64,000 bases of DNA from Macrostomum lignano. Its lineage: Eukaryota. Under the pieces are notes generated by a model, which was not told the origin of the DNA, made no database searches, and saw only the letters and a program-made list of their open reading frames with translations. How positions within the stretch are numbered: the first letter of the stretch is position 1; every line of letters begins with the position of its first letter. The position numbers were made by a program, and so were the translations under genes. The stretch spans positions 7,801 to 71,800 of the forward strand of contig NIVC01001384.1 in assembly GCA_002269645.1 (NCBI GenBank), written 5' to 3'. Below are positions 1 through 64,000 of the stretch, piece by piece.

Positions 1-288
1 GACTGACTGGACTTAAAGTTAAAGATAAAGTTAAGGTTAGTTTTTTTTACAATTTGCATTACTGAGTAGGGCCTAGTAGTGTTTCTGAATCCTTGAGCTT
101 GGCTTAGATTTAAATTAATATTTTGTCATTTACTGTACAGTCATATAAATTTATTCTTACTTTTATTTTATTTTTTTATAATAAAACTTAAAATAATAAT
201 TAAAAAAATTATTTATTAATTGACTGATTGCTGATGTACACTGAAAAAATGGCAAGTATCCTTGTATAGTTGTATGCTAAGAAATCTG

Positions 289-399
289 GGCAATCTTCAA
301 GTTTCGTTCGTTTAATTATTTCCGGAATTATTTTCGCCCTCTATTCAAGGGTGGTGGGGGTGGGTGTTGGAATTAAACAAACGAAACTTGAAGATAACC
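289..399. mobile_element. 111-bp MITE with ~29-bp terminal inverted repeats and 8-bp target-site duplication (Merlin-like termini)
   Basis: Left end GGCAATCTTCAAGTTTCGTTCGTTTAATT pairs with the reverse complement of the right end AATTAAACAAACGAAACTTGAAGATAACC (3 mismatches). GAAATCTG is directly repeated at 281-288 and 400-407. GG termini with an 8-bp TSD are typical of Merlin/IS1016; the family call is inference. Confidence 0.75.
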
Positions 400-858
400 G
401 AAATCTGAACTAGGCCCTATGGCCTAATAATTCAAAAATTCCTCATTTTGGCACTAGTGCAGTTTTGTTTGCAAAATTATGCCTATTTTTTCTTTTTAAT
501 TTGTGCCAGTTCCAATGATTAATAATGCTGACGACATTTTAATATCACAGTCACATTGGTTGACAATTTATTTAACAAAATTATTGTCGTATTGATATTG
601 ATTATATTATTGATTATTGGTTGATAGCCATTGCCAAGGATTTGAATCAATTATTTGAGTGATAATGCTGACAAAGAATATTTTTCAAACAAAACTAGGC
701 CTACTAGGCCTAGTCTAGTACCCTCATTTTTACTTTAAATTAATATGAGTAAACTTTTCTATTTACTTTTCTATCTACTTTTCTGTTTACTTTGCCATAA
801 AAATTTTTAGTAAGTTGGATAAATTACTTTATTTGTCAACTTTTCTGTCAAATATTCA

Positions 859-1059
859 CAGGCACCATGCCACCATGGAACAGGGGGGCTGCCCCCCCCC
901 CCCGACATTGAGTTGGGGGGGCATTGCCCCCCCCCTCAATATACCGTTCAACAGCATAATTTTGCTCAAAATTTTTATCACTGTCCAAGACAGGGTCTGG
1001 GCTTGAGTTTTAGAAACTTGGTCTTGCCCCCTTGGCAAAAACTCATTCCGCGGTGCCTG
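859..1059. mobile_element. hAT-type MITE
   Basis: Termini CAGGCACC (859-866) and GGTGCCTG (1052-1059); perfect 8-bp TSD AATATTCA at 851-858 and 1060-1067; internal G/C runs; no coding capacity. Confidence 0.8.
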
Positions 1060-1260
1060 AATATTCATTAGGCCTATATCAACTTTTCTATAAACTTTTC
1101 TATGACTATGTTGTAAATGGATTGAAGATTATTTTTTCTAAGTTTCGGCTTATAAAAAATTTTCTAATTGTAGAAAATTAGAATTTTATTTTATGTCAAC
1201 TTTTTATTTTATGTACATTTTTCCAATATATAAAAGTTGTAAAAATGCATGGCATTCGTA

Positions 1261-3840
1261 TAGCTCAACTCTTTGACTTTGGTTTTATGAATATATTTTA
1301 TTTTTGATATACATATTTATATATAGCTAAGAATAATAAAAAAGACTCATTAAACCAATGAGCCAAACTATGCAATTTTAATGATTTTTTATAAGCATAG
1401 GTAAGCCCTATGCAGTTGTATATAAAATAAAAAACTAATTAACATTAGAATCCTACTTTTCTTGATAAAAAGCTTTATAAATATCACTATAAAGCTATTG
1501 CAAAGGCACAACATATCCAAAGATTCTGATAAGATTAGCTTTCTATTGAAAGCAATAACAAGTTTATTAATAAAAGAAAGTAAAAAAGTTCTTATCTTCA
1601 TAGAGACAGTGTTTTTTTAAATAAAAAGTGGCATTCAAAACTTTTTCCATAAAATGTAAGTATTGCATTCTATATATATGTTGCAGTTTAATTGTCTTTA
1701 GGGCCTATATGTATAGTATACATTATTTTTAATTTTGGTATTGTTGGCATACTCATTTTGGCACTGCAGAGGCTGTTTTATTGCCTTAAATCAAAATTAT
1801 TTATTATCATAATTTATGGTTTACTAGGTAATATTAATGAGGCCTAAATGATAAAGACAAAGCATTTGCACATCCCTAGGCCCATAGTTTTTATTGGGAA
1901 TAATGTCTCCCCCAATGATATAAAAAAACCAATAAATGAAAAAAATTGGAAATATAACACTATACATTAAAGCAAAAAAATAGAAACTGCTTATCCCAGT
2001 GCATTTTAATAGAATTAAAAATACTAATAATTTTGTTTGGTCATTTTCAAATATAAACATATGAGTAATATTAAAAAAATGGAAATTTTGATAGAATGAA
2101 GAAGGAGGAACTTGAAGGAAAAGTTTATAGCCTAATTTATACTCGTAAAGCTAGTGGAACCTAGCTAGTGGAAAGTAGCAAAAGTTCTTTTGATTGAATG
2201 CTTTCAGACTTCTTTGTTAGGCTGATGTGACAAAAAGATATCTATGGAGAAACTTGGAGAAGCATATAGCTTTTAAAGCAATAGAATATTTCAAACTTTA
2301 TTGCTTTTTGTTCCCTCCTTTTGCTACGCTAAAAGTCTTGGATATGCATTCAAGTGTTGCTCAAAGGAGTGTGAGAAACACCCTTTGGGGATAGGGCACA
2401 GTTGAGCTGAGATTCATGCTCAACTTTCATTGGCTCATGGGTTTATTGTAGTCATTTACTGCAATCATTTTGTAGCATTCATTGTAGCCAGTTAGCCATT
2501 TGTGAGCTATCACTTTGAAATTTTGTTAACTTGTTGACTTAATGTAAGTCTATGGGTGACCTTTTGCTACATATGTAGTTGTAACTTTTGATAAAAACTG
2601 ATGGACCCAAATGATTCTAGTAGCAAATTGTAGAAGTTAAAAGCCGCTTTCCAGCAACACCTAACTTGTAATTATTGATTGCATTGTTCATGAGCAGCAT
2701 GTTGATATATATTGCAAGAATACACTGTGCTAATGCATTGTGTACAAGTAGTACAATTATTTTAAAAGTGATTACACTGATAAACTTTTGTTGAGCTTTA
2801 AATAGGTGTCTTAAAATGTCTATAGCTTGAATACCATATCCCTTGACTACTTACTATAGGTATTTTATAAGTTTCCTTGTTCTAACAACTAAAATATTTT
2901 TTACATAAGTTAAAAGTAACATATATACTAGGAGGGTCAAGGAACATTGATTAGACTAAAGGATCAGTCACCTAAAACACTTTATATGATTCATATTAGA
3001 ATAGCAACCCTTTTGATTTGTTTAAGGTTATTTATTCTTGCTATCTTGAGTATACTGAACTGAATACTTTAGAGACAATGTTTATAAAATGTCAGAAGCC
3101 TAAATTTTAACTATTAGTTAGCTACATGTATACAAGATGTTGCCACTAACTCAACATTTTCTAAGTTGAGTATATATGCCACTATAGCTGTGGCCCATCC
3201 TGGCTTAAGTCAAAATTTGCCTAGCCTATCTTGGGCCCAACATGCTCTAATCTAGCCAAGTCAAGCTTAATTGTCTATGATATGTATATCCTTTTAGAAG
3301 CTAATAAATATTGAATAACTACTCAAATATTAGGTCCCAATATTTAATAATATTTAATATTCCTAATAATTAGGACTTTTTGAACCTTAAAGATATAAAA
3401 AACTTCTAATTTTCTGATTTTTTTAAACTTTGCCAGGCAGTCAAGGGGTATCATAAATGATAAAAAAGCTAAATCTGCAAATGTTTACCCTTGGCTTTGG
3501 TGATGATAGGAGCTTGATTTGTTTATCCCCTATAGATTATAACTGTTAACTATTCTGGTTTGTTATTAAACATAAATGTAAAACAATATATGCTTAATGA
3601 ATTAATAATCTACCTAATCTTAAATAGGTATCAAGTCTCTATTGAACAGAGTTTAGGATAAACAGAACTTCTAGTTTTGATAGGACTACAATTTCTTTTC
3701 TATATGGGTTACTCATGGCATGGGTTATTTAGATATTTAAGCTTCATTTTTAATTGGGTCAAAATTTTATATTACTTGATCTTCAATAGATCCCTATACC
3801 TATATTGAAGTTTAGGTATTGAACACCTTGATTCCCTATG
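1261..3840. other. AT-rich, strongly CpG-depleted island, probably a decayed transposon or foreign DNA
   Basis: By eye only about three CG dinucleotides in ~2.6 kb, while sequence after ~3850 has abundant CG. No intact ORF. Confidence 0.55.
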
Positions 3841-4155
3841 CTCTAGTTGTTGGTCATTGACCTTTCGGTTGGTCACTCCTTTGGACGCCCCCTCCAAAAC
3901 TTTTATGCCTCTATGCCTCTATTGAGGTTTAGGCAAATAATAAAATCGATTCCCATGAAAATTATCATAAGCCAACTCTGCAGTTTGTCAGACATTTGTA
4001 TCATTAGCAACTTGTGATTAGCAGGGAAAACAAAAACCCTGAATACATTAATACCTGTTTCCATGTTCTGCAGACTTGTTAACTAAACAGACCCTACTCA
4101 ACTGCATGCAAAATAGTGCAAATCAGAACCTATCCTACTCAGCCAGCTGGGAGAT

Positions 4156-5061
4156 ATGAGCAGTCGTGATTCTTACCTAGCCTGGCTATCAAAGCCACTG
4201 ATTGAGCACGCCAACAAGGTGCTAAGCAAAGACTTGAATAAATCGGGCGAGCGTCTATACGATCATTGGTGCCGTCGAACCCGCAAAGAGTGCTTCATGG
4301 CCAGCTATCAGAATGAGTTCTTTCGAGCCTCCTATTGTATTAACCGGCTAGCAATATCCGCCAGGTCTTACATCCAGGCTGCCGATCGGATATGCGCCGA
4401 CGTGCCCGAATTCATGGATTTTCTACGCTCTGTTAGGCACGTTATCAGCATTGGCTGCGGTCCCGGCTCCGATGCCATTGGCCTGTTAGCCTTTCTTGGT
4501 TGCGGCTTGCCGCAGCAGCAGCAGCAAGAAAAAGCCGAACTGCAAGAGCAGCAGCGCATTGTATTCTACATGATTGACCAGTGCGACAGCTGGGCCGACT
4601 ACGTGTCCGCGTTGGACGCGCATCTAGTCAATACTGGCTCCTCGTTGTGGTTCAAACCGCTCCGATTTAAAGATATTGGCCACGAGGCCTATCTGCCGCC
4701 GGCCGATATGATTGTATTTAGCTTTGCCAATACGGCACTGATGGATCCGCAGCTCTGGCCGCAGTTGGTCCGGCGCTACAGACTAGTATTAGTGCTTGAC
4801 AGCGTCCGCGAGACTCTCAAAGACGAATACGACGGTTGCAAGTTTAATTCGTTTCAGCTTAGCGATCGAACTCGGTGCTATTTTCATCTGGCTGGCTATT
4901 CCAGTACTAATAGTAGTAAAAAAGAAAATTTAGATGATTCGCCCGAAGCTGCCAAGGTTGACACCGAGGCGGCGATGCCGCCGCCATCGCCAATGTCTGA
5001 GCCGTCACCGACGCCTACGACGTCTGACGCGCCGGATGTTGCTTCTATAGCCAACGATTGA
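4156..5061 (+). CDS. Class I SAM-dependent methyltransferase-like protein, intronless, 301 aa
   Basis: Non-repetitive ATG-TGA ORF with motif I VISIGCGPGSD, an acidic residue after beta-2 (FYMIDQCDSW) and a motif-IV-like ADMIVFSF; Pro/Ser/Asp-rich C-terminal tail; GC-rich relative to its flanks. Confidence 0.75.
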   Translation: MSSRDSYLAWLSKPLIEHANKVLSKDLNKSGERLYDHWCRRTRKECFMASYQNEFFRASYCINRLAISARSYIQAADRICADVPEFMDFLRSVRHVISIGCGPGSDAIGLLAFLGCGLPQQQQQEKAELQEQQRIVFYMIDQCDSWADYVSALDAHLVNTGSSLWFKPLRFKDIGHEAYLPPADMIVFSFANTALMDPQLWPQLVRRYRLVLVLDSVRETLKDEYDGCKFNSFQLSDRTRCYFHLAGYSSTNSSKKENLDDSPEAAKVDTEAAMPPPSPMSEPSPTPTTSDAPDVASIAND

Positions 5062-5369
5062 CTTGCTTGACTTAGCTGCAGGGGCTCCGGGCATCAGCGA
5101 GGAGGCGTCGACACCCATTCGGCTAAATATATTGCGAGATTCTGTGATGCTGGTGTCCGCAGCGCGGTCCCCCTCCGGAGAGTACAGGTGGTGGATGGCC
5201 TACGATCGGCACCCGCTAGATTATTACGGTGCAGTGTGCATCCAGGCGCGATTGCAGATTGTTAACTTGTCTTCTAATGGGACCTAGCTTCTATGTAGCA
5301 ATTTAAATAATTAGATTTAATACATTCTAGTGCTTGCTGAAGTTATCGATTTATGATCCATCGCACCTT

Positions 5370-5750
5370 GGCACTCCACCCGCCCCTTGATACTCTATCC
5401 ACCCCTAAATACTCTATCCGCCCCCCTTGATACTCTATCCACCCCTAAATACTCTATCCGCCCCCTTGATACTCTATCCGCCCCCTTGATACTCTATCCA
5501 CCCCTAAATACTCTATCCGCCCCCTTGATACTCTATCCGCCCCCTTAATGCTCTATCCGTCCCTTTGATACTCTATCCACCCCTAAATACTCTATCCGCA
5601 CCACCTGGTACTCCACCTGCCCCCTTTATGCTCTATCCGCCCCCTTGATACTCTATCCGCCCCTAAATACTCCATCCGCGCCCTCAATACTCCATCCGCC
5701 CCTTGATACTCTATCCGCCATTAAATACTCTATCTGCCCCTACATACTCC
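5370..5750. repeat. ~20-21 bp minisatellite (CCCCTTGATACTCTATCCGC / CCCTAAATACTCTATCCAC)
   Basis: Tandem copies visible directly. Confidence 0.9.
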
Positions 5751-8438
5751 GCCAGCGCCATGTAATATATGCAATGCTTAAGCACGAAAGCCATGCTATT
5801 CTGCTATGATCCTAGATGTGCATACTTGTCCAAAAGTTTGCATTGATGATCAGCTACTTGTATTCTATTCTGTGCTTTAGATGCCTTCCTCTAAGTCCCG
5901 GTCTCGCGTTAAATGTATTTTCAGTGCAGCCAGGATATAATTACATGCACATTTAATTAGGCATGCACTTATCATCAGTGAGTGCGTGTTTGTTATTTTA
6001 TACGTTTGTTTGTTCGACTCATTCACTTGTCTGAACTTATGTAGCTTTCTCCGTCAGTTTATTTAATGAAATATTGAGCATTCAAATTTGCTTTTATTTC
6101 TACTTCTAGTAGCAGTCTCATGGATAGCGTATTTTAAAATATACGTGTATCTACGTTTGCTTTTTGACGTTTGATCAACATGCGTAAAATCGAAAGCGAA
6201 AAAAATCGACTTCATTCCTTTATTTTTCTTAGGGAAATTTGAAATATAAACTTGTAGCGATTGTAATGCAATACTTTGCATCAAAACAAGATGTTGGCGT
6301 CAAAAGCGCGCCAGATAAGGTCGGTTATATTTATAACTAGAAGCGTGTCGGTTGGCTGGCATTGGGCCGAATTTTTGTTGATGAAGAAAGCAAATCATGT
6401 GAAGCCAGGGCGCACTGGCTCTCAAAGCTCCGTTGCAAATTTTGCAGCAAGGTGCCCAGTTGCATTTAAAATAAGATCAATTTGTTAAAAGTGAGTTCAT
6501 GTAAAGGGGAATATTATAGTTCTTTCCATATTTAAGAAGGCGATGATTATTGATCTTTTGGAAATGCTAAGCTGCTAATTTGATCTCCCGATTCTCCCTC
6601 CTCGCACGAAGCTAGCCGTGCGAAATGAAAAATTTGAGAAGCCAACGATTTTTATGACGATTTGCCTTTCAATCTAATCAAGCCTGTGAAGTAGGGGGGG
6701 GCAATTGAAATCCTAGTGCTCCAGCTTTAAAGTGTTGAGTAGCTGGCATTGTCTAAAGCGGGTGGAAAAGCCAAGCATGAATTGCACCTCTCTAGAACCT
6801 GTATATAGTCGCATGCTGTATCAAATTCCGCACAGAAATTTTCCATTGGAGCTGTTGCTTACATCAATGCTCGGGCACACTCTGTCAATGCTGCTTGAGC
6901 TGTGGTGGTTCTTTGGCTTTTTTAAGCAAATACTTTTTGTCGGGATTTCTGCCGCATGCCTGGCTGTGTGTGCGTCTTAACGAGCTGTTGTCATAGCAGT
7001 TGGCTATCTCAAAGTAAAAATTTAGGAATGCAAATGTTTGCAATTATATTCTTATTGTTTGCATTCCTAAAGCGAAGTAGCATTCCTAAAATGCAACGAG
7101 CTGTATATAATGTATGCAGCAAGTTTGACAAATCGCCAATGTTGTTCGCCTTGCATGCGCGACCACAAAGCCAATGGGATTTAATCGATGCCTGGAATTA
7201 AAACTCTTTGCATGGGTGGTCTTATTGCTAAATTTTTAATTCCCTCTTTCTCTTCGCTTCATTCTCCCGCCGCTCTGAGCACTTGTTTTAGCACACAGAT
7301 TTTAGCTCGTATTCATTAGAGCGGCTTGATCTGCCCCAATCCCGCTGCAGAGCTCTTCCCAAGGGAGCAAAAATATGAGCGAGACCCGTGCTGGGACTTA
7401 CAAGATCCCATCTGGTTGGGAATGGGAAGCAGCAGGTCTTATAGGTATATGGCTTGTATTGCTTTTATTTTGAATTATTGCCCTAAGTGTTTTATACAAT
7501 ACCACAACAGTCTGGTCTTTCCCGATCTGCGAATGGATATTAGATGTAAGTACAACAGCTTGTGGTCTATTGGATAGATTTCTCCTCGCAAAATCTGAAC
7601 CAAATCTTCGGTTCCCTGTCCCAGCGAGTTGGGCTTTTTTATCTACCCGCGAGCCACTCGAAGCCTTTGAATTTTGTTTGAAACGCTTTCCCCTGCAAAA
7701 ATTGCTCTTGCCTATTCATTTACCTAATTGAAATGCGCAGTGCCGGCTGCGTATGACGGCTGACTGAAATGGTTACAGAGTTCTCTGTAGCAAATCAGAA
7801 TGCCATTATTGAAGGATTGAATTTAGCTTAGCTTGACTAAACTACATTTAATAACTGTGTCTCCAACGTTTCCTTAGAACGGCAATAGCATGACGCATGG
7901 CCCGGAATCCATGTAGCTGTATGCAAATAAATCGGTAGTTTGCAAATTTGAGTAGTTCGTGTCGGTTGAGTAATTTATGCTGCAATATTACTTCGCTATC
8001 GCATCTCTATAGTCATTCGCACGTTTTTTTATCTGCAAATGATTAACTACAGCTTTGTATCCGCTATAGGCGCTTTATTACCTTGGCGCCCGAGGGAGAT
8101 GGATACGAAAGTCAAAGGAGAGGCGGCCAGCTCGCATTCCGATATATTTTGTATTACTCGATGCGCCTTGCCTTCTTATGCGTCAGAAGCTGTAGCTATC
8201 GTGGAAAAAAGTTACCTATTTCTTTATCCTATGTGAGGAAACATTAAAGCGCACATCCCGGTACAAGCCGCTGGGTCTCACAAAGATTTGCAATTTCATC
8301 ACTCGCATGCAGTGGAGCGCTCTTTCAATAGGACGCCTCGATTCCTTCCCGATAGACGTCACACTGCACGGCCTTGTTGGCTAAGGCCTCCCCGGATTGG
8401 TGCACGAAAGAGCTAGTGAACGGACGATCATCCGCTAT

Positions 8439-8446
8439 TATATAAG
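8439..8446 (+). promoter_or_regulatory. Candidate TATA box of the LFGxxDRY neuropeptide gene
   Basis: TATATAAG about 80 nt upstream of ATG 8527. Confidence 0.4.
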
Positions 8447-8526
8447 CGTCGTCCGCTACAGGAAATCTTACCGATCTTACCAAGTCTTGGCAAATCTAAC
8501 CAGCCTAGTCCTCTCCAGTTTTGCCG

Positions 8527-9081
8527 ATGCGCAGCAAAGTTGTCTCACTGGGCCAGGCCGGGCGCCTCCTGGTCGCGCTGCTTTTGGCTATGACAGTCTT
8601 TGCTTCACTTTCCGACGGGCAGCCTCTGCGCGGCGAGGATGGCTTCGCCGAGACGGACAACGGTGCCGTCAGTGACTGGTCTGTCAGCCGGTCTCTGTTC
8701 GGAAGTCCGGACAGGTACAAGCGTCTGTTCGGCACTACTGACAGGTACAAGCGTCTGTTCGGCACTCCTGACAGGTACAAGCGTCTGTTCGGCACTCCTG
8801 GCAGGTACAAGCGTCTGTTCGGCACTCCTGACAGGTACAAGCGTCTGTTCGGCACTCCTGACAGGTACAAGCGTCTGTTCGGCACTCCTGACAGGTACAA
8901 GCGTCTGTTCGGCACTCCTGACAGGTACAAGCGTCTGTTCGGCACTCCGCTGGACCGATTTCGACGACGCGACGCCAAGCGACTGTTCGGTTTCGAGCAG
9001 GCAAATCGGTTTCGACGGTTCTACCGGACGGGCTCGTACTTTGACGCTAGGCCTGACCGGTTCAAGCGTTTTGACGAGTGA
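8527..9081 (+). CDS. Neuropeptide precursor (prepropeptide) with ~11 LFG..DRY/F-type peptides
   Basis: Hydrophobic signal peptide (MRSKVVSLGQAGRLLVALLLAMTVFASLSDG), acidic spacer, then SLFGSPDRY, LFGTTDRY, LFGTPDRY x5, LFGTPGRY, LFGTPLDRF, LFGFEQANRF and FYRTGSYFDARPDRF, each followed by KR/RR convertase sites. Eight near-identical 30-bp coding units lie at ~8693-8948. Confidence 0.92.
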   Translation: MRSKVVSLGQAGRLLVALLLAMTVFASLSDGQPLRGEDGFAETDNGAVSDWSVSRSLFGSPDRYKRLFGTTDRYKRLFGTPDRYKRLFGTPGRYKRLFGTPDRYKRLFGTPDRYKRLFGTPDRYKRLFGTPDRYKRLFGTPLDRFRRRDAKRLFGFEQANRFRRFYRTGSYFDARPDRFKRFDE

Positions 9082-10146
9082 CTCGATATCCGTTCCGTCC
9101 CGTCCGCGTCCTGCACGTGCGAACTGATTTGTTAAACACGTTATCTATTGCATGTGCTATATAGACGACGCATATTACAAAATAAGAACTCTGAACAATT
9201 GTGAACTGAACAATTTAGTCTGCTATATCGCAGTTTATTCCTCGTCTCCTTGGTTGTTCGAAGAGTAGGCCCAGCTTCCTGACTCCCTTAGGGGAGCTTT
9301 GGAAAGTTCCCTATCAATACATACTACTGAGAAGCTAACCACTATGGACTGCCTAAGGAACTCAATGTCTTGTTCCTGCATAATCAGATGCACACTCAGA
9401 GATTGCCGGTAACTCGTCTGCGCACAGGACCATATCAAGGGAAATAGTCAAAAGAATCCTGTTCAATTAAACTCTGCTTCTCAGTCTGCAGGCTCTGCAA
9501 GGTGTAGTACATGTACAAGCTATACCCATGGTCGAGTACGTGTGATTAAAAATTAAAATAGCATAAGTCTGGAACCCCTATCTGTCGTATCCAAAAGCTT
9601 GATGCAAATTGGCATTGATTCTTCTGTCAGCAGCTAAACTGAAAGCTAGCCTATAGAAGCTATATACTCTGTCATACCGAGAGATGGGTTACTGCATTGT
9701 GCTGGCAATCATCGAAAATCCATGCCAGTGCGCGCCCGAGAAAAATGCTGAGCTGCTTGGTTGGAGGTGAGAGTAAAATAATTATTTTTCTGAAGCTGTG
9801 AAGGCATCCTGAATTCATTAGCCATATGGCTTTCCTTTTTTGAATAGAATGTTATTCCCTACTCAGAATCTGCAACACAGAGCCTGCCATCTAGGACGAG
9901 AATAGCTTTGCGAGTAAATTACAATGAAAGTGAACTGCTTGCCATTATGCATAGCTAATGCGTTTTCTAAATTGTATTTTCCACGGCTCACGTATAACAA
10001 GCAGTCTGCGATTCCCTGGATACTGATAGATTATATAGAGATTGCTTATGGAGACCGATAGCCTATATCAATATACACACGATCACAGCAGGTGTAATAA
10101 ATATTGTTAGGTTTTTTTTCTTTCAAAAAACAGGCTATCTGTTAAC

Positions 10147-10462
10147 TGAAGCATCGGTGAGGGAATAGGAGCCGCTCAATGAAGCATCGGTGAGGAGGGT
10201 AGGAGCCGCTCAATGAAGCATCGGTGAGGGAATAGGAGCCGCTCACTGAAGCATCGGTGAGGGAATAGGAGCCGCTCACTGAAGCATCGGTGAGGGAATA
10301 GGAGCCGCTCACTGAAGCATCGGTGAGGAGGGTAGGAGCCGCTCAATGAAGCATCGGTGAGGGAATAGGAGCCGCTCACTGAAGCATCGGTGAGGGAATA
10401 GGAGCCGCTCACTGAAGCATCGGTGAGGGAATAGGAGCCGCTCACTGAAGCATCGGTGAGGG
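10147..10462. repeat. 33-bp minisatellite (GAAGCATCGGTGAGGGAATAGGAGCCGCTCACT)
   Basis: About 9-10 tandem copies. Confidence 0.92.
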
Positions 10463-10929
10463 GACATAAAAGTTCCCTGAAGTCATTCCCTCTTTAGGCG
10501 CAACTGACTGCAGGCTTTGGCCGCCCCGGGCCATCAGACCCTCGCAACTGCTCGTCAATATAATCCGAAATCCATGCATCTGATAATCCCATAGCATTGA
10601 CGCGCAGAGTAGGAAATGAGCTCTAGACAAAAAAGTGCCAAAGCTAGAGAAATCTTTAAATCAATATCTTACAGTGAGAGCTGCGTGCTATGCAGTAGAA
10701 AGCTGTGACTGTCAATGCTTATTCATTTGATATGGTCATGTGAAACTCTCAGTTTCCATTTGTCAAGGTCAAATTTCAAGAGGATGTGCTCAGGAAATTC
10801 TCCCCTGTTTTACCTTGCCTCCAACTCCTTGGAGAATTGAGGGGAGCGAAGATATTCTCCTGACTGGGTTTGAGATTTAAGATTTCTACATGTACATGTA
10901 CCTCACATTGTCTACCAGCCCAATTTGTG

Positions 10930-11775
10930 TTCACCTCTGTTTGTGTCCAGCTACCCCAGTTTGTGTCTAGCTACCTCTGTTTGTGTCCAGCTACACCAGT
11001 TTGTGTCTAGCTACCTCAGTTTGTGTCTAGCTACCCCAGTTTATGTCCAGCTACCCCAGTTTGTGTCTAGCTACCTCAGTTTGTGTCCAGCTACCCCAGT
11101 TTGTGTCTAGCTACCTCCGTTTGTGTCTAGCTACCTCAGTTTGTGTCTAGCTACCTCCGTTTGTGTCTAGCTAACTCAGTTTGTGTCCAGCTACCCCAGT
11201 TTGTGTCTAGCTACCTTAGTTTGTGTCTTAACTATCCCAGCTTGTGTCTAGCTACCTCAGTTTGTGTCTAGCTGCCTCAGTTTGTGTCTAGCTGCCTCAG
11301 TTTGTGTCTAGCTACCTCAGTTTGTGTCCAGCTACCCCAGTTTGTGTCTAGCTACCTTAGTTTGTGTCTTAACTATCCCAGCTTGTGTCTAGCTACCTCA
11401 GTTTGTGTCTAGCTACCTCAGTTTGTGTCTAGCTGCCTCAGTTTGTGTCTAGATACCTCAGATTGTGTCTTAACTATCCCAGCTTGTGTCTAGCTACCTC
11501 AGTTTGTGTCTAACTATCCCAGCTTGTGTCTAGCTACCTCAGTTTGTGTCTAGCTACCTCAGTTTGTGTCCAGCTACCTCAGTTTGTGTCTAGCTACCTC
11601 AGTTTGTGTCTTAACTATCCCAGCTTGTGTCTAGCTACCTCAGTTTGTGTCTAGCTGCCTCAGTTTGTGTCTAGATACCTCAGATTGTGTCTTAACTATC
11701 CCAGCTTGTGTCTAGCTACCTCAGTTTGTGTCTAGCTACCTCAGTTTGTGTCCAGCTACCCCAGTTTGTGTCTAG
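10930..11775. repeat. 20-bp minisatellite (CCAGTTTGTGTCTAGCTACC), array 1
   Basis: Tandem copies with variant units. Confidence 0.92.
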
Positions 11776-12409
11776 CCAATTCTATCTCTTATTAAATTTA
11801 TTTTCCTGGTGATAAATATCTGCTAAAAAAGTTAGTTCGCAATGCTGGCGACAGATTTGCACTTGTAAAATATGCAGATATTTTTGTAGCAGCAGTATTC
11901 ACAAATGACTCATCGGGCAGAAAGAAGCAGGTGATCAGGCAAAATTGTTTTAATGATTATGGTAGCAGAAAAATAGAATGAATAGAATAGAATACATACT
12001 ATACAGCAACACACTAAATTCACATGTATAGGTAATATATGAATACTGAAAGTTTGCTGAGTGGCATAAGTGCATACTGACAATATCTAGAAAGTCTATA
12101 AATATATCTAAAATCTTATTTGTTTTAATTAATGAGATCTGAAGGGCAAACGCAATAATAAATTAATGGCTTTGGTGAAAACTTAACTGTTTATGTTGCT
12201 TTGAATTCAGGATTAAATCGGGCGAGAAATATTTTGAAAATTAATAATTCACGAATAATTATTAATAGTATACAAAAATTATTAATAGTAAACAATGAAT
12301 TCTAGAATTTTGTGAGAAAATTATGCTCAAATTGGTTGTGCATTTATCGTTATAAAGTGCAGTATTGGCTATATTACATGTATCTGTACTAACTATGCCA
12401 CTATCGTGT

Positions 12410-13200
12410 CTACTAGCTACCCCAGTTTGTGTCTAGCTACCCCAGTTTGTGTCTAGCTACCTCAGTTTGTGTCTAGCTACCCCAGTTTGTGTCTAGCTAC
12501 CCCAGTTTGTGTCTAGCTACCTCAGTTTGTGTCTACCTACGTCAGCTTGTGTCTAGATACCTCAGATTGTGTCTAGCTACCCCAGTTTGTGTCTAGCTAC
12601 CCCAGTTTGTGTCTGGCTACCTCAGTTTGTGTCTACCTACGTCAGCTTGTGTCTAGATACCTCAGATTGTGTCTAGCTACCTCAGTTTGTGTCTACCTAC
12701 GTCAGCTTGTGTCTAGATACCTCAGATTGCGTCTAGCTACCTCAGTTTGTGTCTACCTACGTCAGCTTGTGTCTAGATACCTCAGATTGCGTCTAGCTAC
12801 CTCAGTTTGTGTCTAGCTACCCCAGTTTGTGTCTAGCTACCTCAGTTTGTGTCCAGCTACCCCAGTTTGTGTCTAGCTACCTCAGTTTGTGTCTAGCTAC
12901 CCCAGTTTGTGTCTAGCTACCCCAGTTTGTGTCTAGCTACCCCAGTTTGTGTCTAGCTACCCCAGTTTGTGTCTAGCTACCTCAGTTTGTGTCTAGCTAC
13001 CCCAGTTTGTGTCTAGCTACCCCAGTTTGTGTCTAGCTACCTCAGTTTGTGTCTACCTACGTCAGCTTGTGTCTAGATACCTCAGATTGTGTCTAGCTAC
13101 CTCAGTTTGTGTCTACCTACCCCAGTTTGTGTCTAGCTACCTCAGTTTGTGTCTAGCTACCCCAGTTTGTGTCCAGCTACCTCAGTTTGTGTCTAGCTAA
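12410..13200. repeat. 20-bp minisatellite (CCAGTTTGTGTCTAGCTACC), array 2
   Basis: Same unit as 10930-11775; ends 6 nt from the Kirre-like stop codon. Confidence 0.92.
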
Positions 13201-13206
13201 CTAAAG

Positions 13207-16200
13207 TCAGACTTCCGTGATGGCCACCACCGCGCCGGGATCTTCCGCGATGGCTGGCTGCTGCCGAAAGCGTCTGTTGGCCAACAAAGTGGCGAATGTG
13301 TTCTGCTGCTGAGGCGGCGGCGGCAGCGGCGGCGAGAAGTTGACAGACTTGACCACGCCTGCCGTTCTGAGCTGCGGTAGGGGCAGCAGAGTGGAGCAGG
13401 CCCCGGCGTAGCCAACCGCCTGAGTCACCGATCCGCTGTGCACTGGGCAGGTCGCCAGGCTGAGCACCGTCTGATGGCCGCCGGGCGAGCTGGCGCCCGA
13501 GTCCGAGGCTGCTGTACCGCCCGATGAAGCTGCCCCAGCCAGAGTCTGATGATGCTGCTGATAGCCTAATTGGCTGGCCTTGCCGGAAGCAGTCGGGCAC
13601 CGAGACGACCCGGTGCAGGACGCGACTGGGCCGCCGTAGCCGGAGTCGCAGCTCCTGACGCTGCTGAAAAGTTGAAACATTTGAAGGTAATGTCCTAAAC
13701 CGGAAGTTTCACAAACCGGAATATCACAAACCGGAAGTTTCACAAACCGGAATATCACAAACCAGAATATTCACAAACCGGAAGTTTCACAAACCGGAAT
13801 ATCACAAACCGTAATATTCACAACTCGGAAGATTCACAAACCAAAATATTCAGAAACCAAAATATTCACAAACCGGAATATTCACAAACTGGAATATTCA
13901 CAAACCAAAATATTCACAAACCGGAATTATATTCACGACTCAGAACATTCACAATCTTGAATATTCACAAACCGGAATATTCACAAACCGGAAGTTTTAG
14001 AAAATTAGATATTCACAAACCGGAATATTCACAAACCAGAATATCACAAACCGGAATATTAACAACTCGGAACATTCACAATCTGGAACATTCACAATCT
14101 GGAACATTCACAATCTGGAACATTCACAATCTGGAACATTCACAATCTGGAACATTCACAATCTGGAACATTCACAATCTGGAACATTCACAATCTGGAA
14201 CATTCACAATCTGGAATATTCACAAAGTTTCTAAGATGCGCACACGTTTCTTTAGGGATGTTTATAGAATTTTATCTTTGACTGAGTTAAGCTGCTTCCG
14301 ATGTTGTTTCGTGTGCCTGTTTGTTTGGCTCCCGAACAAGTACTGAATTAATTATCGATCTAATTAACAATTTGCACCTCAGGTAACTTTCTTCAAAAAT
14401 AGAACAAGCCAGTCGACAGGATTCTGGATGACTTTCTGATGAGTAGCTGTTTCAATTCGGATTGGATTAGCAAAACTGGACAGAATTTTAATTAGCCCTC
14501 GAAATTACCTATAAAATATTTGTTGTTAGCATAAGAAATGAGGTTAGCAGTGGTCAGTATTTAGCAAACCAATATCCTAGAACTGAATATTTTCAATGTC
14601 CTAGCTAGTTTTTACGTTACAATTTCATTTAATGACAAGCTCGTAACACACATTTGTTGCTTCAAAACATCTAACAAAGATTAGCAGGAAGTTTGCTGTT
14701 ACTGTGTTTTGTTGCATGCAAGTTCGACCAAGTTGTGATGTAAAATCATTTAATGTTTGAATCGATTTCAATAATCTTAGCTTTTTCGTTCAAGAAGTTT
14801 TTTTGTAGACCAAGCCAATAATAATTGATTATACCTGCCCAATTGGGCCAACTGTGCAACCGACAGCTCAGCCGCAGCTATTGCGCGGCGCATCTGAAGG
14901 CTGCGTACGGCTGTTCAGTCCAAGGACTGGGGGGTCGCCACACACCCTCAATTACCCCAGCTAATGCTGACACCCATTTTACAGCTGGTTGAACTGAAGC
15001 AATGCAGAGTTAAGTGTCTTGCTCAAGGACACAATTTTTTCCAAGTTGGGTCGAGAATCGAACCCCCGACCTTCAAGTCGTGAGTCCGACGCTCTAGCTA
15101 CTAGGCTGCAGCCCCTCCAACGACATGACTAATACCGTTGGGCATTGATCGTCATCCAGCTCATGTCAGTTGCAAGCTAGTCTTAGTCATGCTGTACAGA
15201 AATTATCGATCATTTTTAACAGACAGCGCCACAGTTCCATGATCACAGTGTTTTCAGGCGCTGCGCATCATTTCTAATTAATAAACGCGAATATCAGGTG
15301 GCTAATTATGATCGAGGCTTGTATTTCAGGATTGAGACGAAAGGTAGATATGTAGCAGCTTAAGGCTTGCCATGAGGCATGCAGCAGGTGCGCAGGTTCT
15401 CACTGCCACTGTCGCTAGCCATCCAGCCTCTCCACCCGAATGCTTCTCATCTCAAATCACTCGAAGCCATCGGAGCTAGAATTTGAGAGTTTCTGCACTG
15501 CTGTCTCCCCGATTCAATGTCGCACCGCACCGGATCTTTGGCATAGAGGACTGTCATAAATCATAAATTCAATGAGAAAGAGTTCAATTGTCGGTATGTG
15601 TACTATTTGACCTAATCTTGCTCATAGACTATTTTAGCCGAATTTATTGTGTATTGAAAGGCTCTTTGCTCGTAGCTGTCAGTGGGTAGGCGACTGCCAC
15701 TTGTCTATGGCATATCCTAAAACTACTCGAACTTCTGGGCAAGGAGTTCTATACGTTCTATGAAGCTTCGAGCTTGTGAATTTTCGAGCTTATCGAGCTG
15801 ATCGGTAGAGAAAAGCAGAGCTGTCCATTACTTCACGGTAATGACCTCTGCTTAATGGCTGGTCATTAACTGAAGCTCCTGTTTCGACCACAGACAATTC
15901 AATCAGTGCAGCTAATATAGAGCGAGAATTAAGTTAATGGCCAGGGTTACGAGTGCGCTCGCGAACCTGACACAACAGCTCAGCCGCAGCTATTGCGCGG
16001 CGCATCTGAAGGCTGCGTACGGCTGTTCAGTCCAAGGACTGGGGGGTCGCCACAACCCGCAATTATCCCAGTTAATGCTGGCACCCATTTTACGACTGGG
16101 TGAACTGAAGCAATGCAGAGTTAAGTGCCTTGCTCAAGGACACAAATTGTTCCAAGTGGGTCGAGAATCGAACCCCCGACCTTCAAGTCGTGGGTCCGAC

Positions 16201-19200
16201 GCTCTAACCACTGGGCTTACAACCCCCTTAAGCCCTGAATCAGCCCTGAAAGCAAGCTATCTAGCTAGCTAGATATCATCTATCTATTTCTCAAGCAATC
16301 GGGTGTACAGCAGCCCTGACTGTCTAATCGTCAGGCATGTGCACTCTTTGTGCCTTGTGGGTTGGCCCTCATGGCTGTGAATCACACGACAGCCTTTCAA
16401 CCAAATTTCCTGCACAAGCCTCAAATGCATGGTTTGCACACGGAATCGAGCCAACAGGGCCACACTACTACAAGTAGCTGGCTGCGGTTCTACTCACTCC
16501 TCTTGTCCAGCTTCTTCAGGCGCTTCATCGCCCGTTGCTGCCACAGTCTGCTGGCAGGACGGACTGCCGGCCCCTGACGGGTCAGGAATCTCGCCACGGC
16601 GACGCCCCGGTGCCCGGGACTCAGGTCCGTCAGCTCGAGCCCCGACGGGCCCCAGGAGGTCGTCATTGACGACGAAATTGGCGCGTTTCGCTGCTGCTGC
16701 TGATGTCGCCGAAGGAGGCTGCCGTGGACTGCGCAGGTGCTCGCCGGGATGAAGGACGATGTCTCGTTTGCAAACGGGTAGCTGTCGACGAGCAGCGGCT
16801 GCCCGGCTGTACATGTCTGGCTGGCTTCCGCGTCATCCGCCGCGTCCTCGCCAGGCTGCAGCAGCCGCTTGGACGGCGACTCGACTGCTGGGCCTCCCGG
16901 CTGGGCGCCGGCGACAACGCAGCCATTTCTCTTGCGGGCTTGAAGTGCATCGAGTAGTTTGTTTAATGCAATTTAGTTAGTAAACTAATACTTTTTAACA
17001 TTACATAAATTTAAATCCAAATCCCCATGACATAATCCACGCATCCCAGTGTCATAATCCTTATCCTAGAGTCTTTATCTGACACCTCCCGGTGTCTCAA
17101 TTCACATTACAGTGCCTTAATCCACATATTCCAGTGTCTCAGTCTACATTCCAGTGTCCCAGTTCACACCCCAGTGTCACAGTTCACACCCCAGTGTCCC
17201 AGTTCACATCCCAGAGTCCCAGTTCACACCCCAGTGTCACAGTTCACACCCCAGTGTCCCAGTTCACACCCCAGTGTCACAGTTCACACCCCAGTGTCCC
17301 AGTTCACACCCCAGTGTCACAGTTCACACCCCAGTGTCACAGTTCACACCCAGTGTCCCAGTTCACACCCCAGTGTCCCAGTTCACACCCCAGAGTCCCA
17401 GTTCACACCCCAGTGTCCCAGTTCACACCCCAGTGTCCCAGTTCACACCCCAGTGTCCCAGTTCACACCCCCAGTGTCCCAGTTCACATCCCAGTTTTCC
17501 TGTCCCCATCCCAATGTCTCATTTCACAGCCCAGTTTTCCAGTTCCCATCCCAATGTCTCATTTCACATTCTAGTGTTTTAGTTTAGATCCCAGTATCCC
17601 AGTTCCCATCCCTATGTCTCAGTTCACACCCAGTGTCCCAGTTCCCGGCCAATGTCCCAGTTCACACCCCAATGTCCCAGTTCACATCCCTGTGTTTCAG
17701 CTCAGATTCTAAAGTCTCACTTCACATCGGAATGTCTAAGTTTACATCCTAATGTCAGTTCACATGCCAATGTCTCAGTTCCCACTCCAGTGTCCCAGTC
17801 CAGAATCCAGTCGAAATGCAACTCAATAAACCAGGATGTCACAGTTCGCTTACCTTTAGTCGAGTCGTTAGCAGATTCCCATCTACTTCGCCGACAAACG
17901 CAGACCAGGACAAGCACGAAGATGAGCACCATTAGCAGCGCGATAGAGGCGCCAGCTATGAAAGCCGTGGGAATGTTCTCTGCCAAGGTTGAGGTGGGGT
18001 TGCTCAGGTTGTGTTGGGTAAGTTGGGAAAGTTAGCGTAGATGTGATAAGGCAATTGAGGCAGTTCTGCCCAGTCCGCTGAGTCCTGAGCACATTCAAGC
18101 GCACCAATACTGTACTCAGGCACAGCACTCATGCACACGCTCACACAGGGTGCACTGCGGTCCTGACTTTCGAATCGTCAGGCATGTACACTCTGTGCCT
18201 TGGGGGCTGGCCCTCATGTCTGTGAATCGCACAACAAACCATCAACCAATTTTCGTGCACAAACCCCAAATGAATCGGTAGATTAGGTGTGAGATCAGGT
18301 GGGAGATCAGGTGTGAGATCAGGTGTGAGATCAGGTGGGAGATCAGGTGGGAGATCAGGTGTGAGATCAGGTGTGAGATCAGGTGTGAGATCAGGTGGGA
18401 GATCAGGTGGGAGATCAGGTGGGAGATCAGGTGGGAGATCAGGTGTGAGATCAGGTGGGAGATCAGGTGTGAGATCAGGTGGGAGATCAGGTGGGAGATC
18501 AGGTAGGAGATCAGGTGGGAGATCAGGTGGGAGATCAGGTGGGAGATCAGGTGGGAGATCAGGTGGGAGATCAGGTGGGAGATCAGGTAGGAGATCAGGT
18601 GTGAGATCAGGTGTGAGATCAGGTGTGAGATCAGGTGTGAGATCAGGTGGGAGATCAGGTGTGAGATCAGGTGTGAGATCAGGTGTGAGATCAGGTGGGA
18701 GATCAGGTGTGAGATCAGGTGTGAGATCAGGTGTGAGATCAGGTGTGAGATCAGGTGAGAGATCAGGTGTGAGATCAGGTGGGAGATCAGGTGGGAGATC
18801 AGGTGTGAGATCAGGTGTGAGATCAGGTGGGAGATCAGGTAGGAGATCAGGTGTGAGATCAGGTGTGAGATCAGGTGTGAGATCAGGTGTGAGATAGAGT
18901 TCGAGACAGGCCATGTAAAGTCCATATCGCATTTTCGCAAAGTCACGGATAAGCCGCTGACCTTCCACGTGCAGCAGAATCACGCCCGAGTGGGTGCCCA
19001 GCCCATTGTCCGCGGTGCAGTTGTACTCCCCGGAGTCCGAAGGCTGCACTTCGTCGAAGTGCAGAAAGGCCGACGTGCCGCCTACGAAGTCTTCGCGGTA
19101 GAGGCGACGCCTGTCGGATATTTTAATTGTCATCCAGCTTCTAATACACCTATTCACCAACTCCAGATACCATTCCCCAGCACCAGGCAGTATTCACCAA

Positions 19201-22200
19201 CTCCAGATAGCGTTCACCAACTCCAGATAGCGTTCACCAACTCCAAATAGCATTCACCAGCACCAGGCAGTATTCACCAACTCCAGATAGCGTTCACCAA
19301 CTCCAGATAGCGTTCACCAACTCCAGATAGCATTCAACAACTCCAGATAGCATTCACAAACCGAGATAGCATTCACCAACTCCAGATAGCATTCACCAAC
19401 TCCAGATAGCATTCATCAACTCCAGATAGCATTCACCAACTCCAGATAGCATTCACCAACTCCAGATAGCATTCATCAACTCCAGATAGCATTCACCAAC
19501 TCCAGATAGCATTCACCAACTCCAGATAGCATTCACCAACTCCAGATAGCATTCACCAACTCCAGATAGCATTCATCAACTCCAGATAGCATTCACCAAC
19601 TCCAGATAGCATTCATCAACTCCAGATAGCATTCACCAACTCCAGATAGCATTCATCAACTCCAGATAGCATTCATCAACTCCAGATAGCATTCACCAAC
19701 TCCAGATAGCATTCACCAACTCCAGATAGCATTCACCAACTCCAGATAGCATTCACCAACTCCAGATAGCATTCACCAACTCCAGATAGCATTCATCAAC
19801 TCCAGATAGCATTCACCAACTCCAGATAGCATTCATCAACTCCAGATAGCATTCACCAACTCCAGATAGCATTCATCAACTCCAGATAGCATTCACCAAC
19901 TCCAGATAGCATTCACCAACTCCAGATAGCATTCACCAACTCCAGATACCATTCACCAACTCCAAATAGCATTCACCAACTCCAGGCAGCTTTCTGATCG
20001 CACCTGAGCCCGGGCTCCACCGCGGTGCCGTCGCCGCGGCTCCATCGGACGCCGTCGGGCTCGATCGGCAGCGGCACGGAATTGACGCGGCACTCCAACC
20101 GTACCGATCGCTGGCCAGCCACAACTACGTAGCGCTGACGATCGACGTTGACGCCGCTTCCATCAGACGACGTCGCGGACGCAGCCACCGCCGTCGGGAC
20201 GCCGGCCGACACAACCCGAGGCGGCGCCGCCCTAGCCAGGATGACTCGACGCGTCACTGTGGGGAAGCCGGTCGCGCTGGCTGAGCAGGTGTACTCGCCG
20301 AAGTCCGCCTCGCCAACCGGGTCCAGACGGAGCGTCGCCGATCGGCCAAGGACATCGCCGTCACCTCTGTCGACGCGGCGCCATTCAACAGAGGCCGTCG
20401 GGCTGGACTCGACGCGGCAGTCGAGGCTGGCGATGCCTCCCGGCGAAGCCGCGTACAGCCGGGGCAAGTTGAGCGCGAACTTCGGACCGTAGTGGACGCG
20501 CAGGCGGACTTCAGCCTCGCCGCGGGCGAAGCTGGTTGCCGAGCAGCGGACGGTCCGACCGTCATGCCGACGGGTGAGAAGCATTGGGAGGCGCGGCCCG
20601 AACTGCTGGATGATCGGCTCCAGATTGTCTATGGTCCAACTGAAAGGGGGAGAGAAATTTATATAAATCATGACTACAGTCTACAGACTACAGTCTATGG
20701 TCGAAACCCCGGGGTTTCGCGCTGCGGCTAGGCGCCTGGAGTGGCCCATCTGGGGTTTTGAGAATATGTCTGGGGCTGAAGCTACTTCTTGCATTGAATT
20801 TGCGCCAGCGGTCAGCAATGTCTCAACTTCTGAACTTCCGAATTCCAACTGAAGCCAGCATGTGTTTCGTCCGAGGTATTTTTTCGACAACAGGGGGTTG
20901 TAGCCTAGTGGTTAGAGCGTCGGAATCACGGCTTGAAGGTCGGGGTTCCATTCTTGACCCAACTCGGAACAATTTGTGTCTTTGAGCAAGACACTTAACT
21001 CTACATTGCTTCAGTTCACCAAAGCTGTAAAATGGGTGCTAGCATTAGCTGGGGTAATCGAGGGTGTGTGTGGTGACCCCCCAGTCCTTGGACTGAACAG
21101 CCGTACGCAGCCTTCAGATGCGCCGCGCAATAGCTGCGGCTGAGCTGTCGGTTGCACATCTGCCCAGATGAAAACAATTCATCAATTGTTTTTTAGACAT
21201 CAAAATCTGAAAGTCCTACTGTTAGTAGCCAGTTTAGCAAAAAAAACGTCCCGGAATTAATTTTTATTCATTCGTTCCAAAGCAGGGACAAAGCAGGTTT
21301 TAGTTGTCCCTGTTCCAAAGCCTTACCTGTAGGTAAAGTTATCTGGCCGGCCGAAAGCCTGGCACACCGCGATGACATTGTCGTGCTCCCTGTACTGGTT
21401 TCCAGGCCGCAGGGGCTCCAGGACCACGCGAACCCGCGGAGGCACGCTGACGTAGAGGCGAGTCCCGGCCGTCAGAGCCGGCTCCGACTCGAACCCGGGC
21501 ACATGGGCGCTACACTCGATTGGCATGTTGTGGTGCGCGTCCGTCACCGACTGGCTGGAGATTGACAGCTCCGATCGAGCGCTCAGCCTTGGTGAAAGGC
21601 GGAATATTGAATGTCATCTGTGATCTTGTCACTAGCTAGATTGATCTAGTAACTAGCTAGATTGATCTAGTCACTAGCTAGAATAATCTAGTCACTAGCT
21701 AGATTGATCTAGTCACTAGATTGATTGATCTATACACTAGCTAGATTGATCTATTAGCTGGACAACGATCTTCCGTCGGTCTTTCATCGAAGGGAATCAA
21801 CTGTATAACTGAAGACTCACAGCTGGCCCTCTTCAGCCAGGGCGGTCATTACTGCGAAGCCGTTCAACGGTGTCTGGAAGCTGGCCGGCAGCTGCGGTCG
21901 CTGGAACAGCGGCACCGGGATTCTAGTTTCGTCGCGCAGCGTCCAAGACATCGCTGGCGCCGGACTGGCCGGGCCGGCCACGCAAGCCAGTCGGAGTGGC
22001 TGTCCGGCCAAAACTCGCACGGTCGAGTTGGCAGGCTTGTCTGTACTGTCCGGGCCGGTGACGCGGTACAGCCGCAGCCAGGCCGAGTTGTGCAGCACCC
22101 GCAGGTAGCCGGGGTCGGAGATCAGCGGCCAGCTCTGGGCGCGCGATTGCAAGGCCAGCTGGCAGGCGTACTCGCCCTGATCCTGCAGTCGGACCCCAGC

Positions 22201-23759
22201 AATTCGGAGGTCGTGAACCCCTGCGGGTTTTGCGGATGTTGTTGGAGGTTGCGGATGTTGCTGGAGGTTGCGGATGTTGAGGGAGGTTGCGGTTGTTGAG
22301 AGAGCTTGCGGTTGTTGAGAGAGCTTGCGGTTGTTGAGGGTGTTGTGGGATGTTTAGATGGGAGGTTGCGGTTGTTGTGGATGTTGTGATTGTTGCGGGA
22401 GGTTCCAGCTGTTGTAGGAGGTTGCTGCGGATGTTGCAGGATTTTTTAGCGCTGCAAAGTCATTTTATTGTTGCTGGAGGTTGCTGTGTTATACAACTGC
22501 TTTTAGCAAGGAAAAGTGCGGAAAATTAAAATTAAACCTGGCTGTAGCAATGAATACTTTTTAAATTTGATATTACGAGCTATATGACTCTTGTAGCAGT
22601 TGTCCCGAACAGCATATAAGGTAATAAAAAAGTTACTTTTCTTCGGGAGATATTTTAGACTGCAAAGAGACAAAATGTCAGCGAGAACCGGGCCCCGCAG
22701 ATGCAAGTGCTACACTGATCTCCGACTTATTTACAGAGCATCCGGCTGGACCTATAGATCTCAGGCTGGGTCTCAAGCTTGGGCCTTGACACCAGCGACT
22801 AATCCGTAAGGCTTCAGTCCATTAAGCATTCCATGCTCTCGCAGCTTGTCAGATTTTATCTCCGTATATCAAGTAGAGCAGACTGTTGATGAACGAGCGT
22901 CAGCATCGCAGACAGATACGACGGTCTTGTGTTACAATTATAGATGGCGGATTTAGTGAGAATTTCAAACCCGAAAACATGTTTTTTTAAAGAAGATATA
23001 CATGTACTGCTGTGCATCAAAGTAGGGGTTCCAAGAAGGAAGTCTCTCAAAAATCATTAGACAGGGAGTCACTGAAGCCCAAGAAACTAGTGATCAATTT
23101 CAAATATGATCAGGTAGATGAATACGACAGTTTTCCCTAAGAAATGATATCGATAAGTAGGTGATTACGAGCTAAATTCAAAGGAAATCTGTTAGCCAAG
23201 AATTAAGCGGTAAAGATCAAAGGAAATCTGTTAGCCAAGAATTAAGCGGTAAAGATCAAAGGAAATCTGTTAGCCAAGAATTAAGCGATAAATATCAAAG
23301 GAAATCGGTTAGACAAAAATTAAGCGGTAAAGATCAAAGGAAATCTGTTTGCCAAGAATTAAGCGATAAATATCAAAGGAGATCGGTTAGACAAGAATTA
23401 AGCGGTAAATATCAAAGGAGATCGGTTAGACAAGAATTAAGCGGTAAATATCAAAGGAGATCGGTTAGACAAGCACTAAGCGGTAAATATCAAAGGAAAT
23501 CAGTTAGCCAAGAATTAAGCTGTCTTACCTGGCTCGCTGCTGGCTATGCTGTACCGACCATCGGTATTTGGCATGGAGGTGGCTGCCACAATGAGGCCGC
23601 CTCGCTGCCAGAACACCTTGACCCGGCCGGTGGGCCCGCCGCCACCGTCTTGCTGTCCGGCGTTGCTGCGGCAGGTCAGGCTGGCGTTGCCGCCTATCCG
23701 AACGGACAGATTGGCCGGCCCGTCCGTCACCCGGAGACTGGCGTCGCTGCCTGATGAAG
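13207..23759 (-). CDS. kirre: Kirre/NEPH/IrreC-Rst (SYG-1)-like 5-Ig type I membrane adhesion protein; signal-peptide exon not located
   Basis: Phase-consistent GT-AG exons on minus: 23759-23529, 22220-21821, 21587-21327, 20639-20004, 19110-18962, 17979-17854 (TM: FIAGASIALLMVLIFVLVLVCVC), 16938-16498, and a last exon from 13694 (or 13663) to stop 13207. Ig hallmarks: GVHDLRIAGVRLQDQGEYACQ, LDCRVESSPTASVEW, DFGEYTCSA, DSGEYNCTADNGLG. The C-terminal ITEV* is a class I PDZ motif, as in NEPH/Kirre proteins. Confidence 0.85.
13700..14230. repeat. ~16-17 bp intronic minisatellite (TCACAAACCGGAATAT grading to ATTCACAATCTGGAAC)
   Basis: Tandem copies abutting the last Kirre-like exon acceptor region. 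Confidence 0.88.
14853..15115 (-). mobile_element. tRNA-derived CORE-type SINE, copy 1
   Basis: On minus: tRNA-like head with A box (GCCTAGTAG) and B box (GGTTCGATTC); CORE/MIR-like TGTGTCCTTGAGCAAGACACTTAACTCTG...CTGTAAAATGGG; tail shared with the other copies. Confidence 0.85.
15975..16227 (-). mobile_element. tRNA-derived CORE-type SINE, copy 2
   Basis: Highly similar to 14853-15115 along its length; accounts for ORF 15937-16272. Confidence 0.85.
16305..16430. repeat. Dispersed ~130-150 bp repeat family, copy 1 (..TGACT.TC.AATCGTCAGGCATGT.CACTCT..)
   Basis: Aligns by eye with 18145-18275 and 29720-29830. Confidence 0.7.
17090..17800. repeat. 20-bp intronic minisatellite (CCCAGTGTCCCAGTTCACAC)
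   Basis: Tandem copies with degenerate edges. Confidence 0.9.
18145..18275. repeat. Dispersed ~130-150 bp repeat family, copy 2
   Basis: CACAGGGTG...CCTGACTTTCGAATCGTCAGGCATGTACACTCTGTGCCTTGGGGGCTGGCCCTCATG shared with the other copies. Confidence 0.7.
18289..18897. repeat. 12-bp intronic minisatellite (GAGATCAGGTGT/GGG)
   Basis: About 50 tandem copies. Confidence 0.95.
19150..19983. repeat. 20-bp intronic minisatellite (TCCAGATAGCATTCACCAAC)
   Basis: Nearly fills the intron between exons 20004 and 19110. Confidence 0.95.
20893..21157 (+). mobile_element. tRNA-derived CORE-type SINE, copy 3
   Basis: GGGGGTTGTAGCCTAGTGGTTAGAGCGTCGG head, B-box-like GGTTCCATTC, CORE segment TGTGTCTTTGAGCAAGACACTTAACTC...CTGTAAAATGGG, same tail as copies 1 and 2. 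Confidence 0.85.
21630..21760. repeat. ~21-bp intronic repeat (CTAGCTAGATTGATCTAGTCA)
   Basis: About 6 tandem copies. Confidence 0.8.
23180..23520. repeat. ~40-bp intronic minisatellite (AAGGAAATCTGTTAGCCAAGAATTAAGCGGTAAAGATCA)
   Basis: About 8 copies beginning right after the donor at 23529. Confidence 0.9.
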
Positions 23760-26589
23760 CTGGAGAGAGATTTTAGGTTTGATACAAATCATTAACTTTA
23801 ATAATAAAAACTGATCTTTCGATAGGCATTAACGCGAAAACTACACTGTCACCTGTTCTAATAGCTAGTACGAGTTGAGTAGCTTTGGACTCTCGTACTT
23901 AATCAGCTAGGTCCGATCCCGTCTGGGCCACATCAATATGAGCTTATGAGGCCCACTAAGGCATATATACTTTGCAAAACAGCTTTCTACTTTCAGCTCA
24001 GTAGCAAAGAAGAATATAGAAGTTATTTTACGAGTATAATAATTAAGGCAGCTGAAATGACTTTGATAAGTTTAGAAGCCTATAAGCTTGCAGGCGAAAA
24101 CAACTTGCTAATTGGTTCAGCCATAATGTACACAATTCCTCAAATTAAGAGGGGGGTTAAGAGCCAATAAATAAAGCCTAGTCTTTAAAAATACATAAAA
24201 GTGCTTCAGTTTAACTTACTACTGAACTGAAAGTAGCTTGCACCAAATATGCTGAGTAGCCCATCTAGTTATTTTAGTATCTGTGGTTAGGCCCAAACCC
24301 CAAGGCTCAAAGAACGTAAAAGCCTACTGTTGAGAGCGAGTAGCGAACGAAAAAAACTGACTGATGTTTAAATGACCCTTTTTAAGGCCGTTTGAATCGG
24401 GACGTTCATCTTAAAGTCCTGCTGCAATGTTTCGTTTTTTGCTCAATTATAAATAATATTTTTCGGTGTGTTCGAGTTGGGCTTAGCATTGCTTGGATTC
24501 TGCTTCTAGCGATTTCTGCCCCGTTCTGTAGCTCTCCCCAGAGCGATCGCATCATAGAATCGGCTAATTTTTCTTCTCAAAGAGGGAGTGGGGTCGTGGT
24601 CTCCCTGATTACCTCAGCTGGCTTAGGAGGTTACGCAGCTCAGCTCAGCTCAGAGAGTCCCCTAAGCCGGTATTAGATAGAGAGTGCACCAACTTTTCCC
24701 GATTGGGGTTGCCTTGGGGTGTCCGGATAAAGAGGCAGATCGGACTAGAGGCGGCTGGTGAAGGTCGACCTTTTCTGAGCAAAGCCGTGCCAAAACCGCA
24801 CTGCCCAGAGACAGCTATTTGAGCTGGGCAGAGACGGGCTGGGCAAAGCGAAAACAAGTTTGCTTAGTTACCGATACACTGGCAGAGAAGTTGTGGCGCA
24901 CTGTTTGCTGATTGCCTTCTCTGGCGCCTTCGCATGCTGCTGACATTTAATTTTAATTTGACATGGCGGTCAACAGTTCCGCTAGGACTGCAGCTGCTTG
25001 CTTCTTGCCTAGGAATTAAGTAACACTAGCTGAGGGGCACTTTTCCCTCATCGCTTGAGTTTTTGCACTTTGAAATCGCCTCTAGAGAGTAGAGACAGCC
25101 GGGAAATAACAAGTTTTTTTAGCAACCTACTATTAAATTGTAACTTTTGGCCCGTTGAAACTTGACTTTCCAAATTAGTGCCGGATATGAAAAGTGTAAA
25201 GATGCGTCTAATTCAAACTCACTAACTTCTTACTCCAATGTAAATTTCTTTCTGGGAACACTTCCTTTCCCTCCCTATCTCCTCCCCCGGAACTCCATCT
25301 TCTCCCTACCTCCTCTTGTCTCTTATTCTCCCTCCTCCCCTCTACCCTCTCTTCCGCCTACCTCACCTCACTCTCTGCCTCTATAGAAACTTTGCGGATT
25401 CTATTTCAGCATTTCCTGAAAATGGCAGCAGATAGCGGCAAGCAGATGGCTCTTCGAAATAAATAATCTGGATTGAATGTGAAATAGTAGCTTTTTAAAG
25501 ATAGCAACGAGCGGTTTCTAGGCCAGGTGAGAGATAAGATAAAGCATTTGATTGCTGGCTGGCATTTACAAAACCGATGCATCGCTTTGGTGGACTTAGC
25601 GCGACTGATCTAAACTTTAGCCAGGTGGGATCTGACACTGTGCGAGCGCATTATGCGGCTATATCGAATTCCAGAACATTTTTTTCATTTTTAGTCAGGG
25701 TTTTAGGAAAAATTACTTCAGGGATAACAGGAAAATAAAAATTAAAAGTTCAAATTAAAATTTTTGTTTTAAAAAAAACCAATTAAAATATAGAGTAAAC
25801 CTTTAAAAATATATAAAAATGAAAAAAACCAATAAAAAAGAAAAATTTATAAACATAGTTTCGTCCTTTTTTTGAAATATGTTAGGTTTTGTAAGGCATT
25901 TTTGTCTGCTTTCCATGGTGCATGTGCCCAACCCTCATGGTATTTATTAAGCCTGTACCAGGAAAAACTGCATGCAAATACACTGGAAACATCTTTGAGG
26001 GCCAATTCAATTTTTAATATGAGCTTAATTTGAATTAATCTAGAATTACTTTTTTCAAAACTAATGAATGAAACCAGGCATTAGCTATACAGGGGCACTG
26101 TCTTGACATCAGGTTTCTGGTTGAGTACAAGCAGTTTAATGACCACCTAATGACTACCTAGCATGCGAATAGCGAACAGCAAACATGAAGAAATGCATTT
26201 GATAATTACCGGAGGTATCAGGGGTAAAGGTTAGACCTGACTTTTCCTTTCAACTTACCGCTTACGCCTGAGGTCAAAAAACAGATAAAAGGAACATTGA
26301 TATTCAGGGCGAACCCGGAGTGACCCCCTGGCTAACATGGGGGCAGGAGAGAGAAGGGGGCAATTTAGAGGACTTCGCTGATGTCGAAGACACGGACGAT
26401 GCTGAGCGTTTTTTTCCCAGTAAACTGATAAAAATCCATGCTAAGTTGGAAAATTAGTCTCGCTGAATAGTGGGAAAGAGAGAAGCAAGCACGATGACCA
26501 ATCCTCTTATCATTCCCTAATCCCTATATCGTCCCATCAGCTTGGGATCCTCGGGCGTCCACTTCACTGGTTGGCATTGCCAGCAGCAT

Positions 26590-26660
26590 ACGGACACACA
26601 CACACACACATACACACACATACACACACACACACACACAATACACACACAATACACACA
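26590..26660. repeat. (CA)n microsatellite
   Basis: Direct observation. Confidence 0.9.
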
Positions 26661-28692
26661 GTCTTGTTTCATCCAGCCGGGTTCAAGACCGAACACAAGC
26701 CAGCTGCAGAGCAAAAGAATTAATTCCGTGAAGTGGTCTAGCAAACATTGTTGCGCAGGGAGTAGGGAGGGGGTCGAGCGATCGACTTTCCCTCATCTCT
26801 CTCGTGTCCCTATATCTTCATCCTAGATGATGGCGGTGGTGGGGTGAGGGCAGTTTACAAGTCTCAGTTGTTGGACAAGCGCACTGGCCCCTATATAGGA
26901 TCAACAGGTTATTATACACAGGTTCCCTGCCAGCCCGCCCGCCAGTACCAGTCAGGCCCCAAATATGGCGCACTGGTGCTTCAATGCAATACGAGCGCTA
27001 TAGGCCGTTTCCTCGCCACTTTCTTATATTTATCTTTTTTCTCCTCTGATTAATTGGCTATAGCAGCACAGCACAGGGTGCCAGGGGCAGTAAAGAGGCG
27101 AGTGGGAGAGTGAGGGTGAGGATAAAGCAGATGGGGAAGTGCAAGAGGCCGCAATAAGTTATGGCGTAGCAATAAAAGGCGGTGCTGGGTGCCAAGGATA
27201 ATCTTGGCTAGAAAAGGGAGGCTGTAACAGTTGGCTTGCGGCCAACGATTACTAAAATGCTAGTTCTTAATAGCGGCTGGCGAAGCGTTCAGCAGCAGCA
27301 GGCTGATTATTTACGAGGAGAAGGAGAATTAAAGGTAGAGAAAAGGTGAGATTTTAGAAGTTAAGCTTATGTTTCAGAGAATTTTCCGATAATTTCGTAT
27401 AAAAATAACAATGGGAAAGTCATGGCCCTGTGTGAGTGCGCGCCTGCCCGTGTGTACACAGACACGCATAGTTCACATTGGGGTTGTACATCTGCCCTGA
27501 CTCCTCCCCCGTAGATTCCGTACGCAAACCACCGCCCCGCCACGCCCCCTTCCCCAAAATACGGGTATGACGGCCACGCCTTGGCCCGCGAAATCTGGGG
27601 TGGTGGGGTGGCCTGAGTGTACAGTGTGCCACTAGGATTGAGATACCAATCGATAAGCCAACCAATCAGAAACGAGAAGAGGGGAGGGAGAGAGAACCAT
27701 AGAGAGGAGGGAGAATGACTTAAAGTGCAATGACACAGAAGGACGAAAGCTGCGACAAGAAAAGAAAAATCACCGATAGAGAGAGAAGTGCTCCAGGAAA
27801 ATCATATCGGAAATCGGACACAAGCGCTTCTTAAATGGGGATTAAAGGGGATCCAAGGATGGACAGACAGCCGTTAGAAGTAAACAGATTTAGAGAAAGG
27901 GAAGAGGGAGTGAGAGATGGCCAGCAAATGCAAGAGAAGAAGATAAATGAAAACTCCCGCCACTGATGAAGGTTGGCGCTGGATAGCTGGGCCACAAAGC
28001 TCGGAGATAGTCTGCACTACTTTCTTCTTAGAGGCCTGCTCTACTCCCAGAGGCGGAAGGCCACTGCAAAATTAATATCCCAAAGTGCGCTGCGGGCTAA
28101 TCTCTTCTATTTGTTATGCTACTACTTTCGCTACGCCTACCGGCACCCAGCGGCCTCCCAAACTTCCAAGCCCGGGGGAGCCTTCCATCATTCTTTGCCA
28201 TCCTCCATTCATTCACTTCCCGTCTTTCCCGATCCCCCTGTCCTCTAACTTTTCCCTCCTTTCTCTCGCTGATCAGTTTCTTCTAATACTGCGGCTTTTG
28301 TAAGTTTCCATTCCTTTCCGTCAAGTCATTATTATGGTAACTTCATTCTTTCCTTTGCCAACCCTCTGGCACCATTTTTCATTCACTGCCACACTCCCGG
28401 CTGCGAACTAGCTGCTGCCTTCGGAAAAAAGCGCGTTGAAGCCCGTGTAACACGCGATCGCTTCTTGAGCAGCTGGCTGCTTGCAATGTCAGTCCGTTAA
28501 ACTTGTTCCTTGACATCTCTCATCTTTAGCAGTAAGAATATTAAGCCATCTTTCTCGAACGGGTCATCAGTTACTATCCTGACACCGTCGGCTGCTTGAG
28601 AGACTTGAGAGAGTTGAAGATCAGATTTCCTGGGACGCATGACTAAGCGCGCATGACATTAGCGTGCATTTTGAAACTGCTCTACGTGACAC

Positions 28693-28995
28693 AAGCGCGC
28701 ATTTCAAATGCAGACGTCTGGAACAAGCGCGCATTTCAAATGCAGACGTCTGGAACAAGCGCGCATTTCAAATGCAGACGTCTGGAACAAGCAAGCGCGC
28801 ATTTCAAATGCAGACGTCTGGAACAAGCGCGCATTTCAAATGCAGACGTCTGGAACAAGCGCGCATTTCAAATGCAGACGTCTGGAACAAGCGCGCATTT
28901 CAAATGCAGACGTCTGGAACAAGCGCGCATTTCAAATGCATGACTCTGGTGCAAGAGCGCAGTTAAAATGTACGTGTCTGGCACAAGCGCGCATC
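28693..28995. repeat. 32-bp tandem repeat built from palindromes (AAGCGCGCATTTCAAATGCAGACGTCTGGAAC)
   Basis: About 7-8 copies; the unit contains GCGCGC, GCATTT-C-AAATGC and CAGACGTCTG. Confidence 0.9.
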
Positions 28996-29314
28996 TGAAT
29001 GCAACTTGAGCTCGGCTCGGGTGATTTATGACGTGGATGTTTTATGGGTATTTTGATGATTTAGCCCCTCCACCTTGAGTGAGTGCCGTTCTAGTGATTA
29101 CAGACTATGGGCACTAGTTAGTCAGGTGATGTACATCTTTTGTGGTCCTTAACCTACGTTGAATACCTACAACTACGAAGAGGGATTGTGTGGCTGTTTG
29201 TGCATGTCTGTTTATCGTATAAAAGCCCACTACTTCTTACTACTCTTATCCAATGTCACTCATCTGAATAGTTTGAGAATGGAGCAAGTCCAAGGCAACA
29301 AAAGAGGCCCTCGA

Positions 29315-29660
29315 TTGTCTGCGCGTTTGTCACTGCCGTCAAATTGTCTGCGCGCTTGTGTCACTGCCGTCAAAATTGTCTGCGCGCTTGTGTCACTGCC
29401 GTCAAAATTGTCTGCGCGCTTGTGTCACTGCCGTCAGATTTGTCTGCGCGCTTGTGTCACTGCCGTCAAAATTTTCTGCGCGCTTGTGTCACTGCCGTCA
29501 AAATTGTCTGCGCGCTTGTGTCACTGCCGTCAAAATTGTCTGCGCGCTTGTGTCACTGCCGTCAGATTTGTCTGCGCGCTTGTGTCACTGCCGTCAAAAT
29601 TGTCTGCGCGCTTGTGTCACTGCCGTCAAAATTGTCTGCGCGCTTGTGTCACTGCCGCGT
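29315..29660. repeat. 32-bp tandem repeat (ATTGTCTGCGCGCTTGTGTCACTGCCGTCAAA)
   Basis: About 10-11 copies. Confidence 0.92.
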
Positions 29661-29719
29661 TTGCGCCCTTTTGCCTGTGCTCCAACAGTGTACGCGGGAA
29701 CGCACTCGTGCGCGCGCTC

Positions 29720-29830
29720 ACACAGGGTGTACAGGGGCCTTGACTTTCTAATCGTCAGGCATGTAAACTCTCTGATCCTTGGGGGTTGGCCCCCCTTTCA
29801 TGGGTGTGAATCGCTGGACAACCCCCATGG
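29720..29830. repeat. Dispersed ~130-150 bp repeat family, copy 3
   Basis: CACAGGGTGTACAGGGGCCTTGACTTTCTAATCGTCAGGCATGTAAACTCT matches the copies at 16305 and 18145. Confidence 0.65.
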
Positions 29831-30779
29831 CCAAAGAAATAGTTGATTACGTGCTAAAATCTAAAAATACATTCGCATAGAAACTAGGCCTTTAAATACT
29901 TGTAGTCAACCTTTGGAAATGCGCCAGAGACTGTGTAAAGATGTCTGTGTTGAAGTAGTTGCTAAATAATTTCGATTCACGACGTTAATTTCGACTCAAG
30001 AGAAAATTTACAGCAGACAGGTCCATACTGATAGCAAAGCAACAACAAGGTGCAGATATTGATTCAGACTGGACTCTTCGAACGGCGACTTGTTTCCAAT
30101 TTGGGCTGAAAATTGCTGCCTGCTGGCCAAGAGGAGGCAGTTGGAGCGGATCTCAAACTCCGGATGTCGGTCTGTAGGCTTACTCGAGTCTCCGAGGCTC
30201 TCTAGATTTCTCCCATCCAGCTCCTTATCCGGTCCGATTCCCAATCGATCCACCTGCCCCTGCACGCGACTGTCTCAGCACCTGCGCCCATGGTAACCCA
30301 TGCCGCTTTGGCAGCAAAGTGCACAGCGTTGGCTCGTGTATTATATATAGGCTAGAAGGTAGACACTTGGTCGTGAGGACTGCGGATGAGAGGACAATTT
30401 TCCCAGAATTGATTCAGGTGCTGAGGGTGAGGGGTGTGGGATAGACAGGTACGAAGATCAATGCTGGATTGAATTATCGAGAGGTTAGGGGGAGGGAAGT
30501 GGCCGAGCGAGGAGGTCATTGAAGCGAAGTGTATGTGAGCAAAAATGAGCTGATACTTTAAGTGGTAGCTCAAAGCTTCTCAACAAATGTTTTTGTCACG
30601 CGATTTAAACAAAAAAACAGCGTCTAGAACTGTGAACTGTTTCTCTAAATGCTAGCTAAAATGCAATTCGACTAGACTGGCTACTTTTTCTGAGGTAGCA
30701 ACTGCATTCAGCTGACTTGTCCAAGAGATATTGATGCAAAAATCATGTGTCTTGTGTTGGTCAGATTGATGTCAACACC

Positions 30780-31150
30780 ATGCTGCCTGTCTCTGCTTGC
30801 CTGTCTCTGCTTGCCTGTCTCTGATTGCCTGTCTCTGCTGCCTGTCTCTGCTGCCTGTCTCTGATTGCCTGTCTCTGATTGCCTGTCTCTGCTGCCTGTC
30901 TCTGATTGCCTGTCTCTGATAAATTGCCTGTCTCTGATTGCCTGTCTCTGATTGCCTGTCTCTGATTGCCTGTCTCTGATTGCCTGTCTCTGATTGCCTG
31001 TCTCTGATTGCCTGTCTCTGATTGCCTGTCTCTGATTGCCTGTCTCTGATTGCCTGTCTCTGATTGCCTGTCTCTGATTGCCTGTCTCTGATTGCCTGTC
31101 TCTGATTGCCTGTCTCTGATTGCCTGTCTCTGCTTGCCTGTCTCTGATTG
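30780..31150. repeat. 14-bp minisatellite (TGCCTGTCTCTGAT)
   Basis: Tandem copies. Confidence 0.92.
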
Positions 31151-31420
31151 GCTGCCCTCGATTTTTTGCCCCTCCTGTGCTGCTTCTGATTGGCTGGCCC
31201 CTACGTGATCGGATGCCCCGAGCAAAGTGGGCATCGAAAAGCGACTTCAAGTGCGCGACAGCGATCTTGATCAGCTGAAGCTGCGCTCATGCAGATTCAG
31301 TGTCGGCACTCTGCTAATGAGCTGCGAATTAATAATGAGAGCTATAGCCATAGCCATGCAGTGCTGCCTCGATCATATGGTTCAGAATGAATATAGTCTT
31401 GCATGCAGTGCAGCGAATCT

Positions 31421-32357
31421 NNNNNNNNNNNNNNNNNNNNNNNNNNNNNNNNNNNNNNNNNNNNNNNNNNNNNNNNNNNNNNNNNNNNNNNNNNNNNNNN
31501 NNNNNNNNNNNNNNNNNNNNNNNNNNNNNNNNNNNNNNNNNNNNNNNNNNNNNNNNNNNNNNNNNNNNNNNNNNNNNNNNNNNNNNNNNNNNNNNNNNNN
31601 NNNNNNNNNNNNNNNNNNNNNNNNNNNNNNNNNNNNNNNNNNNNNNNNNNNNNNNNNNNNNNNNNNNNNNNNNNNNNNNNNNNNNNNNNNNNNNNNNNNN
31701 NNNNNNNNNNNNNNNNNNNNNNNNNNNNNNNNNNNNNNNNNNNNNNNNNNNNNNNNNNNNNNNNNNNNNNNNNNNNNNNNNNNNNNNNNNNNNNNNNNNN
31801 NNNNNNNNNNNNNNNNNNNNNNNNNNNNNNNNNNNNNNNNNNNNNNNNNNNNNNNNNNNNNNNNNNNNNNNNNNNNNNNNNNNNNNNNNNNNNNNNNNNN
31901 NNNNNNNNNNNNNNNNNNNNNNNNNNNNNNNNNNNNNNNNNNNNNNNNNNNNNNNNNNNNNNNNNNNNNNNNNNNNNNNNNNNNNNNNNNNNNNNNNNNN
32001 NNNNNNNNNNNNNNNNNNNNNNNNNNNNNNNNNNNNNNNNNNNNNNNNNNNNNNNNNNNNNNNNNNNNNNNNNNNNNNNNNNNNNNNNNNNNNNNNNNNN
32101 NNNNNNNNNNNNNNNNNNNNNNNNNNNNNNNNNNNNNNNNNNNNNNNNNNNNNNNNNNNNNNNNNNNNNNNNNNNNNNNNNNNNNNNNNNNNNNNNNNNN
32201 NNNNNNNNNNNNNNNNNNNNNNNNNNNNNNNNNNNNNNNNNNNNNNNNNNNNNNNNNNNNNNNNNNNNNNNNNNNNNNNNNNNNNNNNNNNNNNNNNNNN
32301 NNNNNNNNNNNNNNNNNNNNNNNNNNNNNNNNNNNNNNNNNNNNNNNNNNNNNNNNN
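31421..32357. other. Assembly gap (N run)
   Basis: Run of N. Confidence 1.
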
Positions 32358-34329
32358 GCAGTTTCCAGTATATCCATACCAGTAAAATATTGGATTATAA
32401 AAGCAAAACTACGATCTTCAGAAATACACTTTTTGCTGTTTGTGTTAGTTTCTCTTAGTTTAATGACTAAATACATTGACTGGCAAAGAATACACTACTG
32501 ATATAAGTATAAGAATATCGAGCAACTTGACGAAAAGCACAGCTAAAATATGCACGTTGAACGGCTTGCGGATGCTGTGTAGGAAATGAAATCCCGGGAT
32601 TGACTAGATTGCATTTCAGTATACATAATTATAATTTGTTTACAAAATTACCGCAAAAAAACTGTTTGCGTTCGAACAATTAGCCATCCCGGATCGAGTC
32701 CAAAATCCCTCGGAACCCGCCACGTGACTTCCGGGGACCGGGACTGCTCAGGGGGACGAAAACGGATGCGCTGCACGCGACTTGTGCGTGCACAATGGCC
32801 CATCTGCTGTCTGCATAGCCGCCATGCAAAGCACCAATACTCGCTTGAAGTGCACGCCGACAAATTGTTTATGCATGATATCGGCATAACTTGCGTTTTG
32901 CCCGCAGGACTATATGATAGGCTTAGCAATGTGGATTTAGCTTTTTTATTAACAGGGCACTAGAAAGTTGTGGCACCGGCCACTTCACGTTATGTTTGCA
33001 TTATACGAAATAAAATTGCGTTTTTATCGTTATTTTTCTAAGCCTGCATGCAATGTCTGGAGCTGGAATGCGTTCATTCGAGAACTTTATGAAAACGATG
33101 ATTTCAAACGATGGTTGAAACAAAGCTACATACTAAAAAGTACATAGTGTACATGTTACTTGCCCAGCACTGATGTTATTGTGTACATCCACCCTCGTTC
33201 TTTCACCCAGACACACAAACTTAGTTTTAGCCATTGTTCCACAGTTGCTCCCCAAAATACAGTCAAAGACCACTAGAAGTTACCGTTGTATCAGGTCAGG
33301 ACGCGGCACGCTTAAATATTGCAAAATTATTTGAAGGCCGGCTTGCTTGTATTGCAACTAAACTTCAATTTAATGCTTTTTTTAATGCAAACATCGCTAA
33401 ATATACAAGCAAACAACCGAGCCTTCAAAAAATACAAATTTTCGAGTTGCATCCTGATACAACCGTAGTGGCTTTTGAGTCTCTGCGTCTGGATGAAAGA
33501 CGTGCTCAAACATGATTGCGCCAGGTAAAATTACCAGCTTGATTTTAACAACAGGTAAAAAGTAAAGCTACTCGTAAATCTGTAATCTGCAAGAAGGGTC
33601 CACGTGACCCGGTACAAAACAATATCTGAGCGTCCTAATCTGACACTTAAGTTCCAACTTTGTTTATAAAACGACCCCTGATCGTACTAAATAGCTCAAA
33701 TAAAACTTTTTGATCAAAAGTTTTTGCCGTCGCCCAGGAGATCATTATAAACGATGGGTCTTGCTTGCTGTCTCTTTTAAGCAAATAGATAAGACTCTAC
33801 TGAGTGCAGGAACTTTTAACAGAAATGGCCTAGAGTTTGAGCAAAATTCGCAGAACTCGCGCTACAGTTCTCAAATTATCGTAATCACTGCAATATCGGC
33901 CGTAGCCAGTTCTAGACACTCAATTGAGACAATTAACTCTGAGGTTGGGGTCTAATTTACTGTCCCCGCGGCTCTCTGTTAATTGTTCTCGGCAGACAAT
34001 TATACAGTTGAAAATCAATACTCATTTCTTATCTAAAGCGGGCCGCGCTTTAGAGAAATACTCGTAAATTAGTTCAATGCCTCTATGGCTGCTGCTCTGG
34101 CTGCTTATCTATTGCAGCACCGATGCTGCGGAGCACATTGGGAACATAAATTGGTCGAGGTTGCTGAATACGAATTTATTGGTACAACAACGGGCCCCGG
34201 ACAGTCAGATCATATGAAACTTTTAATTTGAACAAATCTCAATAAATAGAATTCAAATCTATAGGAAAAATAGCGAATGGTTCGAGTTTTTCATTGCCTA
34301 GGTGTCTGACTGACTGCCGATTTTCTTGT

Positions 34330-36905
34330 ATCACCTTTGTTCTCTTAGTCTCACCTCTGCTCCCTATCATTTCTTCTACTCGCATCACAAATTTACTCTC
34401 TGTCTCCTTTTTGTATCACCTTTGTTCTCCGGATCTCTTCTGTTGTCTCACATTTACTCTCCGTCTCTTCTGTTGTCTCACCTTTACTCTCCGTCTCTTC
34501 TGTTGTCTCACCTTTACTCTCCGTCTCTTCTGTTGTCTCACATTTACTCTCCGTCTCTTCTGTTGTCTCACCTTTACTCTCCGTCTCTTCTGTTGTCTCA
34601 CCTTTACTCTCCGTCTCTTCTGTTGTCTCAGCTTTACTCTCCGTCTCTTCTGTTGTCTCACATTAACACTCTCCGGATCTCTTCTGTTGTCTCACCTTTA
34701 CTCTCCGTCTCTTCTGTTGTCTCACCTTTACTCTCCGTCTCTTCTGTTGTCTCACATTTACTCTCCGTCTCTTCTGTTGTCTCACCTTTACTCTCCGTCT
34801 CTTCTGTTGTCTCACATTTACTCTCCGTCTCTTCTGTTGTCTCACCTTTACTCTCCGTCTCTTCTGTTGTCTCACCTTTACTCTCCGTCTCTTCTGTTGT
34901 CTCACCTTTACACTCTCCGGATCTCTTCTGTTGTCTCACCTTTACTCTCCGTCTCTTCTGTTGTCTCACCTTTACTCTCCGTCTCTTCTGTTGTCTCACA
35001 TTTACTCTCCGTCTCTTCTGTTGTCTCACCTTTACTCTCCGTCTCTTCTGTTGTCTCACCTTTACTCTCCGTCTCTTCTGTTGTCTCACCTTTACTCTCC
35101 GTCTCTTCTGTTGTCTCACCTTTACTCTCCGTCTCTTCTGTTGTCTCACCTTTACTCTCCGTCTCTTCTGTTGTCTCACCTTTACACTCTCCGGATCTCT
35201 TCTGTTGTCTCACCTTTACTCTCCGTCTCTTCTGTTGTCTCACCTTTACACTCTCCGGATCTCTTCTGTTGTCTCACCTTTACTCTCCGTCTCTTCTGTT
35301 GTCTCACCTTTACTCTCCGTCTCTTCTGTTGTCTCACATTTACTCTCCGTCTCTTCTGTTGTCTCACCTTTACTCTCCGTCTCTTCTGTTGTCTCACCTT
35401 TACTCTCCGGATCTCTTCTGTTGTCTCATCTTTACTCTCTCTGGATCTTCTGTTGTCTCACCTTTACTCTCCGGATCTCTTCTGTTGTCTCATCTTTACT
35501 CTCCGTCTTTTCTGTTGTCTCACATTTACTCTCCGTCTCTTCTGTTGTCTCACCTTTACTCTCCGTCTCTTCTGTTGTCTCACCTTTACTCTCCGTCTCT
35601 TCTGTTGTCTCACCTTTACTCTCCGTCTCTTCTGTTGTCTCACCTTTACTCTCCGTCTCTTCTGTTGTCTCACCTTTACTCTCCGTCTCTTCTGTTGTCT
35701 CACATTTACTCTCCGTCTCTTCTGTTGTCTCACCTTTACTCTCCGGATCTCTTCTGTTGTCTCACCTTTACTCTCCGTCTCTTCTGTTGTCTCACATTTA
35801 CTCTCCGTCTCTTCTGTTGTCTCACCTTTACTCTCCGTCTCTTCTGTTGTCTCACCTTTACTCTCCGTCTCTTCTGTTGTCTCACCTTTACTCTCCGTCT
35901 CTTCTGTTGTCTCACCTTTACTCTCCGTCTCTTCTGTTGTCTCACCTTTACTCTCCGTCTCTTCTGTTGTCTCACCTTTACACTCTCCGGATCTCTTCTG
36001 TTGTCTCACCTTTACTCTCCGTCTCTTCTGTTGTCTCACCTTTACACTCTCCGGATCTCTTCTGTTGTCTCACCTTTACTCTCCGTCTCTTCTGTTGTCT
36101 CACCTTTACTCTCCGTCTCTTCTGTTGTCTCACATTTACTCTCCGTCTCTTCTGTTGTCTCACCTTTACTCTCCGTCTCTTCTGTTGTCTCACCTTTACT
36201 CTCCGGATCTCTTCTGTTGTCTCATCTTTACTCTCTCTGGATCTTCTGTTGTCTCACCTTTACTCTCCGGATCTCTTCTGTTGTCTCATCTTTACTCTCC
36301 GTCTCTTCTGTTGTCTCACCTTTACTCTCCGTCTCTTCTGTTGTCTCACATTTACTCTCCGTCTCTTCTGTTGTCTCACCTTTACTCTCCGTCTCTTCTG
36401 TTGTCTCACATTTACTCTCCGTCTCTTCTGTTGTCTCACCTTTACTCTCCGTCTCTTCTGTTGTCTCACCTTTACTCTCCGGATCTCTTCTGTTGTCTCA
36501 TCTTTACTCTCTGGATCTTCTGTTGTCTCACCTTTACTCTCCGGATCTCTTCTGTTGTCTCATCTTTACTCTCTGGATCTTCTCGTTGTCTCATGGACTC
36601 TCTGGATCTCTTCTGTTGTCTCACCTTTACTCTCCGTCTCTTCTGTTGTCTCACCTTTACTCTCCGGATCTCTTCTGTGGTCTCACCTTTACTCTCCGGA
36701 TCTCTTGTCTCACCTTTACTCTCCGTCTCTTCTGTTGTCTCACCTTTACTCTCCGTCTCTTCTGTTGTCTCATCTTTACTCTCTGGATCTTCTCGTTGTC
36801 TCATGGACTCTCTGGATCTCTTCTGTGGTCTCACCTTTACTCTCCGGATCTCTTGTCTCACCTTTACTCTCCGTCTCTTCTGTTGTCTCACCTTTACTCT
36901 CCATC
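34330..36905. repeat. ~2.5-kb 30-bp minisatellite (TCTCACCTTTACTCTCCGTCTCTTCTGTTG)
   Basis: Tandem copies with recurring variant units; generates the 899/864/664-aa ORFs. Confidence 0.96.
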
Positions 36906-37899
36906 CCCTTTCTTGTATAGTCTAATCTATAATTTACATCTCTTTTGTTGTCTTGTCTCACCTATACTAATTTATCTACTTTGTCTCCTATAAAATATCA
37001 ACTTCTCGTATTATCTATCACCTTTGCTTTTTGCAACCTTTTCTTATTTCCACCCAGTCTCTCGTTCTATAGTCAAAACGATTCGATGGCAAGTGCAGCT
37101 GCGCCCTTCACCCACGCAGCAGCAAGCCAGGGCCGCTGAGCCCCGAGCTCAAACTCCAATTCCCAGTCACGCCACTCGCCAAAGTGTTTGCTCAAATTGT
37201 GTCGCCACTCTGCCCCCCCCCCAACTGACGTTATCTGCCTCTGCAATTGCGCCAGGGGCTGCACCAAAAAACCCCCAATCGAATCTCCACCTAGGGGCTC
37301 GTCTTGTCACCTTATTAACAATTCTGAGCTCCGGTTGAAGCTGCGCTCGCCCGGCGCCACGCAGAAGACGGTTGTAGGGGGGGGGGCATAAATTTCAGCG
37401 TTCGGGCGCCCCAATATGGCGCTGGCAGGTGCTCTTATCAGGCTCGCACTACTAAGAAATTGGCATGTCGCGCTGTTTGTTTCAGGTTGCACAGGCGGCC
37501 ACAGGCGCACTCGGAGAGTCGGTTGCCGCTCCGAGCTCGCACTCCGATTTCCAATTTCCGTGCTTCAGCAGGCTGACGCCAGCAGGGCAGGGGGAGGCGG
37601 TGGGGTAAATTAAACGTGCCGTTTTTGTTGATCTGTGTTGCCAGGGTGAGATAACTAAAATCCTGAGTGGGGGGGATGAAGTTGAAGGCTTCGAGGACCT
37701 GTCATCTGACATGCAGCGAGCTTATTCGCAATGCACCTGTTTACTTGGAGTTCAGACAGATTTATTATAAAACATCAGGTGTTCCTTTAAGCCTGTCTAA
37801 AGTTCTCTTATTAAGAGAGACTTGTTGAGAGACAGCAGAAGTTGAGCCTTCTGAAATTGCATCATTACCTGACCCTCTTATTGGTTAAATTGTGTCATA

Positions 37900-38100
37900 T
37901 TTCTGCTCATGAACTCACTCATGGACTCATGAGCTCACTCATGGACTCATGAACTCACTTATGGGGTCATAAACTCACTCATGGACTCATGAACTCACTT
38001 ATGGGGTCATAAACTCACTCATGGACTCATGAACTCACTCATGGACTTATAAACTCACTCATGAGCTCTCTCATGAACTCACTCTTAATTTCTTTCATAA
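37900..38100. repeat. Degenerate CTCATGAACTCA repeat
   Basis: Reverse complement of the unit at 41050-41540. Confidence 0.75.
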
Positions 38101-38949
38101 ACTCACGGACTCACGCACAATCTCCCAAACGCCTTCGAATTAGCTATGTCTGTTGACATTATGGGTAGCATTGCTCTAGGTCGAGGGAAAGTTGATATTT
38201 GCAAGAAAAGTTCGGCCAAGGCTCGCTAGCTTTCCTACCTGCCTGGGTCATATTTTTCTGATTGTACGAGTACATCAGCGCGCCGAGATGGATCGGACCG
38301 GACAGAATCCCTGACTAGACAGGCGGAGCTCTGGCCTAGCAAACAGACTGCTGGTTGGCCTAATCGACATCCGCGGTCTTTCCTCGGTTCGCCTGTCTGT
38401 CGGCTTTGCTCAATTCGTTATGGATTATGCATACATGCCGGTTTCAGTTAGGAGTCTTGGAATCCACCCGAGCTGGGGATGTCTAAGCAGTACTTGGACG
38501 GAGGCTTAATTACTGCTGGGATGCCAGCTACTTGGGAAAGAAATTATTTTATATAAGGGTACAGAGAGCTAAGTAAAGAGAAAGGAAGGCTAGGGAGGTG
38601 AAGGGTACAAAGGAAGTTAAGGGTAGAAAGGCAGTTAAAAGGGTAAAAAAGCAGTTAAAAGGGTAGAAAAGCAGTTAAAAGGGTAGAAAGGCAGTTAAAA
38701 GGGTAGAAAAAGTTGAGGGTAGAAAAGAAACGGAGGGTAGAAAGTTCCTGTCCTGAATCAGAGTGCAGATGCATGCTTCTATTCCAATCCTACTCACTTC
38801 ACAGGACTTCACAGGGAGCTTTTGCCGCAGCAAATGCGAGGCAGACAGGCAGTTTCCATCCATTAGCGACCTCTAGCATAAATCATTTCTCAGGGAAATT
38901 CTGCTTCTGGTAGAGAATGTTAATCAGCTTCGAGAACGTGCCGAAAAGA

Positions 38950-39315
38950 AGCAGGAAAAGAAAAAGTTTTGACAACTCCCTAGGGGACCGGGATCTCATC
39001 TGCACCATGAGACTTGTGCTCTAAAAAAATTGAAAAACTGTTAGATAAATTCAGCTTCAGATCATGTTTTGTACTCAGTAGGTGTCTCAGTATGTCTGCA
39101 GCTTGAAGTCTCATGTCCCTCGACCACTTACTGCAGGTGTTGTTTACAAGTTTCAGTGCCCTGAGGATCAGAAAATCTCTTGCATAGGGAAAACGAAGCG
39201 ACAACTGTACACTAGGATCAAGGAGTATTGGACTAAAAGATCAGCCTTCCAAGAACACCTGCTCACGTGTGACTCATGTTGTAGCAGCAAACCTCTCGAC
39301 TTGTTTAAGATCAGT
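38950..39315 (+). mobile_element. Degenerate Penelope-like element fragment (GIY-YIG endonuclease)
   Basis: LKSHVPRPLTAGVVYKFQCP...SCIGKTKRQLYTRIKEY...SAFQEHLLTC matches the PLE GIY-YIG pattern (VVYkf.C...YIG.T.R.L..R..EH). Catalytic motifs are altered and the fragment is cut off by a minisatellite. Confidence 0.8.
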
Positions 39316-40440
39316 AGCTAGATTTCCAGTTAGATTTGCTGTAGCTAGATTTCCTGTAGCTAGATTTCCTGTAGCTAGATTTCCTGTAGATAGATTTCCT
39401 GTACCTAGATTTCCTGCAGCTAGATTTCCTGTACCTAGATTTCCTGTAGCTAGATTTCCTGTAGCTAGATTTCCTGTAGCTAGATTTCCTGTAGCTAGAT
39501 TTCCTGTAGCTAGATCTCCTGTAGCTAGATTTCCTGTAGCTAATTTCCTGTAGCTAGATTTCCTGCAGCTAGATTTCCTGTACCTAGATTTCCTGTAGCT
39601 AGATTTCCTGTAGCTAATTTCCAGTAGTTAGATTTCCAGTTAGATTTCCTTTAGCTAGATTTTCAGTAGTTAAATTTCCAGTTAGATTTCCTGTAGCTAG
39701 ATTTCCTGTAGCTAGATTTCCTGTAGCTAGATTTCCTGTAGCTAGATCTCCTGTAGCTAGATTTCCTGTAGCTAGATTTCCTGTAGCTAGATTTCCTGTA
39801 GCTAGATTTCCTGTAGCTAGATTTCCTGTAGCTAGATTTCCTGTAGCTAGATCTCCTGTAGCTAGATCTCCTGTAGCTAGATTTCCTGTAGCTAGATTTC
39901 CTGTAGCTAGATTTCCAGTAGCTAGATTTCCAGTAGTTAGATTTCCAGTAGTTAAATTTCCAGTTAGATTTCCTGTAGCTAGATTTCCTGTAGCTAGATT
40001 TCCTGTAGCTAGATTTCCTTTAGCTAGATTTTCAGTAGTTAAATTTCCAGTTAGATTTCCTGTAGCTAGATTTCCTGTAGCTAGATTTCCTGTAGCTAGA
40101 TTTCCTGTAGCTAGATTTCCTGTAGCTAGATTTCCTGTAGCTAGATTTCCTGTAGCTAGATCTCCTGTAGCTAGATTTCCTGTAGCTAGATTTCCTGTAG
40201 CTAGATTTCCTGTAGCTAGATTTCCTGTAGCTAGATTTCCTGTAGCTAGATTTCCTGTAGCTAGATCTCCTGTAGCTAGATTTCCTGTAGCTAGATTTCC
40301 TGTAGCTAGATTTCCTGTAGCTAGATTTCCAGTAGCTAGATTTCCAGTAGTTAGATTTCCAGTTAGATTTGCTGTAGCTAGATTTCCTGTAGCTAGATCT
40401 CCTGTAGCCAGATTTCTAGATTTCCTGTAGCTAGATTTCC
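39315..40440. repeat. 15-bp minisatellite (CTAGATTTCCTGTAG)
   Basis: About 1.1 kb of tandem copies. Confidence 0.95.
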
Positions 40441-40652
40441 AGCGCCCCATCTCCTGGGTAAAAAGCAATTCATTCAATCCAATGCACCAAGGCAGATCGA
40501 ACTCCTCCAACAGGAAGCAGTTCCGCCATTGGCTGGCTGCATTCCCACTCCGTCCAGAGCCGCAAAACTGCGGTAGATAAGCTGCCGCTCTGTGGCAGAA
40601 AGAGCTTCGCTCCCAAACGACTTCCTCCACAGCTGATCTGCCGGCTACCGAA

Positions 40653-43651
40653 ATGTTTCTCTTCATCCGCGACAACCATTGCCGTTTCGACGAGTTCAAC
40701 TTGACTCGCCTGCTGCACGACGACGACTACCAGGACCTGGAGCGTCGGATGCTGGCCTGCATCTGCCCCATTAGCTTGCTGGCTCTGTGCGCCAACGCTC
40801 TGAGCCTGTTTGTGTTCCTGCGGCAGCGCTGGGACAACCGGGCCATCCGCCTCGTGCTGGTCAGCGTCTCCGTCTGGGAGGTGATGCTCCAGTCTGCCAT
40901 CCTGCTGGAGGCCGTGCTGGTGTTCAGCGGAGTCAAGCACAGCCATAGTCCAGCCAGCTATGCGATCACCTCGCTGCTGCAGGTGCGTCTTGAGCACTGT
41001 GTACTCAACTAACTAATCATTAGCTGGGAGTGAGTTTGTGCACTACTTGAGTTCATGATTGGGTTTATTAGTGAGTTCATGAGTGAGTTCATGATTGAGT
41101 TCATGAGTGGGTTCATGAGTGAGTTCATGATTGAGTTTATGAGTGAGTTCATGAGTGAGTTCAAAAGTAAGTTCATAAGTGAGTTCATGAGTGAGTTCAT
41201 GATTGAGTTCATGAGTGAGTTCATGATTGAGTTCATGAGTGAGTTCATGATTGAGTTCATGAGTGAGTTCATGATCGAGTTCATGAGTGAGTCCATGGGT
41301 GATTTCATGAGCGAGTTCATGATTGAGTTCATGAGTGAGTTCATGGGTGAGTTCAAAAGTAAGTTCATAAGTGAGTTCATGAGTGAGTTCATGATTGAGT
41401 TCATGAGTGAGTCCATGGGTGAGTTCATGAGTGAGTTCATGAGTGAGTTCATGAGTGAGTTCATGAGTGAGTTCATGAGTGAGTTCATGATTGAGTTCAT
41501 AACTAAGTTCATGAGGGAGTTCATGAGTGAGTTCATAGCTGAGTACATCAGCTCGCTCTCATCGCCGCTGCCCCGCCCGCAGGTGTGCATCAACGCAGCC
41601 ACGGCGGTCCGCAACTGGAACATGGTGTGCTGAGCCTGTCCCGCTGCGAGCTGGTCTGGTACCCGATCCCGTCCCGCGGCCAGCAGCTCATCTTCACCAT
41701 GCGCCGGCTCAAGCTGCTTCTGGGCCTCATCGTGGCAGCCGGCCTCGTCCTCGGCTGCCTTGCCCGCCTCGAATACATCGGCGTGGTCTGCGAGAACATC
41801 AGCGACCCAGAGATGGGCTCCGTGGTGATGCGCCCTCTGCTCAGCGGAGTTCAGCTGCACCAGCCGCCGCCTCCGTCGCCGTCCGCGCCGCCCGCGGTCC
41901 TGAGCGGCGATTCCAACCTGTCTGGCGGCAATTTCAGCCAGCAGTCTCTGCTGCTAGAAGCGGCAACAGCTGAGCCGATCGGCGCCCCCGGCCTGCCGTC
42001 CATCGCCTTTTACACCTTCCAGTCGCTGCTGCCGCCGCTAATCATCCCCTTCCCCACCGTGCTGATGCTGCTGAAGCTTCGGCGAGCCCGGCAGGTGACC
42101 AGAATCCTGCAACTGTCGAGGAGCTCCAATTTTCAACTGCCCGGCTCGAGGGCCGACCTGCGGCTGCTGATGCGGAGAGGGACTTCCGAGCAGCAGCCCC
42201 AGCAGCCAGCCAGGTAAGAGATTGCCCTGCTGACTTTCACGGTTTCTGAGTTACCGCAGACTCAAATCCCAGAAGACTCAAATTCCAGTAGACTCAAATC
42301 CCAGTAGACTCGAATCCCAGTAGACTCAAATCCCAGTAGACTCAGATCCCAGTAGACTCAAATTCCAGTAGACTCAAATTCCAGTAGACTCAAATTCCAG
42401 TAGACTCAAAATCCCAGTAGACTCAAATCCCAGTAGACTCAAATCCCAGTAGACTCGAATCCCAGTAGACTTGAATCCCAGTAGACTCAAATCTCATGCA
42501 GTAGACTCAAATCCCAGAAGACACAAATCCCAGTAGACGCAATTCCAAGTAGATTGAAATCCCATGCAGTAGACTCAATTCCCAGTAGACTCAAATCCCA
42601 GTAGACTCAATTCCCAGTAGATTCAAATTCCATGCAGTAGACTCAAATCCCAGTAGACTCAAATCTCATGCAGTAGACTCAAATCCCAGTAGACTCAAAT
42701 CTCATGCAGTAGACTCAAATCCCAGTAGACTCAAATCCCAGTAGACTCAAATCTCATGCAGTAGACTCAAATCCCAGTAGACTCAAATCCCTTAGATCCC
42801 GACTCGAAAAGGATTCGATTCCATGAAATATCTCATGAGCTCGCATCCTCAACTGGCAGATCTCACTCGCTGCGCAGTCAGCAGCAGCAGCCCACCGAGA
42901 GGCTCTCGTCGTCGCAGTCGAGCTCGTACGCGGCGCAGCAATATCGAACCTCCGTGTTGGTGCTGGCCCTGGTGTTAATATTCTGCCTGCTCGAGTCGCC
43001 AACCTTTCTGAGCACGCTGTCTCACTACCTGCTGCCCAAGCTTGACCTGCTGGGCCACAATACCATCTTCATTGTCAACATCCTGACCGTGATGGACTCG
43101 CTGCTCAACTTCTTTGTTTACGCCGCCGCGAGCTCAACATTCCGTCAGGTTTGTTAGCTGCCGACGTTCCAGATCCCAAAGTCCCGAATCCCTAAGTCCC
43201 AAATCCCAAAGTCCCGAATCCCAAAGTCCCAAATCCCAAAGTCCCGAATCCCTAAGTCCCAAATCCCAAAGTTCTTAGACCCTAGCCGCTAGGCCAGACC
43301 CTATTTAAACCTCCAACCCCGGTGCCTCCTCCCAAGGAGACCAAGAAGGCTCTGCTGTGCCGGCCGTCCCCGCCGCCGGCGCACTTCATCCTGCGTACGC
43401 CGAAGAACTCAACCGTAACGCCGCCCAACATGGCCGGCCTGCAGTTGAACAGCTGCTCCGCCGCGAACGCCGCCGCCGCCGCCGCGGCTGCCACCAACGT
43501 CCGCCGACGCTCGCTGTTGCACCCGCCGCCGCCATCGCCGTCCATCTCGGCTGCCTCATCGTCGGCGCATTCGATGCAGCAACAGCAGCCGCAGCAGCAG
43601 CAGCAGCCGCAGACTAGCGTCAGCTGGAATGCCTGCATAGTAATCGTGTAG
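40653..43651 (+). CDS. Rhodopsin-family (class A) orphan GPCR, peptide/FMRFamide-receptor-like, with a 1-nt frameshift in exon 2
   Basis: Exons 40653-40982, 41583-42213, 42860(or 42878)-43148, 43337-43651, phase-consistent. Seven hydrophobic segments: TM1 ..ALCANALSLFVF, TM3 ..AVRNWNMV[x]LSLSRC, TM5 ..FQSLLPPLIIP, TM6 ..LIFCLLESP, TM7 ..MDSLLNFFVY, then helix 8 FRQETKKALLC. One base is missing near 41625-41630. Confidence 0.82.
41050..41540. repeat. 12-bp intronic minisatellite (GAGTTCATGAGT/GATT)
   Basis: Fills GPCR intron 1. Confidence 0.92.
42265..42800. repeat. 16-bp intronic minisatellite (TCAAATCCCAGTAGAC)
   Basis: Fills GPCR intron 2. Confidence 0.92.
43165..43275. repeat. 15-bp intronic repeat (ATCCCAAAGTCCCGA)
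   Basis: Fills GPCR intron 3. Confidence 0.85.
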
Positions 43652-44149
43652 AACTCGCCCAGCAACTGTTGCAGATGAGGCTCCGTGTGAAACATTAAAA
43701 AAGTGTAAATAAAACCTGCTAAGACTCGGTTAAAAATGAATATGAAAGCTCTGATTGTTGTCTCTGGTTTGTTTGTGCATGCCGCTTTAAATTAACCAGC
43801 TGTTGTCGTGTGCTCCCATTCGCTGTTTTTTTGAAGCTTTTCGATTTAAGAATTTATTAGATCAGTGTATAAAAATATGTTTTAGCAAGGATTTTTTGTT
43901 GGATTATTTTATTAAGTAAATATGCACTACTTATTACTGTTACGTTCGTACTATCAGTAGTTGCCTCAGAGAATTGCACCTTGTAAAAAATTTCTAACTA
44001 GTCAGCAAGCGGCTTTTACTATGCAAAATTAAAATATATTTTATTTTGAAATTAGTGACTGATTATGAGCTGTATCCACCTTCCGGACAATAAATTTGTA
44101 ATAGCATTTGTCACTGTTTTTTGTAAGTGACCCGAGTTTCTTGGTAAGC

Positions 44150-45000
44150 CATGCGCATTCACCGAAGATTCACGCAAGCCCATTCACACATGCCCATGAT
44201 TCTTGGAAATTCATTCACATTCACCAGTTTCCGAGAAACGAATTCACATTTGCTCATGATTCCAGGAAACGCATTCACATTCACCCAATATTCTAGGAAA
44301 CCCATTCACATTCGCCCAGAGTACTAGGAAACCCATTCACGTTCGCCCACGATTCTAGGGAACATATGCATTCCCATTCAACTCAAGATTCTAGGAAACC
44401 CATTAACATTCACTCAAGATTCTAGGAAACCCATTCACATTCACTCAAGATTCTAGAAAACCCATTCACATTCACTTAAGATTCTAGAAAACCCATTCAC
44501 ATTCACTCAAGATTCTAGGAAACCCAATCACATTCACTCAAGATTCTAGGAAACCCATTCACATTCACTCAAGATTCTAGGAAACCCAATCACATTCACT
44601 CAAGATTCTAGGAAGCTCATGCACATTCACTCAAGATTCTAGGAAGTCCATGCATTCACATTTACCCAATATTCTAGGAAACCCATTCACATTCACTCAA
44701 GATTCTAGAAAACCCATTCACATTCACTCAATATTCTAGGAAACCCATTCACATTCACTCAAGATTCTAGGAAACCCATTCACACTCACTCAAGATTCTA
44801 GGAAACCCATTCACATTCTCTCAAGATTCTAGGAAGCTCATGCACATTCACTCAAGATTCTAGGAAGTCCATGCATTCACATTTACCCAATATTCTAGGA
44901 AACCCATTCACATTCACTCAAGATTCTAGGAAGCCCATTCAAATTCACCCAATATTCTAGGAAACCCATTCAGTTTCGCCCACGATTCTAGGAAACCTAC
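44150..45000. repeat. ~31-bp minisatellite (CTAGGAAACCCATTCACATTCACTCAAGATT)
   Basis: Tandem copies. Confidence 0.9.
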
Positions 45001-45911
45001 GTTAGTCAAGAGCTCTGGCCATGCTATCTTTAATCTCCGGCTGGGTCTCATGCCATCACATTTTCATCTGTGATGTCTTTCCCCATGCTAGGCAGCTGTG
45101 CTCAATCTAGAGCTGCTTACACCAGCATTGAGCTGGCTCACTCTTGCGGAATGAAAAGTGAAGCAAAGCGACACAATAGCAGAACATTTCCCAGGCTATA
45201 ATAAGTCAGCTCAGAACAGAACTTTTTAGGAGAGGACGAAAGTTCAAGTGCCCGACTGCAGTGTCAGCAGCAGCACCAGCGGCTGTTTCCCTTCCTCTCT
45301 CCTGTTGTTCTCAGCTCTGAGCCACCGCTACCGCCATATCAGCCAGTGCTTCCCCATTCACCCCTGGGCTATGTACACTGCGCCGGGCTGCTCAAACATT
45401 CAAACACTGTGCATGAGCACGCTTCCCCAGAGCCATAAGCTGAGAGCCAAGTGTGTGTTTGTAGAATAGAAAAGCAGTTTTTATATTCATACGCTCGTAA
45501 ATTGAGCTATGAGAATGATTGTCCTACGTGGATCGATTATGAATGCATGGCCGATGTCGCAACCCAAAGCCAGTTAGAATCGCATAGGGAAACTGTCAAC
45601 AAATCAAAAGCATGCTCATCATTTTACAAGCTATAGTCGGTGCATAAATTAGGATTTCAGACGGGCACAGATTAGTTCCCAATTCAAGAATCCATAAGTC
45701 CCTGGTAGAGTTTTGGGCTGAAGAAGACAGTGGGCGCACGTGCGAGTGCAGTGGATTGGCTGTTCTAAAAATAGCTCTTCAAGACGGGTTGGCCCCTGCC
45801 CAGAAAAGCGGCTTGCAGAGAGCTGAGCTGCTGGAAAGGCGTGACGGGCAGACAGACTGACAGACTTAGAGCTGACGATTTGCGATTTGCGCTGACAGAT
45901 TCAAAGCCGAC

Positions 45912-48900
45912 ATGCTGGGCCAGCAGCGAAGGCAGCAGCGGTCGGGAGCGATCTCGCTGCCCGCCGCCAGTTCGCAGACTCGCTTTCAACGCTTCATCCG
46001 GCGATTCTACGCTGCTCCGGGCAGCTTGATTGGGCAGGTGCGACGCAAATCCATGGCGGTGCTCAGCCCGCAGACTGCCGCGGCTGCAGCGGCTGCCGCC
46101 GCTGCTACAACGACTTCGGCCACATCGCCGAATTCAACAGCGGCTGGAGCTGGTGACACCTGCGGCAGCCAGGCGGATCTGGCCAGCATGATGCTGATGA
46201 AGCGGCCGCAGCCGGCCAGCCTGCAGTCTCTGCTGAGGAAAACTCGATTTACCAGCGTCGAGCTCAAAGTCATTTATCGACGCTTCAAGACAGAGTGTCC
46301 TTACGGTAGGGCTGGGGCGGAGCTTTTACCTGGATCTGCTCTATTTTGTTTTGCTTGAGCAATGTCACCCCAAAGAGATTGACGTGGCGGCTTATCAAAG
46401 AGATTTGGGTGGCGGTTCATCAAAGAGATTGGGGTGGCGGCTCATCAAAGAGATTGGGGTGGCGGCAGCTTATCAAAGAGTGGGTTGGTGGCTCATCAAA
46501 GAGATTGGAGAGGTGGCTTATCAAAAGAGATTAGGGTGGCGGTTCATCAAAGAGATTAGCGTGGCGGCTTATCAAAGAGATTTGGGTGGCGGTTCATCAA
46601 AGAGATTGGCATGGCGGCTCATCAAAGAGATTGGAGTGGCGGCAGCTTATCAAAGAGTGGGTTGGCGGATCATCAAAGAGATTGGGGTGGCGGCGGCTCA
46701 TAAAAGGCCCTGTGCAACAATGGCAGCTAATGAGGAAATCAGTATTGAAATTTTTTGGCAGTAAAGTCAAGGCCTTGTAGTTGACGGCAATTGGCAAGCT
46801 ATAAGTAGTTAATCAAGCAAAAAAGGCTTTGAATTGAAGATCTATTATCGGGTCATTTTGTCATAAAAAGTGGCATAAATTGCAGCGCAAAGATAGAACA
46901 CTTAACTTAATCAGCGAATATCACTGGAGAACCGGAGTTTAATATTAATAGTGCAAATCGTCAGTGTAATAAAGCTGGCAGTAAAAGTCTGCTGGCTTTT
47001 GGCTATGAATTATGCATGTATTGCCGCATTTTTATGCCTCTTGCCTCGCCAGCCGTGGCTCTAGTGGCATAGAATGGCCCTTGCCAGGGAGCTAGTGAAA
47101 ATCTCCAATGCCATGCACCAGGAGACTCACAAAGCATTGAGCTGATCAAGAGAATGAAACAGATAATGGAAAACAAAAAATGGTAATGAATGCGTTAGAA
47201 TTAACTTGCATGGTGAGACAGAAGTCTTCCTACCTCAGGCCTGCACTGCAGCAGCACTATATTGACATTCTTGCATTATTGAAGGCAGTCATTCTCTCCC
47301 CTAACCAGTGTTCCACTCTGTCTAACCATGTACAGTTGCTCCACACCAGTAGCGCAACCAGAAAATTTTTTAGGGGGGGGGGGATTCTGGAGAGTAAAGA
47401 CCCAAGGGGGCGGAGGGGGTGGCTCTGTATTTTGGCAAAAATTCGCTTGGTCCCCCCTTTGATTTTTTCAGGTCTCCGCCTAAGGGGGGGAGTCAGTGCT
47501 CCACACACCCCTTGCTTTTTCTTGCTTTCCACTAAAATGTACATTTCCTGCACGCCAATTAAGTTCCCCCCTCTCTCTCTCTCCACTGAATGTACATTTC
47601 CTGCACGCCAATTAAGTTCCCCCCCTCTCTCTCTCCACTGAATGTACATTTCCTGCACGCCAATTAAGTTCCCCCCTCTCTCTCTCTCTCCACTGAATGT
47701 ACATTTACTGCACGCCAATCAAGTTCCCCCCTCTCTCTCTCTCCACTGAATGTACATTTCCTGCACGCCAATTAAGTTCCCCCCCTCTCTCTCTCCACTG
47801 AATGTACATTTACTGCACGCCAATCAAGTTCCCCCTCTCTCTCTTCACAGGATGTACATTTACTGCAGCACGCCAAACAAGTACCTCGCTCTCCCACTGC
47901 ATACCAGCATACATACCCTTCCTTATGCCTAATGAATCAAAACTTACTCCATGCCGCTTTGCTTCCTTATCGACTCAAGTTCTCGAAATTCCCAGCCAGT
48001 CTGTTGCCCTTCACAAGTGCACTGAAGTAGCTGCTTAGTCTATAGCCCAATCAAGCCAAATCAATCTTCTGAAGCATTATCAATGCTATTGACGCAGAAG
48101 TCTTTGCATAGTTGGCGAGATTTTCTTAAGAAAACTGCAGCTCTCTCAGCATTAGCAGCACTCAGACAATCGATGACGCTGAGAAGCTACTTTAGCTACT
48201 GCTGTCAAGATCTCTACAACATAGGATAGGAGAAAGCCGTCAATCGATTGAGGGTCTCACATGGAGCAGAATTGCTCAAGAGTCCAGTCTACGTATCGAT
48301 GAATGGTTGCTGGATTAGTAAAAGGGGCCCAGCAACTCACTAAAACCCAGCTTTTAAACCTGCTGCTTGCTGCTCCGCAGAAATAAGCACTATTCCTTAG
48401 CCGTCTTAAGTCTTTCTTGACTATCCACGCAGTCAGAGCTCTGAGCGAAAGCGCCCTCTCTGCCCTCCGGCTCAACGAAAAAGAAGAGAGTTGCCATCGC
48501 CCCAGCCCACTTGTTCAGGGCTTTTCTCTCAATTAACATTCCCAGGGCACTTCATTGCCTGCTGAGACCTTCAGAACTGCGCTTCCGGGATTCTTAGGCC
48601 AGGCGTGGTGTAGCGTTGTGCATACCTGACCCAGCGGGGCCACTTCTGTATTATTCATGTCCTGGGCTTGGGATCCGAAAGGCCCCCTCAACTATTGCAC
48701 CGAATTGCTATCTCGGTGGCTTGCCCAGCTGGAGAGATACCTGCCGGTGCTTTTGGCTCTTTACCTTCAGTAGAATGCTGACATTGGGCAGTGAAGCAGT
48801 ACAAGCTAACATTCCGCAAATCCACTGGCTTTGCAGTAACCTGCTGCGTTTTGTACTTTAATAATGAGCCTAATGCATGGAATGCTTCAGCCTTGAACAT

Positions 48901-50066
48901 GGAACTCTTCTTGTCTGTTCTGATCTGTTCTGCTTCTGCTTCTGCTTCTGCTTCTGCTTCTGTTTCTGCTTCTGTTTCTGTTTCTGCTTCTGTTTCTGCT
49001 TCTGTTTCTGTTTCTGCTTCTGCTTCTGTTTCTGTTTCTGTTTCTGTTTCTGTTTCTGTTTCTGTTTCTGTTTCTGTTTCTGCTTCTGTTTCTGTTTCTG
49101 TTTCTGTTTCTATTTCTGCTTCTGCTTCTGCTTCTGTTTCTGTTTCTGTTTTTGTTTCTGCTTCTGTTTCTGTTTCTGTTTCTGTTTCTATTTCTGTTTC
49201 TGCTTCTGTTTCTGTTTCTGTTTCTGCTTCTGCTTCTGTTTCTGTTTCTGTTTCTGTTTCTATTTCTGTTTCTGTTTCTGCTTCTGCTTCTGCTTCTGTT
49301 TCTGTTTCTGTTTCTGTTTCTGTTTCTGCTTCTGTTTCTGCTTCTGTTTCTGTTTCTGCTTCTGTTTCTGTTTCTGTTTCTGTTTCTGCTTCTGCTTCTG
49401 TTTCTGTTTCTGCTTCTGTTTCTGTTTCTGTTCTGTTCTGTTCTGTTCTGTTCTGTTCTGTTCTGTTCTGTTCTGTTCTGTTCTGTTCTGTTCTGTTCTG
49501 TTCTGTTCTGTTCTGTTCTGTTCTGTTCTGTTCTGTTCTGTTCTGTTCTGTTCTGTCTCTGTTCTGTCTCTGTTCCGAGTGCCCACCCGAACCCCGGCCT
49601 GAATCCCGCAGGCGTCATGCACGAGGAGATCCTGGAGCACATTCTAGCCCAGATCTTCCCGCTGGGCAACGCGCACCTGTTCTCCCATTTCGTCTTCTGC
49701 TGCTTCGACGTGAACCGGACCGGCTCGGTAAACTTTGAGCAGTTCGTGCTCTGCCTGAACATCCTGCTGAAGGGCAGCCGGGAGGAGCGGCTGCGCTGGA
49801 TCTTCAACATGTACGACATCAACAGGGACGGCGAGATCAACCGGCGCGAGCTGCAGGAGCTTGTCGGCGCCGTTTTCGAACTGCTCGGCGCCCGAGTGCG
49901 ACCGGCTGTGTCTCCCGGCGACATCGAACGTCATACTGGCGAAGTTTTCTGTCGACTGGACACCGACGGCGACGGAGTGATCAGCTGGGAGGACTTCCGG
50001 GCTCACTTCCGCCGGAACCCGCAGCTGGCAGCCGAAATGGACGCCCTGCTCACCCCTATTGCTTAA
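45912..50066 (+). CDS. KCNIP: Kv channel-interacting protein (KChIP/calsenilin)-like neuronal calcium sensor
   Basis: Exon 45912-46305 (..[35 protein letters not shown]|) joins exon 49612-50066 in phase 1. EF-hand loops [24 protein letters not shown] and [12 protein letters not shown]; [21 protein letters not shown] matches the KChIP consensus. Confidence 0.9.
46370..46700. repeat. ~25-bp intronic repeat (TCATCAAAGAGATTGGGGTGGCGGC)
   Basis: Tandem degenerate copies. Confidence 0.85.
47530..47860. repeat. ~52-56 bp intronic repeat (TGTACATTTCCTGCACGCCAATTAAGTTCCCCCCTCTCTCTCTCCACTGAA)
   Basis: About 6 copies. Confidence 0.88.
48925..49565. repeat. Compound (TTCTGT/TTCTGC)n + (GTTCT)n microsatellite
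   Basis: Directly upstream of the KChIP exon-2 acceptor. Confidence 0.95.
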
Positions 50067-50419
50067 ATTGGAGGAGCTCAGGAGGCTTCGGTTGCATTGC
50101 AACTCAAGTAGAAGGGCGCTGCACCAAATATCTTAGCAAGTCCCCGACAAGTTTCTTGAATAAAAGTTACTGAAGGTATATTATAGGGGAGCGGAAATGC
50201 TTAAAATGCAATTGTGCTCTCTAAGTGGAGTGTGCATACGAGTACGATAGAAAAACTTGTGAGCGTTCCTCGCTCCAGAAGGTGAGACATATTGTGACTT
50301 TTAATGAGATTTAAGATTTGCACGATCTGCGGTGTAAGCTTGCCATGGACAGCTGAAGCAGAAGGTCCCTGGACTCGCAATTCGTGCAAATCTTACTGGA
50401 GGCCCCCAGGTATTCGCTG

Positions 50420-50760
50420 CTCTCTGTATCTCCCTCTCCGTATCTCCCTCTCCGTATCTCAATCTCCGTACGTATCTCACTCTCTGTATCTCCCTCTCTG
50501 TATCTCCCTCTCTGTATCTCCCTCTCTGTATCTCCCTCTCTGTATCTCCTTCTCTGTACCTCCCTCTCTGTATCTCCCTCTCTGTATCTCCCTCTCTGTA
50601 TCTCCCTCTCAGTATCTCCCTCTCTGTATCTCCCTCTCCGTATCTCCCTCTCTGCGTATCTCCCACTCTGTATCTCCCTCTCTGTATCTCCCTCTCTGTA
50701 TCTCCCTCTCAGTATCTCCCTCTCAGTATCTCCCACTCTCAGTATCTCCCTCTCCGATCT
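50420..50760. repeat. 14-bp minisatellite (TCTCTGTATCTCCC), array 1
   Basis: Tandem copies. Confidence 0.92.
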
Positions 50761-51540
50761 CCCTTTCATTCTCTTCAAGCAAAGTCGCAACAACTGACTG
50801 TCTGAACTTCTGAATTAAAATAAAGCAAGTCTGAACGGGATTTGCCATTGACAAGTTCCGTCGAGAAAAATCCCATTTAGTAAATGCTCATCAAAATCAA
50901 TCCCCAGAAAATTGGCTGACAATCCTTCTCTCAGGACAGCTGCAATTTGATTGGCTGATTCCCACCCCCAGAGTCCCCTTATCGCCCTTGCCTATTCCAA
51001 ATGAAATGTACAATTGTACATTCACTTTGTGTTACTAAAAATAGCTCCCCCTCTCAGAACTGCAATATGATTGGCTGATGCACATCGTTAAGCCAAGATA
51101 ACATCGACCTCCTCTGCTCTCAAACTTTAACGGGAAATGATGTAACCACGCTCTGGTCGCGGGATAGGGCATGAGAACTTTTTCGAAAGTGCCTCCTATC
51201 CCGTGCACCCCCTGCACAGAGCTGTCGAGACTCGGCCAGGTCTCCGACCAGGCCTGGAGACTCCCGCTCTGCTGCACCCCTCCTGCTGCCTTGGTTCCGT
51301 CTCCCCTGCCGCCACACCTGCCTTTCCGGAGCTCCCTACCCCTTTCTGCACCCCCCCCTCTACCCTATCTCTTCTGTTTTCCGCCCTATTCCTCCTGTAC
51401 TTTCCCTATCCCCCCTCTTTTTGTCTCCCTCTGCACTCTTTTCCTGCGCTGTCCCCTCTTTCTCTGTGTCTACTTACAGTATGTTGTGTGCTCACCGTCT
51501 CCCCATCCCCTCTCAAACTCCCAAACGGTGACGCAAGTCG

Positions 51541-53111
51541 TGTGACCCCTTCTCCCCCTCGGTGACTCATCGATGACTCATCCCCCTCTCTTGCGCAACC
51601 TTTTCTCACGCCATTGTTCTCCTCCCCAAATTTCTCATGCGACACCCACCCCACCTCCGCTTCTATTGTTCTCGTTTTTGATTCTTTTGTTCTCTCGACC
51701 CCCACCAATTATCACATTTCCTCCGATTTTCTCTTTCTTTTGTTCTCGTTTTCGCACCTAATTATCACCTTTTCCCCAATGTTTACTTTTCCATTGTTCT
51801 CAGTTTTCCCCAATTATCCCCGATTTCCAATTCCTTTGTTCTCGACCCCAGCCCTATTGTTCTCAATGTTTGCTTGCGCAACACTTTCGCGACCACCCGC
51901 TGCGCCAATTATCCCCCACCCCACCTCCGGATTGCGCAATTTCCGATTTCTCATGTTGCTATGCCGGTCTCATGCTTCTCATCATGACTCATTCTGACGT
52001 CATTCTGCCGGCAGCCAATCAGAGAGAGGGAGCCATGGTAACGACCTTGAGGAGGCGGCTGGGAGGTCTATAAAAGGAAGCGATTTCGGCATGAGAATAC
52101 TCAACTGAGTTTATCTCTGTTCCTCTCCTCGTCCTTCTTTGGACTTGCTGTCAGACTGAGTTCTGACCCATTCGTCTATAAGACGAATCCCTGCCGGTCC
52201 GCGGTCTGTTACCGCCAAGTTATCCTTAGCTCCCCAAGTGAGCTCGCCTATCGGCCAGCGGTCTGAAACCGCCCAGCATCATCAGCATCGCCTGATCTAC
52301 ATCAGCGCCTCGTCGCTCCAGCGCATCGCCGCTTCACCGTCTGCTTGACTGCAGCCTACAGCCGCCCTCGGTCACTCCGCCTCTCTCTCTCTCTCTGTGC
52401 AGCTGCCGGTAAGTTCCTGCTACTAATTTGTGCTCTAATTGCCTTTGCTTATCCGGGGTTTGCCTATTTTCCATTGTCTGATTAGAGAGCTGAGCCAATT
52501 GTGATACCGTACTTTTTGCTGTATTTTACTCAATAGTGAAGCCGCCTAATTGCCTGATTATTCGCCTGAGGGCCTAATTATTAACTATTAACTAACTCCA
52601 TCATTATTCACTCTTTAACCATCATTTCACTCATGGCTTGCTAAGCCTTTCTCCCGGGGTGGCAAAGCATAAGGAAGTTGGGTAAGCTAATGGCCTCTCC
52701 CCGTGCAAAGCCCGCCTGTGAGTGCGTGCTGCGGGGCCGTGTGTGCGTGCAGTAGAGGGATTAGCGAGTCTTGGCACAGAATGGCAGTAGAAAGGTTGCA
52801 ACCCCATGCTGACGCGTCCCTTCGCCCTGAGCAATCTAAACTACAGACAGTACATGTTCGCCTCATACTACTCTTAGTAATCAAAGTCGTAAGTTAGCCT
52901 CGCTCACAGCCACAAAGGATCCCCTGCTGAGAAATCCTCCAGGATTGAGCCCAGAGTTCCCGATCATGCCCCAAGCAGAGTCCCTGTACTCGGCTGCATG
53001 CGTCTCCCCTGTTAGCCTAAATCCCCTGGTAACCATCCCAGGCGGGGCTCTAGCCTCGAGAGGTCTGGTAGAAAGATCCAGGTGCGCCAGGTCACATAGA
53101 GTGGTGGCAGC
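51541..53111 (+). mobile_element. LTR of an LTR retrotransposon (~1.55 kb) plus primer-binding site; internal region absent
   Basis: Perfect inverted termini TGTGACC (51541) and GGTCACA (53090-53096); CCAAT at 52015 and TATAAAA at 52069. TGGTGGCAGC at 53102-53111 is complementary to the 3' end of tRNA-Leu (..GCUGCCACCA). AT-rich unrelated DNA follows. No TSD found. Confidence 0.6.
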
Positions 53112-53759
53112 CACTCGGTCATACTATTTTATTATTAACTTTTACTAAGCGCTTCTGATATTTGCTCTTATAGTGATATTACCGTCTATTCATTTCTCTC
53201 CTTTGTTACAATCTATTTTTTAGAAAATTTCAATACCATATTATAAAAATAAATGTGTAAATTACATCAAGAATGTAAAATCCCACAAATCTACGAGATT
53301 TTTGTAATTTGTGAGCAACACTCCATTCACCCCGATGTGGGTATACTCAATACCACTCCCCCATTTTTAATCATCCCTCAAACATTTCCGTGTAATCAAT
53401 TATAAAACTGAAAATACTCTGCCTACACTACTGCATCTACTGAAATAAGTAGCGCTTTAGATTTATGACTTTTTAAAAAATCTCTGAAAAAATAAAAAGA
53501 AAAGTTCTAGTAACTTAGGATTTCAAATCAAGCCGTTTATGACGCCAAAGTTGAATTTGTAGCGTGAAAAATTTTATTTAATAATTAATTCGTGCTCCTT
53601 CAAAGTAGACAGATGTTGCAGAACAGGCAGCCATTGTTAACTATTGCTGACATCCTTTTCAGTTGCTGTCGGTAATCCAATTCCAGCTCTGCGGATGGCG
53701 CTCTGAAGTGCAGTTTGGAGCGGAGCATCAAGTTCAATTGCGAGTGTTCCTTTCCATAT

Positions 53760-54330
53760 CTTTCCTCTCTGTATCTCCCTCTCTGTATCTCCCTCTCTGT
53801 ATCTCCCTCTCTGTATCTCCCTCTCAGTATCTCCCACTCTACGTATCTCCCTCTCCGTATCTCCCTCTCCGTATCTCCCTCTCAGTATCTCCTTCTCCGT
53901 ATCTCCCACTCTCCGTATCTCCCTCTCAGTGTCTCCTTCTCCGTATCTCCCACTCTGTATCTCCCTCTCAGTATCTCCTTCTCCGTATCTCCCACTCTCC
54001 GTATCTCACTCTCTGTATCTCCCTCTCTGTATCTCCCTCTCTGTATCTCCCTCTCTGTATCTCCCTCTCTGTATCTCCCTCTCAGTATCTCCCACTCTAC
54101 GTATCTCCCTCTCCGTATCTCCCTCTCCGTATCTCCCTCTCAGTATCTCCTTCTCCGTATCTCCCACTCTCCGTATCTCCCTCTCAGTGTCTCCTTCTCC
54201 GTATCTCCCACTCTGTATCTCCCTCTCTGTATCTCCCTCTCTGTATCTCCCTCTCCATATCTCCCACTCCGTATCTCCCTCTCCGTATCTCCCTCTCCGT
54301 ATTTCCCTCTCCGTATCCCCCTCTCTCCGT
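53760..54330. repeat. 14-bp minisatellite (TCTCTGTATCTCCC), array 2
   Basis: Same unit and orientation as 50420-50760. Confidence 0.92.
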
Positions 54331-54666
54331 AGATTTCTCAGGCTGCTATTAGCAATCGTTTTCTTAATCAACAAACTTGAATGCTCCTATTCTGCTGTCT
54401 AAGCCTGAAGCCCAGTTCAATTCATCGGTTGATGACTCAACCCCTCCCCCCCCCCTATTGAGCGTTTCTGTCTAAAAAGCTGCCTTTTAGCTTTTCTAAT
54501 AACTGAAGTCGGACCAGGCGTGAATAATGGGATTGGGATAATTTCCCGAAACGAAAAACTCCACGTTGCTACATATGGATGATGTAGAGCTTTGGGAGCT
54601 CACTGCAATTTCTCAGTTTTGGTGGTGGCTAATTAGATAATAATTCCCCCAATTAATACAAGTAAC

Positions 54667-55325
54667 CTAATCTGCAGGTGCTAGATTAGCAATCCATTGT
54701 ATTCGTGCATCCTTGTGGGCTAGATTAGCAATCCATTCTATTCCTGCATCCTTGTGGGCTAGATTAGCAATCCATTCTATTCCTGCATCCCTGTGGGCTA
54801 GATTAGCAATCCATTCTATTCCTGCATCCTTGTGGGCTAGATTAGCAATCCATTCTATTCCTGCATCCTTGTGGGCTAGATTAGCAATCCACTCTATTCC
54901 TGCATCCTTGTGGGCTAGATTAGCAATCCATTGTATTCCTGCATCCTTGTGGGCTAGATTAGCAATCCATTCTATTCCTGCATCCTTGTGGGCTAGATTA
55001 GCAATCCATTCTATTCCTGCATCCTTGTGGGCTAGATTAGCAATCCATTCTATTCCTGCATCCTTGTGGGCTAGATTAGCAATCCATTCTATTCCTGCAT
55101 CCTTGTGGGCTAGATTAGCAATCCATTCTATTCCTGCATCCTTGTGGGCTAGATTAGCAATCCATTCTATTCCTGCATCCTTGTGGGCTAGATTAGCAAT
55201 CCACTCTATTCGTGCATCCTTGTGGGCTAGATTAGCAATCCATTCTATTCCTGCATCCTTGTGGGCTAGATTAGCAATCCATTCTATTCCTGCATCCTTG
55301 TGGGCTAGATTAGCAATCCATTCTG
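54667..55325. repeat. 39-bp intronic minisatellite (GCTAGATTAGCAATCCATTCTATTCCTGCATCCTTGTGG)
   Basis: About 17 copies, starting ~40 nt after the donor at 55363 on minus. Confidence 0.95.
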
Positions 55326-55362
55326 AGTTCAAATGAATCGCAGAATTGAACCACGGACTTAC

Positions 55363-55768
55363 CCTCAGCCATCTCAATCAGCTTCATTTCTAATAGATGT
55401 TCAGCGACATTGCCGAATCGAGCCTCGGACCTCTTCCTGCCCGGATGCCACGAGTTGTGAAAGTGGACGCTGCGGAAGTAGGCGGGCCGGTCTTCGGAGG
55501 AGCCGCCGCCCCCGCCGCCGCCGCCCCCGCTGCTGCCACCCCCGCCGCCAGCCGGAGTCATCGACTGCTGCGGCTGCTGACTGCGACAGGCCGGTCCCCA
55601 GCTTCTGCACGGCATCAGGTTGAAGAAGCGTCGAGCTCTCGACAAAGTTGGCGAAGCCGAAGATGGCGGAGTAGCTAGACAGAGGCCGGTCAGCAGCAGC
55701 AGCAGCAGCGGCAGCAGGTGCAGCGGCGGCTGTCGTTTGTACAGCGCGCCATCGGCTGGCGAAGGCAT
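55363..55768 (-). CDS. Neuropeptide precursor exon: Cys-loop peptide + GnRH/corazonin-like SVHFHNSWHP-G-RKR
   Basis: ATG 55768; hydrophobic signal core LHLLPLLLLLLTGLCLA; RARR site; FFNLMPCRSWGPAC; Gly-rich spacer; R-SVHFHNSWHPG-RKR (55471-55430); donor GAGG|GTAAGT at 55363 (phase 1). Phase-compatible 3' exon candidates: 54502-54417 (V-IRKAKRQLFRQKRS..) or 53749-53637 (G-TLAIELDAP..). Confidence 0.85.
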
Positions 55769-56079
55769 GGCTGATGATGGAATAGTTTGAGCTGGCTGGT
55801 TCAATTGGATGACAGTCTCCGGGTCAGGCCTTCCAGATTGATGGCGAAGTTCGCGAGGGGCGGCTTGATTTTATTTTTGGCAGAGGGAATGCCCGGGGAA
55901 TCAGGGGGATTGGCTAACTGGGAGTCGGGCCACTCATCCACTCGCTACACCTGGCTGCGATCACAGAAAATTGTTTTGAGTCACTGTTAGCCAACTCTGA
56001 GTTGATGTGAAACCTGGCACAGCTGCTGAAGCAGCTGTAGAACAAAAATGGATCACTGATTTCTGTTTCTTCGCCATCC

Positions 56080-56390
56080 ACTTTGTCACTTTTTATCTTG
56101 TCACTCTCCACCTTGTCAGGTTCCGTCTTGTCACTCTCTCCCTTATCAGGTTCCGTCTTGTCACTCTCTAACTTGTCAGGTTCCGTCTTGTCACTCTCTC
56201 CCTTATCAGGTTCCGTCTTGTCACTCTCTCCCTTATCAGGTTCCATCTTGTCACTCTCTAACTTGTCAGGTTGCGTCTTGTCACTCTCTACCTTGTCAGG
56301 TTCCGTCTTGTCACTCTCCACCTTGTCAGGTTCCGTCTTGTCACTCTCCACCTCGTCAGGTTCCGTCTTGTCACTCCCTTCCTTGTCACT
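56080..56390. repeat. 30-bp minisatellite (TCACTCTCTCCCTTATCAGGTTCCGTCTTG)
   Basis: About 10 copies. Confidence 0.9.
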
Positions 56391-57109
56391 CTAGCTCTCT
56401 ATCGGTCTCCGCACATCCCCTGCCTCTCTAATTAAGAAAAGATCAGGTAAAGTTCAGGTAAACCCATCATAGAATCTGTCAGTGAGCGGCGTTCATGAGG
56501 CACGGAGTTCAATGGGGATTCATGAGGATTTATAAAGCCAGTTAATTTTGATAATTTGATTACATGTTACTGACATTCCGTGCCCAATCCTGGCAACACG
56601 CAGAGCTCATGTATTTTTAACTTCATCGCAAAAATGATTATAAAAAATCCTCTGTTTAGAGGCGGGCCCAGTGCAAGCTTCTAATTTTGGCATCAATCCG
56701 ACGTCATCTGCAGGCTTCGATTCAGCGCATTCAGAAACGGTTGGATGGATGAATGGATCACGAGAACGGGAAGGGGCCGGTTGAGTGCGGAAGAGTTTGG
56801 CTGACAAAAATTGGCTCAGAGCCAAGCTGCACGAGGCCGCGCGCTCTGGCGCACAGCGCCATCAAGCTCAGTTGAAGCTCAGTCACCCAGTGCAGCTGCA
56901 CAGATTGACTGACCGAGCTCGCCCACGCATGCCTGGGAGGAGTTAGGGAACAACACACCTACGCTTTTGCCCTGAGGCGATTCTGCCCTGAGAGACTGAC
57001 TGGGCGGGCTCGAAGAGACAAGCTGAGGGATTTGTATAGGAATGTTTGAAACTAAGAGAGATGGATGAATATGGAAAAAAGATCGAGAGGATGACAAAGA
57101 GAGAAGAGA

Positions 57110-57590
57110 GGTTGGCGGAGGGAGACGGAGAGGGAGGCGGAGGGAGACGGAGAGGGAGGCGGAGGGAGATGGAGAGGGAGGCGGAGGGAGACGGAGAGGG
57201 AGGCGGAGGGAGATGGAGAGGGAGGCGGAGGGAGATGGAGAGGGAGGCGGAGAGGGAGGCGGAGGGAGATGGAGAGGGAGGCGGAGGGAGATGGAGAGGG
57301 AGGCGGAGAGGGAGGCGGAGGGAGACGGAGAGGGAGGCGGAGGGAGATGGAGAGGGAGGCGGAGGGAGATGGAGAGGGAGGCGGAGGGAGATGGAGAGGG
57401 AGGCGGAGGGAGATGGAGAGGGAGGCGGAGGGAGACGGAGGGAGGCGGAGGGAAATGGAGAGGGAGGCGGAGGGAGATGGAGAGGGAGGCGGAGGGAGAC
57501 GGAGGGAGGCGGAGGGAGATGGAGAGGGAGGCGGAGGGAGACGGAGAGGGAGGCGGAGGGAGACGGGGAGAGAGACTGAGGGGGAGACGG
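57110..57590. repeat. Purine-rich GGAGGGAGATGGAGAGGGAGGC repeat
   Basis: Tandem degenerate copies. Confidence 0.9.
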
Positions 57591-59459
57591 AGATGGAGAG
57601 GAATAGGCAGAGAGGTGCAGTCGCACAAAAATAATGGCTACATGATGCAGGTAAAAGTTATGTAAGGAACAATGGCGTGATCCCATCATCAAAACCGTGT
57701 GGGGGGTGGCATTTCCGCACAGGACAGCAGCTGATCAAGTGTTTAGTTGTCAACAGCAGCAGCAGCTTGAGCTACTCATGCAGATTAAACAGATGAAGCA
57801 GCTCCCTTGGCCGTTGCCATTGGTGCCCGAGCCCAAACAGTCGCCAAGGCGGACAGTGCAGGGAAATCCAAATGAGAATGAGCGGAGAGCGTAATGTAAA
57901 AGCATGAAAAAAGCAAACCATGCAATGAACACTGGAAGCTCCATGCCACATGTACTGCAGAGCGCAACAGCCCAATTATGAAATTATTATTCATAAAATT
58001 TATTAATCTAAATAATCGCGGTGGCCTAAGAAATAAGAAACAAATTTAGTGCTTCAAAGCTTCTGCAGGTGCCGGGCAATGGTTTGTTTCTCAGAAAAGA
58101 TTTGATCGAAGCTTATAAACATACTGAAGGTATAGTGGCGGAAAACCACTGGAATATTGAAGAAAACACAGTTAGTAAAATCAGGCAGTTCCCAGTGAAA
58201 CTGGATGAAGCAATAGCAGTGGAAGCAACAGGTGGAGCAGGTGAGAGGAAAAAACAATGCTGGACAGCTGTTGGTTCGATGCCAGACGCCGCAGGCGCTG
58301 GGGTGAGTACGCAATTTACAGTTTACATACAGTACACACAGATACTGGAATAACTAGATGAGCCACTCAGCACATTTGCGTGAAAGCTACTTTCAGTTCA
58401 GTAGTAAGTTAAACAGAAGCATTTTATTGTATTTTTAAAGCCAAGGCTCTTTTCATTGGCTTTTACCCCCCAGCCTTAAACCCTCCAACCGCGCATTTCC
58501 ACACTACCCCCCGCGCACTCTAACTTTTATTGCCTTTCTCGGAATTCCAGCCTAAAGCTGCCATGTACATAGTGGACTGGCCAATGTACATTATGGCTGA
58601 ACCAATTAGCAAGCTGTTTACGCCTGCAAGCTTGAGCTTCTAAACTTATCAAAGTCATCTCAGCTGGCTTTATTTTATAAAATAGCTTATGCATTCTTCT
58701 CTGCTACTGAAAGTAGAAAGCTGCTTTACCATCTTGTCATTCTAGTATCTGTGCAGTACACTAGATACAGGTACAGATGAATGAGATCTATTTGAGGGGG
58801 GGGCTAAATCACAGTTTCTAGCAAATTCTCAACAATGATTAACAACAATAATAAAAAACCCGAGTAGATAATAACAGTACATGTGGATTACTAATCAGAG
58901 TTGGAGATTATGACAGACATTGCTTATTAAATGCTAATTAATCAAACCAGTTCACAGGCTTAACTAACAAATATTTGTTATAATAAGATTTTAGCTTTAG
59001 ATATTAATATAAATCATTTACGCAGTAAATTTACACACGATAATTAAGGTTATTTTGCATAAATATATGCATACTACACTACTACAGATAAGTAGCATTA
59101 GTAAAAAACAAAAATAGAAATGGTTTTATATACCTTAAAAAGATATGTAAAAGAGAAAAAATGGTTTGAGATTGTAGTCCCAATGAGCAGTTCACTTGGT
59201 CATGGTTTCTTAGAAAACCGACGAGATCCAGACAGCGCGCAAAATGAGCAGCAAAATTTTTAGATAGGGAATTTATTTCAGCTAGACAGGGTATCTTTGT
59301 CAACTATATAGATATTGGTAATTAGCTTCAACTCGATGGGGAATTATTTAGAGCTATATAGGGAATTATTTTGAACAAGATAGGGAATTATCCTAAAATA
59401 GATGGGGAATTATTTATGGCCGGAGTCAAACGGGGGTCACACGGGGGTCACACGCGGGG

Positions 59460-62092
59460 TCACTTCTGGTTCGGCTGAGCGTACAGGTCGGCCACAGGCC
59501 GGAAGTCCGGCCCCCAGCGGTGCAGCTCGCCGTAGTCCTGGCTGCGGTCGCTGTCGCCGCTGCACACTGAGCTGAGGTCGCCGGCCTCGCTGCCCTGGCC
59601 TTCGTAGCCGTAGTCCAGGGTGTACTCCAGCGCATCTGCCGGACCGTCGGGCGCATCGTCACCAGCCGGCGGAGCCCGCGACAGCGGCTGGACAAACTGA
59701 ACAGGCGGCGGCGGCGGCGACTCCGGCGCCCGTTTGAAAGTCGGGACGCCGTTCGGCACGCGCAGCAGCTGCAGATCGAAGTTCCTCGTGTCCTCCTCGC
59801 CGGCGCCGTCCTCGTCGTAGGCGACGACGTTCTCCCTGGTGTCCTTGTCCGGCTCCAGCAGCGGCTCGCCCATATGGCGCCGGCGGCACCACCAGACCAG
59901 CAGGGCCAGCAGGATGACCAGCACCAGGATGCCCAGCACCACGGCGACGATGATGCCGGCTCCGGCGACGGCGAACACCGGGACATTGCGGACCTCGCAG
60001 CGGGAGCCGAGAAGCCGGTGAGGCAGCGGCAGGTGAGGGCCAGGCCGCCACCGGGTATGCAGTAGCCGCCGTTTTGGCACGGGTTCAAAGGGAAGCACGG
60101 GCTGGCGTAGCACCTGGGGAAATGGTGATGGGGTTGTGGGATCTGGTGATGGGATCTGGATGATGGGATCTGGGTGATGGGATCTGGTGATGTGATCTGG
60201 GTGATGGGATCTTGGTGATGGGATCTGGATGATGGGATCTGGGTGATGGGATCTAAGTGATGGGATCTGGTGATGGGATCTGGATGATGGGATCTGAATG
60301 ATGGGATTTAAGTGATGGGATCTGGTGATGGGATCTGGGTGATGGGATCTGGTGATGGGATCTGGTGATGGGATCTTGGTGATGGGATCTTGGTGATGGG
60401 ATCTGGTGATGGGATCTGAGTGATGGGATATAGGTGCTGATATCTGGTGCTGGGATTTGGTGCTGGGATATGGGTGATGGGATCTGGTGATGGGATCTGG
60501 GTGATGGGTTGTGGGATCAGGTGATGGGATTTTGGTGATGGGATCTGGATGATGGGATCTGAATGATGGGATCTCATCATAGAACCATGGGATTTGCATT
60601 TTGCCTGTTCGTCTTCCTGTGCTAGTAACCATAACAACGGAGGCCAATATAGACTCACCGGTCGCCCCGCATGGTCCAGTCGGGCAGGCAGCCGCACACG
60701 GTGCTGCCGCTGGGCTGCAGGGTGCCCAGGCACACCTGGTTCTGCGGGCAGGTGGCGCCAGCCGGGCAGGCACCAACGCTGGGGTCGCTGCACCGGCTGA
60801 CCAGAGATAAGGCGGAACGGCGGAACAGCTCGGCCGCCGGGCTGCTGACGGCCGAGTCCGCCGGCAGGAGGGCGGAGTTGACGAGCGGTCCGGCCAGGCA
60901 GGAAGACTGCAGATCGTCCTGCGGCGGCTGCACCGTCACCTGGAAGGACGGGAGGGCGGGTCAATCGAATTGCTCATCTGGAGGGTATGAACTACGATTC
61001 ATAATTGGCGAATCGTAAAAACGACAGGAGTGAATGAGTCATACAACTGAGTGAGGCATATGAGTGAACGAGTCATAAAACTGGGTCATAGGAGTGAATG
61101 AGAGGTGAATGACTCATACAACGGAGTGATTCACAGGAGTGAATGAGTCATACAACTGACTGAGTCATAGGAGTGAATGAGTCATACAACTGAGTGAATC
61201 ATAGTAGTGAATGAGTCATCCAACTGAGTGAGTCATAGGAGTGAATGACTCATACAACTGAGTGAATCATAGTGTTGAATGAGTCATCCAACTGACTGAG
61301 TCATAGGAGTGAATGAGTCATACAACTGAGTGAGTCATAGGAGTGAATGACTCATACAACTGAGTGAGTCATAGGAGTGAATGACTCACAACTGAGTGAG
61401 TGAATGAGCTCTGAGCACAAATCCACAATAACAAAGCAAAAAGCTCACAGATCCAGTCGTATCCACCGTAACAGACGCGCCGCCGATGACGCCCTGGCCC
61501 AGCTGGATATAATTATAATTATAGACAAAGCTGCCCCACAATGTTGCATAGTTGATGCCTTCGCCAGAGTCCAGCATCACCTCCATCATGAGCTGGAGAC
61601 TGCGGCAGACTCGAACTGTGTGCAGACCGCCGTCGGACACGTTCGAGTTGGGCAGGACGGCCTCGCGCAGCACGTAGTCGCCGGTGTTCAGCTGGGCCAC
61701 CAGGCGGCTGTCCGCAGGCGGAGCGTCAGCTCTGCAGGTCTGTAGGGGTCGGCGCCCTGAGCTTTGAGCAGCACCCCACTGGGCTGCCGGCTGCGGAACT
61801 GCACCGACAGACAGGTGGACTGCTTTGGGGCGCCTGCGGTGTTGGGAGACGCGTAATTTAGTATAGCTGTCTGTCTGCCTGTCTGTCTGCCTGTCTGCCT
61901 GCCTGTCTGTCTGTCTGCCTGTCTGTCTGTCTGCCTGTCTGTCTGTCTGTCTGCCTGCCTGCCTGCCTGCCTGCCTGTCTGTCTGTCGGTCTGTCTGTAT
62001 GTCTGTCTGTCTTAGTGTCTGTCTGTCTGTCTGTCTGTCTGCCTGCCTGCCTGCCTGTCTGTCTGTCTGTCTGTCTGTCTTAGTGTCTGTCT

Positions 62093-62141
<49 letters not shown>

Positions 62142-63644
62142 CTGTCTTATTGTCTGTCTGTCTGTCTTAGTGTCTCTCTGTCTTAGTGTCTTTCTGTCTG
62201 TCTGTCTTTGTCTGTTTGTCTGTCTGTCTGCCTGTCTGTCTGTCTGTCTGTCTGTAATATCTCAATCAGAGAATCACTTGATTACAATACACATTTATCG
62301 CATCGTATTTACTTCCAGCATGCCTACTAACAGTAGATAAGTAGGCATTTTGCACTCACTCGATACAAAAGAACTCTGCAGCCTCCACCAGGCGTAGCTG
62401 TTGGCGCCCAGCTGCAAGGTTGGCGCCGGCACATCGCAGGCGCCGCTGGTGCTGTTGCGAACCCAGCCAGACTTGCAGTCGCATTGGTGGGGCGCCGAAG
62501 CCCCGATGGCGCCCCAGCAAAATCCGTTCGGACCGCAACGGGAAGCGGAGCATGATGCTTCGACCAGAGCCGAGAGCCAGACAGCGCCAGAGTGCGGATC
62601 GATTGTCAGCAACCAGATCGATCAGCTGGTTGCCAACCCGCAGCTGGGCCAGCTGGGCTACCACGCCTTGCCTCGGCAAGCCGGTGGGATACTGACTGCT
62701 CGAGTCCGCTTGGTAGCGACCACCGATCTAAATATTGTTCAATCGGTTGCGAGAAATCAAAAACACAGAAGGGAAGGAAGGAGCTGGTACAGAGAGGTTG
62801 TGACCTGTGAGCCAACCAATGAGCGCTAAGCGTGGGGTAGAGAGGAAATTGAGTGGATAACCAGTTAGAGTGAGGAGGGCTGCGAGCAACCAATGAGCGC
62901 TAAGCTAAGATAGAGAGGAAATCGAGGTGGTGAAGCAAGTCGGAGTGAGGAGGGCTGGAGCCAGCCAATGAGCGCTAAGCGTGGGATAGAGAGGAAATGA
63001 GGTGGTGAAGCAATCGGAGTGAGGAGGGGTTGCGAGCCACCAATGAGCGCTAAGCTAAGATAGAGAGGAAAATCGAGTGGTGAAGCAAATCGGAGTGAGG
63101 AGGGGCTGTGAGCCAGCCAATAAGAGCAAAGCACTGGCTGATAACCGAAGACAAACCTGCACGGGCCAGTCGCCAGTGTCGAGTCCCAAGCCGGCCGGGG
63201 TGGCCTCAGCTAGGCAGTTGTTAGCAAGCGATGGCGCAGTGCCGCCGTTGGTGAGGGCGGCGTGGTCAACCCCGGAGCCGGTGCACTGATCCAGCACCAG
63301 AGCGACCCGAGAGGAGCCGGAGGACTCTGTTGAACGCGCAGTTGGGGTCACGGTGAGGTCAACCCGATGCCAGCGCGAGTCGTCCAGCCTTGGGCCACCG
63401 GAGATGGCCAAATCGATGGCCCGGAGCCGAGGTCGATGCGAGCTCGCAGCTTGCCGGTGACCAGGTGTACGCTGAGAAAGTCGGGCTGGCTGGGCGCAGG
63501 GCTGGCTGGCTGCCCGTAGGGCCCGGTGTACAGCAGGATGCCGTCCGCGCTGCTGGTCAGGAAGCTGAAGCTCAGGTTTAACGAGCGGCAGCTGGTGTCG
63601 AGCGGGTCGGTCATTAGGTAGCCTGTGGAGGCGTTGAATCCAAC
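59460..63644 (-). CDS. CadN: Classical cadherin (type III / DN-cadherin-like), 3' part: LamG-EGF-LamG-EGF-EGF-TM-cytoplasmic domain; four apparent frameshifts
   Basis: Exons on minus: 63644-63157, 62727-62360, 61833-61449, 60939-60659, 60113-59460. LamG motifs (LNLSFSFLTSSADGILLY, LDDSRWHRVDL, LSVQFRSRQPSGVLL); EGF (NPCQNGGYC..CRCLTGF); TM GIIVAVVLGILVLVILLALLVWW; p120-binding DTRENVVAYDEDGAGEED; beta-catenin-binding DYGYEGQGSEAGDLSS..WGPDFRPVADLY. Frame breaks at ~63420, ~62560-62600, ~61715 and ~60010. The gene continues beyond the window. Confidence 0.88.
60120..60580. repeat. 13-14 bp intronic repeat (GATGGGATCTGGT)
   Basis: Fills the last cadherin intron. Confidence 0.92.
61030..61410. 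repeat. Intronic repeat (GAGTGAATGAGTCATACAACTGAGTGAGTCATAG)
   Basis: Tandem degenerate copies. Confidence 0.85.
61868..62255. repeat. (CTGT/CTGC)n intronic microsatellite
   Basis: Direct observation. Confidence 0.93.
62810..63130. repeat. ~65-bp intronic repeat (CCAATGAGCGCTAAGC..AGAGAGGAAA..GGAGTGAGGAGGGG)
   Basis: About 5 degenerate copies. Confidence 0.8.
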
Positions 63645-63719
63645 CTGGAAACAGTTTTGAATAGGTGGGAATTGAATCGAATTGAATAGGTGGATAATGA
63701 TGGAGCTTGTTTAGATCGA

Positions 63720-64000
<281 letters not shown>

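Follow-up and report, generated by a model that had tools for sequence, protein, structure and literature searches.

An intact three-copy gene of Macrostomum lignano that reads as a probable multi-copy precursor of free-acid RY/RF peptides

Is a reading frame that consists in large part of a minisatellite the gene for a peptide prohormone, or a look-alike of the kind that repeats can make by themselves? As the genome of Macrostomum lignano is full of minisatellites, with about 15% of it being simple and tandem repeats (PMC5730564), a repeat alone is weak evidence, and where tandem arrays are dense prohormone-like open reading frames can arise by chance. The window considered here, by which is meant the whole 64-kb stretch of DNA analysed, has more than 30 such arrays, and one of them, at 8694-8948, is inside an open reading frame that runs on the plus strand from the ATG at 8527 to a stop codon at 9079-9081 through 184 codons with no break. 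With in-frame stops at 8 and at 11 codons 5′ of it, that ATG is the first possible start, and no further ATG is present between it and the TATA-like element TATATAAG. Within 300 nt 3′ of the frame there is no canonical AATAAA, and hence no claim is made about the 3′ end. By tblastn, no second copy or paralogue was found inside the window. The features of the locus are as follows.

8439..8446, plus strand: TATA-like box TATATAAG, 81 nt 5′ of the ATG, read from the sequence; putative promoter element
8527..9081, plus strand: complete single-exon coding sequence, 184 aa and stop; the same as GenBank gene BOX15_Mlig015463g1
8527..8613, plus strand: predicted signal peptide, residues 1-26 or 1-29, MRSKVVSLGQAGR + LLVALLLAMTVFA + SLS, from hydropathy and the -3/-1 rule
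8614..8691, plus strand: acidic N-terminal spacer DGQPLRGEDGFAETDNGAVSDWSVSR, from the translation
8694..8948, plus strand: 30-bp tandem array of 8.5 units, from Tandem Repeats Finder and a unit listing
8935..8961, plus strand: diverged copy LFGTPLDRF, then RRR-DA-KR, from the translation
8983..9012, plus strand: diverged copy LFGFEQANRF, then RR, from the translation
9019..9063, plus strand: longest and most diverged peptide, FYRTGSYFDARPDRF, then KR, from the translation and unit alignment
9070..9081, plus strand: C-terminal tripeptide FDE and stop codon, from the translation

A sequence-only reading had seen at 8527-9081 a signal peptide and about 11 peptides bounded by KR or RR, five of them identical LFGTPDRY, all ending in RY or RF and none with the Gly needed for amidation. 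The translation of the frame, its division at KR and RR and its hydropathy bear out each of these points, the signal peptide being a predicted one. In it a basic n-region (R2, K4, R13) is followed by the hydrophobic core LLVALLLAMTVFA, whose mean Kyte-Doolittle value is up to 3.19 over 9 residues, and small residues at -3/-1 lead to a predicted cleavage after A26 or S29; the n, h and c regions and the hydropathy agree well with a signal peptide, as judged by the hydropathy profile and the -3/-1 rule only. The spacer that follows, DGQPLRGEDGFAETDNGAVSDWSVSR, ends in a single Arg, so that the first peptide may keep an N-terminal extension, and no basic residue is at P4, P6 or P8 of that Arg to support cutting. 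The array then encodes SLFGSPDRY, LFGTTDRY, five LFGTPDRY and LFGTPGRY, with KR after each. Between LFGTPLDRF and LFGFEQANRF there is a small spacer, (R)DA, and the tail YFDARPDRF of FYRTGSYFDARPDRF can be aligned with the LFG-TPDRY unit. The peptides are 8-15 residues long with a pI of about 5.8, and there is no Cys in the 184 residues.

The window corresponds letter for letter to NIVC01001384.1, 7801-71800, in the Mlig_3_7 assembly, and the locus does not stand by itself there. In that assembly there are two further near-identical copies, on NIVC01000169.1 and NIVC01000153.1, and each has an intact frame of 174 residues. The three differ only by whole 30-bp units (8 array units at BOX15_Mlig015463g1 versus 7 and 7 in the others) and by single substitutions, one of which makes LFGFEQANRF into LFGFKQANRF in both other copies; in none is there a frameshift. 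The signal-like N-terminus, the TATATAAG box upstream and the first-ATG arrangement are common to all three. The high identity of their flanks (98.5-99.7% apart from indels, as against 99.4% for the coding sequence) fits the large duplicated fraction of the M. lignano assembly (PMC5730564).

What has annotation made of them? The precursor matches two M. lignano ‘hypothetical proteins’, with a third in the same 90% cluster. The gene call BOX15_Mlig015463g1 covers the same 555 bp, but its annotated product, at 144 aa, is four repeat units short. For the three loci the annotated products are 144, 124 and 144 aa while the gene calls span the full genomic frames, so the annotation must skip 120, 150 and 90 bp inside the array. 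A practical correction follows, as the GenBank/UniProt entries PAA68587.1 and PAA89328.1 (144 aa) and PAA88951.1 (124 aa) under-report the genomic frames by 3-5 peptide copies. Assembly collapse or in-frame splicing may be responsible for the low copy number in these entries. AG/GT and CAG/ (the slash marking the cut) are present in every unit, and software for spliced alignment is thus never short of a GT-AG gap, n x 30 nt in length, to open. RNA-seq and de novo transcripts mapped by BLAT were the only basis of the M. lignano annotation (PMC5730564), which means that RNA from these loci exists. The M. lignano gene is a real one, intact and in three copies, that has been annotated but not named and, as set out below, has no detectable relative.

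What might it do? Our preferred reading, to which we give a probability of about 0.6, is that the gene specifies a secreted multi-copy signalling-peptide precursor of M. lignano, probably neuronal or neurosecretory. The signal peptide would take the protein into the secretory pathway, where subtilisin-like proprotein convertases of PC2 or furin type would cut after each R-[YF]-[KR]-R, and a carboxypeptidase of E/D type would remove the K and R. As there is no Gly donor, there would be no amidation and the products would be free acids: five LFGTPDRY, and LFGTTDRY, LFGTPGRY, (S)LFGSPDRY, LFGTPLDRF, LFGFEQANRF and FYRTGSYFDARPDRF, i.e., five LFGTPDRY-OH and six variant peptides per precursor of this allele. 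They would most likely be extracellular signals acting on a receptor, with neurons or neurosecretory cells as their most probable source. M. lignano has a PC2 homologue whose expression pattern suggests the nervous system and whose knock-down is lethal to hatchlings (PMC4490696), and MS has shown that Schmidtea makes KR-flanked free acids with Y, F or L as last residue, namely QFDPIMY, NYMDFFGLNGDMQRF and PPP peptides (PMC2953531 supplement).

The predicted cleavage sites themselves introduce a complication. Arg is at P4 in 11 of the 12 dibasic sites, giving R-[YF]-[KR]-R, and putative sites of the form R-x-K/R-R are the minimal furin-type consensus. If they are used as such, the precursor could be cut in any secretory cell, and not only in neurons expressing PC2, and the conserved Arg of the RY/RF end may owe its conservation to cleavage no less than to recognition by a receptor. 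Could the same architecture then belong to a non-neuronal exocrine or paracrine product of gland, epidermis or reproductive tract, a pheromone or a seminal-fluid or defensive component, that is released along the constitutive pathway by ubiquitous furin? Besides the fit of nearly all the sites to furin, where the MS-verified planarian prohormones compared have a non-basic P4 (e.g., L or M), such a product would account for the lack of amidation, the commonest hallmark of neuropeptides, and the change in the number of array units between the copies is as is often so for secreted products driven by dosage. Moreover, if one looks beyond animals, the nearest architecture is that of yeast alpha-factor, a secreted pheromone that is non-amidated and Tyr-terminal and whose KR-separated copies are released by a protease of kexin/furin type. 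However, the peptides are short, near-neutral and neither amphipathic nor cationic, and so do not have an antimicrobial look, and neuronal non-amidated multi-copy peptides are well documented in flatworms and xenacoelomorphs. We regard an exocrine origin as unlikely, though it is the best of the alternatives to a neuronal or neurosecretory precursor.

A more radical doubt is whether there is any peptide function at all. A minisatellite may have grown in or beside a short open reading frame with a chance hydrophobic start, the spacing of KR being a by-product of the repeat, and the outcome would be a transcribed frame without function. The array has 30-bp units that match at 96% over 8.5 units (Tandem Repeats Finder), and as the copies with identical peptides hardly differ in their DNA either, what they testify to is recent duplication and not long conservation. 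Several frames on both strands stay open across it, and RR-bounded 8-mers (LYLSGVPN-RR) can be read from its minus strand as well; that minus-strand frame, 8505-8978, is without a hydrophobic N-terminus, and frame 3 of the plus strand is without basic sites. The density of tandem arrays in the window is extreme, another open reading frame there, 28653-28943 over a 32-bp array, also passes a loose filter of a hydrophobic N-terminus and dibasic sites, and an unrelated AT-rich minisatellite of another genome encodes LFSSPVRY-RK units. Add that no orthologues were found and that those differences between the paralogues that have been characterised are all non-synonymous, and it will be seen that scepticism is not idle.

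Nevertheless, the features do not come together readily by accident. Among the 126 ATG-initiated open reading frames of at least 50 aa in the window only 6 have an equally hydrophobic N-terminus, and of its 12 arrays with a period divisible by 3, this is the one with a dibasic site in each unit. In the three diverged copies 3′ of the perfect array the nucleotide changes are several and mostly synonymous, and leave the frame, the initial LFG and the R-aromatic-basic-R end as they are; the frame ends 4 codons past the last site. In all five comparisons between units pS is greater than pN (core versus unit 9, LFGTPLDRF, pS 0.78 and pN 0.12; core versus unit 1, pS 0.29 and pN 0.04), these being short alignments in which units 10 and 11 were placed by eye on amino-acid similarity. 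From unit to unit Gly is GGA, GGC or GGT, the P4 Arg AGG, CGA or CGG, and the P1 Arg CGT, CGA or CGG. Such an excess of synonymous change between units is, as far as short alignments let it be read, the mark that selection leaves when it acts on the peptide of this frame. Among the three paralogues, comparison of coding and flank identity gave no sign of purifying selection, and it is uninformative since there are just 1-2 differences per pair, the four characterised being A/V, E/K, P/T and D/G, and the flanks are equally similar. What goes beyond chance is the combination: a signal-like N-terminus outside the array, the diverged copies, the synonymous excess and a transcript-based gene model. 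With the N-terminus, TATA box and first ATG common to three copies and no frameshift among them, we consider a functionless frame quite improbable, and return to the secreted precursor.

Has such a precursor been described already? The translation was compared by HMMER with 1.84 billion representative proteins, and there were 43 matches, all of them to the repeat region; besides the M. lignano paralogue, the 15 of the 43 that were inspected are unrelated repeat proteins, and no homologue outside M. lignano came to light among them. Two of the matches are instructive as to what repeats can mimic. The LFSSPVRY-RK units mentioned above come from a 1-kb contig of another assembly with an AT-rich minisatellite of 30-bp period, read through TGA and with no signal peptide, and in a fungal (Xylariaceae) protein the repeats, PFGKPDDFK, have no dibasic sites between them. 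Apparent Pfam assignments to UbiD_N and Phage_Bbp19, with 0 accepted stretches, are artefacts of repeat and composition. Word-index and HMMER searches gave no neodermatan or planarian homologue. The peptide strings and gene identifiers are absent from the 8.3 million full texts searched, a scope outside which the catalogues of McVeigh 2009 and Koziol 2016 fall; the latter is parasite-based and, as no neodermatan or planarian homologue was found, is unlikely to contain the precursor. The strings RYKR, RFKR and LFG are absent from the 51 Schmidtea prohormones of the Collins et al. tables, and the peptide strings are likewise absent from the two schistosome neuropeptide papers searched and from a polyclad larva supplement. 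Neither HMMER, BLASTP, hhalign nor literature strings, then, provided a supported match to a described precursor family. The earlier proposal of a lineage-specific or undescribed neuropeptide family is supported in part: the precursor fits none of the described families compared, and no relative was found outside M. lignano; ‘neuro’ is no more than probable, and ‘family’ is a large word for one gene known in three near-identical copies of one species.

If the peptides are real, M. lignano, a transgenic and RNAi-amenable model for regeneration and sexual selection, gains in LFGTPDRY-OH an abundant and easily made orphan ligand for deorphanisation, behaviour and regeneration assays. They would also be a further non-amidated peptide family of the sort expected to escape motif searches for G-K/R-R amidation sites. 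One may speculate further, against the odds as we see them, that this is a signalling-peptide gene of recent origin, confined to Macrostomum, with an array that was built by minisatellite expansion, in a genome where tandem repeats are unusually abundant, and a copy number (8, 7, 7) that is still changing, and that its products, free-acid R-Y/R-F octapeptides, make up a new class in which one Arg is both the furin-type P4 residue and part of the C-terminal pharmacophore. Were that true, it would be a tractable case of the birth of a peptide hormone. The general finding calls for a more sober assessment, as lineage-specific multi-copy precursors turn up by dozens in each flatworm or xenacoelomorph survey, and one more is useful to specialists and not surprising.

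How does the precursor compare with the systems that it calls to mind? In their final Arg-Phe or Arg-Tyr its peptides are like the RFamide and RYamide peptides, be these flatworm FLPs such as YIRFamide, luqin/RYamide or NPF. The likeness goes little further. The RF and RY ends run straight into KR or RR with no Gly, which sets the precursor apart from the FMRFamide-like peptides and other RFamides. Luqin/RYamide is a single amidated RF, RY or RW peptide that follows directly on the signal peptide, and its precursor has two conserved Cys residues towards the C-terminus, where here the copies number 11 and neither an amidation Gly nor any Cys is present. NPF/NPY is one peptide of ~36-40 residues ending in GRPRF/Y-amide, and what we have are multiple non-amidated 8-15-mers. 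With the pedal peptides and orcokinins the precursor shares a multi-copy, non-amidated, dibasic-flanked design; however, the peptides of that group (Smed-ppp-1 and ppp-2; arthropod orcokinin NFDEIDRSGFGFN) have 11-15 residues with x[YF]D[PKS]I...LL or GFGF, and LFGTPDRY has neither. Nor is the N-terminal x[FYL]D[SEPK]I of 11-20-residue peptides whose C-terminal part is hydrophobic or GFGF found, an internal SYFD and the FDE tail being the only resemblances. It had been said at the outset that the peptides could be matched to none of FMRFamide, luqin/RYamide, NPF, orcokinin and pedal peptide, and that the terminal KR-FDE recalls orcokinin only faintly; the comparisons agree on both counts, as the main unit lacks the motif and there is no statistical support for the echo.

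Closer in layout are the FDPIx[YF] precursors (Schistosoma npp-26; Schmidtea spp-16 and spp-15), which have a signal peptide, as is predicted here, and likewise many KR-flanked 7-8-mers, mostly with free-acid aromatic ends (SYFDPIY, NFDPILF, QFDPIMY), QFDPIMY having been detected by MS in planarians. Unlike in the M. lignano precursor, P4 is not Arg and the spp-15 peptides are amidated. Members were gathered from schistosomatids, a planarian and one metagenomic contig, and 8 of them were aligned. That our gene is a strongly diverged relative of this group and the pedal peptides/orcokinins (Smed-ppp-1/2; FDPIx[YF] of Sma/Sja-npp-26 and Smed-spp-15/16), with ..SYFDARPDRF and FDE as remnants of xYFDxI, is very improbable, for although the design of KR-flanked non-amidated 7-12-mers with an aromatic or Leu end is common to them, SYFD of the last M. 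lignano peptide recurs in SYFDPILF (npp-26) and SYFDKIGNDLL (ppp-2), FD(AR)P(DR)F can be superimposed on FD-P(IL)F, and word-index and profile searches found no canonical FDPI member among M. lignano proteins, whose slot could be this gene's, hhalign against the 8-sequence alignment aligned only the signal peptides (probability 26%), the F-D-P-I core that is invariant in that alignment, in schistosomatids and planarian alike, is absent from every M. lignano unit, SYFD is internal to FYRTGSYFDARPDRF and not N-terminal, and one match of 4 residues is expected by chance against such a catalogue. Smed-spp-12 (NYMDFFGLNGDMQRF, with a free-acid QRF) has an internal FG, an RF end and a dibasic site, elements that come in about the same order towards the C-terminus of the M. 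lignano precursor; it is single-copy and non-repetitive, and the best BLASTP E, 3.2 over 15 residues, is not significant.

Yeast alpha-factor and fungal Kex2-processed repeat proteins have, as is predicted here, a signal peptide and tandem peptides released at KR, and offer an analogy of mechanism only: their roles are as pheromones or RiPPs and, unlike in M. lignano, spacer dipeptides are removed by a dipeptidyl aminopeptidase. More apt are the many lineage-specific multi-copy peptide (MCP) precursors, some of them non-amidated, reported from xenacoelomorphs by Thiel et al. 2018 (PMC6188537), such as one of the acoel Diopisthoporus with xFVDRF-KR copies and one of Nemertoderma with copies of GGEILIPRVY-KR and GGEILFPVRY-KR. 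These are of the same kind, in another phylum and with other motifs, and so are analogues and not relatives; they have the backing of cross-species comparison or MS, where the M. lignano precursor is known from sequence and a transcript-based model. Part of what a prohormone has in general is found here too, with repeated short peptides and 12 dibasic sites that are kept between diverged copies through synonymous codon changes. The best description of the M. lignano gene would accordingly place it beside these MCPs, as a putative lineage-restricted multi-copy peptide prohormone that is undescribed and of a very common kind.

Does the length of the peptide precursor in GenBank agree with that of the open reading frame (ORF) in the genome? 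For all three copies of the gene in the M. lignano assembly it does not.

Copies of the precursor gene: GenBank product versus genomic ORF, and 5′ untranslated region compared
Window 8527-9081 (+): 144 versus 184 aa; 8407-8526
L002 (NIVC01000169.1) 6001-6525: 124 versus 174 aa; 5881-6000
L003 (NIVC01000153.1) 3001-3525: 144 versus 174 aa; 2881-3000

The shortfall of every product is an exact multiple of one 10-residue unit and, despite the shorter products, the gene call covers the whole genomic ORF in 3/3 copies. As AG|GT and CAG| are present in each 30-bp unit of the array, an aligner is able to fit GT-AG 'introns' there in lengths of n x 30 nt. The shortened products could reflect either repeat collapse in transcript assembly or real in-frame splicing. 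Upstream, the TATA element is kept in all three copies. Relative to the window copy, both L002 and L003 have an insertion of ~22 bp (GATAAATTTTGCTTCGATAAATC-like) in the 5′ untranslated region, and in L002 a single substitution has made an additional upstream ATG (CCGATGTT).

Other genes and probable exons in the window
4156-5061 (+): annotated single-exon gene, 301 aa, 3.5 kb upstream of the precursor gene
18141-20671 (-): immunoglobulin-domain ORF fragments
59460-60776 (-): cadherin-type ORF

The 301-aa protein gave no Pfam match; its VISIGCGPGSD stretch is similar to SAM-binding motif I of class I methyltransferases, and its tail is of low complexity (Pro/Ser/Thr). A copy of its gene near L002 encodes 304 aa. 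The fragments matching Ig_3 and I-set immunoglobulin domains (E down to 7.6e-13) probably represent exons from an Ig-superfamily gene, broken by 12-bp and 20-bp tandem arrays. The third ORF matches PF01049 (cadherin cytoplasmic Y-type LIR-motif domain, E 2.7e-15) and has a segment resembling a transmembrane one. It probably forms the final exon of a classical cadherin gene, with the 5′ portion of that gene past the end of the window.

The density of tandem repeats over the whole window is extreme, with >30 arrays in 64 kb.

Repeats and artefacts
10145-10462, 10933-13199, 19152-19985, 34392-36902, 39314-40416, 54680-55324: example arrays
28653-28943 (+): prohormone-like ORF over a 32-bp tandem array
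31421-32357: assembly gap, a run of 937 N

In the array at 34392-36902 (30 bp x 82) two plus-strand frames are open, and its ORFs, which reach 899 codons, matched no family. In this genome, therefore, a long ORF is often a repeat artefact. ORFs listed across the assembly gap are artefacts. With its hydrophobic N-terminus and five dibasic sites, the ORF at 28653-28943 passes a loose 'prohormone-like' filter. The 32-bp period of its array cannot be divided by 3, and its 'peptides' fall out of register. It illustrates how a false positive looks in this genome.

Compared sequences
L004 (GCA_024449465.1, JAANSR012270685.1) 620-812: AT-rich 30-bp minisatellite
P0053, JGI metagenome contig, 904 bp: unannotated precursor

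The called 'protein' of the minisatellite reads LFSSPVRY-RK/RR five times and is 51% identical (HMMER) to the M. lignano repeat region. It was rejected as a relative: the two are not similar as DNA, a signal peptide is lacking and the call runs through a TGA. The match is pure chance and the minisatellite unrelated. The environmental sequence, P0053, presumably from a free-living flatworm, has a signal peptide and ten YFDPIMY/YFDPILY copies between KR sites, and clearly belongs to the npp-26/spp-16 family of flatworms.

Follow-up and report, generated by a model that had tools for sequence, protein, structure and literature searches.

GnRH/corazonin (CRZ)/AKH signalling is among the few peptide systems that can be traced to the bilaterian ancestor. 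Oct-GnRH (pQNYHFSNGWHPGa), Hr-GnRH (pQSIHFSRSWQPa) and Cg-GnRH represent the 'invertebrate GnRH/corazonin-type' peptides of molluscs and annelids (PMC7697785). In all the mollusc precursors that we retrieved (P0004-P0012) a Gln lies directly behind the hydrophobic leader, and most members of the set formed by these precursors and Smed-grh-1 have an associated peptide with two Cys. Smed-grh-1 (Collins et al. 2010, PMC2953531) and polyclad genes place the family in the flatworms, as the sequence-only reading of the present locus had suspected. Flatworm members are sparsely documented, amounting to this one planarian gene and polyclad sequences that are partly unpublished. In Smed-grh-1 the Gln coincides with the predicted signal-peptide cut or lies no more than 4 residues from it; FRL-type peptides and two Cys are found in the associated region of this precursor. 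Xenacoelomorphs provide a case that departs from the one-peptide layout, one paralogue bearing two ligand copies (PMC6188537). The GnRH/AKH-like precursors of nemertodermatids and Xenoturbella yield ligands without an N-terminal Gln, and their peptides (ANGFTGSHNWSPG-KKR) stay close behind the signal peptide (Thiel et al. 2018, PMC6188537). The name 'M.lig' appears in a figure legend of the same paper (PMC6188537).

Here we describe a candidate member from Macrostomum lignano, which would add a data point from an early-branching flatworm lineage. The window, by which we mean the whole analysed stretch of 64,000 nucleotides, contains R-SVHFHNSWHPG-RKR at 55474..55430 on the minus strand by direct translation, exactly where it had been reported earlier without mention of the strand. 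The locus looks like a compact, complete-looking two-exon gene that would encode a secreted protein of 149 aa, a reading that draws on the combination of promoter motifs, ATG, donor, terminal exon, AATAAA and codon-position GC. The ORF holding the motif spans 55310..55804 (minus strand) and is preceded by an in-frame stop at 55805-55807; the first ATG in this frame occurs at 55768 and has a G at -3. A putative core promoter at 55868..55913(-), recognised by motif reading, combines a CCAAT (55913-55909) with a TATA-like AAAAATAAAAT (55878-55868) located about 105 nt 5' of the start codon, and no ATG occurs between the TATA-like motif and 55768. Started at this ATG, exon 1 covers 55768..55363(-) and terminates in a consensus donor, G/GTAAGT, at the junction 55363/55362. 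The phase-1 intron that follows (53703..55362(-), 1,660 nt) interrupts the frame 22 codons past RKR and harbours a 39-bp minisatellite at 54680-55324, with 16.5 copies that are 98% identical, together with a 14-bp array at 53764-54331. A pyrimidine-rich acceptor (...cacttcag/) opens the terminal coding exon at 53659..53702(-), whose 14 codons specify (E)RHPQSWNWITDSN before the stop TGA (53661-53659), and an AATAAA polyadenylation signal lies 81 nt past the stop codon (53573..53578(-)). GC content by codon position in the annotated frame is 0.64, 0.59 and 0.72 for positions 1, 2 and 3, GC3 being the highest; the window's cadherin and Ig exons likewise have their highest GC at position 3. The intronic 39-bp minisatellite also generates mechanical ORFs of 236 aa (minus strand) and 207 aa (plus strand), which are not genes.

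One database record covers the locus. P0001 (UniRef A0A1I8GWJ3, Macrostomum lignano, 82 aa) is 100% identical to it over window positions 53659-55567 on the minus strand. It is an automated, N-terminally truncated model that begins within exon 1 and joins the 14 further codons (E)RHPQSWNWITDSN, so that an independent gene model has the same exon junction. Its name, 'Spondin domain-containing protein', is unsupported, because the sequence has no Pfam match, and is apparently an annotation artefact.

How readily could such a motif arise by chance? We built a PSSM from 11 published lophotrochozoan GnRH/CRZ-type peptides, ten of them from molluscs and annelids (table in PMC7697785) and the eleventh the planarian Smed-GRH-1 (supplement of PMC2953531), with the window sequence excluded. 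RSVHFHNSWHP scores 22.3 bits on this matrix and ranks first among about 128,000 six-frame positions of the window, the next one reaching 14.4. Under the window's amino-acid composition, 22.3 bits corresponds to p 1.1e-8 per position and to 0.0014 expected occurrences per window. Extended to the M. lignano genome of ~764 Mb, the expectation is about 17 chance 11-mers, or about 0.012 when a Gly and two basic residues must follow, a figure that applies before an in-frame signal peptide is also demanded. Three weaker resemblances within the window were discarded as chance matches: QNFHFFNITHM at 2058-2090(-), which attains 14.4 bits, has no processing site and has stops nearby; KN*HFSNRW at 27242-27280(-), with stops and no processing site; and FPSSWHP at 38518-38553, interrupted by stops and likewise devoid of a processing site.

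These expectations weigh heavily against the idea that the resemblance is fortuitous and belongs to a spurious ORF in GC-rich DNA or to an erroneous gene model, with no neuropeptide gene at all. Exon 1 is GC-rich, with two trinucleotide repeats in it, and ORFs of 93-96 aa are open in its other frames as well, so that ORF length by itself is weak evidence. Moreover, database support consists of a single fragmentary, automated gene model whose name lacks support, and no homologues were found. Against this, motif and processing site together are expected about 0.01 times per genome even before signal peptide, donor, terminal exon and AATAAA are considered, and codon-position GC fits coding sequence; we regard a fortuitous origin as very improbable. 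The plus-strand ORFs of 93-96 aa that overlap the gene are by-products of the GC-rich stretch.

The PSSM also situates the peptide within the superfamily. In leave-one-out scoring, the reference peptides obtain 23.3 (leech), 28.6 (Capitella), 28.7 (Lottia), 30.2 (Schmidtea) and up to 43.2 bits, so the M. lignano sequence, with a score close to that of the leech, is the lowest of the family range. Other branches of the superfamily score 10.2 (Lottia AKH), 13.4 (insect corazonin), 3.5-10.2 (echinoderm) and 4-6.6 bits (nemertodermatid), the last of these separating the M. lignano peptide from the Gln-less xenacoelomorph ligands on the lophotrochozoan matrix. The alignment is free of gaps and gives 6/11 identities each with the octopus, leech and planarian peptides. 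The family core motif x-x-[YFIV]-H-[FY]-S/x-x-x-W-x-[PAS] is present, and the HF-x-N-x-W-H-P core, a C-terminal amidation signal and a single ligand copy per precursor are shared with molluscs and annelids. Smed-grh-1 is likewise a flatworm sequence with a single copy (QSYHFSNDWLPG-KR in the planarian versus RSVHFHNSWHPG-RKR in M. lignano, the Gly being identical in addition to the 6/11), and in both precursors the ligand is followed by an amidation Gly, a basic site for cleavage and an associated region at the C-terminus. Assignment to the ligand family is therefore supported by the PSSM score, its rarity by chance, the leave-one-out range and the gap-free alignment, in keeping with the GnRH/corazonin-type resemblance that the earlier reading had pointed out.

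Might the peptide instead be an AKH-like (GnRH-type sensu stricto) decapeptide? Published criteria for AKH/AKH-like peptides comprise a length of 8-10, pQ1, an aliphatic or aromatic residue 2, FS/FT/YS at positions 4-5, W8 and a W(G)(X)amide ending, or WXG/WXPamide for 'AKH-like' peptides (Li et al. 2016, PMC5024129). Cleavage at Arg99 would make the M. lignano product a decapeptide with Val2, Phe4, Trp8 and a WXPamide end, agreeing with four of these features (length 10, residue 2, W8, WXPamide; PMC5024129). However, SVHFHNSWHPamide departs from the set as a whole, having no pGlu and showing FH instead of FS/FT/YS at positions 4-5. It is also clearly less similar to lophotrochozoan AKHs, those of Lottia and oyster, than to GnRH/CRZ-type peptides, with BLOSUM62 pairwise scores of 17-23 against AKH-type and 26-45 against CRZ/GnRH-type sequences. 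In addition, no AKH signalling was found in the other platyhelminths examined by Li et al. 2016 (PMC5024129). We consider the AKH-like interpretation improbable and retain the GnRH/CRZ-type assignment. On its sequence the ligand is a clear member of that family, and the layout of the predicted precursor is unusual.

The translation of exon 1 reads MPSPADGALYKRQPP-LHLLPLLLLLLTGLCLA-TPPSSASPTLS-RARR-FFNLMPCRSWGPACRSQQPQQSMTPAGGGGGSSGGGGGGGGGSSEDRPAYF-R-SVHFHNSWHP-G-RKR-SEARFGNVAEHLLEMKLIEMAE. Its N-terminus, MPSPADGALYKRQPP-LHLLPLLLLLLTGLCLA/TPP, displays the three parts of a signal sequence when read by eye, namely a charged n-region, a 17-residue hydrophobic core and Cys/Ala at -3/-1, in accordance with the signal-peptide-bearing ORF that had been proposed. 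The start codon and the sequence for the predicted signal peptide MPSPADGALYKRQPPLHLLPLLLLLLTGLCLA (residues 1-32) map to 55673..55768(-), and the poly-Leu run of the signal peptide is encoded by (CTG)n. Downstream are 11 residues, a furin/PC-type site R-A-R-R (residues 44-47, 55628..55639(-)), FFNLMPCRSWGPACRS... and a poly-Gly/Ser spacer, AGGGGGSSGGGGGGGGGSS (residues 73-91, 55496..55552(-)), which is encoded by a GCC/GGC trinucleotide repeat, (GGC)n, coinciding with a TRF array of period 3 at 55502-55554. The GnRH/corazonin-type core SVHFHNSWHP (residues 100-109) occupies 55442..55471(-), identified by PSSM, leave-one-out and pairwise scores, and the amidation signal follows at 55430..55441(-), with Gly110 at 55441-55439 and the tribasic RKR (residues 111-113) at 55438-55430. 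The rest of the exon (55363..55429(-)), up to the junction also found in P0001, encodes the beginning of the C-terminal associated peptide, namely SEARFGNVAEHLLEMKLIEMAE, and contributes one base, the first, to the Glu136 codon.

Two rules by which such genes are recognized, a pGlu at position 1 and a ligand abutting the signal peptide, are violated by this layout. Gln is present at the first position in 11/11 reference peptides; here it is replaced by Arg99 (CGC, 55474-55472(-)). With the predicted cut after Ala32, 67 residues separate the signal peptide from the ligand start at Ser100, within the 65-70 that had been estimated. The missing N-terminal Gln and the internal position, both noted beforehand as deviations from the canonical layout, stand out clearly when set against the retrieved mollusc precursors and Smed-grh-1. 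Since both recognition rules are broken, searches that combine motif and position would miss genes of this kind.

Alternative splicing could in principle restore the canonical arrangement by putting the ligand directly behind the signal peptide, for example through the AG of ...cttccgcag/C just before Val101. A pyrimidine-rich AG does exist at 55471-55470; a suitable upstream exon with an ATG, a hydrophobic leader that ends in Gln and a phase-2 GT donor was found nowhere within about 6 kb, and the GT dinucleotides within exon 1 match the donor consensus poorly. We attach hardly any credence to such a splice form, and take the two-exon structure with an internal ligand as the working model.

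The associated peptide likewise deviates from the known precursors. It is 36 residues long and has no Cys, so the mature layout of a single ligand followed by a Cys-pair associated peptide is reproduced in the copy number (one per precursor) and not in the Cys pair; the only Cys pair of the precursor, C54 and C61, is N-terminal to the ligand. A 'KLIE' in the associated peptide also occurs in bivalve precursors (shuffle p 0.03-0.07, uncorrected). Homology of the associated peptide to mollusc precursors was rejected on these uncorrected bivalve values and on non-significant results for the other species. AKH and CRZ genes are described as sharing a phase-0 intron that lies past the ligand (Li et al. 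2016, PMC5024129), whereas that of M. lignano is in phase 1, a comparison that covers the phase.

The segment between RARR and the spacer deserves separate consideration. It includes FFNLMPCRSWGPACR (residues 48-62, 55583..55627(-)), a Cys-x6-Cys stretch that is the candidate 'first peptide' and that we leave unclassified. The precursor had been read as a two-peptide one. RARR and Cys-x6-Cys are indeed present, but the FFNLMPCRSWGPAC... segment has neither an amidation signal nor a dibasic C-terminal boundary, with just single Arg residues following, and the Cys-x6-Cys segment gave no family match in protein database searches, Pfam or a literature string search. The two-peptide description is therefore at most a possible reading. 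Presumably the segment is like elevenin, allatostatin-C and CCHamide solely in its short disulfide ring, and we derive no assignment from this. It may be a second bioactive peptide or simply a pro-region.

How would the precursor be processed? Signal peptidase would cut after Ala32 and prohormone convertases at RARR47 and RKR113, after which a carboxypeptidase would trim the basic residues and PAM (peptidylglycine alpha-amidating monooxygenase) would convert Gly110 to Pro-amide, generating the end ...HFHNSWHP-NH2. A cut at Arg99 (RPAYFR/S; P6 Arg, P1' Ser) would most likely free the N-terminus and leave SVHFHNSWHPamide, an unblocked decapeptide; amidated forms extended at the N-terminus, such as PAYFRSVHFHNSWHP-NH2, would also be possible. 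Cleavage at Arg99 is the weak point of this model, and exact release of the decapeptide is uncertain. The site fits the monobasic rule (R/K)-Xn-(R/K) with n = 4. Under Devi's monobasic rules, Phe at P2 is reportedly unfavourable. Single-Arg sites with no basic P2/P4 residue contribute just 5% in cleavage data from pig prohormones (PMC3499383). The earlier prediction of SVHFHNSWHP-amide is thus upheld for its C-terminus, where the Gly-RKR amidation and cleavage signal is in place, and its exact N-terminus hinges on an uncertain monobasic cut. A neural PC2 homologue exists in M. lignano; its knock-down produces a strong RNAi phenotype in which reproductive organ development stops (PMC4490696). 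The predicted receptor is a rhodopsin GPCR of GnRH/CRZ type, and receptors of this type couple to Ca2+ in the molluscan systems tested (PMC7697785).

Relatives of the precursor were sought in several ways. With the whole exon-1 protein as query, a word-indexed search across 5.8 billion proteins was dominated by poly-G/poly-L words and returned the self-match alone, and removal of the low-complexity parts left six candidates, again with the self-match alone. HMMER against 1.84 billion representatives recovered, besides the self-match, two artefacts due to poly-Gly, namely P0003 and the synthetic linker protein P0002. A scan of metagenome contigs gave 382 pattern matches, none of them confirmed, and exact-sequence look-ups returned nothing for P0001 or for the unspliced ORF taken from each of its two starts. 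A concatenated-motif query for a canonical copy in M. lignano or other flatworms retrieved mollusc precursors alone. Altogether no orthologue, paralogue or transcript was found in the databases searched, sets that seem nearly devoid of Macrostomum data. The self-match-only result is uninformative on conservation because M. lignano itself is present as one fragment. The precursor has no match in Pfam, and this result is equally uninformative because the bona fide Smed-grh-1 has none either. The strings HFHNSW, VHFHNS, NSWHPG and FFNLMPC do not occur in the literature searched. The proposal of a 'rearranged or fused' origin for the precursor stays inferential, since no orthologue or paralogue was retrieved.

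The main rival explanation envisages a divergent, relaxed or decaying duplicate, either neofunctionalised or an incipient pseudogene, with a canonical copy of the form signal peptide-Q-x-[YIV]-HF elsewhere in the genome. It owes this standing to the recent polyploidy of M. lignano, in which a whole-genome duplication has been described in the literature. Arg in place of Gln1, the in-frame (CTG)n and (GGC)n expansions in the precursor and a PSSM score at the bottom of the family range are all features that a relaxed copy could show. However, the amidation Gly, the tribasic site, the reading frame, the signal peptide and the splice and poly(A) signals are all intact, and the Arg falls exactly where an N-terminal cut is required. 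No second copy is found among the annotated M. lignano proteins, an annotation that is incomplete. We hold the relaxed-duplicate explanation to be unlikely, though less so than the other alternatives considered.

Based on these observations, we propose that the locus is probably a genuine two-exon M. lignano neuropeptide gene (149 aa) with an amidated GnRH/corazonin-type product, homologous to Smed-GRH-1 and to the mollusc and annelid 'invertebrate GnRH/CRZ' peptides. The motif at its exact position, the independent gene model with the same exon junction and the first rank on the PSSM support this proposal. The GC3 pattern, the TATA-like motif with its first ATG, the GTAAGT, the pyrimidine-rich acceptor and the AATAAA also speak for it. 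In addition, the family already exists in flatworms, M. lignano possesses a PC2 homologue and Gln-less precedents are available from xenacoelomorphs. Gln1 and signal-peptide adjacency are missing, the associated peptide is Cys-less, the intron is in phase 1 and the searches retrieved no orthologue, paralogue or transcript, and these points count against it.

More tentatively, and with considerable doubt, we suggest that Macrostomum has re-built the precursor, so that an interior ligand would be released by a monobasic cut with a free N-terminus, alongside a co-released disulfide-loop peptide, FFNLMPCRSWGPAC, of unfamiliar kind. If true, this precursor architecture would be undescribed for the GnRH/AKH/corazonin superfamily and would allow a natural test of the need for pGlu in receptor activation; an active peptide would bear on the importance of a blocked N-terminus for receptor binding. 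The finding reveals no new signalling system, as the family is already known. M. lignano is transparent and open to transgenesis. RNAi works in this species (PMC4490696), and a reproductive or metabolic role of the peptide is therefore directly testable.

The neighbourhood of the gene was also inspected. Just upstream, the ORF 59460-60776(-) contains a cadherin cytoplasmic domain (PF01049, E 2.7e-15) and a transmembrane-like segment; this ORF probably represents the final exon of a classical cadherin gene, and it encloses an array of 14-bp repeats (60137-60574). Ig-domain exons (Ig_3/I-set, E down to 7.6e-13) at 18141-20671(-) are interleaved with 12-bp and 20-bp tandem arrays. A 30-bp tandem array at 34392-36902 comprises about 82 copies over 2.5 kb, shows an extreme asymmetry between the strands, with a GC skew of -0.46 and an AT skew of -0.57, and keeps ORFs of 660-900 aa open in all three plus-strand frames, with no Pfam match. 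Unrelated micro- and minisatellites (periods 4-39 bp) are unusually dense across the window, many of them in or beside coding exons; examples are the arrays at 10933-13199, 18280-18895, 19152-19985, 39314-40416, 44138-44997, 48924-49574, 56096-56388, 57106-57598, 60137-60574, 61867-62255 and 63712-64000. Minisatellites of period 12-39 bp produce most of the long mechanical ORFs, and the window is otherwise ordinary metazoan DNA.
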